Part shown: positions 1-64,000 of the stretch, in pieces
Position numbering within the stretch: position 1 is the first letter of the stretch
Layout of the letters: the number at the start of each line of letters is the position of its first letter
Translations under genes and position numbers: made by a program
DNA from: Lepidodermella squamata
Taxonomy: Eukaryota > Animalia > Gastrotricha
Assembly: GCA_047495785.1 (NCBI GenBank)
Contig: JBLDXI010000054.1
Location: 806,001-870,000, forward strand
Direction: 5' to 3'
DNA: 64,000 nt
Notes under the pieces: generated by a model
Seen by the model: only the letters and a program-made list of their open reading frames with translations
Told to the model about the DNA's origin: nothing
The model's database searches: none

Positions 1-305
1 ATATGTACTTTGTGATAGAGATGTCGCTGCGTTGCGTTTGAAAGGAGTCGCAATAATATATTATAATGTATGGGTTCCAAGTATTTCTAAACTAATATTT
101 GGTTGCAGCTAAACATTTGCGTAGTGCTTTTTCTTTAATTAGGATGTGCTTTCTCATTACGCTCCTTTGAAGTACAGCGCGACGATTTCATTTGATATTC
201 CAGTTGATGACATTGCGGGGTTAATTCAGACTATAATTTTCAAAGTTGCCATTTGTTTTGGAAAAATCGAGCACTGGTTAGTAAGTACACTGCGGCTTCG
301 CGAAG

Positions 306-3055
306 ATGCTCATAATTATTCTGATTCAGATCTTTGTTGTTCGTAGTTGTTTGTCTGCACAGGTATCAATGGATAGCCCAATTCCAGACTTCGTATACAG
401 AACTGGATACAATCCGAATAATTCCCGCCCTGTGATAAAACTACTTGCTTCTGTCAACTACTGGGGGCCACCTACTCTGAATAACGGCCCTCTTTGTACC
501 GAACCCATGCGTTACGCCTTGGACAGCATCAAAAACGTTCCGAACTTGCTATCAAATTACGAAATCGTGATTGATGTTTACAACGATTACGTAAGTACTT
601 TTACGGTTTGTTTTATGCTTGGGTTTCTCACGATTTTGAGCACTTTGGAAAGCTATGAGGCCTGTGCGCAAAATGGGTTTAGATATGACTTCTTTGATTG
701 TTTTAGAGAATGCTACTAGGGACGTTTTCTTAGCCGAATGATGCCGCTCTCAGCGCGCCACGTTGATGGAACTGTTTTAAAACAGCAGCGTTCATTTACC
801 ATGCCTTTAGCCTTTGCACTTTGTTTTGAGTTTAGAGTGCGAAAACTAAGCCAAATCTGATTACTGATATGATGACTGTTTTTTCTACAGTGCAGCAGAC
901 ACGCTGGCATCGAAGCTTTCCATTCCAAAATGGAGGAAAATGATGAAGCTGAAGGAAGGTTCCCTATATTAATACACTCTATATGCCCGGCTCACTACTA
1001 CAACGGTCAAGCTATGGCAGTGTATAATTTTGTTTCCGTAAAATTGCTGGGCAACTTTTGAATCCCGTGATAGTTATAGCTACATTTCAGATAACTGCCT
1101 CCACTGTCATGGACGATGTTGACGTTAAGAGAAGCCTACTACAAAATTTATACAATCTATCACCATCCGTTGGCGATAACTACGAAGCCGTCGGACGGTT
1201 TATGCAGCTGATGAATTGGCGGAAAATGGCGCAAATATCAGAGATGTACGGAATTTACAATCAGATGGAGATTGACGTATCGATGATGTTAGAATCAAAG
1301 TACAATATACGAACGCTTGGGATCTTCAAAATACCATTCGATTACCCTTCGCCACCAGAGTCCGAAGAAATCAGTGCTACTGTCGAAGAAATGAAAACTG
1401 TTGATCCTCGTATTATTTTCCTGGGAGCGATTTTCCCATCGCGAGTTGCATGCTGGCTCCATCGGTTGGGAATTTTTGGACCTCACTACGTTATTTTGAT
1501 ACCGCAGAGAGCTTCTTTCACGCAAACGGATCCGCTTCGTTTCAGTTGGTGCACAACGCAGATGCTGAGCGAGGTTCTTCAAAGCTCGATCTTGCATAAC
1601 GCCGCTACTGCCATGGATTTAGGCCAATGGTCCAAAACTGACTCGTTGGGAAATTCGGCTCGAGAATTCGATGACGCCGTAAATTCGATGATCGATATCA
1701 ACCCCCAAATTGTCGGCTGGTTTGATCGCTATCACTTTTACGACCCATTGCTTCTCTCACTATTCGTCCTCAATTCGACAGAAGCTTCGCTAAACAAGGT
1801 CAACCAAACCCTACTGGATTGGACAACAACGACAGAGAACTTTCAGAAAAATGGTTCATTCATAGTTGCAGAAATCAAGAAAGCGTTATATGCAACACGT
1901 GTTACCGGAAAATTGGGTGCGTTCGGCTTTGAGCGGAATACAACGAGAAACACTGGGGGAAACATCGCATACGCCTTCTATCAGTACCAGCAAATTCCTA
2001 ATACTACCTTACTCACTACGAAACCAGTGGCTGTTTTCATGAGCCGGACTAGGACTGTCACATTTGGGCCGATGCAAATATTTTGGAATACTCCAAATGG
2101 AAATCCCCCAGTCGATGGGTTACGAATAGTTCAAATAGAGTCACCTCTCAGTCCAATGAGGAGTTACATATCGATAAACATAGTTTCATGCTTCGAGTTG
2201 CTTATTGTTATTTGGGTATCGCTGTTCCTAGTTTCAAATCGTAACACAAAAGTTGTTAGGAAATCTATGCCAGTTTTCAACTATTGCGTGCTGCTCGGTG
2301 ATGCTCTCATGCTGATTTCATCTTTCATCCAACGTCGTGAATTTGAATGGTCAAACAGCCAACTTTGCATGGCATCTTTCGGATTCCTATTCTCCGGCAT
2401 CAGTTGCATTCTGTTCGGAATGACAGCGAAGTTATATATGGCTCATTGTCATCATATCCGGCAACGTTATGTAAAGAAAATTATGCATCCCTTTGAAAGA
2501 GCTTGGGCAACTAACTGGAATTTTGTGTCGAATAATAATAAGTCTCAGCGAAACTCAACGGTTATTCCCCAATCGATACAGAAGACGTCTGCTATAGCTA
2601 TTGGAATGGTTTTTTCAGTGTCTCACGTTGTTCTAATTTTGCTTTGGTTCGTAGCGGCCCCGATAACGAATTCCAGAACATTTAGCTCACTTGGGGAAAT
2701 TGATCTAGGCGCCGAGGTTGCTTATCAGGAAATTATCTACACATGTGATTTCGGCGATTCAGTCATTGTCCAAGCTGTTGTCGGAATTTTCGTGGCTTTC
2801 TTTGCGATTTTAATCCTCAAAGGAGCTTTTTTGGCATTTGGATTGAGATCAGTAAGTCGTCAAGTCTAATTAAATTAAATGTACAACTGCTTCTTTAAGA
2901 TAACTTTGGCGTCTGTGAATGATTTAAAAGCAGTTATTTACTGCTTCTACGGAACAGTTCTGATGCTGATGTGTGGGGCTGTAATTGCAGCTTTCATTTT
3001 CAAAGAACAAGCCAGGGTGCAAGGGTGCGTGCGAATGACACTCTATAAACGGTAA
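306..3055 (+). CDS. Class C GPCR, GABA-B-like (Venus flytrap + 7TM, no Cys-rich domain); exons ~306-590, 891-1037, 1091-2851, 2900-~3055; 3' end/TM7 unresolved
   Basis: Signal peptide; VFT motifs (YEIVIDVYNDY|CS joined across a phase-0 intron, NWRKMAQI, DPRIIFLG, WLHRLGIFGPHYV); TM region with RKSMPVFN and FLAFGLRS|ITLASVNDLK resembling the GABA-B TM5-TM6 junction; GT-AG sites keep frame; clear similarity to paralogues at 11833-14355 and 61973-64000. Confidence 0.8.
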
Positions 3056-5219
3056 AACTGTTACTAAAACAGACACAAAATCTGCTATTACTTCGCGCGA
3101 TGTGCTACTAAATCTGTCCAAGTGCGCATAAAACGTTAAGTGTGTTGATAAAGCAGGTAATATGACACTAAATGTGGAGTAGTGCCACTATTTTGACAAA
3201 ACCGCTAGTACTTTGGGAATGTGATGGTAAATTGGAGAAATTGCTATATAAACGAGATATCTTAATCGTGGTGATTGGCATGGAAATGACTGCCGCATAC
3301 ACGAATACCTTGACTTTTCTGTTCTCGAATCTAAGAAGGCTAGTTTTGACCTATCATTGCAAGTTTTAGCCGATATCCCCCATCCATTTCGAAAAAAACT
3401 TTCGTTTTGAAAATCGATTATTGTTATCGATATTAGTTCTACAGGCTGAACCATAATTCGTAAAGCAAACTGAAATAATTACAACTTTCATTCACAAAGT
3501 TTTTCATCATAATAGCGCATTTCTCAAACTAGTAGCAAATTGCGCGAATTAGTAGCAATTTACACGATTTAAGCAGTTTACCTAATTTAGTAGCACTTTT
3601 ACCCATTTTAGTAGCGCATTTATTTTCACTTATCAGCGTCTAGCAATTTCCGTCACGACAATTTTGTCAGTGATGCTGAACCTTAGTCTTCTTTATGCTC
3701 GAAAGATATACCAGGTGAGATTGAAGAGTGCTTCAAATTTCCTCAATTATCAATTTTTTAACATAAGATTCGCTCACAGTCTGGCAAGCACAAGCCTCGA
3801 TTCCAAATTACATCAGCGAAACAATCGCGATAATCACATTGTCTGAAGAGCAGAAACTCTCAAGCTCATAAGAGATGTCATAACATTTGGGGCCCATAAC
3901 AATTTCTTCGTTGAACAATTTTCCAATGCTACCGTCTAAATTCTAGGATAGTTTATTTCGTTAGAGTTGTTGAAAATCTCGAATTTTTCAGCTTACGTCA
4001 CTTTCAGGGTTATGGGCGACAATAAAAGGGTCATTTGCCATTATTTCTTTATTTAATTACTTTTCCAGAAGCTCGCGGTCAGCAGAGCCACAGTAGAAAC
4101 AAATACCCAGACGCCAGCGTCGTTCTTTTGAATAAAGGCGCCCGTGCATATCTAAATTCGCACGCCAACGAGGCGAAGGATCAGATACTGGGTCAGCAAC
4201 CAACCAATCCGAGAAATGGTTCTTGATCTAGTTGACCAGTATGAAGGCAAATCGATCAATTCAAATTCTCGCGTTGCTGCTTGAAAATATTCGCCACGTC
4301 GTGTGATAAATTGATCTATAGTAAAAATTGAAGAAAATTGAATAAACAATTCGTTTTCGTTCGTTCGTTGGGCAACGAGCGCGCGCGAGGCCGCGGCGTC
4401 GTCCTAGGCTTCCCTACGTCGCAGCGCGAAAACTATGAGGGGTAGATTATTTCTGTAAATTGGGCTGAACTCAGCATGGTCGAATTACCTAGAAACCGTT
4501 GAAAAACCAATAGGTCAGAAAAATCGACTTTTTGCGCCTCCGGCGCTTTAGTACCTCCTTAAGGGTCATCTTAGGCCATCTTGGTGATCTCTCTGGATCT
4601 CTAACTGTGACACATGGAAGCTTCTAATATTGATTTTCAGATTCTCCGCACTCGATTTAGTGAAGAAATGATCTTTTGGAGAGAACATCTTTAAACATTG
4701 AGTCGTAAGAGATCTTCATTAGCCATCTTTAGTTAAGGTGGGTTAGCGTGTCATCTTGACCTACAACCCTATTTCGTCAAATGACTTTGGGCAGTCATGA
4801 TCTCTCCTAAAGATCATCTTTCCGATCAAGCCATTTTAAATCAACAGCTGAGATGATAGCACTACTCTTATTGCCTCGTTAAACGTCAAACAAGGGCTTG
4901 AGACCTCGAAACTCTCCATGTTCTGATCAAGCTTCAATCTCAATCATTTGGTACTTGTTTGTCGATGTAAAGGCGCGCTGCTTTCCTCTCTTATAAAGAG
5001 ACGAAGCGATTCTCTCGCGAATAAGGATTAGGAATAAAGATTGAAATAGCTGGAATAGCTTGGTTAAGAATAGCTGTGTAATTTTTCATTCGGTACTTAT
5101 CGTCTGATTTAAATTTAGCATTAGTGTAAACCGCCAAATGCAATCTTGAAGCTTGTAATAACTTGATTTTACATGAAATGAAGGGAAAGAAGCGGCATAA
5201 GACACTAGACACTAGGAGG

Positions 5220-5358
5220 CAGTGCGCGAAGTAGCGGGGAGACTGGAAGTGCGGTACTCCCAGTTCGAGAAGTCTTGGCAAGAAAACCCGAAAAAACCAC
5301 AGGGGGGACCCTTTGGCCTGAAAGTACCCCCAACTCGAGCATCCTACTTCGCGCACTG
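5220..5358. mobile_element. hAT-type MITE, family A
   Basis: TIRs CAGTGCGCGAAGTAG...CTACTTCGCGCACTG; 8-bp TSD CTAGGAGG at 5212-5219 and 5359-5366; sister copy at 58207-58362. Confidence 0.9.
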
Positions 5359-5454
5359 CTAGGAGGACTCTAGCTCTAGGGATAGATCACCGGGAAGATT
5401 TTTCCACCAGGCAATAACTCGGAACGCAAAGGATCCGCGGATTGCAGCCAAGTA

Positions 5455-5792
5455 CATTGTGGAACCACTGGTAAGTTGAACATTGGCGCGCACGCTGATT
5501 GGTCAATTTATCGTTGCTAATGACTCCGGAATGAAACATTTCTGTCGTGCGATCCACTAATAAATTATTTTATATTTATGAAAAAAATGACCTTGCCACA
5601 CCCTCTGCCCGGTTTCCATTGACCACGAGCGTAAACTCCATATTAATTGTGGTAAATTGCTGCGGCAAAAAACACTTGTTGCAAAAAATCTTATGGATCG
5701 CACGACAGAACGTTTCATCCGGGAGTCATAGCAACGATCGATTGACCAATCAGCGTGCGCATTGGATTGGACTTTTAAGTGGTCACACAATG
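5455..5792. mobile_element. Tc1/mariner-type MITE with long imperfect inverted arms
   Basis: TA|CATTGTG...CACAATG|TA termini; internal inverted repeat 5488-5556 vs 5695-5760 (GCGCACGCTGATTGGTCAAT...). Confidence 0.75.
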
Positions 5793-7140
5793 TAGCAGAA
5801 AACTGTAACAATTTACTCCATGATGAGTTGATTATCCTCAGCCGCGTCTGAACACGTAATGTAAAGCGCAGTACATATGGAGGTATGAAGGCACAATCAG
5901 ATCAGTGTTGCATACAAAAGAGGCGTGCGATACTAAATTTCAAAGGATTGGGAGATCAAGAAACTTCAGGATAATATTATTTTGCAATTCATCTTCAGAG
6001 GTGGAGAGCGGCAACTAAAAGCGAGACTAAAAGCGACACCTGTTGATGATCAGGGAGCAGAAATCACTAAGATTAGCTCCAGATTTTAAATCGCGCGCTC
6101 GGAAAAATTCATTCGACCGCCTGAATTACAAAAATAAAATTATAGCAAAATATTTTTTTATCTTCAAATATTGACCTTTACAACGCTGGCCATTTTTCAC
6201 ATTAATAAAGCTTCAGACCGACACACGAAAACCGCGTCTACAACGGGGGTTCCCCCCGTCATTTCTCGTCGTTCACTTTTCTAGGGGGGTCTGCAAATAA
6301 GCCTAATTTACAGACTTACCATGCCGTAACCCATGAAGACTGCAATTGAGCGATTAGGTTCAGAAATAGGAAGTTTTTATCCACCTCGATTCTTTATTTT
6401 TTCACGGCATGTTGGGTCCGTACGCAGACCGGTAAGATTTACTTGCCGCTCCGCACTCGAGCCGCTTTAAAACATGCCCATATGCGACGTTTACTTCACA
6501 TTTAAGAAATTCGAAAGAATCACGCCCTCACATGGGCCGGCCGAGGAGTTGGCCCGAGCATGGCGAAGAACAATTGGAGCCAGCGCTATTGTTCAGCACC
6601 GTACTCGGGCCGCCGGGATTGGGTCATCCTACAACTAACGTCCTACCCGACAATTTTATCAAGTCCCGGCCCAAGCTCGGCGGCCCGTGTGGAAAGTGCG
6701 GTTACCCGAACGCGTACGGGCCAAAACAACCACATGCTGAGCTCAGGTCCGTGAGAGCTCAAATACGTGAGAGTGAAGAATGTTAAATTGTGTAAATATG
6801 AGTACTCTTCAATGATCGGAGGCCACTATTCACCATTATAGAATTTCATTTTCAGAAACAATGTTATCGATTCTTTTCGAGTTTTTAACAAAAAATCACA
6901 CAATAGATATTAGATAAGACAGAATATATTCTGTCCTATCTATTGCGTGATTGCGAATAAAATGCGAATACAATTATACTTCGCTATTCAAGATCATCTC
7001 ATCATCAGCCAGCCTACAACATTAGAAATTAAATAAAGAAAGAAAGCGTGTTGAAAAACAGCGATATCCACAACCATATAACGAGGAACAGCTTTTCATA
7101 ATGATTCCCCAAGTTCGAGAGCTACAACGACCGCAGTGTT

Positions 7141-8034
7141 TTTTTTTTTATATCATGTTTTATTTGGGTTCAACCCCGCGATTATGTAAAACCGTAGAAT
7201 CTTATAACCGCTAATTGTTTTTAGGTTAGTATTAGTGTTTTGATTACTTTGAGTGTATATATTAACTGTCATTATAGTATTAGTTTGTTCTTCAAAAATG
7301 TAAAATCGTGAAATATTATTATATGCGAAGTGTAAAAAAAGCCAAGATCAAGTAAGATAGGAATTAAGCAATCTTGGATGGGTCAGAATACAGAAACACT
7401 TTTCTTGTACGAATGACTGTATGAATCGAGGTTCCGCAGGAACCGAAGATGAATACAGTCATGAGTACAAGAAAAGTGTTTCTGTATTCTGAGTAAATCC
7501 GATATTGCTTTTCTCCTCTGTATCTGCTAAAAACTCGGAGAAACGTAGCTAGAAAGTGCGGGGAAAATTGATCTTGTACGCCATTTATATAGGAAAATGC
7601 GATAATAAAAAGTCCATCTTAATAAAAGTGTTTCTGTATTGTACAGGAATACAGAAACACTATTTCTGTATCGTTTTTTAGCCTCAATCATAGGAGAATA
7701 GTCAATGCATGCGGAGGTACGAACTGAAATGTGTCAGTTTACAGGATATTCGTTTCACCTCATTATTCTTTCCTTTTCTCTCTGGGAAATGGGATCCCCG
7801 GAGACAACTGAGCGCATAGCTAAGGAGGCCCGACAAAACAAGGCTCGCGCTAGCCCACCGGCTGACAACGAGAGCCTATACGGGTGTTCAGAGCCGCGCT
7901 CACGCTCCGGGGGGCCACGGTCCGAGAGAGAAAATTTCATTTTTTTAATTGATTATTCGCAGGTTTTTTCAGTTGTAATATAAGGTAGTAGTAAAAATCG
8001 GAGAATTCAAATTTCCGTACTCGTAGGAAAAAAA
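7141..8034 (-). mobile_element. Insertion bracketed by a 15-bp direct repeat, with a minus-strand poly(A) tail (probable retroposed/non-LTR-derived insert)
   Basis: AACGACCGCAGTGTT at 7126-7140 and 8035-8049; T-run at 7139-7149 with minus-strand AATAAA about 10 nt away; internal inverted AATACAGAAACACT repeats at 7387-7670. Confidence 0.55.
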
Positions 8035-8187
8035 AACGACCGCAGTGTTGGATCGCAATTATATATGTACGCATCATAGAAAGAGTTTTAGGAATAACAA
8101 CATTGCTTTTCGGCGATTCAAACATTTCATCATCCTACATCAATCATTATTGGTTTACGAGTTTTAGATGTTTTGCCATTCAGGGTT

Positions 8188-9348
8188 TCAGCTCAGAATG
8201 AGCCAAACGGTGATATATGATATCAAATAAAAGGTGAAAACGAGTTGGAAAACAACAATGTCAACAAGTAAATATGTAGCAACTTTTCTACCGAAAATCG
8301 ATACGTATTGCCCTGTAAATACTGGGAACATGGCGAGACATCCGCACATGATCGCCTCGTATAGCACACACACAGTAGCTATGGCAGCTTGTGACAAGCT
8401 GAAGATTCCAGCGACGACTGGGCTTGGGGTTTTCGGCAAATTTGCCTGGATGTTGTCTTGAAGAAAGAAAATCGACAACATAACAGTGCAGGCGAAAGCA
8501 GGGCGATCTGGGACATCGGCCGGAATGAAAAATGACGCCAAAACCAGCAAACTGAGAATTAAGCTTGGTGCAAATAGGTATGTTAGAAAATATTGCGGTT
8601 TCCGTTTGAATTCGAATATGAAAGTAGCAGCCGACACGTTGACATTGTATTCTATTAAGCCAAACGAGGAGGTACGCGTAGAATTATCATGTTCCCAGCC
8701 TGAATTGTCCTTCATAAACGGCGCTTTGTGGTTAACGATGAACACTGCTTTTGTAATTATGGAGAAATATTCGCTTCGAGGCAGTTCAAAGTCGATGCTG
8801 CACTTTTGCACATCGAAAGGAAAATACGTCACGTCCATATTGCAAAAGGACGTGAACTGCCCTGTTAAACTAAAACCAACAATTCCGCCGCGTCTGACCC
8901 AAATTTTAAGATCCCGGTAGAATCCGTCGACCATCGCAGGGTTTCCAATCGAATTGGCGTGTAGCACAGCTGGATACCAGTATTTACTCGGGTCCTCCTG
9001 CGATAGATGAAATATGTTCTCCGGCCATGCCACGCTACCCTTACGTGATACATTTCGGAACAAATCAGCAATGCATTTCGATTCATACTTGACGGAAAGT
9101 ATACCATAAATGGTAAAGGTTTCGGCAACGTCGTCGATATTGATAAATCGCATCGGTTGCAGTTCTAGCTCTACATGAATCGCTTCATTCTCGAGTTCAA
9201 TCGGTGTATTGACCGTCGGACCAATTCGACAGTTGCTGAGGATCGTTGCCGTTGGGTCGAAGTCCCATATGCTGTCGTTGTTGGCTGGTTTAGCCAGGGC
9301 ATAGCTGAGGATGAAACATGCTTGCACAACACGCAGTGCGGCAGTCAT
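8188..9348 (-). CDS. Intronless Cys-loop (pentameric) ligand-gated ion channel subunit, divergent, 386 aa
   Basis: Signal peptide; loop A WYPAV; Cys-loop CNMDVTYFPFDVQKC; pre-M1 FKRKPQYF; M1 (LFAPSLILS...FFIP), M2 DRPAFACTVMLS, M2-M3 LPKT, M3 and M4 hydrophobic segments. Confidence 0.92.
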   Translation of the reverse strand: MTAALRVVQACFILSYALAKPANNDSIWDFDPTATILSNCRIGPTVNTPIELENEAIHVELELQPMRFINIDDVAETFTIYGILSVKYESKCIADLFRNVSRKGSVAWPENIFHLSQEDPSKYWYPAVLHANSIGNPAMVDGFYRDLKIWVRRGGIVGFSLTGQFTSFCNMDVTYFPFDVQKCSIDFELPRSEYFSIITKAVFIVNHKAPFMKDNSGWEHDNSTRTSSFGLIEYNVNVSAATFIFEFKRKPQYFLTYLFAPSLILSLLVLASFFIPADVPDRPAFACTVMLSIFFLQDNIQANLPKTPSPVVAGIFSLSQAAIATVCVLYEAIMCGCLAMFPVFTGQYVSIFGRKVATYLLVDIVVFQLVFTFYLISYITVWLILS

Positions 9349-10035
9349 ATATATCGCAGTTAGATGTATGAATGTGATGAAGACTATTTCATATCATCGT
9401 CGATTGATACTTATACCTTATCCAACTTCGTGGCCTCCAATTTCCTCTTCCGTTGGGCTCTGATACGAAATTTTCTGATGCGAGAACTTCATGCGAAAAA
9501 GTTTGCAATATTAAATAGGCAGAGTGGCAAATAAAGTATAGATATAGTCAACAAACTTCGCAATAAGTAACTTGCGCCTGGCAATTTCACGCCAATATCG
9601 CTTAGAGCGGAAATGTCAAGTGGCTATTTGAAATTTGAAATTATTATCAAGAAGTGTCTGTGAATGCTTGATTTTCCTTTCTCCCAGGGGCAGATGTGAA
9701 ACTCTCGATCCTCCAATGTTGTCAAAATCTCGCGGTGCAAAGTTTGTTAAGTAAACAAAACGTGCTTTTTTATTAAAGCAACGTGTGCCTAGAAAAAAGC
9801 ATAAAAAGGGTCATTTTTCTCTCATTTCCACTTCTTGTTGTCACTTGTAATTCTCCCCCCGTCCTGCCATATTGTCTGTGTTTCAACCTCCTGCCTAGGA
9901 TAACTACCCTGTCCCTGATTAACCACTTGTTTTCCCATTTACTGTCTCTCTTTCTAGGGGGGTCTGCAAATAAGCTTTTTTACCGATAATTTTCAGAACC
10001 TACTTGAGCTCGAGGAAAAGCAAGGTCGGCGCCAT

Positions 10036-10800
10036 ACAACAAATCTAGCCAATTTCGATCAAACGAATATTGTCTTTCGAACTCGATATATTTGTGAAAG
10101 AAACCGCTCGAGAATAAGAATGCCAAGATGAGGCCAAATTGAATAAAGATCAAAACTAGCACTTGATTCAATGTTTGCTTCACTTGGTCAACGAATCGAT
10201 TACATGTTTCGCGGGCTTTCATAGTTAACAATTGCCGCCCGTGGGTAAGTTTTGTATAGAATCCAGCCGAGATGAAGGTGAATCTTAAAGACAGGAAAAT
10301 ACAACTGGCGGCGCACGGCACAACTACAAGCCTAGTGCAGGTCTGCAGAATTACGACAGCTAAAATCGGATAGAATAGCATCAAGACACTGCCTATGTTG
10401 ATGAGGCATGCAATTTTCGAGCAAAAATCATGAGACGTACTATAGGACGCCGCGGCTTCGAAGCTCCCGTTACATGGGCCTCTTGAAGGCCGCGGACTGT
10501 GCATATCGGAACGTGCATTAAATTAAATTTTAGTCCAGTAATTTCGAAATTAATGAAATTTTAATTTATAAGATTTTAATTTTTTAAATGTCAATAATTA
10601 AAAACTGATGAGAATTCTTTTCCAGCAAAAGATCGGCGTGACGCTGTGTAAAGATTTTTGCGCAAAAAGCTGCCATACCCTCGTATGGCATGAAAGCAGA
10701 CTTTGTCATGGGGAAAACTGTACCATATCGGGAACGTGTTGAAATCAGTGGGACAGACAAAGACAGACAGAAATAGCTTATAAGTGAAAGTCCATTCCTC
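10036..10800 (-). pseudogene. Shattered remnant of the class C GPCR paralogue family
   Basis: 10060-10420 translates to NIGSVLMLFYPILAVV...FISAGFYTKL...ERQYSFD, matching the TM region of the 12-14 kb gene; 10650-10800 matches STRSRYGTVFP...EGMAAFCAK of the VFT; intervening coding sequence is deleted and a hAT end lies at ~10430. Confidence 0.85.
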
Positions 10801-11608
10801 GCCACATCTTTTCATTTCTTTTTATCGGTATTGTCACAAAAACAGCTTGGAAAGAGAACAACAGCTGATCACAGCAACCGTTAGAATGACGTAAACGGAC
10901 AATGGCCACCCCGCAAAAACACATCAACAATAGCAGGTGAGTCACGAGGCATCGAAGCTGGGTCGATTGGCATATCGCAAGCTGGATCCGTTAAGGCCCA
11001 GCTGATGTGGCTGTTTGGGTGTTCAATGTTCAATGAGCTCAGGCTAAACCATGTGCTTTTTACCTGTTACTCTACCATGCTGGAGCAATGCGACTATTAT
11101 GTTCTTTCATTGCACAACCAATTCGCGATGTTATATAAGTAATAGCAACCGTATAATAGCAGCTCTCAATTCTCAACGCAGCAAGGTTGGCGCTTCTCAA
11201 GAATCTGCTGGAGCTTAGGAAAGCTTCGTGCTGAGGAGCCCAAGGATTGATGTTCCAAGTCAACAAGAGCCCTCCGCATTCCACTGATTTGGGTGCGGAG
11301 CTTTGCGTGGATCTCCTCTGCCTAGCGTCTTTCGTTTTCCCTCTCACTTCCTATGGAAACGGGCGAACTCTTAAGCCCAAATTTCAAGCTACCCTGATGG
11401 CTATCAACCTATCTTTGATATCTTATTGAAATAACAGATTTTCAGATCGGCAAATCTTTGTTGCAAAGTGATATGGCTTCCGAAAAATAGTTGATGATTT
11501 TACTTGAATCATTAAAAAACCTTTTAGTTTAGAGGTTTTAAGTGTATTGGCGTCCAGAGGAATTCATGGTGCGCCTTATTTAACTCATTTCTTAAATAAA
11601 AAATGTTT

Positions 11609-11793
11609 ATATCGTTAGCGGCGCGCCAAAACAACCACTTTACTATTTATAGATTTTATATGGATAGTACGATCGAGAGTAGAAAAAAATCAGTGCTCAA
11701 ATGGCCTATCGTACTTTATCATTACGTTCGGCGACTTCAAGTACGATCGAATGAATCATCTAAGTGGTTATTTTGGCGCGCCGCTAACGATAT
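11609..11793. mobile_element. Short inverted-repeat element (MITE-like) just 3' of the GPCR stop
   Basis: ~32-bp inverted termini ATATCGTTAGCGGCGCGCCAAAA(C/T)AACCACTT; superfamily not assigned. Confidence 0.65.
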
Positions 11794-11832
11794 GTCGACA
11801 CAACGTCAGAATGTTATACCGGCGATAGAGAA

Positions 11833-14355
11833 TCAGCTCCTTCGCGAGTCTGAAGAAAAGCGAACTCGCCGCCATACAACAAATCTAGCCAATTTGGACG
11901 CGTTCAAAATTATCGAATTTGTTACGACAAGCGCTATCGTCATGCTAGAAACTGACAGCTGAAGGGCTTCGTCGCTACGCATTTCCATCGCCGCAATTAG
12001 GATCGTGGCGATCGCCATCAAGCTGCTGCAGTAGACCGCTTTTGCTGTGGCTTTAAGCTCGTTCAATACAGTGATCTTAATCTTTGAACCAGGTGTGCTG
12101 CCCCGAGAGCTGCGAATCCTCGATAGCGTCACTTTCTGAGAAGGAAGCGTGGACAATCGTGAGATCGTTTTATCCTATCACAGTTCGCAGAATAAATTTG
12201 ACACTCAAAAACGCAAGAAACTTACAAAAACTAAGTAGGCTCGAAAGCAGTTGATGAGAATTGCGAGAATGTGAAGAATTCCGATGCAAAGAGCAGTACC
12301 CAACGTAACCTTGTTACTAAAATCCAACCGACAGACGACTCGAAAAAGCTGGTAGGCAACACTTTCGTCCAGCGAGTAGTTTCGTTCGTCTTCAAGATAT
12401 TCGTATGAAAATCCGCCCGAGAGCAGGAATGCCAAGATGAGGCCAAATTGCACCAAAACCCAAACATGCACGTAACTCAAAGTCTGTTTAACTTGATCGA
12501 CGAATTGATTATGCTTAGCGTGGGTATTCTCAGTTAACATGTGTCGCCCGCGGTGAAGCTTTGTGTAGAATCCAGCGGAGATGAAGGTGAAGCCTATAGA
12601 CAGGGAGAAACAACTGGCTGAACATGGAACAATAACAACCCTGGTGAAGGTCTGTAGAGTTACAACAGCTAAAATCGGATAGCATAGCATCAAAACGCTG
12701 CCTACGTTATTGCAGCAATTTTCAAGCAAGAATGCATCAGGGAAGGCCACAAAAAATGTCGGTCTTCCGCGCTTATAAGCCAAAATGCCTGCTATCATTG
12801 GAATCAGGTTTATTGCGATTCCAAATGTCGCAAGAGTTATGAGCGCCAGCAAGGCATGCCCACTTGTCGTGGCGGTCGGAATAGAAATCAACCGGACAGT
12901 ATCGCTTGGGGCGATGTTACCTGGAGACCCCCAGTTCGGACCTTCGTTTAGAAAGTCCACCGATCGATCGTCGGCTTGGTAGTAAGCTACAATCGGTCTT
13001 ACAGGGAGTTCATTTCGCACGGCTTTCTTGAACACCACAGGATTAAATCCTTTGGTATTTAGCGTAGTTCCCTTATCGAAGTGATACACGGATTTCAACC
13101 CATTCATCGAAGTTTTGTACAATGCTTGATTAAAAGCTTCCCGGAAAACTCCGCCGTTCTGTAGGAAATTCCGAGAATTCAACGTCCATTCCCGGATCGT
13201 CGAATTGAACTCATCTCTCAACCAGTTTTCAACCGAGTGAATGAGATAACCAGAGTACAGAGCGATGTCGTAGCAAAGAGGCGCAATATTAGTGGGGTCT
13301 GAAATTTGCGAGCCATTCACGATTTTCGCGTCGATTTTGCGTGAGAATTCAGTGCTGATCAGCCCGCTCGAATCTGCATAGCCTGACCCTGCTATATCAC
13401 TCATGGAACCAAAGGAAACGAGTAGCCAATTCTCCGCAACCTTAGCCAGCATATCCCTAGTGCACCAAGATGCAACCGAATCCGGAATTTTGGCAGTTGC
13501 CGGGTCAAAACCAGCCCAACCTGTAGCGAAATACGCGTAGCTTGGCCCAAACATGCCGAAGCGATAGAACCAACACGACAGCATGAGACCATTATTAGCA
13601 TTGGCCAGAATTATACGAGGTTCCAGACCTCGCATTGCTTTCAATGCCACCATCATCTCTTCCTTTTTGAAGTTTGTAGTCACCTTGCCGTACCACAAGA
13701 CTGATATATTGCGAGCAACAAAATGGCCTAATATCTCGCCCTCAGCGTCGTTAAAATACGGAAGGTCTTCGGTTATCACGGCGATTTTTCTCCAGCCCAT
13801 TTTCGCGCAGAAAGCAGCCATACCCTCTTGAGGCGTGAAAGCAGACGTTGTCAATGGAAAAACTGTACCGTATTGAGATCGAGTTGAAGTCGAGCCATAG
13901 AATAGGTGGGTAAGCCCGAAGATGTTTAGCTTATTCATGGAAAGAGCTATTTTCTGCTGGCCAACTGCAGAGCACCAACCCATTATGACTAGTGGTATTC
14001 GATCCTCACTAGGCCACATCAGCTCTTTCACCACCCTTTGAACCGCTAGCCCATCGCTGCATTCGTCGTCAATCATAGCTATCTGTAATTCGTAGCCGGG
14101 TAACCAAGATGCATTGGCGTGGAGCTGGTCTAGAGCTACCTCCATTGATTTTGGGCACAGGGGTCCTATTGAATTCGCACCGCTTCGATAGTTGACGTAT
14201 GCCAGCATTCTTATTACTTGCCGTGCTTTTGAAATCGGTAAGGATGTCCTAACGTAGCTATCCATGGACGCATTCGATAATACTCGCTGCCCCTGGGTAC
14301 ATCTCGCTTCGAAGAAGGCAAGAAACATAACGGAAACTTCAATTGAAAACAGCAT
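11833..14355 (-). CDS. Class C GPCR, GABA-B-like, ~823 aa; exons 14355-12226 and 12174-11833
   Basis: Signal peptide from ATG 14355 with TATATATA ~60 bp upstream; VFT motifs (LPGYELQI..DDECS, GWRKIAVI, PRIILAN, YDIA); 51-nt phase-0 GT-AG intron joins AYLVF to DKTISRL...LNELK and TM6-TM7. Confidence 0.9.
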
Positions 14356-17300
14356 GCTTTGAATATAATAACTTGAACTCCAGCAACTTTTTTGTTTCAA
14401 GATTGCACCATGAACTATATATAAGAGAGATCTACGTCAGCGGCCAGAAACCTGGAACACCTGGACACACAGGAGCGTGATAATAATCCAAGTCTCCGGG
14501 CGGCCTATGTTCAAAAATATTGTCTCCAACTAATTTCGGACGTTTATAATATTTGAAAGCTATATCACTACGACGTCTATCGCCACATTTTCTGCCGAAT
14601 TTCGTCGCAGACGTTATAGGTGCATGGGATAAGCGTGATTAGGCAGGATAGCCCAAAATTAGGTTTGACTCATTAATTCTCAGTTCATTTGTTATTATTA
14701 TTATTATTTTTAGTAGTATTAGTATGCGTCTCGTCGCTGGCTGTATGTGACCACGAAAAGTAATTCGTCGCAGTATTTGGTACAGTGATAACTGAGACCC
14801 ACCGGGCGCAGATCAACTGAAGCCTTACATCCTCGATAGTTCCATTCTTTAATCAAATGAAGATAGCATCGAAATTGTGAAATTGACCGTTGGGTGTGGG
14901 GCTACCTGTACGGATTTTGTGCGACCTGTACGAATCAAGTCGCTCTCCCTCGCCAGCCATCGCCCGACCTACCTTGATGCCAAGTTGTTGCTCAACAGTT
15001 CCAGCGGTTGGCTGACTGTATTCCTCCATGATACGCATTGTACTGTTCATTTTTTTCCGCTTTTCCGGGTCAAAGTCCATGGTGACCTGGTTTGCTTGGT
15101 CTCAATGTCGGAAAAAGTGTCACCGCCAAGTAAGTGAAGCGGACAAGTGGCCAAGTTACCAAGTGGTGACGATGGACTTTGACCCGGAAAAGCGGACTTT
15201 TTCCTAAGTGCGAGTTCTTCCTCGACGTGAACGACCCTGTGCTAAGGTCGCGAACGAGGCTTGTGCAGCGCGAATTGGAGAAGAGTAGCATTGTCTCGAG
15301 AGACTGACAGCGAAAAATATGTGAATGGTACACATATTACCTTAGAGTCGAGAGGAAGTGAAGTTTAACTTAATGATAATCATGAAATAAGAAATAATGC
15401 GAAAGGCTGATATATCATAGCTTTTCTGCTCTGACTTACAAACAAATTTTTAAGAAATTTGAGAAGTTTACAGGCGTAGACGGATTCACTCGCCCAGTAA
15501 GGCAGATTTACCCTAGTAATAAAAATGGTGCACGCCGTGAGGCGGTCCTCGGCCATGCTTCCCCTGGTCCGCGTGACTTTGGCTGAACAGGAATCGTGAC
15601 AAGGCATGGCTCTGCCTTAGCATGGCATGGCACTGCCTGCACGGAGTCCTCTCTAAAAAGATGTGCTTAGAACCTAGTCCAGGACAGGGTCCTTGCTAGT
15701 TAAAAGTAACAAGGACCTTGTGCGGGCCCTGAGCCAAGATCTTGGCAGGATGTGATTTTTTGTGTGAGGCACGTAGATCTTGGGAAGAACTGTGTTGTGA
15801 CGGCGACCCTAGCCGAGGACCTTGTGATGAACTTGTGAGTTGTCCTTGGTGAAGTGGACTTGGAAATTTTTTTCAAATTTTTTTGTAAGTTGATTGGTTG
15901 CCGCAGTGTTTTCTTAATTATAATCGCTGCTTGCCGTATTACATGCTGGTTATAGGCATTATTTGCTATTTTGTTTTTAAATATAACACTGTGTCTATAT
16001 TTTTAACCTTGAAACACAAATCTATATCTTTTCATACTTCAAATATAGATTTGAGTATGAACTATATTTCTGATCTATATCTGAAATATAGATTCAGGTG
16101 TGTCTATATTTTTCACCTGGAAAATCTATATTTTAAATATAGATGCCCATTTCCAAGCCCAATACTTCCGAGATCTCTAAAACAGCTAATTCTAACGGAA
16201 AAACGCAGGGAAATAGTTTTCGCAACGCAATTTATTATGAAAGAAAATGGAGAAATTCAATTTTGAGAATAATTTAGGCGGGGACAGCTTGGCAGGCGGG
16301 CTGCAAAAATGGGTCGTATGAACCAGAATTTCTCAGAAAACTCCGGAAAATCGGGCAGCATTTCGTCCCCGCTAGGCATGAATTCGCAGCGATTCGCGGG
16401 TCGGATCGCGCAGAAAATCATCGAACAGGTACGGTCAGCAAGTCGCCACCGAAAGCACCGGGAAAGCTGCTCCAGAAGATCCAGCATTTGACAGCATCTA
16501 GTCCCCAACTCGCAGAAATCACCACCTGGGACTGCATCTTGCAGCACTTGGCCAGCGACAGTTCCGCGATTCCATTGCACTGGGAAAATGGATGTACCAA
16601 ACACCGTTGCAACGCGCTTGTCCGAAATCCGAAACTGAGCCATTTTTCAGCGCCCCGGAGATGAAATTCAGACGGACTGTCCTCGAGTCTTGTGCATCGC
16701 ATCCAAACGCGTGTCGTTCAAATCGAACCAGTTTCTTCAGGTTGAAAAAGCGCAAGGTTTTCGCGAACGTTGATTTCGAAGGAAGCAGGGTTGATTGGTT
16801 ATCGAAGGGTTGATGGGTTGTCGAACCATTCGGCTTGGAATGCGTCAGGGTTGCAAATCGGAGCAGAATTCTGGGAGAATTTGTTCGTGAAATTCGAGCA
16901 TAGGTTCGGACAGAGAATCGACGTTCAAAACGAAACGAAATTCGAAAGAATGAGAAAAAATGAGCGAAAATGAATAGCAAGCCAGTTTTAGATGAAATTT
17001 TAAGTTGGATTTTTTATTTTCTATTACTACTGCGTTGCGAAAAATATAGACACCGTGTAATATTTTACGATACAACATTCGTAGAAACCTATATTTTCGT
17101 GAAGCACTCGTATAGATCTCGTAAAACTCATTCACCTCGTGAAATCTCGTCTCCACTCGCCTACCGGCTCGTTCCGCCTCGATTTCACTCGTTTCATTCG
17201 TTTTACTCGATCTATATTTCGTGCTTCACTCAAATATAGATTCCTACTCATGTTATATCATACAAATATAAATTAAAAAATAGATGTTATCGATGGAGCG

Positions 17301-17669
17301 GAAGCACATGTTGTTATGGTTGTGTTATTGTTATGCGGGCGGAGGTGGTACTGCTGTTTGAGTTTCGGTTATGAGTTTTCAGCTGAAAACTATTGTGTTC
17401 GCTGTTTGCTTACTAATCGGTTAAACGACATGTTAGCTAGCTGTTAGCTAGCTTATTTGCAAAGAAGCCTGGTGTGTGTGCGAGCCATCAGCCCAGCGTG
17501 TCTGGGGCTAGTAACACCAGCGTTAGAGGAGCTAAACGCAGCGTTACTGGAGCGAAATCCAGGATTGCTGGTACTAGTAAAGGTAAGTAGATATAATATC
17601 AGGTGTGAGTAAGTGATGGCCAATTTGCAATGTTATGCTGTTAACGTCAATGCTAAGGCGATTGTGCAG

Positions 17670-18079
17670 TGATTGTTGCGACGGAGCACTCTTATTCGTG
17701 CGCCAAGCCTCCGATGGTTAACCCGGTGGTTGTGAAGGTGATGGTGAAGGCGGCCAAGCCGAAACGTGTTTGTTCTCTTAAGCAGAAGGTGAATGCTAAG
17801 AAAAGCGGTAAATGTCAAGGCCGTGTAGAAGGCAATGGTGATGATGTTGATGTGGCGGAAGTTTTTCCCTGTGCGATATGTGCAAAGCGTTGTACATCGA
17901 ACGTCGATCTTCAAAACCACCTGAAAACGCACAACAGTCATGTGAGTTGCCATGTATGTGGGATGGCTTTTGTGACCGAGGCGTCATTGCAATCACATGT
18001 GAAATGCCGCCACCCTGCTCCTCTGCCGGACAAAAGGAAGGTTATTGTTAGGCCGAAGGTTTGTCCGAAGAAAAAATGA
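17670..18079 (+). CDS. Transposon-borne C2H2 zinc-finger protein (last exon; 5' exons unresolved)
   Basis: Two C2H2 fingers CAICAKRCTSNVDLQNHLKTH and CHVCGMAFVTEASLQSHVKCRH; Lys-rich flanks; acceptor TGTGCAG at 17669 and candidate donor GTAAGT at ~17583. Confidence 0.75.
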
Positions 18080-18422
18080 GTGCTAAAATATAGGCGCATT
18101 ACTTATAGTATACAGTCTCAATGTCTGCGTATGCAGTAGCGTGTGGTGTTTTCTTAAAGTCTCTAAAGACTTTGTTTTACTGATTTTTTTTTACTTCATA
18201 TCTGTAGCCTGTGGTTATATAATAGGTAAAATTATTACATTTTTATCAGGTACTGAAGACAAATGCAGCTGAAAGCGCTCTTTTGTTATTTATCAATGTA
18301 CCTATTTCTACTCTGCACTATTTTATTTCATTGTTATTGTTTGACTTTTATAGTGTTGTTATTTTGCCCGTAATTTACGACGATAACGGCGACCATCTAC
18401 GTACTTGTGGATTTTTGCTATA

Positions 18423-18865
18423 ATGGGGAAACGCAGGAAGTCAGGAGGTCGTATAGTCAGAAAACCTGGCGACGATAAAGCTGCTGAAAAACCGTTAATA
18501 CAGCGCAAAGTTCGACGACGACGCGGCGCGGAAGTGTTTTCATCTGTTGTGTCTAGCGACAAAGAGGAGGGCTCTGGCAGTTCGAGTGAATTGACGGCAA
18601 AAATTGTTAATCCTACTAGACCTCGACCAAAATCATCTACCGTTCGATTCATGTCGACATCTAAAGTTGCTAAACCAGAAGAAGAAGAACAAGAAGATGA
18701 TGATGATGATGATGATGATGATGACGAAGATAGCGAAACTAGTTATGCGGCTGGTGGCGAAGAGTCTGCGTTGACGCTGTCGTCGTTGTCGTCGTCAAGA
18801 CTTACGACTCAGCCGTCGATGCTGGCGTCAGGCCTATTTACGCTCAGTGTGTGTGGTCAAGGTGG

Positions 18866-18914
<49 letters not shown>

Positions 18915-21900
18915 TTAGGACGAGGCGACGGCGAAGAAGAAGAAGAAGAAGAAGAAGAGGAAGAAATGCTAGAGCGGGGCGACGACGAAGGCGGAGATGA
19001 CAGCCGCCCCCCATCAGGTGCTGTAGAGCCGATGACCGTCGATTCATATGCTGCGGAAGAAGAAGAAGACCAAGCGGTAGCTCAACGCGATACAGCCGAT
19101 TTGTCAACTGAAAACAGTTCAATGGTTGTTATGAACCGGAATGATGATGATAATGATGATGATGAAGGAGATGATTCGGGCGATTCAGCCGTATTATCAG
19201 ATCGACTTGTTGTTGTTAATCAACCGGGGACACTTAATATCGTGGGAGCTGGCAGTTCGAGTGAAGACTCCTCGGCAGATGAACAAGACAGCAGGCTGAC
19301 AGATATCGGCCGTCCTTTGGCATACTTTCCGCTGTTCGGCAGTGACGGGGAGGAATTGAGCAGCGACGACAGTGATGTTGATCTTGATGTAAGTAATGTC
19401 GCAAATAATAGTTTCCCCCCTGAATGGATTTTTTATTCTTTGCTTTTTATTTATTCATCAATTTAAAATATGTCATTCAACGCTGAAATTTGATAGATTT
19501 GATCGCAGTTTTGGGTACCTATGTAAAATCGGGTATTTTGGTTATATTGTAGCTTAGTTGCGTAATTATTAAAACCGCTCAACCATGTCAGAGAAAGCTC
19601 ATCAGATATTGTCTCATTTCAACAAATAACTTCGCGAAACTCCGAAATTTCATCGTCACATGACTCTATCTCCATCGGCTCAAAGCAGAGCTCAGAAGAT
19701 GATCAATCGGTTGAAAATTTCTTATCACGGCAAACCTGAAGGATATAAAATTAAATGGGTCATAAGTTTTAAGAGAATTTATGCCTCTCTGTCTCGTTCG
19801 ATTAGAAACTCTCGCGAATTGATTACGTCATTCAATTGCAATCTGAACGAATTTTGCAGCAAAAGCGTTTGAGCCAGCAACTCATTCCGCTCAGTAAGGA
19901 CTTCCTCAGCTTTTTTCATAGTGAAATCAGTCATTTCAGCCACTTTGGAGTTGATGGGTTCTGTGAATATTTAAATCGCATCTTCTACTCAACTTTTGAT
20001 ATCAGCAAGAGTTGTGGTCAACTTCTCGTCGATAGTAGCCTTAATAAAGTAACCCTGACTAACTCTGACTATTTCAATCGGTTTTCGTACTAAATAAAGT
20101 CGAAATGAAATGAGTAGACCAATTCATTGCGAAAGCCTTACATGGCTGGCCAACCATGCAATATCGATTTTGAGCATCTCCTTGTGACAAAGTAGACAGG
20201 CGTCGCAAAAGGATTTTTGGCGGTGGCTACACTCGTTTCGATTCTCAGTTAGCACGACATGTTCACATGCCATTCCTAATTCCGTTGCAACTGAAGGAAT
20301 TGTTTGAAAGACAATATGGGTCCTTTTCTTGGCGCGCGCGCATCATTATTTTTTGTGTCACAAAAAATGTGGCTTTAATGATGCGTGTTGCGCCACGCGG
20401 TTGTGTGTGCGTGTGCGTCACATGACGCAAGTTGCGTCACTTGTTGTGTTCGCAATATTATATTTCTAGTAATTAGGACCACACAACAAAATAATCTGTT
20501 CATTTGATATTTATTTTTATAAGTAAAATGTTAGTGTAACTTGAATTGTATTTGTTCAAATCACTTTAGTTTTCAAAATTTAATAGAATTTCGCAACTTT
20601 TTAAATGTGAAATGTAAAAGCACCACAGTTATTCCCTAGAATTGCTGCAGTTTTGAATAGGTAGCGGCAATGATACATTTTTTCCGGCTATCTTGGTTGA
20701 TAGCAAAATTGTTTTCTTGAAAAAGTATCATTTACTATTTAACCTATTATAAAAATTATTTATTTTCGAATGTTGATAATTATTGTTGTATAGCAGAGCT
20801 AATTCATGTGTTTTTTGTGTGTAATATTTCCAGGTTGAAGATTGGTCTTCTGAGGAGGATGAGGAGGATGACGACGAAGAAGAACGGCATGACGATGGCG
20901 GTGTTGCAATTCAAGGCCAAGGTCAAGACCACCCGGCTGCACAAGTACAACAAGGAAATGATCAACCACAGCAGCAGCCGGCGAATCGATTTCCTATTCA
21001 AAATAGCTACGCCTACACGGATTTTGTTCATAAGCCGAGTGACGAATCTGACGATCCACATGACATTATGGGGCGGTTAAGGCGACTGGAAATGCAACAC
21101 AGGTTATCTCGATCAGCAATCGATGAGGTGTTGCAGATGGTTAGAGCGTATTGCCAGCCACAACTGCTGAAACACGTTCCGAAGTCATGCTACGTGTATC
21201 GGAAGCGGTTGGAACAAAGCGGGAGTCTGGTAAAGCCGTCCTTCAGAAGCTTCATGTGCCCGAAATGTTTCCGCGAGCTTGACAAAGACAGCAAATGCCC
21301 TGTTTGCAACGAGAAATTGGCGCCGTCAGCTCGGGCTGAAGTGATTGTACCATCTTTAGCGTGGCAGTTGCTCACTGTTCTCAATGATTATGTCGTTAAA
21401 AATGGCATCACTCTACAAACTTTGGGTCAACTTGGCCATTGCTTACAATTACAAGTCAGCTTCGACGGCACCCCGTTGTCAAGGCGAAACACCGGCTGCA
21501 CTGATGTGTGGCCTTTAACGGCGTCGATTGTCAACCTGCCGATTCACGCTCGATTCAAGCCCCATAATATCATCATTATGGGCTTGTGGCAAGGCCCCTG
21601 CCATCCGCCTTATAGGAAACTTATCGAGCTGTGCCTCAACAAAACGTCACGCGAATTTCGGGCTCCTAAAGTGTTCGAGTTTCAAAACGGTGTGCGCATA
21701 AATATGGGTATTTGTCTGCATTCATTGATAGCTGACCTAATAGCCAGAGCGCCGTGTTTAAACATGACTCAATTCAATGGTGAATACGGCTGCCCTTATT
21801 GCACGGTTTGCGGGGTGACAATAGAAACCGTTGGGTGGCGATATCGGTTGGTGCCAAATCTCGATCTATATTTGCGAGGACCGAGTGGCATTGATGAGAC

Positions 21901-24900
21901 GGCATTGCAAGTTGTACGGGAAGGCATTGTTTCACACTTAGGTATGCAATTTTTTATTATTTTATTTTAAATAATGATAAGTAGCTTTTGATTTTGGTAA
22001 TAAATGTTTAAATACTAGCCCGGGCTTCTAGGTTTTCAATGTCCAAAATAGGCGAAAAACTGAGCTTCTATTCGAGATAGGCTACTAAGAACAAGTAAAG
22101 GGCAACCGTTCTAACCTATTTTCGTGCTCTAAGAATATTTCTGCCTCATCGTCGCTGTAATCACTGTTATTCATAGCTCTACTTCTCCATTCGAGTCATT
22201 ATTCATCTTGAGAAGTCAGAATTCCAGTTATATTCTTGAATTTATATGAATTCATTGTAAAATTTTGATGTCGACCTTCATGTGTTTAAATTTGTGTGTG
22301 TTTTCATTTTTCAGGCATCTTCGGGTTATCTGGGTTCTACCCTGATATGGTTTTCCCTCGGGACGCCCCAGTCGAACCTATGCACTGCTTCGAAGAAGGC
22401 ACTGGTCGTCGCATGAACTCGGCCTTCCTGTTCAATGACGATATTATACCTGCTGCTTCTCGAAGAGTGATTGCGTACAAGATGAAAAACATGCATCTCC
22501 CGGTTCAGTTAATCTCGGTTCGCCTCACTGCGTTTGATGACTCAGTGTTAACCAAGTGGCGCGGCAAACACATGAAGCTGTATCTTTGCGTCATTGGATC
22601 GACTGTATTGGCGTCGGAGCTATCGGACGCCTACTTTTTGTTATTCCTATCATTTCAACTCGCTTTCCGCATGCTGCTGGATTTTAACGAACAGGATGTT
22701 GAAGAGAAGCAATTTGCTATCACTAGCAGCCAGACGCTGTTGAATCGCTACGTCAACGCGATGCATCAACTACTGGGTGGCGACGAAGTCCTCATGTTCA
22801 ACCTGCATCAAGCCTTGCACCTTCCAGCGTGTGCTCAGCAGTTCGGGAATGTTGGTAATATTTCGGCTTACAGCTTCGAAGGATTCCTTGCCCGACTGAA
22901 ACAAGAATTCAAAGGTAGGAAAATTATCCTGCTTCTTTTTTTCAAAATTGTTAAATCTAGACTTCTGGACTAGTATTCTTTTGAAATTATTGCTTTCGGA
23001 AATACTTGTGAAGTTATCAGCATATATTGGAATTTGAGTTTATTTCATGTATAGATTATATCTAAATTTAATTTTAATCTAAATTAGAAGGGGAATTTGG
23101 ATTAGAGTTGTTGTTCTATCTATTCACCCTTGGGAATTAAGATTAAAGATGGACCGTTGGGAAGTAGCCTGCATAAATCCGAGTCAAAGAATGCGAGGGT
23201 TGAGTAATCGTCCACTCACCGGGCGACTTGAGAACACTTTTTTGCGCTTCTTGCCACCTCTTGCCGCGTTACGCATTTATTGACACGCAAATTCTGCGTC
23301 ACAATGTAGTCACTTCTAAGACAATTCTAAGTTGCAATGATCGCAATTCATTGAGTCTTGAACGAAGTGATGTAATTTGAGAAGCTGTCCAAGTGCAAGG
23401 GCAATTGTCGTCGCGAACATGCCTGTCCTTCGAGTGCAGTAATTCTGGGTCAATTTCAAGCAAGGACGTAATGTCCCAGTAATCCGACTATAAGGTAGGT
23501 GAGTCCGCGTTTAGGAGCGTTGACCGGGTTGGCACCAAAATTCGCAAGGTGTTCACGAATCTGGCCCGTGTGAGATCAAAGACAACGAACTTCCTTGCCT
23601 TTCAACCGTGTCTGGGCGGCATCGGCGGCAAGTTCGTACAACGCCGACGGAGAAACTAGACAGAACGTAGTATTTCTGTAGTACAATAACAATTTTGGTC
23701 AATTGGATGCCTGCATCGAGGACATCGAAATAATGGCGGGGTTCAGAAAAATCATGGGCGAAGCCGGCGAAAAACCATTCAGTTAATGAATTCCAGACCG
23801 GTGTTCTTTCGGTTAATGAGGCTCGGAGCTTCGTCTTCGGAACAAGTGACATGCCAGTCCTTCAAATGTAGTAATTCTGGGTCGATTTCATGCTAATACT
23901 TCATGGCCACAACTTTTCCAGCTCTTGCCGCCTGATGAAACGCATTTCCGCCGTTACACTTGTTTAATTGACGCCAACATCATGCACTCACGAGGTATAT
24001 ATTGTCTTGCGAGGTCAGGTCTTGCTGGAAGGCAACCCATCAGCAGCATCGGCGACTTCATCGGCGGTCAGGTTTTGCTTTCCCATCGGCCTGACTTTCA
24101 TAGAAAAAACTTCAGTTAGGGTCGTGCAGTTCTCATGACCCTTCTCAGACGGACCACGAAGGTCGCGAACCCTAGGAAACCGCAAGGTCCGCCCAATCGC
24201 AGATTCACGTCCACGGTCTGAGTCAGTGATATCGGCAGCCCGGACTGGGAAAATGGGAGCAGACTCAGGGTCGATTCAAATCACGGGATGAGTGTTGAGG
24301 CGTCAAGTACTTCAAGTATTCGATCATAGGGAAGAAGTTCCTTGTAAGAGGCCGCTTAGTCAATGGGCTAGTGAATCGCTGAGTCCCTACCAAACTTTGT
24401 TGGACGAAGTAGTGTCCCTGAGAAAGCAACTGCATTCTAAAAGTGACGAGCCATAGTAACTGTTGACGATTTGTTGAATTTGTGCGTTAATCAACGCTAG
24501 GAAAGTGCGTTAGGAAACCCGATAATGTTCAGTGATGGCCGGTTAAATTAGTAGTAACAGTAATAGTAATCTGTAGTAATAGCGTCATTTCCTAAGGCGG
24601 AATGCGCTGGGCTTGGGGTCCCGTGACCAGCGATTCTAGTCTTGGCCCCCAATCTGACCAATGTTCCGACTGTTGGCAACTCGTGAGATATGACAGCCCG
24701 GTGTAGTGGCGTGGCATCTGCCATATCTTTACAATCAATATCCACGTTCATCTGTTCGACCAAGCGTTACGTATGTAGAGCAGACGTGTCGTAAAATGTG
24801 GAACGCTTTGAAGCAGATCCAAGACCCCGGCGAATACAATTATCCTGGGAAGAATGAGACTTAAGCGTAGTTGGTTGGAAAACCTGTTAGCAATGTTCCT

Positions 24901-25956
24901 GATAATACGAGTCGAAATTGGAAAAGTTCGTTGAGATTTTTTTCCCGAGATTTTTTTTGGAATTGGATGTCCAAGAAATGCCATTTTGAAGCAAGATTCT
25001 GTGCAGAACGATTTACTTGAGAAAGTTGAGAAGTATGAAAATGCGTCAATAAACGAATGGATTGAAACCTCGAGGAAAAACGCTTACGAGAAAACAGTCA
25101 TGGGGCTAAATATGTAGTCATTTTTGAGGAGGATTGGTCATTGAAATCAACGAAGCCGTCAAATTTCATTAATTAATATGGCGTTCTATTCTTTCGCAGC
25201 ATGTTTTCGCCTGCTCACATTTTACAATTGACGTACATTTAATTAGGTACGCGTGGTCAAATCGGGCAGATGTTGGAAAATCACCACTATCATCAGCTGA
25301 TGACTCCGCGCATAGTTGGCGACGACGACGCAACTACTGGGTCGAATAGAGTCATTAGACTATCAGCCGCTTACCAAACGGTTCTTCGTGCTGTGTTGCC
25401 CGTCACTGTTGACAAATGCAAAATATACACATCGTGCCGTTATCGTCATCAGCGATACGATGGCTGTTGGCTTCACCATGGCGCAACTCGAAAGCTGCCT
25501 CGTTCATTTTCAATCGAAGCGTTGATTGGCGATCAATTGCGGCCGGTGGAAATGTGTTGCTTCATTCAACTGCCAAATCAAATTCGCAATGAACCAGTAG
25601 CTGACCCAGAGAAGCTGCTCGTTGTATGCCGACTTCTGAAATACAATCGCGCTACCCCGGGAGTTGTCCTCGAGCGATTTCGCTCTATTAGCGCTACTCC
25701 AGTCAGCGATCTAGCGCCCAACGTCGCCGAAATGGTGAACGAAATGAGGCCTATCATTGACAGCGAGCTGGCTAAGCGAATTCTCAAGTCGTACCGCATC
25801 GATGATTTCAGCTTTGAGGACAAAATGTTGAAGAACAGCTACACTCTTCTCGCCATGTCACAGCTTCGAAGACGGCTCATCCTAATACCGTCAACTAAGC
25901 CAGTCGATAAACAATTTGACGGCGTCCCTTGGAATGTCGGTGTAGACTTGTATTGA
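18423..25956 (+). CDS. CACTA/EnSpm-family DDE transposase, ~1127 aa; exons 18423-19388, 20834-21941, 22315-22914, 25247-25956
   Basis: All four exons join in frame through GT-AG sites (phases 0,1,1; 3384 nt). Motifs: CPKC...CPVC zinc ribbon, SFDG (D1), VWPL, IADLIARA..NMTQFNGEYGCPYC (D2), EPMH, FNLHQALH, SAYSFE (E), KG|TRG across the last intron; long Asp/Glu-rich N-terminus. Confidence 0.9.
18676..18966 (+). repeat. Coding (GAT)n/(GAA)n trinucleotide tracts (poly-Asp/poly-Glu) in transposase exon 1
   Basis: Pure GAT runs at ~18696-18723 and ~18867-18911 and a GAA run at ~18933-18965. Confidence 0.9.
23240..24763 (-). pseudogene. Decayed ankyrin-repeat gene fragments, antisense, inside transposase intron 3
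   Basis: Minus-strand translations: NVDIDCKDMADATPLHRAVISHELPTVGTLVRLGA (24763-24640); GGNAFHQAARAGKVVAMKY*HEIDPELLHLKD (23965-23850); LLEIDPELLHSKD...(frameshift)PLHL (23490-23385); AARGGK (~23280-23250). Confidence 0.75.
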
Positions 25957-27734
25957 TGTTGGAAAACTGGCCGCTGGAATTCAGCGTACATGGAAGCATG
26001 ACTACTCACTACGATATTTGAAAGTATGTCGCAGCTATTTACCTTTATTTTTTTGCTCGCAAATATTTTGACGAATTTGGGCCAAATTTCCGTTCAGTTA
26101 AGGTTCAAATTTCCCACATAAATGTCATCGGGAGGCCCATGGGCAATGTCAAGCTCTCTTTTATTTATGTTTTTCCCACGAATATTGCTTACAGCCAGCG
26201 AATTTTAACCTGGGGTTGTAGTCACCCTACAGGATTTTTAAATATAGGGTGCCAGGAAAAGATGCCTTTGGGCTCTAATGGATGCTCCAAATATAGACAT
26301 CCATGAGCAGGAGTCGGTTTACTACAGCGTCTTGATATTGGAAATGGTGTACAGTAATGAATCGCAACAAATTAGTGGGAGAGATGGAGAGACCGGGACA
26401 AACAGGAACAGGACTTCTGAGCAAGTGATGCTACGGATAGGTTACAAATCGAGTGATCCTTGTCAACTCGCACAGCCATGGAGTCGTTGAGAATTTTTTC
26501 CTAGCTTCGGAATTGAATGTCGAAATGGGTCAAGTCGAAGTAATGCCATTTTGAAGCCTGATTCTGAACCGAAAGATTTAGTTAAATTGAGAAGTATGGA
26601 AATGCATCAATAAACGAGTCGATTGAAAACTCGAACAATCCAGCTGCTAGTGTTGCACCTCTGATTTCAGAAAAGACAAGTAACTGTCCTGCCACCGTTC
26701 TTACCCACCTTGAAGAGCTGAAAGACCCCCCCAAATAAAAGTAAATAGAGTCGATAAACGCGTGATCAATGTGGAGCAAACATGCCGAAGAATGATGAAC
26801 GTCTTGAAAATTTAGTTTAATTGATAAGTATTGACAACAAGACTATGACTGATTTGCCTTAATGGATTTCAAGATGAGATCGCAGAAACGGGACGAGAGT
26901 GATACATCGACTTTCTGGAGACAGCGATCTGATCGCGGGGTTTGGGTAAAACCCTTACGGCAGCAATGGCTACCTGGTGCCTTGTCTAAGTAACAGTATG
27001 GGCCTCAACATATGAAGTTGTAGTCTCAGTGGACAGTAGAAATGTATTATGAGTCTTGTATTCCGAGCCAAATTGCCGCGTAAATGTATTTCACTTTTGT
27101 CACAATTTGATTTTCCTGATTAATTATTGTTATTTTCTAATTACTATTTTAGGCATCGGAAATGAAAACGGGCTCTCTATGCCTATTCGACTTCTTCAGT
27201 CTTCAGTCTTCAGTTCAGTCTTCAGTTTCGACGCAACAACTGCATCGCGTGGGGTATACAGGTTTGCCAATCGAACTTTGCATGTTCATTAATTCTTATT
27301 GCTGTCAATTCTAAAATTTTAACACTTGTAACATTCCATTTCAGCCCTTCGAAGCTGTTGTCGATTGAAACTCGTGCGACCACTTGAAATTTGCTCATCC
27401 ATTGACTGTTCCAGATTCCAGACGTCCGGCTCATGAAACTTCCGCAGCCATCTATATTGGGCGGAAACCTTTCAATTTTCTAATTGATCGATTTAAATGA
27501 ATAACTGTCTATGAATTCGCTGAGAAATTTCTGTTGTCTGTCTTTGATTGCGAAATTGTGTAACAAAACGGTTTTAAGGTGGATGTTACCTTACTTTTTT
27601 ATTTTCATGAGAGTTCCGCTTTTATTGATTCTTCTATCTGCTACATGCCACTTTTGTGCTCCATGTTTCTCTCGCAATAAAACATTATTATTTGCTTAAA
27701 AATGATTTGTTTAGATTTATTCGTATTACCTAAG

Positions 27735-30700
27735 ATGCCTCTGTCACCAGCAGACGAGAAGCGTCTTTTGAAGATGAGCGAAGACGTGAGTCCTTGCTTT
27801 ATTTCACACAGCTTCTGCTTTTTTCGGGCAACTATAATTTTGCGGAATAAGTAGCATCTTTTGACGCCTTGTTATTTCTTCCTCAGTTGACATCCCAGAC
27901 ACTAATTGGCACCTTTGCGACGTGAAAGCTTTTAAGAATATTAGCCGCTAGGTGTCCGCCTGAGCTTTAACATAAAACCCGATTATCACTCCGCAAACAC
28001 AACATGCAACATCGGATTATAAATAAGAAAAAGCTATTTTTTCCGCAACGTACCCGTTTCCATCAAATTGTTTTTTTCTCAATTGTTTTCCTTGCTAACA
28101 TTCTCAGGAACGAAATACCGGGCTACCTGCATAATCTTCATCTTGTAAGTGAGATCTTGAATATCTTTATTATCTTGCGCATGTAAGACGCCATTATTTA
28201 ATTAACAAGCGCTTAAATTTGAAGGTAACTGCTATTGTTGTATCTCTAATTTCAGAGAAGACAAGTTACGGTTCTGAACACCGTTCTTACCCAACTGCAA
28301 GAGCTGAGAGATCACCTCGAAAAAAAATTGACAAAAGTCGATCAACGCGTGACGAACGTTGAAGCGACGTGCCGAAAAATGTTAAATGCGTTGAAAGAGA
28401 TTCAAGCGAAAGCCGCCCCCGGTGAATACAATTATCCGGGAAAGGACGAAACATACGTAAGTTTCATCACAGAATCGACCTTTCTTGGCATGTTATGATA
28501 TTTCTTCTAGTCTATTACTTCCATGATAACCGGCGAAGATGTTGAAATAATGTCCGGCTTCAGAAAGCTCATCGGTGAAGCGGGCGATAAAAACCCATCA
28601 TTAGCTCGTCTTGTCGGCTGGGTCGCCGTCCAAAGCCATGTTTTTCCTGTAAATACTCTCCTTTTCTTGCAAATTTTCTATCATTTCATTGCCTATTGTA
28701 ATTGCAGACTGCATACTTCGTGGACCATGTCCTCGAAGTGAGGCGTGAAGGCGGCACAAACCGCCTGCCCACGCCTGAGGATTTGACGAATCAAATTCTA
28801 GGCAAGCAAATACGTTAAAATGCCTAATCACCGTCATAATACGGCGTTCCATGTTTCGCAGAATGTTTTCGCCTTCTTACGGGCATCGAAGAAGGCAGCG
28901 CTGAAGCTTCAACTCTGCATGCCAAACTCAACGACCTCTTCCGGCAACTCGGGACTGACCAAGCCGGTCGAAAGAGAGATAAGAAGGCTATTGACAAATA
29001 CTTACTTGATTTGTCACGGAGGCACCCGTCTACCTGGGGCCCCGTGTCAAAAAAGCTAATTATCGCGCGTGGCCTGCGTAAAGTGGAAGAAGGTTGTTAT
29101 TACAATTTTACCTACCTTTTCTTCATGATATGTATTTTGACTTCAAGTTATGCAGCTCGAAGCTGAAAGTCAGCTCGAAGACCCTGAACCTCAGCCTGAA
29201 CCTCAACGTAATATTTGACATCATTTAGTATTATAAAATTAATCCGCTGTTTTTAGATCGAGCTCCGAAAATTATTTACGGGCAGAAGAAGGCCCAAGGT
29301 AATAAGCAAATTAGCTAACGATCTTACCTGTTTATGTTTCAATTTTATGCCTATACTAGTCATGCAAGAAGACACCGAAGAAGATGTCGAAGCCGAAGAA
29401 GAGCCTGAAGAAGATTTCGAGCCCGAAGAAGAGCCCGAAGAAGATGTCGAGCCCGAAGAAGAGCCCGAAGAAGAGCCCGAAGAAGAGCCCGATGAAGAGC
29501 CCGAAGAACAGCCCGAAGAACAGCGCGAAGAAGACGTCGAGCCGGAAGAAGATGTCGAGCCCGAACAACATGTCAACGTCGAAAAGCACGTCCAGGCCGA
29601 CCAAGACGACCACGAGCAAGGCCGTCTCCAAGATAGGATGGAGGAAAACGAATCTCGCCGCAGTTCTCGCAGTTCACAGCAAGGCATGGACGTTGACAAT
29701 GTCGGCGTCCATATTGATCAAGGGCAGGAAGAGGATGGTGAAGGTGAAGGTGATGTCGGGCGGTCTGGCGATCACGTTGCTCAACACCTAGCACCCGATG
29801 ACGGCAGCCATCCGGTGGTTACCGGCAGTCTACCGTACAGTCAAAGCCGCGACCCAACACCATCGATTGCAACGGCTGTAGACTCGTCGTGTAACGCTGA
29901 CGATACGAGGGGGGCTATGGGCCACGGCTACGTAGACTACGCAGCACGTCTCGATCAAGGGGAAGACGTTCCGCGTAAGAGGCCGCTTAGCCAATGGGCT
30001 AGCGAATCGCCAAATCTTATGCAAAGTCTGCTTGACGAAATAGCGGCCCTCAAAAAACAAGTGCAGTCGAAAAGTCACGAGCCCAGCGATGAGCGGGGTT
30101 CTAACATTAGCGACAAGCCTGTAGCTAACCGCGACATCGGCGACAACTACAACGCCTCGAGCAGCACCAAGCCGGTTGCGAACACGCGTGTCACCAGCGA
30201 CAACACCAGCAGCGCCACCAGCGACAAGCCTGCGGCAAAATCCCGCCCCACCAGCGATCAGCCCGGCGCCGCCACCAGCAACAAGCCTGCACAGAAGCCT
30301 CGCGTTACCAGCGACAAAACCGGCGTCGACACCGGTGTCTACATGAGCGCTAAGCCTGACTCCATGTCCCGCGCCAACAGCAGCGGCGCCAAGATCGGAG
30401 TCGCGCCCCGCACCAACACGGGCGGCAACACTAGCGTGAAGATCGTGGTGACGCCGCTCGCCAAACCGGGCGGCAACACGGGCGTCAAGGCCGGCGGCAA
30501 CACCGGCGCCAAGATCGCAGTGACGCCGCGCGTCAACACGGGCGGCAACACGGGCGGCAACACCGGCGTCAACACGGGCGTCAAGACCGGCGGCAACACG
30601 GGCGTCACGACCGGCAGCAACACCGGCGCCAGGATCACATCGACGCCCCGCGCCAATGCCAGCCAAAGCGCTAAGTTCGGTGCGAATACGTCGGCTAAAA

Positions 30701-30738
30701 AGGACTCTCGCCCACGTGTAACCAGCAGCCAGAGATGA
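27735..30738 (+). CDS. Transposon accessory protein (ORF2): coiled coil + BEN-like domain + EEEP acidic repeats + GGNT/NTG repeats, ~755 aa, 10 exons
   Basis: Exons 27735-27785, 27887-27921, 28108-28144, 28256-28456, 28511-28648, 28708-28801, 28862-29092, 29148-29207, 29257-29298 and 29360-30738 join in frame (2268 nt), using one GC-AG intron. Heptad segment LTQLQELRDHLEKKLTKVDQRVTNVE; BEN-like pattern LARLV...VFP..YFVDHVL...GG.NRLPTP..L.NQI...AKLNDLFRQ judged by eye. First two exons are least certain. Confidence 0.72.
29376..29566 (+). repeat. Coding 12-bp minisatellite GAAGAAGAGCCC (EEEP)n
   Basis: Tandem GAAGAAGAGCCC / GAAGAAGATGTCGAGCCC units. Confidence 0.9.
30410..30632 (+). repeat. 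Coding 12-bp GGCGGCAACACG-type repeats (GGNT/GVNT)
   Basis: Repeated GGCGGCAACAC(G/C) and GGCGTCAA units in the last ORF2 exon. Confidence 0.85.
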
Positions 30739-31397
30739 TTCCATGATCTACTTGCGTGACAAAACTGACTGAGAAGTTTTACCTAACTTTACTTAACCAA
30801 CTCTAACCTTTTTTCAGCTACTTTTTTTTTAGGAAAAAACGACGTACCGGGTTGCATCGCTCACCCCCGGTTTTATTTTTCATGCTTCTTCAAAGATCAT
30901 CCATTTTTTTTAGGAAATTTTGCAATCTCGGCAATTTTTTCTGTTTTTTCACCAAACGCAGTAGTTAGCAACACGATTTTACCATTTTAGCTGGGATTTT
31001 TTGAACATACTTGAAGCGGCAATATTTTTTCTATATTTCCACCGGTTTAAACTACACGAGTCTCATTTTTGTTTACCAATTTCTTCACTCGACAGCTTTT
31101 CCCTCATCTCATCATTTTTGGAATTACGATTTTTTTGAACATCACTTTTTTCAACATTCATAACATAACATTTTACATATTAACACAACAAACGAACTTA
31201 CGAATTGGAATTGGCTTATACAAGCCTTACCACTTAATTAGCCGGGGTATGAAAACCCGGCTTTAAAGTAAAGATTGTCTAATTTCTATTGAAATTAGGA
31301 GCTCAGTTAAAACTGTTATTATCGAAGTTATATTGTATCATGTACGCTGGAAATCATCGCCGTTGAAGCATCGCTAATTTGTTATGCACCGATCGAC

Positions 31398-32003
31398 ATG
31401 CAACTCGCAACTGACGACCCGCGGCTTGACCCGCGGCAATTCAATACTTCCTCGGTTTCGGGCTCATTTTCACTGAACATTAACCGTTTCGGTAAGTCTA
31501 TAGTCGCCAAAAGTAGGTTTCTACCCATGATTCGTGTGTTCATTTATTTTTTTTCGAATTCTATGCTTGCGTCCCACCTCTCAATTTCAGCCCATCCTTT
31601 TTAAATTGTGTTCTATGCTATCTATTTCAGCCTTTACATGGGGTACAATCGATACTGGCTGCTATCGATTTCGCACGGTTAACTGCTATTGCTGTATGTC
31701 TGATTTCAGCGAATATGACTTCAACTGTTCTCGCAGCCATTCTTGCCCACCTGGATCAACTCTAGGAGAGTTCGGCGCCCAAGCATGATCTCATCGGTAT
31801 CATCACTATCATCTCGTGAGTAACAGCTTTCCACCCTCACTGCTAACAAACCGTCATTGATTTGTATCCGTTTTTCAGCCTCAATTCACTCAACATTGAC
31901 AGCAACTATCCGGCGCTGGCTGCTTGCTGCTCCAATGACCTACTAAAAGTGAACAATATTTTTTTATTTTATCATCTTTTATCTTCCGATTCTTGACAAT
32001 AAA
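31398..32003 (+). other. Possible small spliced transcript near the right end of the CMC element (coding status unclear)
   Basis: Canonical donors GTAAGT (31492), GTATGT (31694), GTGAGT (31816); acceptors TTTCAG (31630), TCGCAG (31736), TTTCAG (31878); AATAAA at ~31998. The last three exons splice into one open frame, but I found no in-phase ATG exon. Confidence 0.4.
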
Positions 32004-33254
32004 ACACCACGTTTTCTGACATTCAAATCATTTTCCTTTTCTCACCTCATTTATGTTTCAACTCGCATTTTTCTATTCTTTTTCATATAGGTGATGTTAA
32101 CAAAGATTGAATTGAAATGAAATGAAAATTTAACGGGTTTTATCGATGAAAATGTGGTTTGTTCACTTTCGTTCATGATCGGCCTTCACTCGAGTGATCA
32201 CTCGTCGTCGTTACCTGTTCACTTACTTCTTCCTCACTTCCTTACTTCAGGATATCTCCGGTCTTCGGTGATTTCGTATTTCGTAAGTCGTAGTAAACAA
32301 GTTTTCATTTACCGGCTCGCACCGTTGGCTAGGGAAAGAATGGCTGCATGGTGAACAACTGCTCTGGAACAATCGGCGAGCGGTGTTTGTGTGCCTCTGC
32401 GTCTGCTTTTTCCTCTCCGTTTCTCTCTCCTTCTTTCTCTCTCTCTCTCTTTCGATGTCTCAATCTTTCGAGATCGAGATCGAGAGTGAGATCAAGAAGT
32501 AAAGAGAGACACGGCGAGGAAAACGCGCAGACGCAAAGCCACACAAACACCACTCGCTGGTTGTTCCAAGAGCAGCGGCCCACCATCCGCCCTTCCTACC
32601 CTGGCCGGTGCGGGCCGGTAAAAAATTTTTCGCCGATCTTTTCCCATTCCTGCCACGATATCAGCCTGTTCCTGCGAGGATCAGTCAAGTTTACCAGCAT
32701 CGTCAACTACTCCTGGCATGACAACTTGCAACTGTAGTTCCAACCTTCCACCTTCCTTCGTAGATTTTCCCCAAGTTTCTCTCAACATCCCACACATGAC
32801 CTTACCAGGATACTTAGCCACCAAAAGTGAGCAAGACCTTAGTACGCTCCTGACCCAACACCGTGCGAGGTGCGGGACAACTTATTGTCAAATTCAATTC
32901 GGACCAGCTCATGCCGCATGACATGCGTCCTTGCTCATTCCTTACACTTCTCCTCCCAAGGCATTTTTTATCACTAGGGTAGGGCTAATGTTGGTCAAGG
33001 ACAATTAGCTCCTCATGATAGGCCTATGGGTAGATCTCTCCTTGGAATTGCCCTTGGGATATAACATGCTAAAGAACTCAAACAGTTTCTTACTCCGTTC
33101 TTTGACGGACAGTACGCGTCTTGTCTGTTTTTAATGCGAGTAACAGCGCATTCAGAAAATGTGAGTCCGACCGTGGCCTAGATGCGAAATGTTAATGCGT
33201 CGAGGACAGTATACGCATCATGTCGCATTATTGTATTACGCTCTAAAAGCACAC

Positions 33255-33685
33255 TGAGCCAAATCACGGCTTGCGACACCTCTCCTTTAACAATCCTACG
33301 GCATTTAACGGCTTGTAACGGGTTTAGCTGTGATTTTGCCGTGATTAGCCGTGGATTTTTTTTTAAATTCGGCGACCCACTAGCCGTCAACTGCTGTTAT
33401 TAGCCGTTTTCAGCCATCACAAAGTCCCTTATAGGCCCCACAGCCCCGTCGCCCAAAAAATTCGTCGTAACGACACGTCTACGGCATTTATCACGGAAAA
33501 ATGACTCGAGGTGTGACGGACAACGGATAGAAACGGCAAATTTCGAGATATTCCGTCATCAGCGCGTCACAAAAGAGAAGCTAATATGTGACGTGTAACG
33601 AGTAACAACGGCTCGAGCCGTTTCAAGCCGTCTACCATGCGTCTACCATACGTGATGCGTGATTTTTCTTTACACTTTACCCGTG
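33255..33685. repeat. ACGG/CCGT-rich segment resembling subterminal repeats of a non-autonomous CMC-type element
   Basis: Dense direct and inverted (A)ACGGC/GCCGT motifs ending in ...TACCCGTG; matching left terminus not found. Confidence 0.4.
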
Positions 33686-34929
33686 ATATGGCTAAGAGTG
33701 AGAGATTTTAACAAGATAGCAGTCCGACCATCCTTGATGAATACCATATGTCAAGTCAAGTCCTACTTCGAAAACGGGATGCAGGTATGGGTCAGGTTTG
33801 CGTCAGGTCCAGATGCATAGAGCTCTTATTCGACGTCGTTTTTCTAACTTATCACAACAAAAATGCTGATGAAATGTAGGTCAAGTAGGCGAATGACGAG
33901 CGATTTATAAAACCGCCATTCGTTAATTTCTTCGAATTATCATGACAAAGTTGACTTTACGCAATAAAGTTGACTTCTGCAAAAGACGGCTTTGAAAATG
34001 AGCAATTATCGTCTGCAGATAAAGCCGACTTTATGGGATGAAACCGATATTATCGATAAAGATGGCTTCGAAAATAACCAATAACCAATAACCCCCATCT
34101 GTCCACCAAACCGTTAACATCTCGATGATTGATGAAAATCTTCCCACAAACTAGAATTTGCATTGTATTCCATTCAATATGTCATTCAATCCGTACACGG
34201 TGGTAATGTGGCAAATTACATCTGATATACCTACAAGGTACAAGCCCGGAGAAAGAAAAATTAACGTTGTAACGTTGTGAGGTAATATGCTAGAATGGTA
34301 AAATAAGTGTTTGAAATGGAAAAGTTTGGGGTTTCGAAACTTGAATAAACGTCAATCGCGTTCAGGGTATTATAGCTACGCATCTGAAAAAGGTTAGTTA
34401 TATGTCTCCCGAGCTGTTTTGAATAATTCGGAATGTTTTAATTAATCGATAACTTGATTGAGATCTGTCGACTAGATAAACCACAACTATTTTTTTCTTC
34501 GCAGCGAACATTGCTTTTTTCTGTTGCATCGTTCGGTAAATCGGTCATTCCGCCATTTGGCCGTTTTATTCAGCCCTGAGTTCGATGGTTAAACAGCTTT
34601 TTTGCTGCTTTGAGTGCAGGCACATACAGTACCAACGTACTGTGACATACCAAGCACTTAGGCGGTGATGCCGCTCGTATCATTGAAAAACAAGATTACG
34701 AGCAATTACTAACTTCATTTTTATTATTACTAACCCTAACAATATATACCACATTAACTTTTCCGAATCCAGCTATCAATAAGCACATCACACTTCTCGA
34801 TAAGCGGGAAGTTGATTCGTGAGCATTCGTAACTACGATACAGAGCTATGAGTAGCAACGATATTGCAGTTACGGATGTATGAAAATAGGTCAACATCGA
34901 GAAACAAGGGGGCCTCTCGATTTCGCATT

Positions 34930-35687
34930 TTAAGCATGAACACATTTGTCAACCGTAAAACCGGCAGCTGTAGCAGTGGTCGCCGAAGTCGATGGAGTAA
35001 TGGAAGACCCAGTTTTGGTTATGTGAGCACAGCAGCTAGCGTAGGAGTCGTAGGCATAAACGGTATTCGGTGCCGAGTCAGTCTGTTATGAATTCTGAGT
35101 GTACGCAAAGGCGAGATAATTAGGAATAAATTCTCACCCCAGTAACACTCATTGTTTCGGTAGATACTTCGCAAGAGGATGGAAAACGCAGGCAGTAGGT
35201 CTTAGCGCCACTGCAGAGTTTGAACGGTGCCACATCGGCTGTCGTAGGACTGAGGCAGGCCGGAATTTTCATCGCATTGACAGCGAGAGTGTCCCAGATC
35301 TGAGCGCCGATCCCTGTGCAACAGGCGTCGAAGGAGTTGTAGGTCTGCGCAATCATACTGCCGCCCAAAGCGCACGTTTTCGTGTAAGTACAATACTTGA
35401 TGCCGTTAGCTTCCGTCAAACCGACAGGGGATGCGCCGACTGTCGCTACACGGCACGACATGTAATTCTGCACAGTGAGAAGGCTGTTTATCTACGTGAA
35501 GGGCCGGGAAGGGTCAACTTACATCTGCGCAACTCTGACCACTTGTGTCGCACTGGTTGATGGTTCGGCACGATTGACCCGATTGGCAAACGCCAGTCGC
35601 ACAGTTGGTCGAAGCGGTCGTTGAGGCGGGGCAGGCAAGCGACGCGTCAACGAGGAATGACGCAATCAAAAGAGCGAAATAACGCAT
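34930..35687 (-). CDS. Secreted Cys/Thr/Ala/Ser-rich protein, paralogue A (215 aa, 18 Cys); exons 35687-35523, 35467-35138, 35082-34930
   Basis: Signal peptide MRYFALLIASFLVDASLA|CP; two 55-nt phase-0 GT-AG introns; shares KYC, FDACC, DVAPFKLC, CLRFPSSC, YASCC and GFTVDKC motifs with paralogues B and C. Confidence 0.9.
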
Positions 35688-35917
35688 GCTTTAATCCTGG
35701 TGAGGCTGAAAAATCACAAATAGCTAGTTGTTGACTTATCCCCCAATTGAGAGCCGGTTTTGTAACCGCAAGCCGTCTTGTCTGCTCGTCTTTCAGGTAC
35801 GTCCGCAAGTAATGGTGCATTACGACATTCCATTTATGGGGGATAAATATCGCCTGGGCTGCCGTCAAAGTGTTCATCTTGCACTTCAACTTGAATTTCT
35901 CAAGCTTTCAATTCAAC
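35688..35917. promoter_or_regulatory. Probable compact bidirectional promoter between paralogues A and B
   Basis: Only 230 bp separate the divergent ATGs; TATA-like GATAAATA at ~35843 (plus) and GATAAG at ~35740 (minus), each preceded by GGGG. Confidence 0.5.
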
Positions 35918-36718
35918 ATGATTATTACGATTTTTGGCGCATTAGCGTTCATCGCTAGCTCTGCCATCGCCTGCCCAGCGTCGTCAACTACAGCTGGTAC
36001 GAATTGCGCTACGGGTGTTTGCCCAGCGAACACAGCATGCTATGCGCCTAGCACTTGTGCATTGGGGACTCAGACTTGTCAAACGCCGATCGTGAGTCGT
36101 AATAATGAAATATCTTGTGCAATTTGTTAAAGACTTGACCTCCTAGACATCCTATGTAGGCTGCACTGTAGCGACAGTGGGCGTTGCAACTGCAACCCTC
36201 AAGTACTGCACCCGAACTGGCTCATGTTCCTTGGGCGGTACCGCAATCACTAGCCCGGCGCCAGTTTCAGGCACAACCTTCGACCTTTGTTGCTCAGCTC
36301 TTGGCGGAACCTCGTCGACAACGGTATATGACACGTTGAAGTACAACGGCACAAGCACATACGTTTCGTACTGCGGTGTTGTTTCTGGCGATGCGGTGCC
36401 TTTCAAAGTATGTGGTGCTACTGCTGGCTCTGCATTTTGCCTGAGATTCCCAGCAAGCTGTGAAACAAGTACTGGTCCGTCCGGTACGGTATCTTCTACC
36501 ACCGTGCGTTTTGATCAACACCCGAATGGCTTTTAGTATAACAATTGTGGTTTTATTCACAGGCAGATATTCTTCCAACCACCGCTTTTAATGCCGCTAG
36601 CTATGCTGCATGCTGCTCCCTCCTTGTCTCCGGATCCAATGGAGTCCAGTTTGCTAATTCGGCTACCACGGCCACAACTGGAGCATTTGCAGTTGAGAAA
36701 TGTACAAGAGGAGCATAA
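35918..36718 (+). CDS. Secreted Cys/Thr/Ala/Ser-rich protein, paralogue B (228 aa, 18 Cys); exons 35918-36091, 36147-36503, 36563-36718
   Basis: Signal peptide MIITIFGALAFIASSAIA|CP; intron positions and phases match paralogue A; motifs KYC, FDLCC, DAVPFKVC, CLRFPASC, YAACC, AFAVEKC. Confidence 0.9.
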
Positions 36719-37243
36719 AAGGGAACACTTCGAATGTGTGGCATCAGTGCGTAATGCCAATATTGAGCTTTACTGAAAAATAATACTGGCATTACTTTTA
36801 GCTATCTATCTCTGTAGGAATAACTCGTATCATTGTTAGGATTGACTTCATATGGATAAATAAATAAGGGCTAGTTACGATCATTTTTCGATTTAATGGC
36901 TATTGGCGTGAAAAATTGCTGTTGAATGATTTACAACAGTTCAAACTGCAGCTCTCAAACTGTGAAAATTTCTTCACATGTAATACGAATATTTCGGAAG
37001 ATTTTCGGAATTTCTTCGGAAAAAGTATGTGAGCCGCTAGTATCTTGCGAAGAATGAAGCGGGCTATGAGGGCTATGAGGGTTTGGCTTGCGTTTTAGTT
37101 TTTTTTTAACTTGGGTGGAATTAGTTGGTTTTAATAGTTTTGGGCAGTAGTACCGTAAAACTACCGTAGCAATCGCACCCTGACAGATTTTACTGAACTG
37201 CTATTGAGCTCTTGAATCGTCAATGACAGTGATTACGCGGTAG

Positions 37244-37518
37244 CATAGAGAACGAAGCGCTTTTCGCGATTATAAAGATAAAAAAGTGGCTCATTTTTCT
37301 ACCAATGGGCATCGAAATCCAAGAGAGTGAAAATTATTTATGGCTTAATGAAAATGTCAAAAAAACGCCGATCAAAACAATGGGGATTTTCTCGGTGCAA
37401 ATAATACTAGTTTTGCATTTTTTTAAGGCGCACTTTTTGAAAATTAATTAAAATTAATTCGTTGCCATTACGTATGTGCAAGTGTTCAGTGTTCCTTCTG
37501 ATCACTTCGTTCTCTATG
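37244..37518. mobile_element. MITE with 8-bp TSD (hAT/P-like)
   Basis: TIR CATAGAGAACGAAG...CTTCGTTCTCTATG; TSD CGCGGTAG at 37236-43 and 37519-26. Confidence 0.88.
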
Positions 37519-38295
37519 CGCGGTAGAAACTCGATACGATGGTTCAACCTGGCGACTCCATAAAATTCCACCCCAACTGTTAATCGTCATTTCGTAAGTG
37601 AAGTGCCAACTCAATTCGCAAAGTTCAAGAAGTCAAGGTTTAGCTATAATCACCGCGGCGATGCTTTATCAAGTCAAAGTAAACTAAATCTTAGCAGAAC
37701 AGAACCAGTGAATCGGCAATTTTCTGAAGTTTGAAATCTGATTGGCGGGTCCTAAAACGCGCACTCTTGGCATTATTTCTTTACAAGAGACGATTATCAA
37801 TTATCGTGATGTTTGCTTTTTGGTCGAGTGCTTTGAAGGCAGGGTTGTGGCGTAATGAACAAAGCGTCTGACCTAGGATCAGCAGTTCGACGCATCCCGA
37901 CTATATATGCATTTTTCAAAGTTTCTTATTGAGCGTAAAGTGTGAACAATGAACAGACAAGACGCGTTCCATCCGTATAGCATTCCCGTTACCGTGAGAG
38001 CAGAGAGCATCGTTCAAGTTTCGCAGCCCGGAAATTAATTTGTCCAACTCTCCATTCGGCAGTTCGCCCGCACCATTTCGGAACCTCTGTTCGGCTTTTC
38101 GTACGATAATTGGAGAACACGAGTCTCACATCATCGTTAATTATTTTTTGGTAATTCAAAAAAGGAAACTCTCATCAATCATTTTTCTTTCAGAAAACAT
38201 AAAGCAAATTCCAGGGGAAAATATATAGGGAGCAGCCCACCTATCAGCCCTCTCCCGGTCCCCTTACAACCGCGTAAGCGAACGCGGAGCGTGTT

Positions 38296-38367
38296 GGCCA
38301 TGGTGGCTCAAAGGTTATAGCCGTGCCTTCTCAGAAAGGCTACTCGGGTTCAATCCCCGGGTACGAC
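38296..38367 (+). mobile_element. tRNA-derived SINE-like head (not a functional tRNA)
   Basis: A-box TGGCTCAAAGG and B-box GGTTCAATCC at tRNA spacing; no convincing acceptor stem. Confidence 0.5.
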
Positions 38368-39693
38368 ACTATTCGAGCACTTGTGTAGCGCGTTAGCAGC
38401 GGTAAGGCTAAACTATAAATATAATAGATGAAATCAAACCGGGTATCAAAATTAAAAAAAAAAACTGACTACAATTTCGAAATCGCCGCTAGATTCTGCT
38501 TAAAACTAGCGATCGAAACAGCTACGGGCATGATTAAAAATATATGGGTGATCCTAAGCTTATTTTCAAAACCGCTATAATTCCGAACCCATGTCTAAAA
38601 CTTTCGGCTGATTTCGCCGATGCTGAGACCATTAAGCCCACAGAAGATGGCATTTCATAAGCGGGCGCTTAAGAATGTCATGACACGGCTTCGACCATAA
38701 ACAACTCCACGGCTAAAGGCTCGGAACTCTCAAGAAATTATCTCAACCGTCGACACACCTTGAACAGCTTTCTTGCCGAGTTGTGTTGCACAGCGACGGA
38801 ATTAATGCAGACACGACGCGTTCCATCCGCAACGCATTGCGGTTTCTGTGAAAACAACAGTCACATTTTGCATGCCGGCTATTAATTTATAGAAATTTCT
38901 GCGAAAAGCGTAAACAAAGCACAGACACGGCGAGTTCCATCCGCAACTTATTCCCGTTTATGCGAGAGAAACGTTAACATAGTGACGCTGAAATTTCGTC
39001 TCAAGATGAAATCGAACAATACAACCGCCTGCAGAAATAGGTCTTTGAAGCTTAATTTCGGTATTCCACGAAGGCTTGGTACAGGCCTGCAAAACCTGGG
39101 AAATTTCCCGCTTATTTTGACCCATTTCAGCAAATTTTCCTGTGATTTACCTTAATTTTTGGAAAATTTCCCGCTGCGTGGCCGAATTTCACGCGCACCA
39201 GATGCGCCATTTTCTCATGTTTTGCAGCCCTGGCTTGGTAAATGAGGACGCAGTGGGCCAAAAATGACCCGGTTTGATCGCAAAATCGACAAGCTTTGAT
39301 TTTCAGATGTTTCATTGGACGCGATTTCTTAGACAATTCTTGGAGTTAACATATGCTCCGTTCTCATAAGACAATTTGATTCAGGTCTCCCTGTAATTCA
39401 AAACAGTCGGCGAGGTTTTGGTTAACCTTGTATAGCTTCGTATCATCTGAAAATAACTTCATAGTCGAATTCGGAATACACTGGTGCACAAAAAAACGAA
39501 AAGCCTTCTGTTTTATCCTTAGACCTCAGTACTTCGCACACTGGACATGGGCACAATATCAAATGGTGCTTGTGAACCGTTCGAGCGTCGAGCATGAAGA
39601 CTTGCGACTTCACAGGTGGCAACGCGGAGAGCCGAACTCTCTCGAGTGGCAGTTCAAAGCGGACGACGTTGTCACGCCGGCTCTGGATGGCTT

Positions 39694-40401
39694 CATTATG
39701 CTTCCGTATTGCAGGATCAAAGTCCACGTTGTCACGTGGTATGAATAGCTAGTTCTGAGGCATTATTTTTTTCGTTGCTTCGTCGTTTCGTCGTTTCGTC
39801 ACTTCGTCATCTTTTACAAAAAAAACTGACGAAAGAAAAAAAATGGGGAAAAAGGAGGATTCGAACCCGGAACCATTGGGTTATGACCAGTGATCCGACT
39901 AGGTCCAGCTCTGAGGGGGGTAAATAGAGCCATTTGAGCCCAAAATTAGCAAATCAACAGGGGGGACCCTTACGTTTTTCAGAAATTTTCGAACGCCAGG
40001 GGGGTTTGTTTACCCCCTTCCCCCCCCCCCCCCCCGTACTCGGAGCACTGGTTATGACGCACAAGGCGAAACCACTGAGCAATAGTGCTGGGTCATAGTA
40101 GTCATCTTCGTTCGGCATTTTTATATACTAAACAAACGCTACACTTAAGCGTTTTTTGCCGGTTGTAGATAGAAAGCCTCCTATTGTATAGTGGCTCGAA
40201 TCCATGGTTCTGATCCTTAAGGTTCCGGGTTCGAATCCTCCTTTTTCCCCATTTTTTTACTTTCGTCAGTTTTTTTTGTAAAAGATGACGAAGTGACGAA
40301 ACGACGAAACGACGAAGCAACGAAAAAAATAATGCCTCAGAACTAGCTATTCATACCACGTGACAACGTGGACTTTGATCCTGCAATACGGAAGCATAAT
40401 G
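39694..40401. mobile_element. Foldback element with ~180-bp near-perfect inverted arms containing two divergent tRNA-like units
   Basis: 39694-39874 is the reverse complement of 40221-40401 (about one mismatch); it interrupts a sequence that is continuous in the homologous block at 50360-50410. Confidence 0.88.
39888..40050. mobile_element. hAT-type MITE, family B, nested in the foldback element
   Basis: TIR CAGTG(A/C)TCCGA; 8-bp TSD GTTATGAC at 39880-87 and 40051-58; sister copy at 52048-52200. Confidence 0.92.
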
Positions 40402-41623
40402 TTGGAAATTAGACATATGAGACTAGACAAACGAGACAGCGCACTAACGCGAGCACTATTATCGAGACGGACATGCAGAATAGCTCGCAGACTTATGGAA
40501 CTTTTAGAGTTTTTTTGAAGCACGTCAAAAGATGGCGGAGTTGAGTCTTCGCGGCAGACGCAAAGTAATAAAAAAACACCATAAGAGGCAACGGAACGAA
40601 AGAGGGCCAGTCAAATTAGCGGTACGGCGCAATCGGAAAGACAGCCCTGGCTTGCAAACAACCCGTAAAGATTTAGCCCACAACGATAGAGCAAGCGATC
40701 GATGCGGGGCTAAATGAAAATTAAAAAGCACTGGTATTTTTCCAGCTGGTGGGGCCGGTGCCCCCCCTGGCCCTTAGTTACGCCCCTGCGGAGTTGAGTC
40801 TTCGCGGCAGACGCAAAGGAATAAAAAACGCCATAGGAGGCAACGAAAGAGGGTTAGTCAAATTAGCGGTACGGTGCAATCGGAAAGACAAGCCTGTCTG
40901 ACTAACACTCCAGCGGAACCCGTGAAGATTTTATCCGCAAAGCGATTGAGCAAGCATGGAGCAAGCGGTCAATACTGTGAACGCATTTATCAGCCTCTTC
41001 ATTCGTCTTGACATTTCCAAGAAAATAGAAAATAAGCCGCATGCAAGGGCGACTTTTTTAGGTTCATGAATGATCGAATATTGTTTGCCGTAGTTTTCAG
41101 TTCAGAGAAGACGAATTAGGGTCGCCCCATTGTTTGCCCGTTTTTCAAAATGGTACATAAGTAATCGCCGTGGCAGTTATTGACGATTACGGCAATTTTA
41201 AACGCGTTCTGTCTGCGACGCATTACCGTTGCTTTTCGAGCTACTTTCACGCTTCTCTTTGAGAGCGTAAACAATGAGCTGACACGACGCGTTTTGTCTG
41301 CGCCACACTCACGTTTCCGTCAAAGCGTGAGGCGTGAAAAACGAACACGGGCATTCTCTCCGATGTGCATTCATGGTAGCCATTTTCACGAGAGTTTGCG
41401 AGTTAATCGCCGTGGCGATGCTTTGCAAGTCAAATTGAAATAAGTCAAGTTGTTTACAAACACGCACTGATGGCATTATTTCTATTTAAGAGACGATAAT
41501 TATGATGTTTAATTTTTGGTCGAGAGATTTGAAGGCGTGGCTATTGCGCAATGCACAAAGCGCCTGACTAACGATCAGAAGTTCGACGCATCCCGACCAT
41601 GAATTTTTCAAAATTTCTTATTA

Positions 41624-42070
41624 CCGTATTTTACGAATTATTAGACACGACCCAAATATAGGGCAGAACCGGAATAAAGGGCAGAGGGTAATGGTCATTT
41701 GAAATAATGAAGGGCAGAACCGTATTAATATGCAGGGCCTTGTATGAAGTAGCTTACATGAGCGCCTGCTGGGTAAGTGTTTAAGTTGTATAGGTTGCGA
41801 TTTTTCGTCAGTAAGTGCACTAATCTCCTTTGTCCACCTTAATACACCTGAGCAAACACTTCACGCGTGTAGTCACTGGTGGAAAGTAGTAGCTATAGCG
41901 ATTATTCGGCGGTTTTAACTATTGACCTAGGTACTCTTCAGGTGACTGCGATTAGGTTCGAAAAATTAGAGGGCAGAACCGAAATAAAGGGCAGACCCTA
42001 AACAGAAGGCAGGACTTGAACCTCGTTTGAAAAAAATACAGGGCAGGGTCTTATAATTCGTAAAATACGG
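41624..42070. mobile_element. Tc1/mariner (Tc2/pogo-like) MITE
   Basis: TA|CCGTATTTTACGAATTAT...ATAATTCGTAAAATACGG|TA; internal AGGGCAGA repeats; empty-site homologue at ~37925. Confidence 0.9.
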
Positions 42071-43494
42071 TAAGCGTAAAGTGTGGACAATGAACAGTGA
42101 ACAGACACGACGCGTTCCATCCGTAACGCATTCCCGTTACCGTGGGAGCATCGTTAAAGTTTCGCAGCTCGGCAATTAATTTGTCCAACTCTCCATTCGG
42201 CAGTTCTTCCGCCTTCCGCAGCAGTTCGGAACCTCTGTTCTGCTTTTCGCACGATAACACGAGTCACGAGTCTTAATTATTTTTCAGTAATTCAAAAAGG
42301 AATTTGTCATCTTTCCTTTTCATTCTCATCAATTATTAAAATATGTGAGTTGACCTAAACTAATTATCAAAACCACTCGTAGAATTCCGAACCCATCTCT
42401 AAAATGTTCGGCTGCTTTCGCCGATGCCGAGACCCCAAAGATGGCATTTTATAAGCGGGCACAGCTAGCCCGCTTCGACCGTAAACACCTCCACGGCTAG
42501 AGGCTCGGAACTCTCAAGCAATGATTTCAACTTACGATACAGCTTGCACAGCTTTCTTGCCGAGTTGAGCTGCACAGCGACGGAATAGATGCATAGACAC
42601 GACGCGTTCCATCCGCAACACATTACGGTTTCTGTGAAAACAACATTCACATTTTGCATGCCGGCAATCATCGAAAACGAAGTGATCTATGCCAGCAATG
42701 AATATTTAGAAATTTCGATAGTCAGTAAAATTCGATTTCACACCTTTGTTCGATAAAAACCCCTATGTTCGCCGTTGTTGTGCAGCGCAGATGCCGGACT
42801 GGGCAGGTGAGCGGCACGGTTCAATCGGAAAGACAGACCTGGCTGACCTACCACCTGACCCACAACGAACATAATTTGAATATACAGAATTCCCAGTATT
42901 CGAATAAGGGCAGCCACTTGCGGAATCATCCCCGAATTCGAGCCTCGCTACGGGGGCACGACGGAAAAATGCAAAAACTCACTCTCGGCGCTAAATTGCT
43001 GAAGCCACTGACTAGCCCAAACGGCGACGCGGTCCATCTGCGCGGAACCTAGCGTCGGTGCTCGGTGCTGACAACATCAACAAATCGTCGGCAATAATCG
43101 CATCCAACTCACTGTCATGAGGATCACGGGCATATACCTGGTTTTCCTTGTTTTGCCTCATGTACCTTGTTTTTGCCTCTCATTCACTTCATTCACGTTA
43201 AAATACCGGTTTTTACTTGTCGCCTAGCACCTTTATTTAAGCCTAAACCTGAGTTATTCAACGACGCTAACGACATTTTGTACAGCCGCCCGAGGTGAAC
43301 CTGCAGGGGAGCGCCGCCCTTTTACTAGGAAAAAAACCGAATTGGCTTTTCGCTATCAGATTATTTCTGTTGAGATTGTTCTTCTATTTAATAGATTGTC
43401 CTTCACCGTAATTTCATGAATTTGGAATTTCTGAATTTCTGGTAAGGCAGGTGACTGGTCTGTAATTCCCCGCCGACAAAATATTGCATGGATG

Positions 43495-43875
43495 CAGTGT
43501 TTTTTTAAGGGGTTTACAGGGTTTACAATGTAAACACCGGAAATAGGTGATGTAAACACCGAAATCCAAAACCTGCCCGTGCCTTTTATGCACCTTGGTC
43601 TGGAAACTTGCTAACTCTCTCATCTCATGCATTTTCAACGTTAAAATTATCCTAAAATACCTGTAAAATGCTAACAGCATAAAATCGAAATTTAAGCTCG
43701 CTTCGCTCGCAAATTCTGCCGCTGCTTCTAATAGTTGTAGATAGAAGGCAATGCTGTTTTCGGTATACATTTCCCGCAATTTTATACCGAAAAATTCCGG
43801 TACATATAAGGCGGATAGGTGTAAACACCGAACTGTTTTGGGTAAACACCGAACTTTTCCTTAAAAAAAACACTG
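43495..43875. mobile_element. MITE with 7-bp TSD and GTAAACACCG subterminal repeats
   Basis: TIR CAGTGT(n)AAGG...CCTTA(n)CACTG; ATGGATG at 43488-94 and 43876-82. Confidence 0.8.
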
Positions 43876-43962
43876 ATGGATGGCTGGAAAACATGGATCG
43901 CACTCATTTTAGAGATAGATGCTACATTTGTGCTTCGATGGCCAGACAACCGCAGTCACAGG

Positions 43963-44297
43963 CGAAACGAAACGAACGAAAAGCTTTTTATTGTGTCATT
44001 TTTTCCAACAAATTACTCAGGCCTAACGAAAAGGAAGGGAAGAAAAAAAGGCGCGGGCACAAGACGACAAGGCGCTTGTCCGGGACAGTGCGCCACTCAT
44101 AACATCGGACGGGCACACACTGAAGTTATCACAAGGAGCGGAAGTATCAGACACAGTAAAAGACAGTATAAGACAGAAGACTAGTGACTAGTGGTAAGAA
44201 AGCAGAGACATAAAGTAGGGGACGGAAGGAGAGGAGACAAGGAAATAAGCAGGAAGGGAAGAAGACATAGGAGGGAGACTAACATTGGGGGGCAGCT
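43963..44297 (+). mobile_element. Probable LTR fragment
   Basis: Absent from the homologous block at 51330-51345; purine-rich, ends ...CTAACA followed by PBS-like TTGGGGGCAGC. Confidence 0.4.
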
Positions 44298-44899
44298 AGG
44301 TTGAAAATATTGACAGTTGACAGTAAATCTCTCTGAAAAGTTACGATTTAATCGCGGTTATCATTGCAGATAATAATGAACAGACAAGACGCGTTCTGTC
44401 TTTTACGCAAACGTTTCGTTACCAGGCAATGCATTCTCTGAAAAAATGTTTAGAACGTAAACAATGAAAAGACTCGACGTATTCTGCTTGCAAAGCATTC
44501 CCATTCTGTATCCTGACAATTCCTTTTCCTGAAAGAGCAAAGCCAACAGCGCGACCAAGACGCTACAAAGACGCACGACGCAATTTTGTCTTTTAGGTAA
44601 AAGGTAGACATCCGGTACACTTTCGACTTATTTCTCATGCACATTTCCCTCACTCGCACTTTGTGCCCCCAAAGAACGCATGGGCCCCTGCTCCTTGTGC
44701 CACGACTACTGGCAATAAAAGCGATAAGTGCCTCTTCCCACTGTAGATTCGAGAACGTGGGCTCCATGACGTTAGCCACCGACAACCCAGCTGGCATCAG
44801 ATCGGCAACGATTGCTTAGAATTGTTGATTGTTGAATGTGGGTGTTCGTCAGAATGTTTCCCCTGAAAGTTGGCGGATTTACTGGACCGACAAAGACGA

Positions 44900-45190
44900 T
44901 CAAGACGCTTCAAACGGCTTAGATGCCATCAAAGATCTCAATTCTCCCCTTAGTGCTCGTGTTTCGGCTTTCCGTTTTTGGCGAACCTCACAACCTTGAC
45001 AATACCCACGAACGTCCGGTGGTATTAAAGGCGTCCAGTAATGTTCCCGAATTTTCGTGATTGCTAAATTAGTGCCGAATTGGCCACCTGAGGGTCCGTC
45101 GTGGTTCTGAAAAATTGGGGCCGGTTCAAAGCATAAGCTTGGAAGGTCTTTACAATGCATTGCCCAGAAGAAGAATGAACGCCTATCCAC
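44900..45190 (-). mobile_element. Gypsy/Ty3 integrase zinc-binding region, degenerate fragment
   Basis: HDGPSGGQFG...KIREHYW..LIPPDVRGYCQGCEVRQKRK...GELRSL..SKPFE matches the H2C2 integrase pattern, with the second His and last Cys mutated. Confidence 0.85.
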
Positions 45191-45238
45191 GATAAAATTT
45201 TATAATCTTATAATATCAGGCTAATAAAAAAGAAACTA

Positions 45239-45412
45239 CAGTGGAAACCCCCATTTCCCGTCTTCTGCGGTTCTACGAAAATCCTGACGGGAAATCAAAA
45301 TTGACGGGAAATCTAGGTAGTTTTGCGTGTGATTGCCCTCTGCGGGTCCAAGTCGCTCGTAAATATTTACATGTCGCGATTTCCCGTCAGACGGGAAATC
45401 GGGGTTCCACTG
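45239..45412. mobile_element. pogo/Tigger-like MITE
   Basis: TA|CAGTGGAA(A)CCCC..TTTCCCGTC ... GACGGGAAATCGGGGTTCCACTG|TA; internal GACGGGAAAT repeats. Confidence 0.88.
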
Positions 45413-48400
45413 TAAAATGTTCATAAATGCTGTTTACATCAGCAACGGTTTTGTTCTTTAGTTGGGTCGATTCTGTATATTGCGCTGAACAAAGCCTGCG
45501 CGAATTGACAGAAATCCATGCTAAAACAAGAGCTTAGCATTTTCACGCGGCGCCTCAGCATGTTGTAGTTTTATTATTATAGGCCCTCCGCCTTTTGACG
45601 CTATAGGCACATGTGTTAGCAAGATTTCAGAAATAACTCGCCCCCATGCTAATCAGGGCTCTAGTCGAAAACGCATGAATCAAGATCATAGGTGTTTTTT
45701 ATAGTCGTTACTGTAATATACATATATACATATACATATATTTGTTTGCCGGTTTTTTATATTGGTTTGAATATAAAAGTAGAAAATTGTTGATTCGTCG
45801 GTCAACCTTCGCGACTATGACGGGCAAGGCCTGGAATAAGAAATCAAAGAGGCTCATTTAAGGGTACTTACGTTCCAGGTTCGGGAAGGCTTAGGGCTTA
45901 GGGCTCCTGCACAGGGGGTCTCTGGACCTAAAGGATCAACAGGGGAACACAACAAGAAAACAAGGCAGTAAAGGCTATCGAGGGTTGAAGACCTCTGTGA
46001 TTCTCCTTTCTCTTATTCTGCGCCTGTGAAGGGACGACATTGCGACGTAGGTGCCAGACTGGGCAGTGCAGGTCGAGCATCCGCTTGCCGAAGGCATCAG
46101 GCTGCTGACTGGCGATATACTGCAAGAAGTACTCTTTCATGCCGTTGCGCGTTGCGCCTTATCTTGGAATATCTTGGTCCCCCGTTGTCAAATGCATCAG
46201 AGCACTCATTAACTAGTCAACTCATTTGAAATGGCTCATCAACGAAATCTCAAGATGACAGAATGACAGATTAACCGTCTGGTCTTGTTTATTTATTCTT
46301 TTATTTTCATCACTCCCGCAGCACTTCTTCGATTCAATTCAACGCGGATAGAAATTTCCAGTCCATAATCCGATGGTCTCGTATTTTCAGCTCAAAGGCC
46401 GCACCTCAATTATCACCGCATTGTTCGCCAGTTTTTCAAATGCTACATATATAAGTAATCGCCGTTGCAGTTATTGACGATTACGGCAATTTCATACGCG
46501 TTCTGTCTGCGACGCATTACCGTTGCTTTGCGAGCTACTTTCACGCTTCTCTTTGAGAGCGTAAACAATGAGCTGACACGACGCGTTTCGTCTGCGCCAG
46601 ACTTACGTTTCCGTTAAAGCGTGAGGCGTGAAAAACGAACACGGGCATTCTCTCCGATGGGCATTCCTGTTTCTTTGAAATCAACGTTTCGCATCGAATG
46701 ACACCAATGACACCAGTTTCAACTTGTCCATCCCTGGCAACTCTGGGATGCAATGTCGCTCTCTAAATGACACGTTTGAAAATGCGTTTGAAAAAGAGAA
46801 TAAATAAGCAATAAATTTTCCCGTGTTCTGTCTGCAACGCATTCCCGTTTCTTCGAGAGCAGAAATAAGGTTCCTCGCGCTCATATTTTAAAAATTAACA
46901 GTCTGAAACTATATGATTAAGCTCAGTAAATGTCATGATGATGGATTTTCAAAGTTTCGCAGCCCGGCAATTAATCTGTCCAACTCTTCATTACCACTGT
47001 CGACCTGTGGCCTTTGACAGTTGACGGGGAACTCCGTGACTTTCTCGAACGCGTGGGCACGTGTGACCTTGAACATGCCTAACCTAAGACCTAAGTAAAT
47101 TTTCGTGCACATCCTTGACTTGCTATTTCGTAACTCTATGCCAAGAAAAGGTTGAAAAATGAGTGTCGTGTTCAATTGTTTTCTTCGAGTAAAACACAAC
47201 ATGTTCACCATCATTTTTATTTGGATACCATGTGATGTAATGCACAACCACAGTTTCACGGAAACGATTTCATCGGTCAAAAATGCTCCAAATCGAATCA
47301 AACCAGGTATCAGAATAACCCATAGAGAAAACTATTAATTCGAGTCACTATGTATTTTGTCTCAGATTCCGACGTAGATGGTCTCGCTGTCGTATTTACC
47401 ATCGATAGGCGCATTCGCGAGCTCGCAAGTTTGACAGTCCATTTCCGCTCCTGATCCAAAAGGATTGCTTTCAGCATGTCGCTGAACTCGGCAGTCATTA
47501 GCACGTGATGACTCCAAGCAGTCTCACGGCTATTGCGCAGAAATTAGCCCATATGAGTTCAAAGTTTTTGAATTACCTGTGACCTGAACCTTTGTTGAAC
47601 TTCAAATGGCATTTGGCAACTACGGCAGCAATCCCAACCACAGATTCGGATTCTGCGCGTGATTCTGTGTCCGGAAAAACCGATTGAGAAATCTACCGAC
47701 AGCAAAATAAAAGATCTGAGTGATCTCGAACTTTGAGTAAACCCGAAAAAAACCTGAGATTCCGTGGTTTCGGCCTCGCCAATCTCTCGCCAGTAATAAT
47801 CTAACCACAGATTCGGATTCTGGGCGTGATTCTGCGTCCGGGAAAGCTGATTGGCGCATCGACTGGCAACATAACCAGAGCGGCAGCCTACGGTTAGGAA
47901 CCGTCGTTTGCCCGGCGTCGGCAACACTGCTTCCTTCCATCTAATTTTCGCGCCCGACCTTGAGAAAAATAATTGTTTTCATTATATAGTGGATAGATTA
48001 TATTGTATGTTTAAAGATTTCAATTTAATCCGGTGAGAAAAAACTCAGCAGCAGTACATCATGAAGTAGTTTAGCGTCGCCCATTTTTTATCCCAATCAA
48101 ATGCATGAAGATCCACCCTTGCTGAGTCACCACTCACCACCGGTTTTTTATTTTTATTTGTTGGTTCTGATACTGTTTTAAAGATAAATTCGTCACTATC
48201 GGGTATCGGGGTGAGAATCGTAAATTTCGAAATTCGGCACCATTCGGCAACATGTAAAAGTACGACGTGGCCGTTCGCAATTACGTGGGAATTATGAGGG
48301 AAAACGCTTTCGCGAGGGCGCTATTCGATATGCTGTTCTCGATCGAGGAAAAATCGAGGAACTATCGAAGACAATCAGCGGGAAAAAGCCGGGTGATGCT

Positions 48401-48779
48401 TCTAGTGGCGATACCGTCTGAACGAGGCGAAAGTGGTGGCAATTTGGCATGAGTTTTGTTGTTCCAATTTCAAATAATTGTTGATTGTTTTATTTTCAGA
48501 GCATGTTACCGAGAAGTGCAACATCCCACAGACCGATGGCGTAACGCATTGATCCATGCGTGACAGCGTCAGCAACGGGTGTGCAAAATACCTATGCGAA
48601 TGGACGATAAGAAGGGCTCACCTTTAGATTAGAAACGCAGCTACGCCCTATCGAATGAAGTCGCTCATCTGTTTTGTCTCAATATACACTCTTAGAAGTT
48701 CTCGAAATACAACAAATTTACAGCCAAAAAATTTTTTCTTTTAGATATCGAAGGTGATTTGGCGTGGGACTGCTTCCAA

Positions 48780-49198
48780 CATGAGACGTACCAGGACGCA
48801 CCGGCTTCGAAGCTCCCGTTATCCGGGTTTGCGTAAAAATTCACGTGACGTGTTTAGCATAAGTGTGCATAATGATTACTTCGATGGCAAATTGTTTATT
48901 GAATATAAAATAAATTTGCTATCGATAATAAAAATTAGGATTAAAAACAAAACAACCGATCTTTTCGCGACTCCGCAATTTCTTTAAGATCGAGATCTTC
49001 AGGCCACTGCAAAAAACTGATCTTTGCGTAAATAAGTGATTATCATGAATGAGCTTTTTTGCTGGTCGCAGAAAAAAAATAATGATCGCTGCTACATAAT
49101 GAGGTTATTTTTCGCCACAATCACCTTTGGAACTTATTAAAGAATAACACAAAAATCAGGCATCTAAATCGAGGCGCCGCGTCCTGGTACGTCGCATG
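48780..49198. mobile_element. hAT-like MITE
   Basis: TIR CATG(A/C)GACGTACCAGGACGC; degenerate 8-bp TSD GCTTCCAA/GTTTCCGA; a truncated copy of the left end lies at ~10429-10475. Confidence 0.75.
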
Positions 49199-52047
49199 GT
49201 TTCCGAGGGTGATTCCGAGCTGAGATCTACCTGAGATCTAGGCCTATCATAACCCTATATCACATTGGCCCTATTTGCTAGTGAACGCAGACACGGCAAA
49301 CCGTGCCGTAGTCCCATCCGCAGTGCATTAAGGTTTCTCTGCATTACGGTCACGTTTTGCATGCCGTTTTGCAATAATTTTTAGAAATTTCTTAGAGTGC
49401 GTAAAGCGTTAACCATGCACATACACGACTAGTTCTAACCGTAACCTATTCTCGTTTATGCGAGAGAATCGTTAACGTTTCGCATTCTGGCAAAATGAAC
49501 TTTGTTAAATTTCGTAGGGCAATTTTTCAAGTCTGAGCCTGAATATAGTTCATAATTGTATGAATTCCGATGATGAATTGGGGGACGTGAGACACGTAAA
49601 GTAACGCTATCATGTTGACACTAGTAAATATTGGTACCCACCAGACGAGTAGGAACTGGCCTGCCGAGGGTTTAAGGTTCTGTGAATGAAGCCGGCAAAT
49701 CCAAATCAGTTAGGACTCGCGTTTGCGTAAACGTAAGCTGAATATAGCCCAAGTTATCGAGGGCCGTCGTATATATTTCTCACCAGTAAAGCCGGTTTCT
49801 ACTGCAATGGCTATGAGAGAGGAGGAGCTTCACGGATTCTTTACAGCAGTTTTTCGATCTTGTTGCTTTACAGTAAAAAACAGAGAAATGTGATTTCCTA
49901 CTACTACCAACTACCTATTCTCTGAAAAGGATGAAAAGGAAATTCGCTCTGATTCATTTTCAGCACAATTCTTGGAGTTAACATACGCAGCGTTCTCATA
50001 AGACAATTTTATTCAGTCTTCCTGTAATTCAAAACAGGCGGCGAGGTTTTGAATAATCTTGTATAGCTTCGTATCATCCGTAATTAACTTTATTATCGAT
50101 TTCAGAATACACCAGTGCAAAAAAACGAAAACCGTTTTATTTTGTCGAATTTTTTCCTCAAAATGCCAAAATTAAAAATTAAATTAAATTAAATTAATGC
50201 CAGCTAGCGAAAATATTCACTATGGAAGAGACTAAAGTCGAGGGCACAGTAAAACAAGGCGATTGTGAACCGTTCGAGCGTTAAACACTGCGTTGAAGAC
50301 GTGCGACTTCATCACCAGTGGCAACGCGGAGAGCAGAACTCTTACAAGCGGCAATTCAAAGCGGACGCCGGCTCCTGGATGCCTTGGAACTTGGAAATGA
50401 GACATATGAGACTGGACAAACGAGACAGTGCACTAACGCGAGCACTGTTATCGAGACGGACATGCAGAATAGCTCGCAGACAGTTCTTTCAGATGGCGGA
50501 GTTCGCGGCAGACACAAAGGAAACAAACACTAACGGCAACGGTGGCAACGGAACGAAAAAGGGCCAGTCAGGTGAGCGGTACGTGGCAATCGGAAATCCT
50601 GGCTGACTGACACCCCAGCGTAACCTGTAACAACGATTCCCACAACGATGCCCACACCCCGGTCGATGTGGGGATTCCAGTTCTAACGTCGATCGAACAG
50701 AATTCGAATATACAGAATTCCCAGTTTTCGAATAAGGACAGCCTCTTGCGGGATCACTGCAGTGCCTCCGAATTCGATCTTCACTATACGGGGGAACGAC
50801 GGGAAAATGCAAAAACTCACTCTTAGCGCTAAATTGCTGAAGCCACTGACTAGCCCAAACGGCGACGTTGTCAATCTGTGGGAACCTAGCGTCGGGGCTG
50901 ACTACCGCCAAATCGTCGGCAATAATCGCATCCAACTCACTGCCATGAGGATCACGGGCATATACCTTGTTTTCCTTGTTTTGCCCCATGTTCCTTGTTT
51001 TTGCCTCTTCATTCACGTTAAAAAAAACCGGTTTTCACTTGTCGCCTAGCACCTTGAAATTTATTTAAGCCTAAATCTGAGTTATTCAACGACGCTAACG
51101 ACATTTTGTACAGCCGCCCGAGGTGAAACTGCAGGGGACCGCCGCCCTTTACTGGGGAAAAAACCGAATTGGCTTTCCGCTATCAGATTACCGTTGTCCT
51201 TTACCGTAATTTCATGCATTTTTACATAGAATTTTTGGTAAGACTGTTCTGTAATTCCCCTGCGACGAAATACCACCACTCTTTTTAGAGATAGGTGCTA
51301 CATTTGCGCTTCGAAGGTCGGACAACCGCAGTCACAAGCAGGTTGAAAATAGTGTCAGTAAATCTCTCTGAAAATTTACAATCTAATCGCTTATATCGTT
51401 GGGATAATAGTGAACAGACACGAAGCGTTCTGTCTTCATCGCATTACCATTTCGCAAGCAGCAAGGCATTTTCTGAACATTTGGTTTAGAACGTAAACAA
51501 TGAAAAGACTCAACGCGTTCTGCCCGCAAAGCATTCCCATTCTGTATCCTGACAATTCCTTTATCTGCGAGAGCGAGAGCAAAATAGCGCAACAAAGACG
51601 CTACAAAAAAGCATGACGCGATTTGTCAACTTTCGGGTAGAAGTTAGGCATCCGGTACAATTTAGGCGTATTTCTCATAGAAAACGCCAAGACATTTATA
51701 TATCGCATTTTTCTGCTTGTGTTTCACTGCAAATATAATGTGTATTCGAAAACAAATTAAAAACAAATTAGAAATAAAAACCGAAGAATCTCGCATCCAT
51801 TTTTCACGGTGGATTAACCCTTTCACGGCGGGAAGGACGATTTCGGAATTTCGGCTTCGCAGAAAATTGAATTTGATGAATTCTTGATCGCCCTTTTGAG
51901 CAAAATTGCTTTTCGATGTTGGCTACAAGGTTTTGAGACCAGGAACCCGTTATCTTTCATGGTCGGGACATACTAGCAATTATAGTCTCACTGACATCAC
52001 TGATGTTTTCGAGTTGGAAATAAAAATGACGACGCTATTGAAAATTG

Positions 52048-52200
52048 CAGGGTTCCGACTAGGTTCAGCTCTGAGGGGGGTAAATCGAGCATTTTGAGAC
52101 CAAATTTTGAAAATCAACAGGGGGACCCTTACGTTTTCCAGAAATTTTCGAACGCCAAGGGGGTTTGTTTACCCCCTTACCCCCCGTTCTCGGACCACTG
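52048..52200. mobile_element. hAT-type MITE, family B, second copy
   Basis: Colinear with 39888-40050; 8-bp TSD GAAAATTG at 52040-47 and 52201-08. Confidence 0.92.
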
Positions 52201-52635
52201 GAAAATTGATCAAACCTGCCGAATTCGTCCTATCCGCCCAGTCTTATACAGGTCGAGTGCGTAATTTTTGTGCTGCAAAAACGGTCACAAGAAACAACTG
52301 GAAAAGCTGAATTCTGATCTGAATGCTGAGCCTCCAAAGCTTTTTAAACTAAATTTCCAAAGCTGAAGGCGCCTGACACAGAAATTAGGTTGTTCAAAAA
52401 ATCGGCTGAAATAAGCTGTGCGGATAAGGCGATTTCGGTCAGTTTTTGTACAGCCTCAACGGTGATAGATAGAGCTAAACGGATTTCAAAATCGTGATCA
52501 GGGCCTTCGAAAATCCCTAGAACTGCCGTTTCTATTTAACTAAATCTCAAGATGACAAGATGGCTGATGAACCCTCGGATCTTGTTTATTATTAATTATT
52601 ATTAACTTTTCGTCATTTCCGCCGCAACCTCGTTA

Positions 52636-54918
52636 GCGTTTCGGTATAACTCTCCATTTGACGGTAACTCCATCTCGCCATTGTTCTCTAGTTGCGGTAA
52701 ACCATTTACCGTAAACGGCACTACCTCGACTCTGAAGCATACATTAACTCGCGCGCGGTAAAATTAAATTTTCTGCGGTAAATTCAGCTCATATTGTGGA
52801 GGAATAGAAATAATGGAGTCGGAACTGCGCGCTGCGACAAAGGTGGTGCACGCGCGCAGCCGCTCGCGTCTTGGCTCGCGTTCTTACAATAGAGCGTGTT
52901 ACGCAACCACTGTAGAGCATGAGTATAACAAAAAAATTGCCTATTGGTTTAGGGTGTTATAAAATGACGCGTTGCCATGGTGTGCGCGGGGGATTCATCC
53001 ATGCTTCTTGCGCTCGCTGTGTCAGTCTTACAGTAAGTGTAAAGACAAAGGGTGCGTTTCTTTATCTCAATTTTATTTCTTTTTTTTAAATAAAATGAAA
53101 ATAAAATGGTCGTTTCATTGATATTCATCGTTTATAAATTTTTTGTGTTTTCACGTTTCTTATCGTCATTTTATTTTATAAAATGGCGCAAATAAAGCAC
53201 GCGTTTCATCGATAAAATCCATTTTTTTAGCTCAAGGAAAAACAGGGGGTAGAGCCGTTTTAGTCTTTTTTACACTTGTATTCTGAGGCTTTTCTGCGGA
53301 AAAGCGTCCATTTTTATATCGTCTTATATAGAATTGCGCTCGTAGAAGAGTTCAGCGGAACTTGTTGGTTCGACAACGTCACTTCTCTATTGAGCAGTGA
53401 CACTTCAGCAACTGCCACTATAGCAGTTGTGTTATTCAGCAATACAACTATAGAGCCCACGTCATTTCAGTTGAGGTTTTTTAAGCTAACGATATCTATA
53501 AATTAATTATTAATTTAGGGTCGTTATATTCCTGCTTAAATAAGTACGCGTTTTTTGATATTCATACTTAAATAAGTACGCATTTTTTGATATTCGTACT
53601 TAAATAAGTACGCGTTATTTGATATTCGTACTTAAGTGGCTTTCCGCTTACGTAATATTCGAAATTTTTCGACCATAATATTCAGCTTTTAAAACTGAGT
53701 AAGAATCATATCTCACCCAGGAAGCTGAGATAACTTGGACTTGTCAAATTTGATGGCAAAATCTGGAGTTTCTTCCTATTTTCATAAAGTTGGATCTAAG
53801 GTTCAGGACCTTTCAGGTTTCCTGAGCTTTCCAACCCTAATTTCATGTTTTTGGATGCAAATTTGACAAGTCCAAGTTACCTCAGCTTCCTGGGTGAGAT
53901 ATGATTCTTACTCAGTTTTAAAAGCTGAATATTATGGTCGAAAAATTTCGAATATTACGTAAGCGGAAAGCCACTTAAGTACGAATATCAAATAACGCGT
54001 ACTTATTTAAGTATGAATATCAAAAAACGCGTACTTATTTAAGTACGAATATCCACTCCGATTAATTTAAGTGTTGAATCTTTGCTATACGAGCGGAGCG
54101 AGCATGCCCAGCTCCACCTCTATAGCTTTTTGAAGGTCCATTGTATTTGAATAATAATAAAAATAATTAACATAAATTTAGCTGATTTGTCGAGTGGCTA
54201 AGTTGTCGCTTCGCTCAGCTCAGTTCGCGCAAATATCTTAGAGCCTTTAATTCGACGAATGTGGAAAACTTCTACTGCCCAAATATATTATTACAAATCT
54301 TTTGCGGAAGTGGCAGTTGCTGAAGTGTCGCCTGCTCAATCGGCAATGCTGAGGTGAAGTCGTTGAACTACGTTCTACTGAACTTTCCTAAAACCTATAA
54401 TGTTTCGATGGGACGAATTTGAGATCGGCGCTTCCCCGGACGCTCTCATGCTCCTATGGGCTTAGGGCAATCACGTTCATACGTTCAAACTACGCTCAAA
54501 ATATTCATTTTTTTCATTTCTTTATCAGTGCGTAGTTTATAAACAGCACGTGTCGTTTCATTCACATTTTCTTTTCCAAAATCATGAAAAAAATGTGATA
54601 AAGAAATGACGTTTTATTTTATAAAATAAAATGGAAAAAGAAATGATATTTATTTTAATTTTAAAATTTAAAATGATAAAGAAATGTCAGTGTTTAATTT
54701 TAATTTTAAAATAAAAAATGGCTTGTGATAAAGAAACGCACCCAAAAAATCTTGCGTTAAATAGTAGCTGCCACAAGTGCTTCTACGGTAAAACTAACGC
54801 CGCGTGCGGTAAAATTTACAAACGTGGCGGCGTTCGTTTTACCGCAGAAGCATTGAGGTGACCTTGTTCGCGCTGCGGTAAAATAATTACCGTCAAATGG
54901 AGAGTTATACCGAAACGC
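52636..54918. mobile_element. Nest of inverted-repeat elements (outer 52636-54918; inner 53050-54743; core palindrome ~53535-54051)
   Basis: Outer TIR GCGTTTCGGTATAACTCTCCATTTGACGGTAA; second TIR GGGTGCGTTTCTTTATC flanked by AAA; third pair CACTTCAGCAACTGCCACT (53401 / 54309-54327); core ~200-bp arms with ~33-bp tandem units; flanks rejoin as in the homologue at 46247-46390. Confidence 0.82.
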
Positions 54919-57900
54919 AAGCGACCTGTCCAGTCCAATGTTCCGATGGTCTCGGAGAATTTTTTTTACAAGAAATTGGCTAGCAATACTTCTGAAGACA
55001 GACGGTGCTGTTAGTAGCACGAATCGATTGGCGGAAAGCTACAGACGCACAAGTCCATCTCGTTAAGTTGTGTAAACTCTCGAAGATTAAATTTCCTGCG
55101 ACCACAGAAAATTGAAGGTCCTCTTTTTCTTTTCACGTGCGAGATTCTCGCCGACTATTCGGCTGTCTGATAACTGTGAACCAAAAAACGCTTATATCAG
55201 CCCCATTTATATGGCGCATGTATCTTGACATTTCCATGAAAACAAATCGCATCCAAGGCCGATTTGACCGAATATTCATTTCAGAACTGTGGTTTTCAGT
55301 TCAGGGAAGATGAATAGGATCGCTGCATATAAGTAATCGCTGCGACAATTATGGCAATTTCAAACGCGTTCTGTCAGCGACGCATTACCTTTTCTTTGCG
55401 AGCTACCTCCACGCTCCGCATCGGCGCAATGAATCTTTTGTTGAGAGCATAAACAATGAGGAGACACGATGCGTTTTGTCTGCGACACACTCACGGTTCA
55501 GTTAAAGCGTGAGGTGTGAAAAATGAACACGGGCGTTCACTTCGATGTGCATTCCTGTTTCTTTGAGAGTCACTTTCACGTTTCGCATCGAAGCAACGAC
55601 ACTTTCGAAAATCCAATTAACAGTCCGAACCTATATGCCTAAGCTCACTAAATGTCCCGAAGACATTCCTTACAGTTACCGCCTTCGCTGCTCAAAGTTG
55701 AAAGGGGAAAATTCAAACACGTTGCCCTGAATTTGCATAAAAGCTAATACTCAATTCTCTGAAACTGAACTGCGCCATTAGAACGCATTTATAGCTAGCT
55801 AACTAAAACTATTTACATTCCAGGTAGCTCTATCCGATTACACCCAAGCCTGCGACGCGCGGACGGGCTCAAAATCACGGTAGTGGTCTTACTGTTCCAA
55901 TTTATCGTGTCACCCGAAGCTAAAATTCCAGCAGTTTTCGGTTATCGAAGCTCAAGATTAAGCATTGAAAGCTGTGCCCCTATTGGCATATTTCTGACTT
56001 TATTTTACTATTACCGATTATATAGCCTCACATATACGTCAAAATTTATGATACAATCAACAATCTAAACAGGCGATACAAAACTGATGGTAGAAAAGAT
56101 AATATACGCCGTTTCACCAAAAAGAGTGCTCACGGTCCAGAAACGATTTGTAGCCAGTCCCGTGGGTCGTGTAACAGGCTCTGCTGGCTAGGTTTTGGTT
56201 GTCGCGTAGATGCCAAGATGGGCATTCATCGGCAAGAGGTTTACCGCAGACGTAGTGGATGTTGACCTGAGGCAGATTCTGACTATTTAGCTCAAAGCGT
56301 ACCGGAGGAGGCGAGAGTTGCCATATCTACCGACGCTCGCTTCACACTTAACCGGGCTTAAACGAAGCCGCAATTGTTGCACCACGCTTCGATCTTCGAT
56401 TGAGCTTTCTTAGCTTTCTATGCTGACTGCAATTGAGTAGCCGAAGAGGTTTTTTGTCGTAACGAATGCGTTGCAGACAGAACGCGTCGAGTCTGAGAAT
56501 TTTGATCAATAAGCCAGCAACCGTCAGCAACCGAACACTCGCACTGCACTGTGAGCTGAAGGCGCTAGGTGAGTTGAAGATTGGGGTTCGGGGTCGGACG
56601 AGACCAACTGCTCGATGTCACCCATCGTTGACACAAACTGATCAAGTAACGAATAAACAAGTTCGAAGGACGGCAGAAACGGCTGAAGATCGCGGCCGGC
56701 TTCAGGCTTTATCGAGCAGCTACCGGATAGACGGATTCACGGCAGCCGGGTTTGGGTTTGGGTTATCCAACGATGTCACGGCAAATTTTACGGGCCTCCT
56801 TCACAAAAATGCGAAACTCTCACAGCCATGTTCGCAAATCTGACATGAATAACAGCAAATGACTGACATAAATGAACGACGCAGAAACTCCCCTTCGGAG
56901 TCCCCTTCAGATTCTCCCTGTCTGCTTTGATTGCCAATTAGAAAATTACGATAAGATAAGGCAGCGGTTCCCAACTTTTTGTCTCGTGGAACACTATAGT
57001 GTCTGATGAGAATGGCTCGTAGGACAACTTGCTAAAATGAATGAAAACCGGTTTTGACTGGGTACAATTTTGTCATTTCGAGACACAAGTATCCTCCAGG
57101 ACACTTAAAATTTAACATCAAGTACACGAGTGTCATATGTCCTATTGGTTTGTGAAAAGGTAAGGTTACATGCATTTTTCCTCTTTTTCCACTTCTGTCT
57201 TAACCATGAAGTTCCCCGCGCCCACATTTGGACCATCTGTCCGAACCCATATGAGTAAGCTCACAAAATTGCCCCTCAGTTGACATCGCTGTTCAAAGTT
57301 GAAATATAATTAGTTATGAAGACCGCAAGCCAAATGAAAACTGCACCTGAATAATCGTTTGACGCTGGACTGTTGAAAGAAAATTCAATAAATTCGGCAG
57401 ACCGTCATAACAGCAAATTCCCGAAACAACAAACGCGACATAATAGAAAAACGTTCTACTTGGGACATGACAGCAGAAACACATTGCATCTTTTACATAG
57501 TAAGTTTTCGCTGGTTTGTCGCGAAATATGAAAATTGCTGTCTTGTCGCACTCGCTGTTTTGCGCCGTTGCCGCGTACCATGAATTCAATTCAGTAAAAT
57601 TTCACATTCGGCAGTTATAAAAATCTCCAGGTGGATTTTTCACCCTGAAAGCCGGAAATATTATGCTTGCCGCCCTCGCTCACCTGCAGAATAAGCCCTC
57701 TATTCCCTCCCTATACTCTACCTGGTGCGATCTTTTTGCTCAAATAATGAATCATCACCATGCACAAAATGCGGCGATGATTTTTATTTATTTATTTATT
57801 TAGAAGCTATTACACCCGAAGAGGGAAGCTTGACAAAGTATAAGGAAAACAACATATAATTGCAGGATAGCATCACATTAAGGACAGGAAAAAGTGTTGA

Positions 57901-58206
57901 AGAAGAAACAAAGTTATAAAATTAGGATTAGAAATACACTTCAATGTGTATATATAATAATGATAGGTAATAGTAAAAATCGCAACAATAGTGTAATAAA
58001 ACAAAACAGCATTTCAGCAGTATAAAAATAAAGTGTATTCAATCAGGTCCATTTCAGTGTCAGAACTTAAATCAAATCAAAATTAAATCAGATCAAAAAG
58101 GATGATCACTGGGATAATTTAGCGACATTTATTCCGTAGTAGTAGTGTTCGCACTAAGACTCCCATTAATCCCTGACAGATCTGCTGTACTTTGGATCTC
58201 CGCACA

Positions 58207-58362
58207 TAGTGCGCGAAGTAGGATCCTCGAGCTAGGGGGTATTTTTAGGCTCAATTTTTATGACCAAAGGGTCCCCTTTTGTTTTTTAGGGGATTTTCCC
58301 CTTTGGCCTTGTGAACTGGAGGATACGAATACCCATCATTCCCACCCGTACTTCGCGCACTG
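58207..58362. mobile_element. hAT-type MITE, family A, second copy (opposite orientation)
   Basis: TIR (T/C)AGTGCGCGAAGTA; 8-bp TSD TCCGCACA at 58199-206 and 58363-70. Confidence 0.9.
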
Positions 58363-58836
58363 TCCGCACACCAATTCCATGAGGCCATCAGGCGGACGCT
58401 CTCAAGGTCCTCGCACAGCGGCAGCACGAACTGGGCAGCGTTGGTGGTGAAAAGTAACTGGCACCTGGCTGCAAAATGCCACCTAAATTGCATCATTCGG
58501 CCCCGAATTCAAATGACCTTTCAAAGTATTCACCGCTGTTGTTTTTGAGGTTTTCATTCAATGAACTTGCGAGACCTCGGGACATCACCGAACACGGGCA
58601 TGATTTTCAACTTTTTTGTTGAAGCCTTTTGCCTGAAACCTTGAACTCTTTGAATTTTAAGAGACGGTCATATAGTGAGAACATTCATGTTTATGACCCA
58701 TCAAATTTATTGAACCTGACAAGAACGAGCGGAAAACAGGATCAGCACAGTAAGCCAAAACAAAATCAACGTTGGCGGCAAGTGCGTAATGTTGTAAGTT
58801 TTCCACTCATTTTAGTAATTCAGCTTGGTAAATGTC

Positions 58837-59695
58837 TTAACCGGCACAAGTATCGACGGTGAAGCCAGCAACAACAGCTGCAGACGCGTAGGCGCCTGAA
58901 GTAGTCGCGCAACAGAGCGAAAATGAGGCGAATGCCGAAGTTGCCCATGTCGGCTAGAAAATATACGAGTTCAGGTTGGTATTACATATTCATCTTGAAA
59001 ACTTACAGCGGCAACAACAGTACCAACAACTTGAGTTGATTGACCCGTAGCTAGGCAGGAATTCGGGAACCGAACGCAAATACCTTTTTGACCTGAAGCG
59101 GAGACGCACACCTTGTATGGGGTCGCGTCAGCTGCGGCCATACAGTACAAAAGCTGATTTGTCGACTGTTTGTAATAGTCATAGACTACGTTAGAGGCGC
59201 CCGCGGCAGTGCAGCAAGCAGCGAAGGTGTCGTAAGATGTCGGGGAAACACCAGTCACGGTCTGGTATTAAACATCGAAACCTGAAGGCTATTCGGAATG
59301 GATACTAATATTAACTCTTTACCTGAGCTGTCGGTGTTGTTGTGCATGCAAGCCCAGCCCCCGATGTGCAAAATTTCACGACTTTCGCAACGTCGGCACC
59401 TGTACCGGACGTAGTGATCTGGCATAAGTTGTATTGGCCCTGAAAGTAAAACAATCGATGGAACCTCTCTTGAAACATTTTAGAGCGATTTTACTTTATC
59501 AGTGCAAATTTGAGTCGCCGTGCAAGCTGTTGCTGCACAGGTTGTCCCAGAAGCACAAGTAGATGCGCTAGGGCAGGTTGGGCAGGAACTGGAAGAGCCT
59601 GTTGGGCATGGCGTGGTGGTAGTAGATGGAGGGCAAGCTTGGCTAAGAGCCAACAAGCCAGCTAAAACCAAAATTGCACAGTTTGCCATCGCCAT
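58837..59695 (-). CDS. Secreted Cys/Thr/Ala/Ser-rich protein, paralogue C (~229 aa, 20 mature Cys); exons 59695-59495, 59439-59323, 59261-59007, 58953-58837
   Basis: Signal peptide ending LALSQA|CP; three phase-0 GT-AG introns; motifs KFC, FAACC, DATPYKVC, CVRFPNSC, FSLCC, GFTVDTC. Confidence 0.88.
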
Positions 59696-61972
59696 CAATA
59701 CTAAAAGCAATATTGAAGGTAGAAAGAGAGAGAGAGAATGATCTTTGCACATCTCTCAGGCCCATCATATTGCTGCACCTTGTCTTGTCTCATACTAAAT
59801 CTGGTAATTATGAGACAGTATTCAAATTGATAAACGCTATATTAAGTTGTCTGTCCATTCGACACACATACGACAGGGCTCAGACTTAGTATTCCAACAT
59901 TATATTCCAACAGGATAATTTACACCTTAATCGCGGGAACCTGACGACGTCATTTCAAGCGGAAAAGTGTTGCAGAGTGAGCTAGGTTATCCTGAATCGA
60001 TGCAGATTTTAGCAGAATAGCATAATATGATGAACGAACTGATTAGCAATGACTCTTCTGCGGCAAACCAAGGAAGCTGTCGTCGTTGGGTATCTGTTGC
60101 ATAGATCGAAGTAGGATCGCTGAACTGGTTGGAATAACAAAATTCGACATAAGGGTCCTCACTATGGTCTTTGACTGAGCTCACCCTGCGGACCCTTCCA
60201 TCCCTTGATCCCTTCCACCCCTAGCAGTACTTAGCTCTCTGATCTGTTGCGACTTTGAAATGTTGACGAATCACCGATGAAAAATCGTTACTATCATTAT
60301 GTATTCACCGATCCTAAATTACCTCGTTCCCGATGGAGGTGGCCAGTTTGTGTAGCAAAGATGAACATATCACCGACAGAGTCACAATTTTGTCATTAAT
60401 AAACGAGACAAATTTCAGCTTTTTCCAGCGAATGATTCAATGTTAGAAGTTAGAGAACCCATCAATGCACAATAATCTCCGACTCCAGAATTTGAAATGA
60501 CCACCCTAGGCTCTGAGACCTGAGATGTAGCTGGACGCCGTTTTGATATTTCTTTTCATGGCTGAAAATGTTCTAATTAACAGCAATCGCGAAGTGTGTT
60601 TCTTCTATGCGGTGGTCCGGTTTGGAATTTTAGAGCCCAGCATTTGCAAAATATATCATAAGAGTTGACCATTACGTTTTCTGCAAAATTCGCATATTGT
60701 CTAGGCTAGGAGGGTTCGTTTTACCCTCGGAACACAGCTTCTACGATGACCAAACTATCTGATTTATTAAAATCACAGATGTTTACGATGAGTTGTTTAT
60801 GGCACGATAGAGAAAACAGCGAGAACGGAAAGATCACGATAGAGAAAACAGCGTGTTTTGAAAAATTGACGAAGCAGTAGCCTGAAATATTTGATTTTTT
60901 CGCTCAGCTGAAAATCGAATCTGGCATGGAATCTGGCATGGAATTTGTCTTCTCACCTCATCTGCCATTAGCATTCCTCTTATCCTTCACCTTCTCCCTG
61001 ACCGTTAAACCTTACGCAGCCGATAATTTCGCTCATATGCCTCCCCAATAGTGTAGTCCGTGCACTGTCTCAGACAAGCGCGTGTCCCCGTTGTTCCGGC
61101 GCCTTATTTGTCATGTCTGTTTGTTGTTGTTGGTTTTATTTTGCTTCTAAATTTATTAACTGTACATGTCGGATAAGGACAATAAAAAAGATTTTCGTTT
61201 CGTTCGTTCGCATGGAAAATTAAGATTAGGAAACCCAAATTATCAATATCAAAACCAAATGTATACGATCCATGCGCAATCCTTAGAGTTTTTTCTCATT
61301 CATTTCCATCTGGTACCGCTGTATCTGGTAGCATCTGGTAGCAATCGACCCTTCTTGTCGCCCAACACAAGCAATGGGCACTGATGCCCACAGGAGAACC
61401 AACAAGACATTTAAAAATTACAACGACCTCTATTATTTGATAAGTGAATAAAGGTACGACAATGCTCGGCGTGTCATGTTCAAATGTTGTGCGAAAAGCT
61501 GAAGAACAATCCGCGTCTTTTGCGTGTTTGTCTTTGTCTTTGTTTTCCGCTCACCAATAGATAGCATGACTATATCCGGCACTGTTTTCAATGCACGATG
61601 TGAATGCAGGTATGACAATCTGCGTCATGTCAGTTTGAGAACTTACCGTATTAAAAAGTATCGCATCGGAGGGGTGTCTTTGGACAAAACGTGTTTTAAC
61701 TCGAACAGTAAAATCAGCCTTTCCTTCTAAGCGCTGAAATTCTCACCAGAGGTAGGCAAGGTGTCTAGAATTCAGATTTGAGAACTCTTTCAAACTGCTT
61801 TTTGCGTCTCAATTATTGATAAAGCTCGCTTGATTTATTCACATCTGGGATTCTTCGCACTCGATATGGCCATTGCGACTCGACTGTCAACTCGACTGTG
61901 TGCTACGATTCTCACATTTGAACGAAATACTCCCGCAATATTCACAAATAAGTTGAGTCCTGGTATGAATAA

Positions 61973-64000
61973 TCAGCTCCTTCGAGAACCTGAAGAAAAG
62001 CGATTTCGCCGCAATCGAACTAATCTAGCCAATTTGTACGCGTTCAAAATGATCAAGTTTGTAACAACAAGCGCTATTGTCATGCTAGCAACGGATACAT
62101 GAAGGGCTTCGTCGCTGGACATTTCCATCGCAGCAATTAGGACCGTGGCGATCACCATCAAGCTGCTACAGTACACCGCTTTTGCTGTCGTCCTGAGTTC
62201 ATTCAACACAGCCAACGCATTATGTAAATCAGGAGCACTGCGTCGAGAATTGCGGATTCTCGGTAACGTAACTTTTCGAACAGCAAGCAACGACATTCGT
62301 GATAGCATCTTGTCCTATTAAAAAAATATCACTGAATCTTATAAATGTGAAACCCCCGAAAAATAAACATACAAAAACTAGGTAAGCTCTAAAGCAGTTG
62401 ATGAGAATTGCGAGAGCGTGAAAAATCCCAATGCTCAGAAGAGTACCCAGCGTAACCATGTTGTTCATATCCACTCGGCAGACGATTCGATAAAAGAGGT
62501 AAGCAACACTTTCATCTAGTGAGTATTGTCTTTCGTAATTGAAATATTCGTAAAAGAAGCCTCCTGAGAGTAGGAATGCCAAGATAAGGCAAAATTGAAC
62601 AAAAAACCAAGCTCGAACCTGCTTCAACTTGTTTTTCCCTTCGTGAACTAATCGATTATATTTGGCGCGGACTATCAGCAATTGCCGCCCGCGGCGAAGT
62701 TTTGTGTAGAATCCAGCCGAGATGAAGGTGAGGCCCAAAGACAAGCATAAACAACTGAGCGAGCATGGCAAAACTACAAGTTTAGTGAATGTCTGTAGAG
62801 TCACGACAGCTGAAATCGGATAGCATAGCATCAGCACACTGCCTATGTTGATGTAGCAATTTTCAAGCAAGAAAGTGACTCGGAATGCCGCGCGCAACCT
62901 TGGACTGCCTTGATTATGAGCCAGAATGTCTAACAGTATTGAAAGAAGGCTCATTATTATTCCCAAAGTCGCAAGAGATATATGAGCCCGGAGGACATGC
63001 TCATTTGTTGCGGCGGTCGCAATAGAGATCAACCGAACTGAATCGCGAGGGGCAAGGTTCCCAGGAGACCCCCAGTTCGGACCTCCGTTTAAGAAGCCTA
63101 TTGATTGATCATCTGCTTCATAGTAAGCTACAATCGGTCTTATAGGAAGATTTTTTGCAACTGCCTTTCTGAAGACTACAGGGTTAAATCCCTTGGTATT
63201 AAGCGTAGTGCTCTGGTCGAAATTATAGACGGATTTCAACCCATTCATCGCAGTTTTGTAGACTGCTTGATTGAATGTATCCCGGAAAATACCGCCGTTC
63301 TGTTGGAAATTCAGAGAATTCAACGTCCATTCTCGGATCGTCGAGTTGAATTTATCTCTCAACGAGTTTTCAACCGCGTTAATTAGGTAACCCGAATATA
63401 GGGCGATGTCGTAGCAAAGAGGCGTGATGTTTGTCGGGTCTAAGATTTGCGCCGCATTGACGATTTTCGCCTCGATTCTGCGTGAAAATTCAGTACTAAT
63501 TAGCCCGCTTGAATCTGTATAACCTGGCCCAGCTACATCACTCATCGAACCGAAGGATACGATTAGCCAACTTTCCGCAACCTTAGCCAATATATCCCTA
63601 GTGCACCAAGATGCAACTGATTCCGGAATTTTGGCAGTTGCCGGGTCAAAACTAGCCCAGCCAGTAGCAAAATACGCGTAGCTTGGCCCAAACATGCCGA
63701 AACGATAAAACCAACACGACAACATTAGGCCGTGATCTGCGTTTGCCAGAATGATACGAGGCTCGAGATTTCGCAAGGATTTCATTGCAACTATCATTTC
63801 ATCGTTTTTGAAGTCAGTGGTAACTTTGCCGTACCATACGACCGATATATTTCGAGCAAGAAAGTGGCTCACAATCTCGCTTTCAGCATCGTTGAAAAAT
63901 GGAAGGTCCTCTGTTATTACGGCAATTTTAGTCCAGCCCATTTTAGCGGAGAAAGCAGCCATACCCTCTTGAACTGTGTAAGGCGATTTGGTCAAAGGAA
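61973..64000 (-). CDS. Class C GPCR, GABA-B-like, close paralogue of 11833-14355; 5' part lies beyond the window; exons >64000-62373 and 62314-61973
   Basis: High residue-by-residue identity to the 12-14 kb receptor and the same intron position (AYLVF|DK). Confidence 0.9.

Follow-up and report, generated by a model that had tools for sequence, protein, structure and literature searches.

The segment 15511-32979 of the window, i.e., the whole stretch of 64,000 nucleotides of Lepidodermella squamata DNA analysed here, is most probably (roughly 85%) one copy of a cut-and-paste CMC (CACTA/Mirage/Chapaev) transposon of the animal "TRC"-like type, which carries a transposase, a zinc-finger gene belonging to the element and a further gene, called ORF2. 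The family is new, whereas the kind of element is already known. As judged from the family to which it belongs, the 1127-aa DDE transposase would recognise the CCCTAGTRATAAAA ends, cut the element out and insert it elsewhere, duplicating 2 bp of the target. A well-delimited, coding-intact family is thereby added to a little-studied animal branch of the CACTA/Mirage/Chapaev transposons. With respect to genome annotation, the three genes and the scattered fragments of the element should be masked as transposon genes and kept out of host gene counts.

Ends of the element and target-site duplications

The element, of 17.5 kb, is delimited by short inverted ends (CCCTAGTRATAAAAA) flanked by TA on both sides (Table 1). 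The first 15 nucleotides of both ends are identical at 14 positions; alternatively, 17 of 18 nucleotides match if one 1-nt indel is allowed. On the left, TA is followed by CCCTAGTAATAAAAATGG from position 15511, and on the right, the reverse complement of CCCTAGTGATAAAAAATG extends up to 32979 and is followed by TA. By itself this repeat is weak evidence, since two or more matches to the pattern, which was derived from the data, appeared in 7 out of 100 shuffles, and a reversed control pattern and the real one matched the genome with about equal frequency. The ends are taken as real because relatives of the element terminate in the same sequence. The first 11 nt of the 5' repeat recur at one end of the C33 family, and the 17-nt end pattern, with at most one mismatch, has only two non-self matches in 121 Mb, both of them adjoining element-related DNA. 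The 2-bp target duplications differ between insertions, being TA/TA in the window and in the C19 relative, AA and AC in the C33 family, and TT in the C24 relative. Thus, the matched CCCTAG repeats and TA flanks around 17.5 kb described in the original prediction are borne out by the sequence and by the ends of the relatives.

Two other superfamilies were considered and discarded. The CCCTAG ends are suggestive of piggyBac, but the element lies between TTTA and TAGG instead of TTAA, its duplication is of 2 bp and the transposase is of the CMC type. The TA flanks are suggestive of Tc1/mariner, but the duplications of the relatives are AA, AC, and TT.

A search for copies of the termini elsewhere in the genome had been suggested; when both 400-bp termini were compared with it, each matched only itself. 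The flanks adjoining the ends are also unique, and a search with them for an empty site retrieved neither a paralogous nor a haplotig one. Given the single-copy termini and the failure to retrieve an empty site, the insertion event is one that we infer. The subterminal motif CAAGGAC shows a weak, at most suggestive, enrichment near the ends, four of its seven occurrences in the window being located within about 1 kb of them.

Table 1. Features of the element and its immediate flanks (positions in the window)
Feature	Position	Strand	Content or supporting evidence
Left TA, putative 2-bp target-site duplication	15509..15510	.	Relatives: TA/TA, AA/AA, AC/AC, TT/TT
5' terminal inverted repeat (CCCTAGTAATAAAAATGG)	15511..15528	+	15-17 nt common to the ends of the C19 and C24 relatives
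Nested ~1.3-kb dispersed repeat, outside the element proper	15979..17275	.	At least 25 genomic copies, 82-88% identity
Zinc-finger gene	17670..18079	+	Pfam zf-C2H2, E 5e-8; homologues equally placed in C19 and C33/C98
Transposase exon 1	18423..19388	+	Start codon, basic stretch, long acidic D/E-rich region
Transposase exon 2	20834..21941	+	Zinc ribbon, first and second catalytic D, CPYC motif
Transposase exon 3	22315..22914	+	HQALH (H(3)H) motif, catalytic E
Transposase intron 3 (2332 nt)	22915..25246	+	Foreign fragments and partial copy of ORF2 exon A
Transposase exon 4	25247..25956	+	C-terminal domain and stop; one ORF with the exon 3 homologue in C33, C24, C30 and C4
ORF2	28256..30738	+	714 aa; colinear homologues in C19
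3' terminal inverted repeat (reverse complement of CCCTAGTGATAAAAAATG)	32962..32979	-	C3 deletion derivative has the last 72 bp
Right TA, putative 2-bp target-site duplication	32980..32981	.	Sequence

Gene content

The element contains three co-oriented predicted spliced genes, which code for a 121-aa C2H2 protein, the 1127-aa transposase and ORF2 (at least 714 aa). All the predicted introns are GT-AG, with the exception of one GC-AG; their phases fit together and no stop interrupts the frames, in agreement with the three open, co-oriented genes of the original prediction. The possible fourth transcript that it also proposed, giving no coordinates, did not find support: in the search for a fourth gene, the remaining spacers turned out to hold partial internal duplicates devoid of any conserved ORF. 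The dispersed repeat nested near the 5' end has inverted arms of its own (15979-16004 and 17040-17065). No Pfam family was detected among its ORFs or among antisense ORFs, and Rfam gave no match over positions 14000-34500.

The transposase is predicted to be encoded by four exons and retains intact D, D, CxxC, HxxxH, and E motifs. Among 1.84 billion representative sequences, 1183 homologues were retrieved at E≤1e-3, the best of them with 32-35% identity. The long homologues (E 1e-15 to 1e-13) carry the DUF1258, Transposase_21, and DUF4218 domains, and the motifs FDGT, ADL, CPYC, HQALH, and FEG of the window protein align with conserved columns of 12 of these long homologues. The link between the transposase and these three domains is transitive, through the homologues, since the direct match of exon 2 to DUF1258, the only Pfam model touched by a transposase exon, scores 25 bits, below the cut-off of 33.1. 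The catalytic motifs, this transitive homology, and a short duplication of varying sequence (2 bp, within the 2-5 bp of the superfamily) together place the element in the CMC superfamily, so that the CMC/CACTA-type assignment made beforehand stands.

The exon structure of the transposase gene is also reflected in the relatives. In the C33 family, the acidic region and the transposase are contiguous in a single ORF. The junction of exons 3 and 4 is spanned by a conserved KGT motif. A 237-aa segment (25243-25953) that could have been taken for a separate gene, also under the name ORF2, is discarded as such: it corresponds to the last transposase exon, which is contiguous with the rest in four relatives. 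Part of intron 3 matches C13:622617-623131, and its segment 24620-24863 resembles positions 28226-28461. Compared with the C19 relative, exon 3 shows a pN of 0.17 and a pS of 0.73.

The coding sequence of the zinc-finger gene (17714-18079) specifies 121 aa with two C2H2 fingers and a basic tail. A possible non-coding leader exon would end at 17582 (GTAAGT donor), with an acceptor at 17669. The Pfam model PF00096 scores 33 bits (cut-off 25.2), and the second finger is visible in the sequence, with the CX2CX12HX3-5H arrangement. Homologues were found in C19 (51% aa identity) and in C33/C98 (36%); the C33 match is weak when taken by itself (E 1e-4). It had been suggested to check whether this gene travels with the element, and it does: in the C19 copy and in four out of four matches of the C33/C98 family, the zinc-finger gene immediately precedes the transposase. 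Its position, two fingers, basic tail, and stop are maintained across three lineages with transposases of only about 38-76% identity, and the comparison with C19 gives a pN of 0.34 and a pS of 0.78. A host counterpart outside any element, regarded beforehand as the finding that would speak against membership, was sought in the genome and no such paralogue was found; a word search of a protein collection with the zinc-finger protein retrieved no relative. Fusion of the zinc finger to the transposase in other species was discarded, the C2H2 motif being present in none of the 150 best homologues. As judged from these sequence comparisons, the zinc finger is a gene of the element and not host cargo.

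ORF2 is split into exons 28256-28456, 28511-28648, 28708-28801, 28862-29092, 29148-29207, 29257-29298, and 29360-30738, to which a tentative first exon (28004-28144) may be added, giving seven or eight exons and at least 714 aa. The predicted protein is composed of a coiled coil and a conserved domain of about 150 aa, followed by an acidic E/P repeat and a G/N/T/S-rich tail. In the C3 paralogue, GT takes the place of the GC donor at 28802. The gene had been described as BEN-like or DUF4806-related. An exon-by-exon Pfam search with E values up to 10 gave nothing, although a domain split over three exons could escape it, and the BEN (PF10523) and DUF4806 (PF16064) models had no match at the ORF2 locus in the six-frame translated genome; this description is therefore not sustained. 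Searches of the ESM Atlas and of PDB sequences gave no match either. Its proposed place in the element is supported, since ORF2 sequences co-travel in the C19 copy and in the C3 deletion derivative. ORF2 is restricted to the sub-lineage of the present element.

Relatives in the same genome

The C19 relative (C19:3557024-3582486, 25.5 kb) has both of the same ends and TA/TA flanks, and the zinc finger, transposase exons and ORF2 exons follow one another inside it in matching order. The C33 family includes two 6.3-kb copies with CCCTAG ends and the zinc finger directly upstream of the transposase. The C24 relative (C24:1462930-1469164, 6.2 kb) has the same ends too. In the C3 deletion derivative, ORF2 exon A is joined to the last 72 bp of the element and the similarity stops at TA.

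Identity with the closest full relative is about 76% over the transposase exon, and no near-identical full copy of the 17.5-kb element is present in the assembly. The window copy is coding-intact and the sole full copy of its subfamily in the assembly. The idea of a young, possibly active element finds no support in these results: the termini and the full copy are each found only once, and the nested repeat lies 470 bp from the 5' end.

Alternative explanations and possible role of the zinc-finger protein

The inverted ends could match by chance, in which case the region would hold three neighbouring genes. The repeat is short, and both the shuffles and the reversed control described above suit this explanation, but it is highly improbable given that four independent relatives terminate in the same sequence, in the right orientation and with 2-bp duplications. 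A less extreme alternative, although still an unlikely one, is that the 17.5 kb are a composite: the native element would comprise the zinc finger and the transposase only, and the ORF2 region would have been captured or would come from another element. The C33 and C24 relatives (about 6.2-6.3 kb) lack ORF2, and ORF2 fragments exist at transposase-free loci (C3, C13, C33:222k, C74, and C55). Against this, the order of the ORF2 exons is kept in the C19 relative, within the same pair of ends, ORF2 exon A directly adjoins the 3' end in the C3 derivative, and ORF2 exon D is constrained with respect to C19, its non-synonymous differences being far below the synonymous ones. ORF2 was likely gained before the window and C19 lineages separated, which would still leave it as cargo of the element.

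Slightly less probable than a composite is an immobile relic or a domesticated locus, i.e., a single-copy transposase cluster kept by the host, whose ends are no longer used. Such a locus would fit with a sole full copy, with the repeat nested near its 5' end and with non-synonymous differences that, with respect to C19, are fewer than the synonymous ones in each of the three genes. However, purifying selection between two diverged lineages is also shown by active transposon lineages, and both ends and the TA flanks of the window copy are still recognisable. Moreover, close relatives have been mobile in the past, as indicated by fragments of 82-100% identity on C19, C13, C3, and C33, and the sister C33 family has been recently active, its two copies being 99.8% identical. 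The preferred reading, a CMC transposon copy with three element genes, is compatible with another explanation that concerns expression only and has somewhat less than even odds: the zinc finger and the transposase would form one transcription unit, either with an alternatively spliced shared leader, comparable to tnpA/tnpD of En/Spm, or as cistrons of a spliced-leader operon. Only a short gap separates the zinc-finger stop from the transposase ATG (343 nt in this element, about 115 nt in the C33 family), a leader-type donor exists at 17582, unpaired acceptor-like sites are found upstream of the transposase ATG both here and in the C33 element, and SmTRC1 provides a precedent of short alternative products (PMC1636069).

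By analogy with maize En/Spm TnpA or the Myb-like protein of PIF/Harbinger, the zinc-finger protein may act as a DNA-binding cofactor or regulator. A more specific version is rather doubtful: the C2H2 protein would be an obligatory, sequence-specific end-binding cofactor, i.e., a TnpA counterpart of independent origin, co-expressed with the transposase from one promoter through shared-leader alternative splicing or a spliced-leader operon. If this were true, it would constitute a two-protein transposon system run through the host trans-splicing machinery. An accessory C2H2 gene kept beside a transposase that has diverged to about 38% identity is the type of evidence that marks a true cofactor over captured cargo, and, if the zinc finger binds the element ends, the family would be a compact animal model of two-component CMC transposition.

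Comparison with known systems

With VANC of the VANDAL (Mutator-like) elements, the element shares only the idea that extra transposon genes can counter host silencing; the superfamily is different and there is neither sequence nor domain similarity. The anti-silencing role put forward in the original prediction thus has no support here. The likeness to PIF/Harbinger is one of function only, a separate small DNA-binding protein being encoded beside the transposase, since the transposase superfamilies are unrelated, the duplication there is of 3 bp and the accessory protein is Myb/SANT instead of C2H2.

Mirage, from Caenorhabditis elegans, is a CMC branch with 2-bp duplications (Repbase classification), and nematode proteins underlie the Pfam DUF1258 model. 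The element resembles Mirage in its 2-bp duplication and in that a transposase exon touches DUF1258, albeit with a score below the cut-off. We know of no zinc-finger accessory gene in Mirage.

The element and maize En/Spm share the superfamily signature (DDE with C(2)C and H(3-4)H); both are also large, have long introns, and combine a transposase with a small co-oriented accessory protein (TnpD and TnpA in En/Spm). It is not of the plant CACTA type, since both ends and duplication length differ: CCCTAG and 2 bp here, CACTA and 3 bp in En/Spm. TnpA, a product of alternative splicing, does not belong to the C2H2 proteins, and the subterminal repeat arrays that it binds have no clear equivalent here other than the weak CAAGGAC enrichment.

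CMC ends are usually CA..TG (PMC12730594), whereas those of the element are CCCTAG..CTAGGG. Such CC..GG ends are a known exception because a CCC core, together with 2-bp duplications, has been described for the animal CACTA-related TRC elements (PMC1636069). For instance, the TRC repeat of Tribolium castaneum starts with CCCTAGTAG (DeMarco et al. 2006, PMC1636069), compared with CCCTAGTAA here. TRC elements, such as SmTRC1 and those of T. castaneum and Aedes aegypti, are smaller (5-9 kb) and have longer inverted repeats (27-54 nt, versus about 15-18 nt here). SmTRC1 of Schistosoma mansoni makes short alternative products (PMC1636069), and products besides the transposase are predicted from the genes of the element; those of SmTRC1 had no detectable relatives, while the C2H2 accessory gene is conserved in three sub-lineages. 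CCC-initiated inverted ends, a 2-bp duplication and a Transposase_21-type transposase are what the element has in common with the animal TRC group.

Element boundaries and relatives

The coordinates of the element, its genes and its relatives (named by contig of the same assembly) are collected in the table below. The two termini are identical at 14 of their first 15 nucleotides, or at 17 of 18 if one indel is allowed. Taken by itself, this terminal repeat is weak evidence. In shuffle controls, 7 of 100 shuffles yielded two matches to the data-derived end pattern, and reversing the pattern as a control gives about as many occurrences as the real one in this animal genome of 121 Mb. The proposed check for further copies by means of both termini brought none to light, each 400-bp end being single-copy in the genome, and a genome search with the element flanks found no empty site.

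The relatives that support the ends were located through protein-level similarity. The C19 relative begins with TA and CCCTAGTAATAGAAA on one side and with TA and CCCTAGAATAAAAATG on the other. It keeps the order and orientation of the window element, with homologues of the zinc-finger exon (51% amino acid identity), the transposase exons (76, 69 and 63%) and three exons of ORF2, the most 3′ gene (30-37%). The C33 family ends in CCCTAGTAATACC and CCCTAGCAAACCC; one of its two nearly identical C33 copies is flanked by AA/AA and the other by AC/AC, which is direct evidence for transposition with a 2-bp duplication. In the C3 derivative, similarity to the window breaks off exactly at TA. Judging from the ends of the C19, C33, C24 and C3 relatives, 15511 and 32979 are the right limits of the element and the flanking TA is its 2-bp target duplication. 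The CCCTAG terminal repeats with TA on both sides, as claimed in the original prediction, are thus upheld.

Features of the element, its surroundings and its relatives (unprefixed coordinates refer to the window)
Feature	Location	Strand	Remarks
Left end	TA at 15509; element from 15511		TA, then CCCTAGTAATAAAAATGG; read from sequence
Right end	finishing at 32979		reverse complement of CCCTAGTGATAAAAAATG, then TA; read from sequence
Nested dispersed repeat	15979-17275		~1.3 kb; at least 25 genomic copies, 82-88% identity
Zinc-finger CDS	17714-18079	+	121 aa; two C2H2 fingers (Pfam E 5e-8), basic tail, own stop
Transposase exons	18423-19388, 20834-21941, 22315-22914, 25247-25956	+	1127 codons, stop-free
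Transposase intron 3; spacer	22915-25246; 25957-28003		fragments matching C13, partial copies of ORF2 exon A region
ORF2 exons	28256-28456, 28511-28648, 28708-28801, 28862-29092, 29148-29207, 29257-29298, 29360-30738	+	714 codons, stop-free
Neighbouring host genes	1058-2869 (+), 8188-9348 (-), 12205-14400 (-), 62229-63995 (-)
C19 relative	C19:3557024-3582486	opposite	25.5 kb; ends and gene homologues
C33 family	C33:2352065-2358368, C33:2797509-2803800, also C98		6.3 kb; two C33 copies 99.8% identical
C24 element	C24:1462930-1469164		6.2 kb; ends CCCTAGTAATAAAA and CCCTAGTAAAAAA; TT/TT flanks
C3 deletion derivative	C3:663931-664248		ORF2 exon A copy fused to the element's last 72 bp

The compact C33 family looks recently active. 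Besides a zinc-finger ORF it encodes a transposase of ~900 aa in two exons and, on the 3′ side, two unrelated ORFs of low complexity. On C98 (20 kb) it forms an inverted pair; since this contig matches part of the C33 locus with 100% identity, a haplotig or assembly artefact is probable. Together with related fragments on C19, C13, C3 and C33 (82-100% identity), the C33 family attests past mobility of the clade in the Lepidodermella squamata genome. The window element is the sole full copy of its subfamily, and its description as young and possibly active was not borne out.

At C19:3557007-3557040, two element ends stand tail to tail, separated by just 9 bp (..CACTAGGG CGGTAAC TA CCCTAGTAAT..), a second element abutting the 25.5-kb relative. 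Within the latter, fragments with 80-100% identity to the window element lie at C19:3558777-3561321. The C24 element, a more distant CMC relative without the C2H2 motif, has CCCTAGTAA ends in common and carries a AAGATCATGCAAGA motif inside both ends.

Transposase

All transposase introns are GT-AG and their phases agree. A separate gene at 25243-25953 was rejected: this is the C-terminal transposase exon, which forms one ORF with the preceding part in the C33, C24, C30 and C4 relatives. Exon 2 alone scores 25 bits against DUF1258, under the cut-off. When 1.84 billion representatives were searched in full with HMMER, 1183 homologues emerged (best E 1e-27, 32-35% identity), the long ones containing DUF1258, Transposase_21 (tnp2) and DUF4218. 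Alignment with twelve long homologues places two aspartates, CPYC, HQALH and the glutamate in the window transposase. The window motifs match the signature of the CMC/CMCT clade, C(2)C plus H(3-4)H (PMC12730594). Compared with the C19 copy, exon 2 differs at 43% of third positions and 16% of first and second positions; for exons 3 and 4, pN is 0.17-0.26 and pS is saturated. The identity of the C24 transposase is ~27-33%.

Zinc-finger gene

A short leader exon is likely, given the GTAAGT donor at 17582 and the acceptor at 17669. Two fingers, RHP, basic tail and stop recur in this layout directly upstream of the C19 transposase and of that in each of the four C33/C98 family hits; transposase identity among these lineages is just 38-76%. 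No other convincing paralogue was found in the genome, and no relatives of the protein by word search. The C2H2 motif is absent from the 150 best transposase homologues of other organisms and from the more distant C24, C4, C42 and C30 elements. Co-travel with the transposase and the lack of a convincing paralogue elsewhere favour an element gene over a host gene; by these comparisons, the zinc-finger gene is an element gene restricted to one clade.

ORF2

The ORF2 introns measure 49-111 nt, and a tentative ATG exon (28004-28144) would raise the gene to 761 codons. Its single GC donor (28802; GC-AG intron 28802-28861) is GT in an 83% identical C3 paralogue (C3:2422212-2423027), and the junction is supported because an indel relative to this paralogue sits within the intron. 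The protein comprises four parts. A coiled-coil exon is followed by ~150 conserved residues, which include a FRQLGTDQ..GKRDK motif common to the paralogues; then come an acidic repeat rich in E and P and a tail rich in G, N, T and S. Exon D is under constraint (pN 0.45 vs pS 0.90).

By eye, hydrophobic and charged positions in the middle region appear to be spaced much as in BEN domains. The BEN-like assignment itself found no support: an exon-by-exon search gave no Pfam family, although a domain whose coding sequence is spread across three exons could escape it, and BEN and DUF4806 models run against the genome in six frames did not match at this locus. Neither an ESM Atlas look-alike nor a PDB relative was found. 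That ORF2 travels with the element holds for C19, with its homologous exons; the C33 and C24 elements lack it and have other, unrelated 3′ ORFs instead. ORF2 was probably gained in the ancestor that the window and C19 lineages share.

The repeat region 29360-30744 is open in more than one frame, including a basic KKSPKK-type repeat in the +1 frame (29360-29788, 143 aa) and an antisense ORF (29830-30744, 304 aa). No Pfam family was found for them, and they are probably a by-product of codon-periodic repeats.

Other content and neighbourhood

The zinc-finger, transposase and ORF2 models confirm three co-oriented spliced genes with open frames. The suggested fourth transcript gained no support: no further conserved gene and no Rfam RNA was found in the element. 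Antisense ankyrin pieces had been proposed at 23493-24302, within transposase intron 3; the ORFs scanned there gave no Pfam family, and two stretches are 83-94% identical to C13:622617-623131. Within the element, the region of ORF2 exon A is present four times (at about 24620, 26641, 28226 and 31680). The last 150-330 bp of the nested repeat recur at many loci (94-98% identity), and 150 bp of it (17126-17275) have an inverted, 96% identical copy upstream of the C19 zinc finger (C19:3576881-3577032). The element lies in repeat-rich DNA between receptor-like host genes, with class C GPCR pieces (7tm_3, ANF_receptor) and a Cys-loop ligand-gated channel.

Proposed working and comparison with known elements

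The superfamily, catalytic motifs, ends, 2-bp duplication of the relatives and zinc-finger conservation are established. The transposase would excise and reinsert the element at its CCCTAG ends. The zinc-finger protein may bind DNA as a cofactor or regulator, a role analogous to that of En/Spm TnpA and the Myb-like PIF/Harbinger protein. The zinc-finger gene and the transposase are 343 nt apart in the window and ~115 nt apart in C33. A shared leader spliced alternatively to either gene, as in En/Spm and SmTRC1, could account for the expression of both, as could a spliced-leader operon.

Animal CACTA-related TRC elements with 2-bp duplications were described by DeMarco et al. 2006 (PMC1636069). 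Their ends have a CCC core, the repeat of one Tribolium element beginning CCCTAGTAG, and SmTRC1 yields several spliced products (PMC1636069). The window element has the 2-bp duplications, the CCC core and several (predicted) spliced products in common with them and is therefore a new family within a type already known. Particular to it are its size, to which long introns, internal duplications and the nested repeat all add, and the presence of a conserved C2H2 accessory gene and a third, orphan gene.

Follow-up and report, generated by a model that had tools for sequence, protein, structure and literature searches.

Coding sequence within a transposon intron is known from the maize element En/Spm, where the TnpD reading frames lie inside an intron of the tnpA transcript. 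The En/Spm intron sequence is intact and is used via alternative splicing. Short fragments of foreign genes are also found in TIR DNA transposons of the Pack-TIR and Pack-CACTA kind, which arise by gap filling (Tan et al. 2021, PMC8277862; Catoni et al. 2019, PMC6379663). In animals, this gap filling is marked by template switching, a bias towards nearby templates and element copies that lack the filler (PMC8277862). Such Pack-TYPE elements are non-autonomous, and their fragments derive from host genes. DNA transposons rearranged by abortive gap repair with template switching (mosquito Tc1/mariner to MITEs, PMC3814204) and complex rearrangements mediated by microhomology (MMBIR model, PMC2621351) consist of shuffled, discontinuous copies of their own family with variable breakpoints, and they usually lose their coding capacity. 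Finally, nested transposon insertions may use an intron as a safe landing place.

The locus described here, intron 3 of a transposase gene in the window (the whole 64-kb stretch of Lepidodermella squamata DNA that was analysed), resembles each of these systems in part. As in En/Spm, a CACTA-type element holds other coding sequence of the element in a large intron; in contrast to En/Spm, the pieces are fragmentary and out of order, and some lie in antisense. As in Pack-TIR and Pack-CACTA elements, the filler lacks TIRs and TSDs, copies without filler exist, and the templates appear to be of the same family or nearby. Unlike Pack-TYPE elements, however, this carrier has its own apparently intact transposase, with the filler placed in an intron of that gene, and much of the filler is transposon-derived, probably from the ORF2 of a sister element. 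The shuffled and discontinuous family copies, whose breakpoints vary from one element copy to another, recall abortive gap repair, although the exons are spared here. With nested insertions the locus shares the intron as a landing place and the repeats in introns 2 and 3 and the 3' flank, whereas its blocks have neither recognisable ends nor a target duplication. The first-pass annotation regarded gene capture as mostly a matter of plants and non-autonomous elements, a premise that is dated, as 370 Pack-TIRs have been reported in 100 animal genomes (PMC8277862). Its central description of intron 3, a patchwork in which short fragments of genes occupy either strand, is borne out: five plus-strand ORF2-like pieces lie among minus-strand ankyrin sequence.

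The host element is bounded by probable terminal inverted repeats of 17-18 nt and encodes the transposase. The features are listed with positions in the window:

15511-15528, plus strand: 5' terminal inverted repeat of the host element, CCCTAGTRATAAAAA
32962-32979, minus strand: 3' terminal inverted repeat of the host element; the end reads ...CACTAGGG
22315-22914 (start approximate), plus strand: transposase exon 3, an open frame aligned to relatives through its last residue
22915-25246, plus strand: intron 3 of the CMC transposase gene, GT..AG, phase 1, 2332 nt
25247-25956, plus strand: transposase exon 4, the last coding exon seen, an open frame whose start aligns to P0001 358-443

The two element ends are the sole occurrences of CCCTAGTRATAAAAA, and two matches were obtained in none of 100 shuffles. 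TA stands beside both ends, a 2-nt match that is weak as evidence of a target duplication. A second copy of the element is absent from the 64-kb window. Exon 2 of the transposase shows a weak Pfam match to DUF1258 (9e-6, under the cut-off). A HMMER search with exon 2 returned 1227 relatives at E<=1e-3, with a best identity of 35%; these relatives bear Transposase_21, DUF1258 and DUF4218, and they can also be aligned with exons 3 and 4. The predicted transposase, with a Transposase_21/DUF1258 region followed by a DUF4218-type one, places the host element among the CMC (CACTA/Mirage/Chapaev) DNA transposons. Exons 2-4 are open frames that can be aligned to full-length relatives, and the gene is apparently intact, as judged from exons searched singly by reference. 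Exon 4 queries in a word-based protein search and a metagenome scan yielded no sister copies, and exact look-ups of two window ORFs gave no match.

Judged from its sequence, 22915-25246 is a real intron, because its removal restores a conserved CMC transposase motif, F-x-G-T-R-G...Q-M. The last residues of exon 3 are ...LKQEFK; a G encoded by the split codon follows, and then TRGQIGQMLEN from the beginning of exon 4. Contiguous relatives read ...LKRLFHGTRGMITQMLTN and ...KQAFNGTRGQASQIV across the same junction. The length of 2332 nt is far outside the local norm, because the introns of ORF2 measure only 53-60 nt, which makes intron 3 about 40 times as long as the element's other introns. Other repeats are present as well in two introns of the transposase gene, 2 and 3, and in its 3' flank. 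An assembly artefact was judged unlikely, with error-free contigs covering 23592-24050, 24201-24417 and 24735-25272 in a contig run that may be the assembly's own source.

The five plus-strand pieces of the ORF2 locus in intron 3 are 45-155 nt long, 70-84% identical to their counterparts and in sense orientation to ORF2. Pieces and counterparts are as follows:

23715-23780, plus strand: piece b, copy from ORF2 exon b, CIEDIEIMAGFRKIMGEAGEK; matches 28535-28591
24320-24452, plus strand: piece f, internal part of the large ORF2 exon, KRPLSQWASES...; matches 29951-30083
24756-24905, plus strand: piece a, the 3' half of ORF2 exon a with the donor site and most of the next 53-nt intron; matches 28338-28503
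24928-25073, plus strand: piece X, a non-coding stretch, 75-82% to 26484-26634
25174-25218, plus strand: piece d, the acceptor and first 19 nt of ORF2 exon d, 84% to 28837-28880
26484-26815, plus strand: decayed duplicate of stretch X, acceptor and ORF2 exon a; 26644-26809 is 76% to 28229-28396, with frameshifts
28256-28457, plus strand: ORF2 exon a (coiled-coil), counterpart of piece a, an open frame between ag and gtaagt with weak coiled-coil-type Pfam matches
28511-28648, plus strand: ORF2 exon b, counterpart of piece b
28864-29094, plus strand: ORF2 exon d, counterpart of piece d
29347-30738, plus strand: large ORF2 exon, counterpart of piece f, a 463-codon ORF

Pieces b, f and a had already been paired with ORF2 in the first-pass annotation, and all three pairs are real. 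Piece b (23718-23774 against 28535-28591) agrees in 14 of 19 amino acids and in 81% of its nucleotides (E 1.6e-6). Piece f is 78% identical to 29951-30083 over 133 nt (E 1.6e-25) and retains 44 codons without a stop or gap, and piece a (24756-24863 against 28338-28455) is 70% identical over 118 nt (E 3e-9). Pieces X and d are new; the former matches 26484-26634 at 75% (E 6e-25), a counterpart located upstream of the decayed exon a duplicate. A BEN domain received no Pfam support in single ORF2 exons. The order is shuffled, as had been proposed: the pieces are not colinear with the ORF2 locus, because they run b, f, a, X, d in the intron and X, a, b, d, f downstream. Exact matches between intron 3 and the remainder of the window extend to 16 nt at most, with none of 17 nt or more to ORF2.

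On the evidence of their sequence, the ORF2-like pieces are copies of genomic DNA, because intron/exon borders are included; a retrocopy origin is ruled out by the pieces that cross these borders. The earlier claim that they come from the element's own ORF2 is doubtful. Differences between the pieces and ORF2 fall 25:17:47 by codon position (pN 0.20, pS 0.62), a third-position bias obtained in a test that is itself biased, since only conserved pieces can be detected. Copies at least 80% identical to the pieces occur elsewhere in the genome, nearer than the element's own ORF2 (70-78%). Furthermore, ORF2 has three extra codons at a site that, in a closer copy of piece a found in contigs, is occupied by a 9-nt stretch in frame. 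Because of these three observations, the source is probably the ORF2 of a diverged sister element rather than the element's own; a copy taken long ago from the element's own ORF2, which later evolved under constraint, would fit only a little worse.

Ankyrin remains on the minus strand amount to about 680 nt in total, scattered through 1.5 kb:

23243-23650, minus strand: ankyrin-like stretch 1, about 3-4 repeats, decayed (stops, frameshifts), from a three-frame reading
23849-23979, minus strand: ankyrin piece 2, with one in-frame stop; 23896-23979 matches ankyrin-1/2 (PDB phmmer, E 0.006) and designed ANK proteins
24551-24766, minus strand: ankyrin piece 3, 72 open codons, matching hundreds of ANK chains (PDB phmmer)

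At least four ankyrin fragments were counted in the first-pass annotation; sequence search recovers two ankyrin pieces, the others being recognised solely from a repeat within the intron and on visual reading. Piece 3 reaches phmmer E-values down to 1e-13 (ASB11, 4e-6), with Pfam Ank_2 at only 0.055 and Atlas neighbours that are all Ank. A match to the 33-residue ANK repeat is significant for 24551-24766 and for 23896-23979, and not for 23302-23575 alone; queries within stretch 1 (23459-23575, 23302-23487) found no match in PDB or Pfam. Beside the reading by eye, stretch 1 is tied to ankyrin by a 60-nt repeat at 80% identity (23417-23476 and 23849-23908, 'EIDPELLH.KD'). This repeat was the only significant one when a tandem-unit origin of the fill, with a period of about 430 nt, was considered and rejected. 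Ankyrin piece 3 adjoins the ORF2-like piece a, which starts at 24756, with an overlap of about 10 nt; the abutment described in the first-pass annotation is thus confirmed. The alternation of ankyrin and ORF2-like pieces is not statistically notable, because, of the 56 possible orders of three ankyrin and five ORF2 pieces, 20 keep all the ankyrin pieces apart from one another. Relaxed BLAST settings revealed no further pieces in intron 3, of which about 1.1 kb is without explained origin after the piece searches.

The content of the intron varies among family copies, as had been anticipated, with contigs that lack 23209-24476 or 24550-25242. The intron can accordingly be divided into a base part and two blocks:

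22915-23208, plus strand: base part of the intron, common to a paralogous copy (paralog contig)
23209-24476, no strand assigned: block I, a 1268-nt indel relative to the paralog, with ankyrin pieces 1 and 2 and ORF2-like pieces b and f; joint 23208->24477
24550-25242, no strand assigned: block II, a 693-nt indel relative to other copies, with ankyrin piece 3 and pieces a, X and d

A paralog contig of 4163 nt (record 1), about 84% identical, follows 22728-23208 and then continues straight to 24477-24545. For block II, we observed the contig joints 24549->25243, 24511->25243 and 24281->25243; the evidence here is moderate, because the short sides of the joints measure just 26-30 nt. The comparison is based on one set of short contigs, some joints having a short side of only 26-44 nt, and each block may represent either an insertion here or a deletion in the other copies. 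Neither block has a TIR or TSD at its edges, and the terminal motif of the host element does not occur inside intron 3. No target duplication is seen at block I, because the paralog retains AAT on both sides of the joint. AATTAG is present at both edges of block II (24546-24551, 25241-25246), yet no letters are shared at the contig joint. The junctions between fragments are blurred, because their putative ORF2 donors are 16-30% diverged.

With moderate confidence, we favour the reading that the fill is debris of error-prone double-strand-break repair or of recombination between family copies, a passenger rather than a maintained store. Intron 3 would have grown from a short intron to 2.3 kb through the addition of blocks I and II, each formed by gap filling and template switches in error-prone repair or recombination among family copies, the kind of process that yields rearranged DNA transposons and Pack-TIRs. 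The plus-strand fill, which includes parts of exons, their borders with introns and non-coding sequence, would stem from the ORF2 locus of a diverged sister element, and the minus-strand fill from pieces of an ankyrin-repeat gene. The blocks would afterwards have been carried along with the element, presumably without effect and tolerated because the intron is spliced out. Consistent with gap filling, the corresponding site is free of filler in other family copies, and the filler is not surrounded by a TIR or TSD; the mechanism has precedents in animals (PMC8277862), among them a mosquito Tc1/mariner element (PMC3814204). The intron fill looks like an ordinary outcome of known repair processes, and nothing indicates a function.

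It is possible, though unlikely, that the blocks are debris of nested insertions, namely one or two non-autonomous derivatives of sister CMC elements with ankyrin and ORF2 remnants, whose ends were later lost by decay or deletion. Such an origin would suit fragments that are TE-family sequence in a few copies, other repeats in the same introns and 3' flank, and ORF2 pieces that are colinear inside each block (b then f in I, a then d in II); it is at odds with the lack of TIRs, TSDs and the family terminal motif and with the AAT on each side of the paralog's block I joint. The first-pass annotation had itself named a single nested insertion as the alternative to its own reading, and the block edges show no such structure.

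Somewhat less probable again is an ancestral antisense ankyrin cargo gene, perhaps with a SOCS box, that decayed within intron 3, the block-less copies being deletion derivatives. The extent of the minus-strand remains would be explained in this way. However, neither a SOCS box nor any other domain next to these remains, including downstream, has Pfam support, and sense ORF2 pieces break up the ankyrin sequence. Moreover, in one other family copy ankyrin piece 3 seemingly lies downstream of the transposase, outside the intron (contig).

A maintained archive of captured snippets, proposed in the first-pass annotation as a source of small RNAs that target host genes or related elements, or as a shield from silencing, is very improbable: ankyrin pieces in the pre-mRNA would be antisense to ankyrin mRNAs, copies of at least 80% identity exist in the genome and variation between copies is expected of an accreting store, but the ORF2-like pieces are sense and match ORF2 exactly over at most 16 nt, intron 3 contains no inverted repeat or hairpin above 21 nt and no Rfam match to structured RNAs or ribozymes, each block is missing from at least one copy, and the pieces bear stops and frameshifts without a sign of maintenance. 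It is just as hard to credit that the antisense ankyrin and sister-ORF2 pieces feed a small-RNA pathway against host ankyrin(-SOCS) genes or rival sister elements, which, if true, would give an autonomous animal transposon with self-renewing targeting fragments in a spliced-out intron.

Read as repair or recombination debris, the locus is a clear example of an apparently coding-competent animal cut-and-paste transposon in which one intron absorbs rearranged sister-element and ankyrin DNA. Rearranged intron DNA of this kind is thought to be the raw material of cargo-carrying and Pack-type elements, and a comparison of intron 3 across copies could reveal intermediate steps in cargo gain and loss. 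Summed contig depth (run X1) suggests about 3-6 copies of exon 4 at an identity of at least 80%, and the block interiors, at about 2-6 copies, are similar to it, whereas the repeats at 22001-22171 and 26209-26281 are of high copy number. For the ankyrin pieces the copy number in the genome, about 2-6, is likewise close to that of the transposase exon, and piece 3 has the highest summed depth of the intron, at about 6 copies.

The predicted third intron of the element's CMC transposase gene (22915-25246, plus strand) is flanked on both sides by open transposase coding pieces. Upstream of it, the exon at 21068-21970 (300 codons) gives a weak DUF1258 match, and an exhaustive HMMER search with it found 1227 relatives, none above 35% identity. 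Their domains, Transposase_21, DUF1258 and DUF4218, are those typical of the CACTA/Mirage/Chapaev (CMC) group. The exons were searched one by one. The alignment of exon 3 to its relatives reaches its final residue, and across the proposed splice ...LKQEFK-G-TRGQIGQMLEN corresponds to ...LKRLFHGTRGMITQMLTN, ...KNLFNGTRGIAKQMVEK and ...KQAFNGTRGQASQIV in contiguous relatives. The predicted GT..AG, phase 1 intron is thus well supported by homology, exactly where the first-pass annotation had placed it. In one relative, P0071 (1064 residues), a SET domain precedes the transposase core, which may point to a fusion or to domestication. The terminal inverted repeats of the host element (17-18 nt, at 15511 and 32979) are unique within the window. 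Mirage-type CMC elements make a 2-bp target duplication; the TA flanking both ends (15509-15510 and 32980-32981) would fit this, a 2-nt match being weak evidence.

Self-comparison of the window recovered the three ORF2 pairs reported earlier (pieces b, f and a) and two further pieces, X and d. All five are 70-84% identical to their counterparts at the locus of ORF2, the element's second gene:

23718-23774, plus strand: piece b, matches 28535-28591
24320-24452, plus strand: piece f, matches 29951-30083
24756-24863, reaching ~24905, plus strand: piece a, matches 28338-28503
24928-25073, plus strand: piece X, matches 26484-26634, non-coding
25174-25218, plus strand: piece d, matches 28837-28880, acceptor and 19 exon bases
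28256-28457: ORF2 exon a
28511-28648: ORF2 exon b
28711-28803: ORF2 exon c
28864-29094: ORF2 exon d
29347-30738: ORF2 large exon

As had been claimed, the order is shuffled, not colinear with ORF2. Piece a crosses a donor site and covers most of the next ORF2 intron (ORF2 introns measure 53-60 nt), piece d includes an acceptor and X is non-coding; the pieces are therefore copies of genomic DNA, and an mRNA origin is excluded. X and exon a also recur at 26484-26815 as a decayed, frameshifted duplicate, in which X is followed by ORF2's acceptor and its first coiled-coil exon, so that the 5' region of ORF2 is partly duplicated within the element.

On the minus strand, 24551-24766 (ankyrin piece 3) is plainly ankyrin (Atlas neighbours all Ank; Pfam alone only 0.055), and 23896-23979, in ankyrin piece 2, matches ankyrin too. 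The proposed antisense ankyrin is upheld by search for these two; 23243-23650, with no database match of its own, looks on inspection like a run of three to four decayed repeats, and a 60-nt repeat at 80% identity links it to piece 2. Stops or frameshifts interrupt every ankyrin piece except piece 3. Ankyrin-like sequence accounts for ~680 nt of the intron and ORF2-locus-like sequence for ~540 nt; the other ~1.1 kb is unmatched. That the two kinds alternate is unremarkable in itself, as the three ankyrin pieces are non-adjacent in 20 of 56 possible orders. A family-borne or host ankyrin-SOCS gene is a reasonable lead for the donor; no SOCS box was found beside the ankyrin remains.

Pieces b, f and a differ from the element's ORF2 at codon positions 1, 2 and 3 in the ratio 25:17:47, with pN 0.20 versus pS 0.62, which indicates that a good part of the divergence arose under protein constraint. 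A caveat is that only detectable, i.e. conserved, pieces enter this comparison. In contigs of the one public run covering the region (~45x), the interiors of two indel blocks, I (23209-24476) and II (24550-25242), would have ~2-6 copies at ≥80% identity by summed contig depth, closer than the element's own ORF2, and in one of these copies of piece a an in-frame 9-nt stretch stands at the very position of ORF2's three extra codons. Together, these observations point to a diverged sister subfamily's ORF2 as the likelier source; the source first suggested, the element's own ORF2 copied long ago, is a less likely alternative.

Family copies differ in both blocks, as judged from joints in short contigs, the shorter side of a joint measuring 26-69 nt. 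A paralog contig (4163 nt, ~84% identical) runs from 22728-23208 directly into 24477-24545, without block I; three others join 24549, 24511 or 24281 to 25243, four bases ahead of exon 4, without block II. Another links 26402, downstream of the transposase, to ankyrin piece 3 at 24620, and a homologue of X lies just downstream of 26402 in the window copy too, suggesting that block II may be a copy of a segment lying between both genes in sister elements. By summed depth the block interiors resemble transposase exon 4 (~3-6 copies), far under the high-copy repeats at 22001-22171 and 26209-26281, and thus seem to travel with the family.

We read the fill as passenger debris. Its two blocks of sister-element and ankyrin DNA would most likely have arisen when breaks were repaired with template switching, or when family copies recombined, and would be tolerated because splicing removes them. 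Break repair with template switching has been proposed for animal Pack-TIRs (PMC8277862), and the same kind of process for rearranged Tc1/mariner derivatives (PMC3814204); the intron would be one more case of a familiar type of event, set apart chiefly by a carrier whose transposase gene is still apparently intact. One rival reading sees the blocks as nested insertions of sister derivatives that have since decayed; terminal inverted repeats and a target duplication are missing from the edges of both blocks. Another supposes that an antisense ankyrin cargo gene is ancestral and that the other copies underwent deletions. The first-pass observation is upheld and extended here, its interpretation only in part. 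The archive of captured snippets proposed with it is a third and unlikely rival: the ORF2-like pieces lie in sense orientation relative to ORF2, the intron shares no exact match longer than 16 nt with the rest of the window, inverted repeats within the intron are ≤21 nt, an Rfam search of it gave no match, and nothing supports a role as a small-RNA source.

Elsewhere in the element, 22001-22171 in transposase intron 2 (~21943-22314) has ~17x single-copy summed contig depth with loose ends on both sides, and is probably a small high-copy repeat inserted there; 26209-26281, just past the transposase stop codon, is very high-copy (summed depth ~2270 versus 45). A 315-nt imperfect palindrome (32308-32622, 76% self-complementary) occupies the 3' subterminal region; its miRNA-precursor-like Rfam matches are all sub-threshold (best 32 bits versus a gathering score of 85). 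A second palindromic stretch (17060-17269, 70% over 212 nt) lies in the 5' part, near AT-rich 'ATCTATAT' subterminal repeats at 15979-16145. Two different open frames contain long acidic stretches of low complexity (D/E repeats), at 18405-19466 and 29347-29700.
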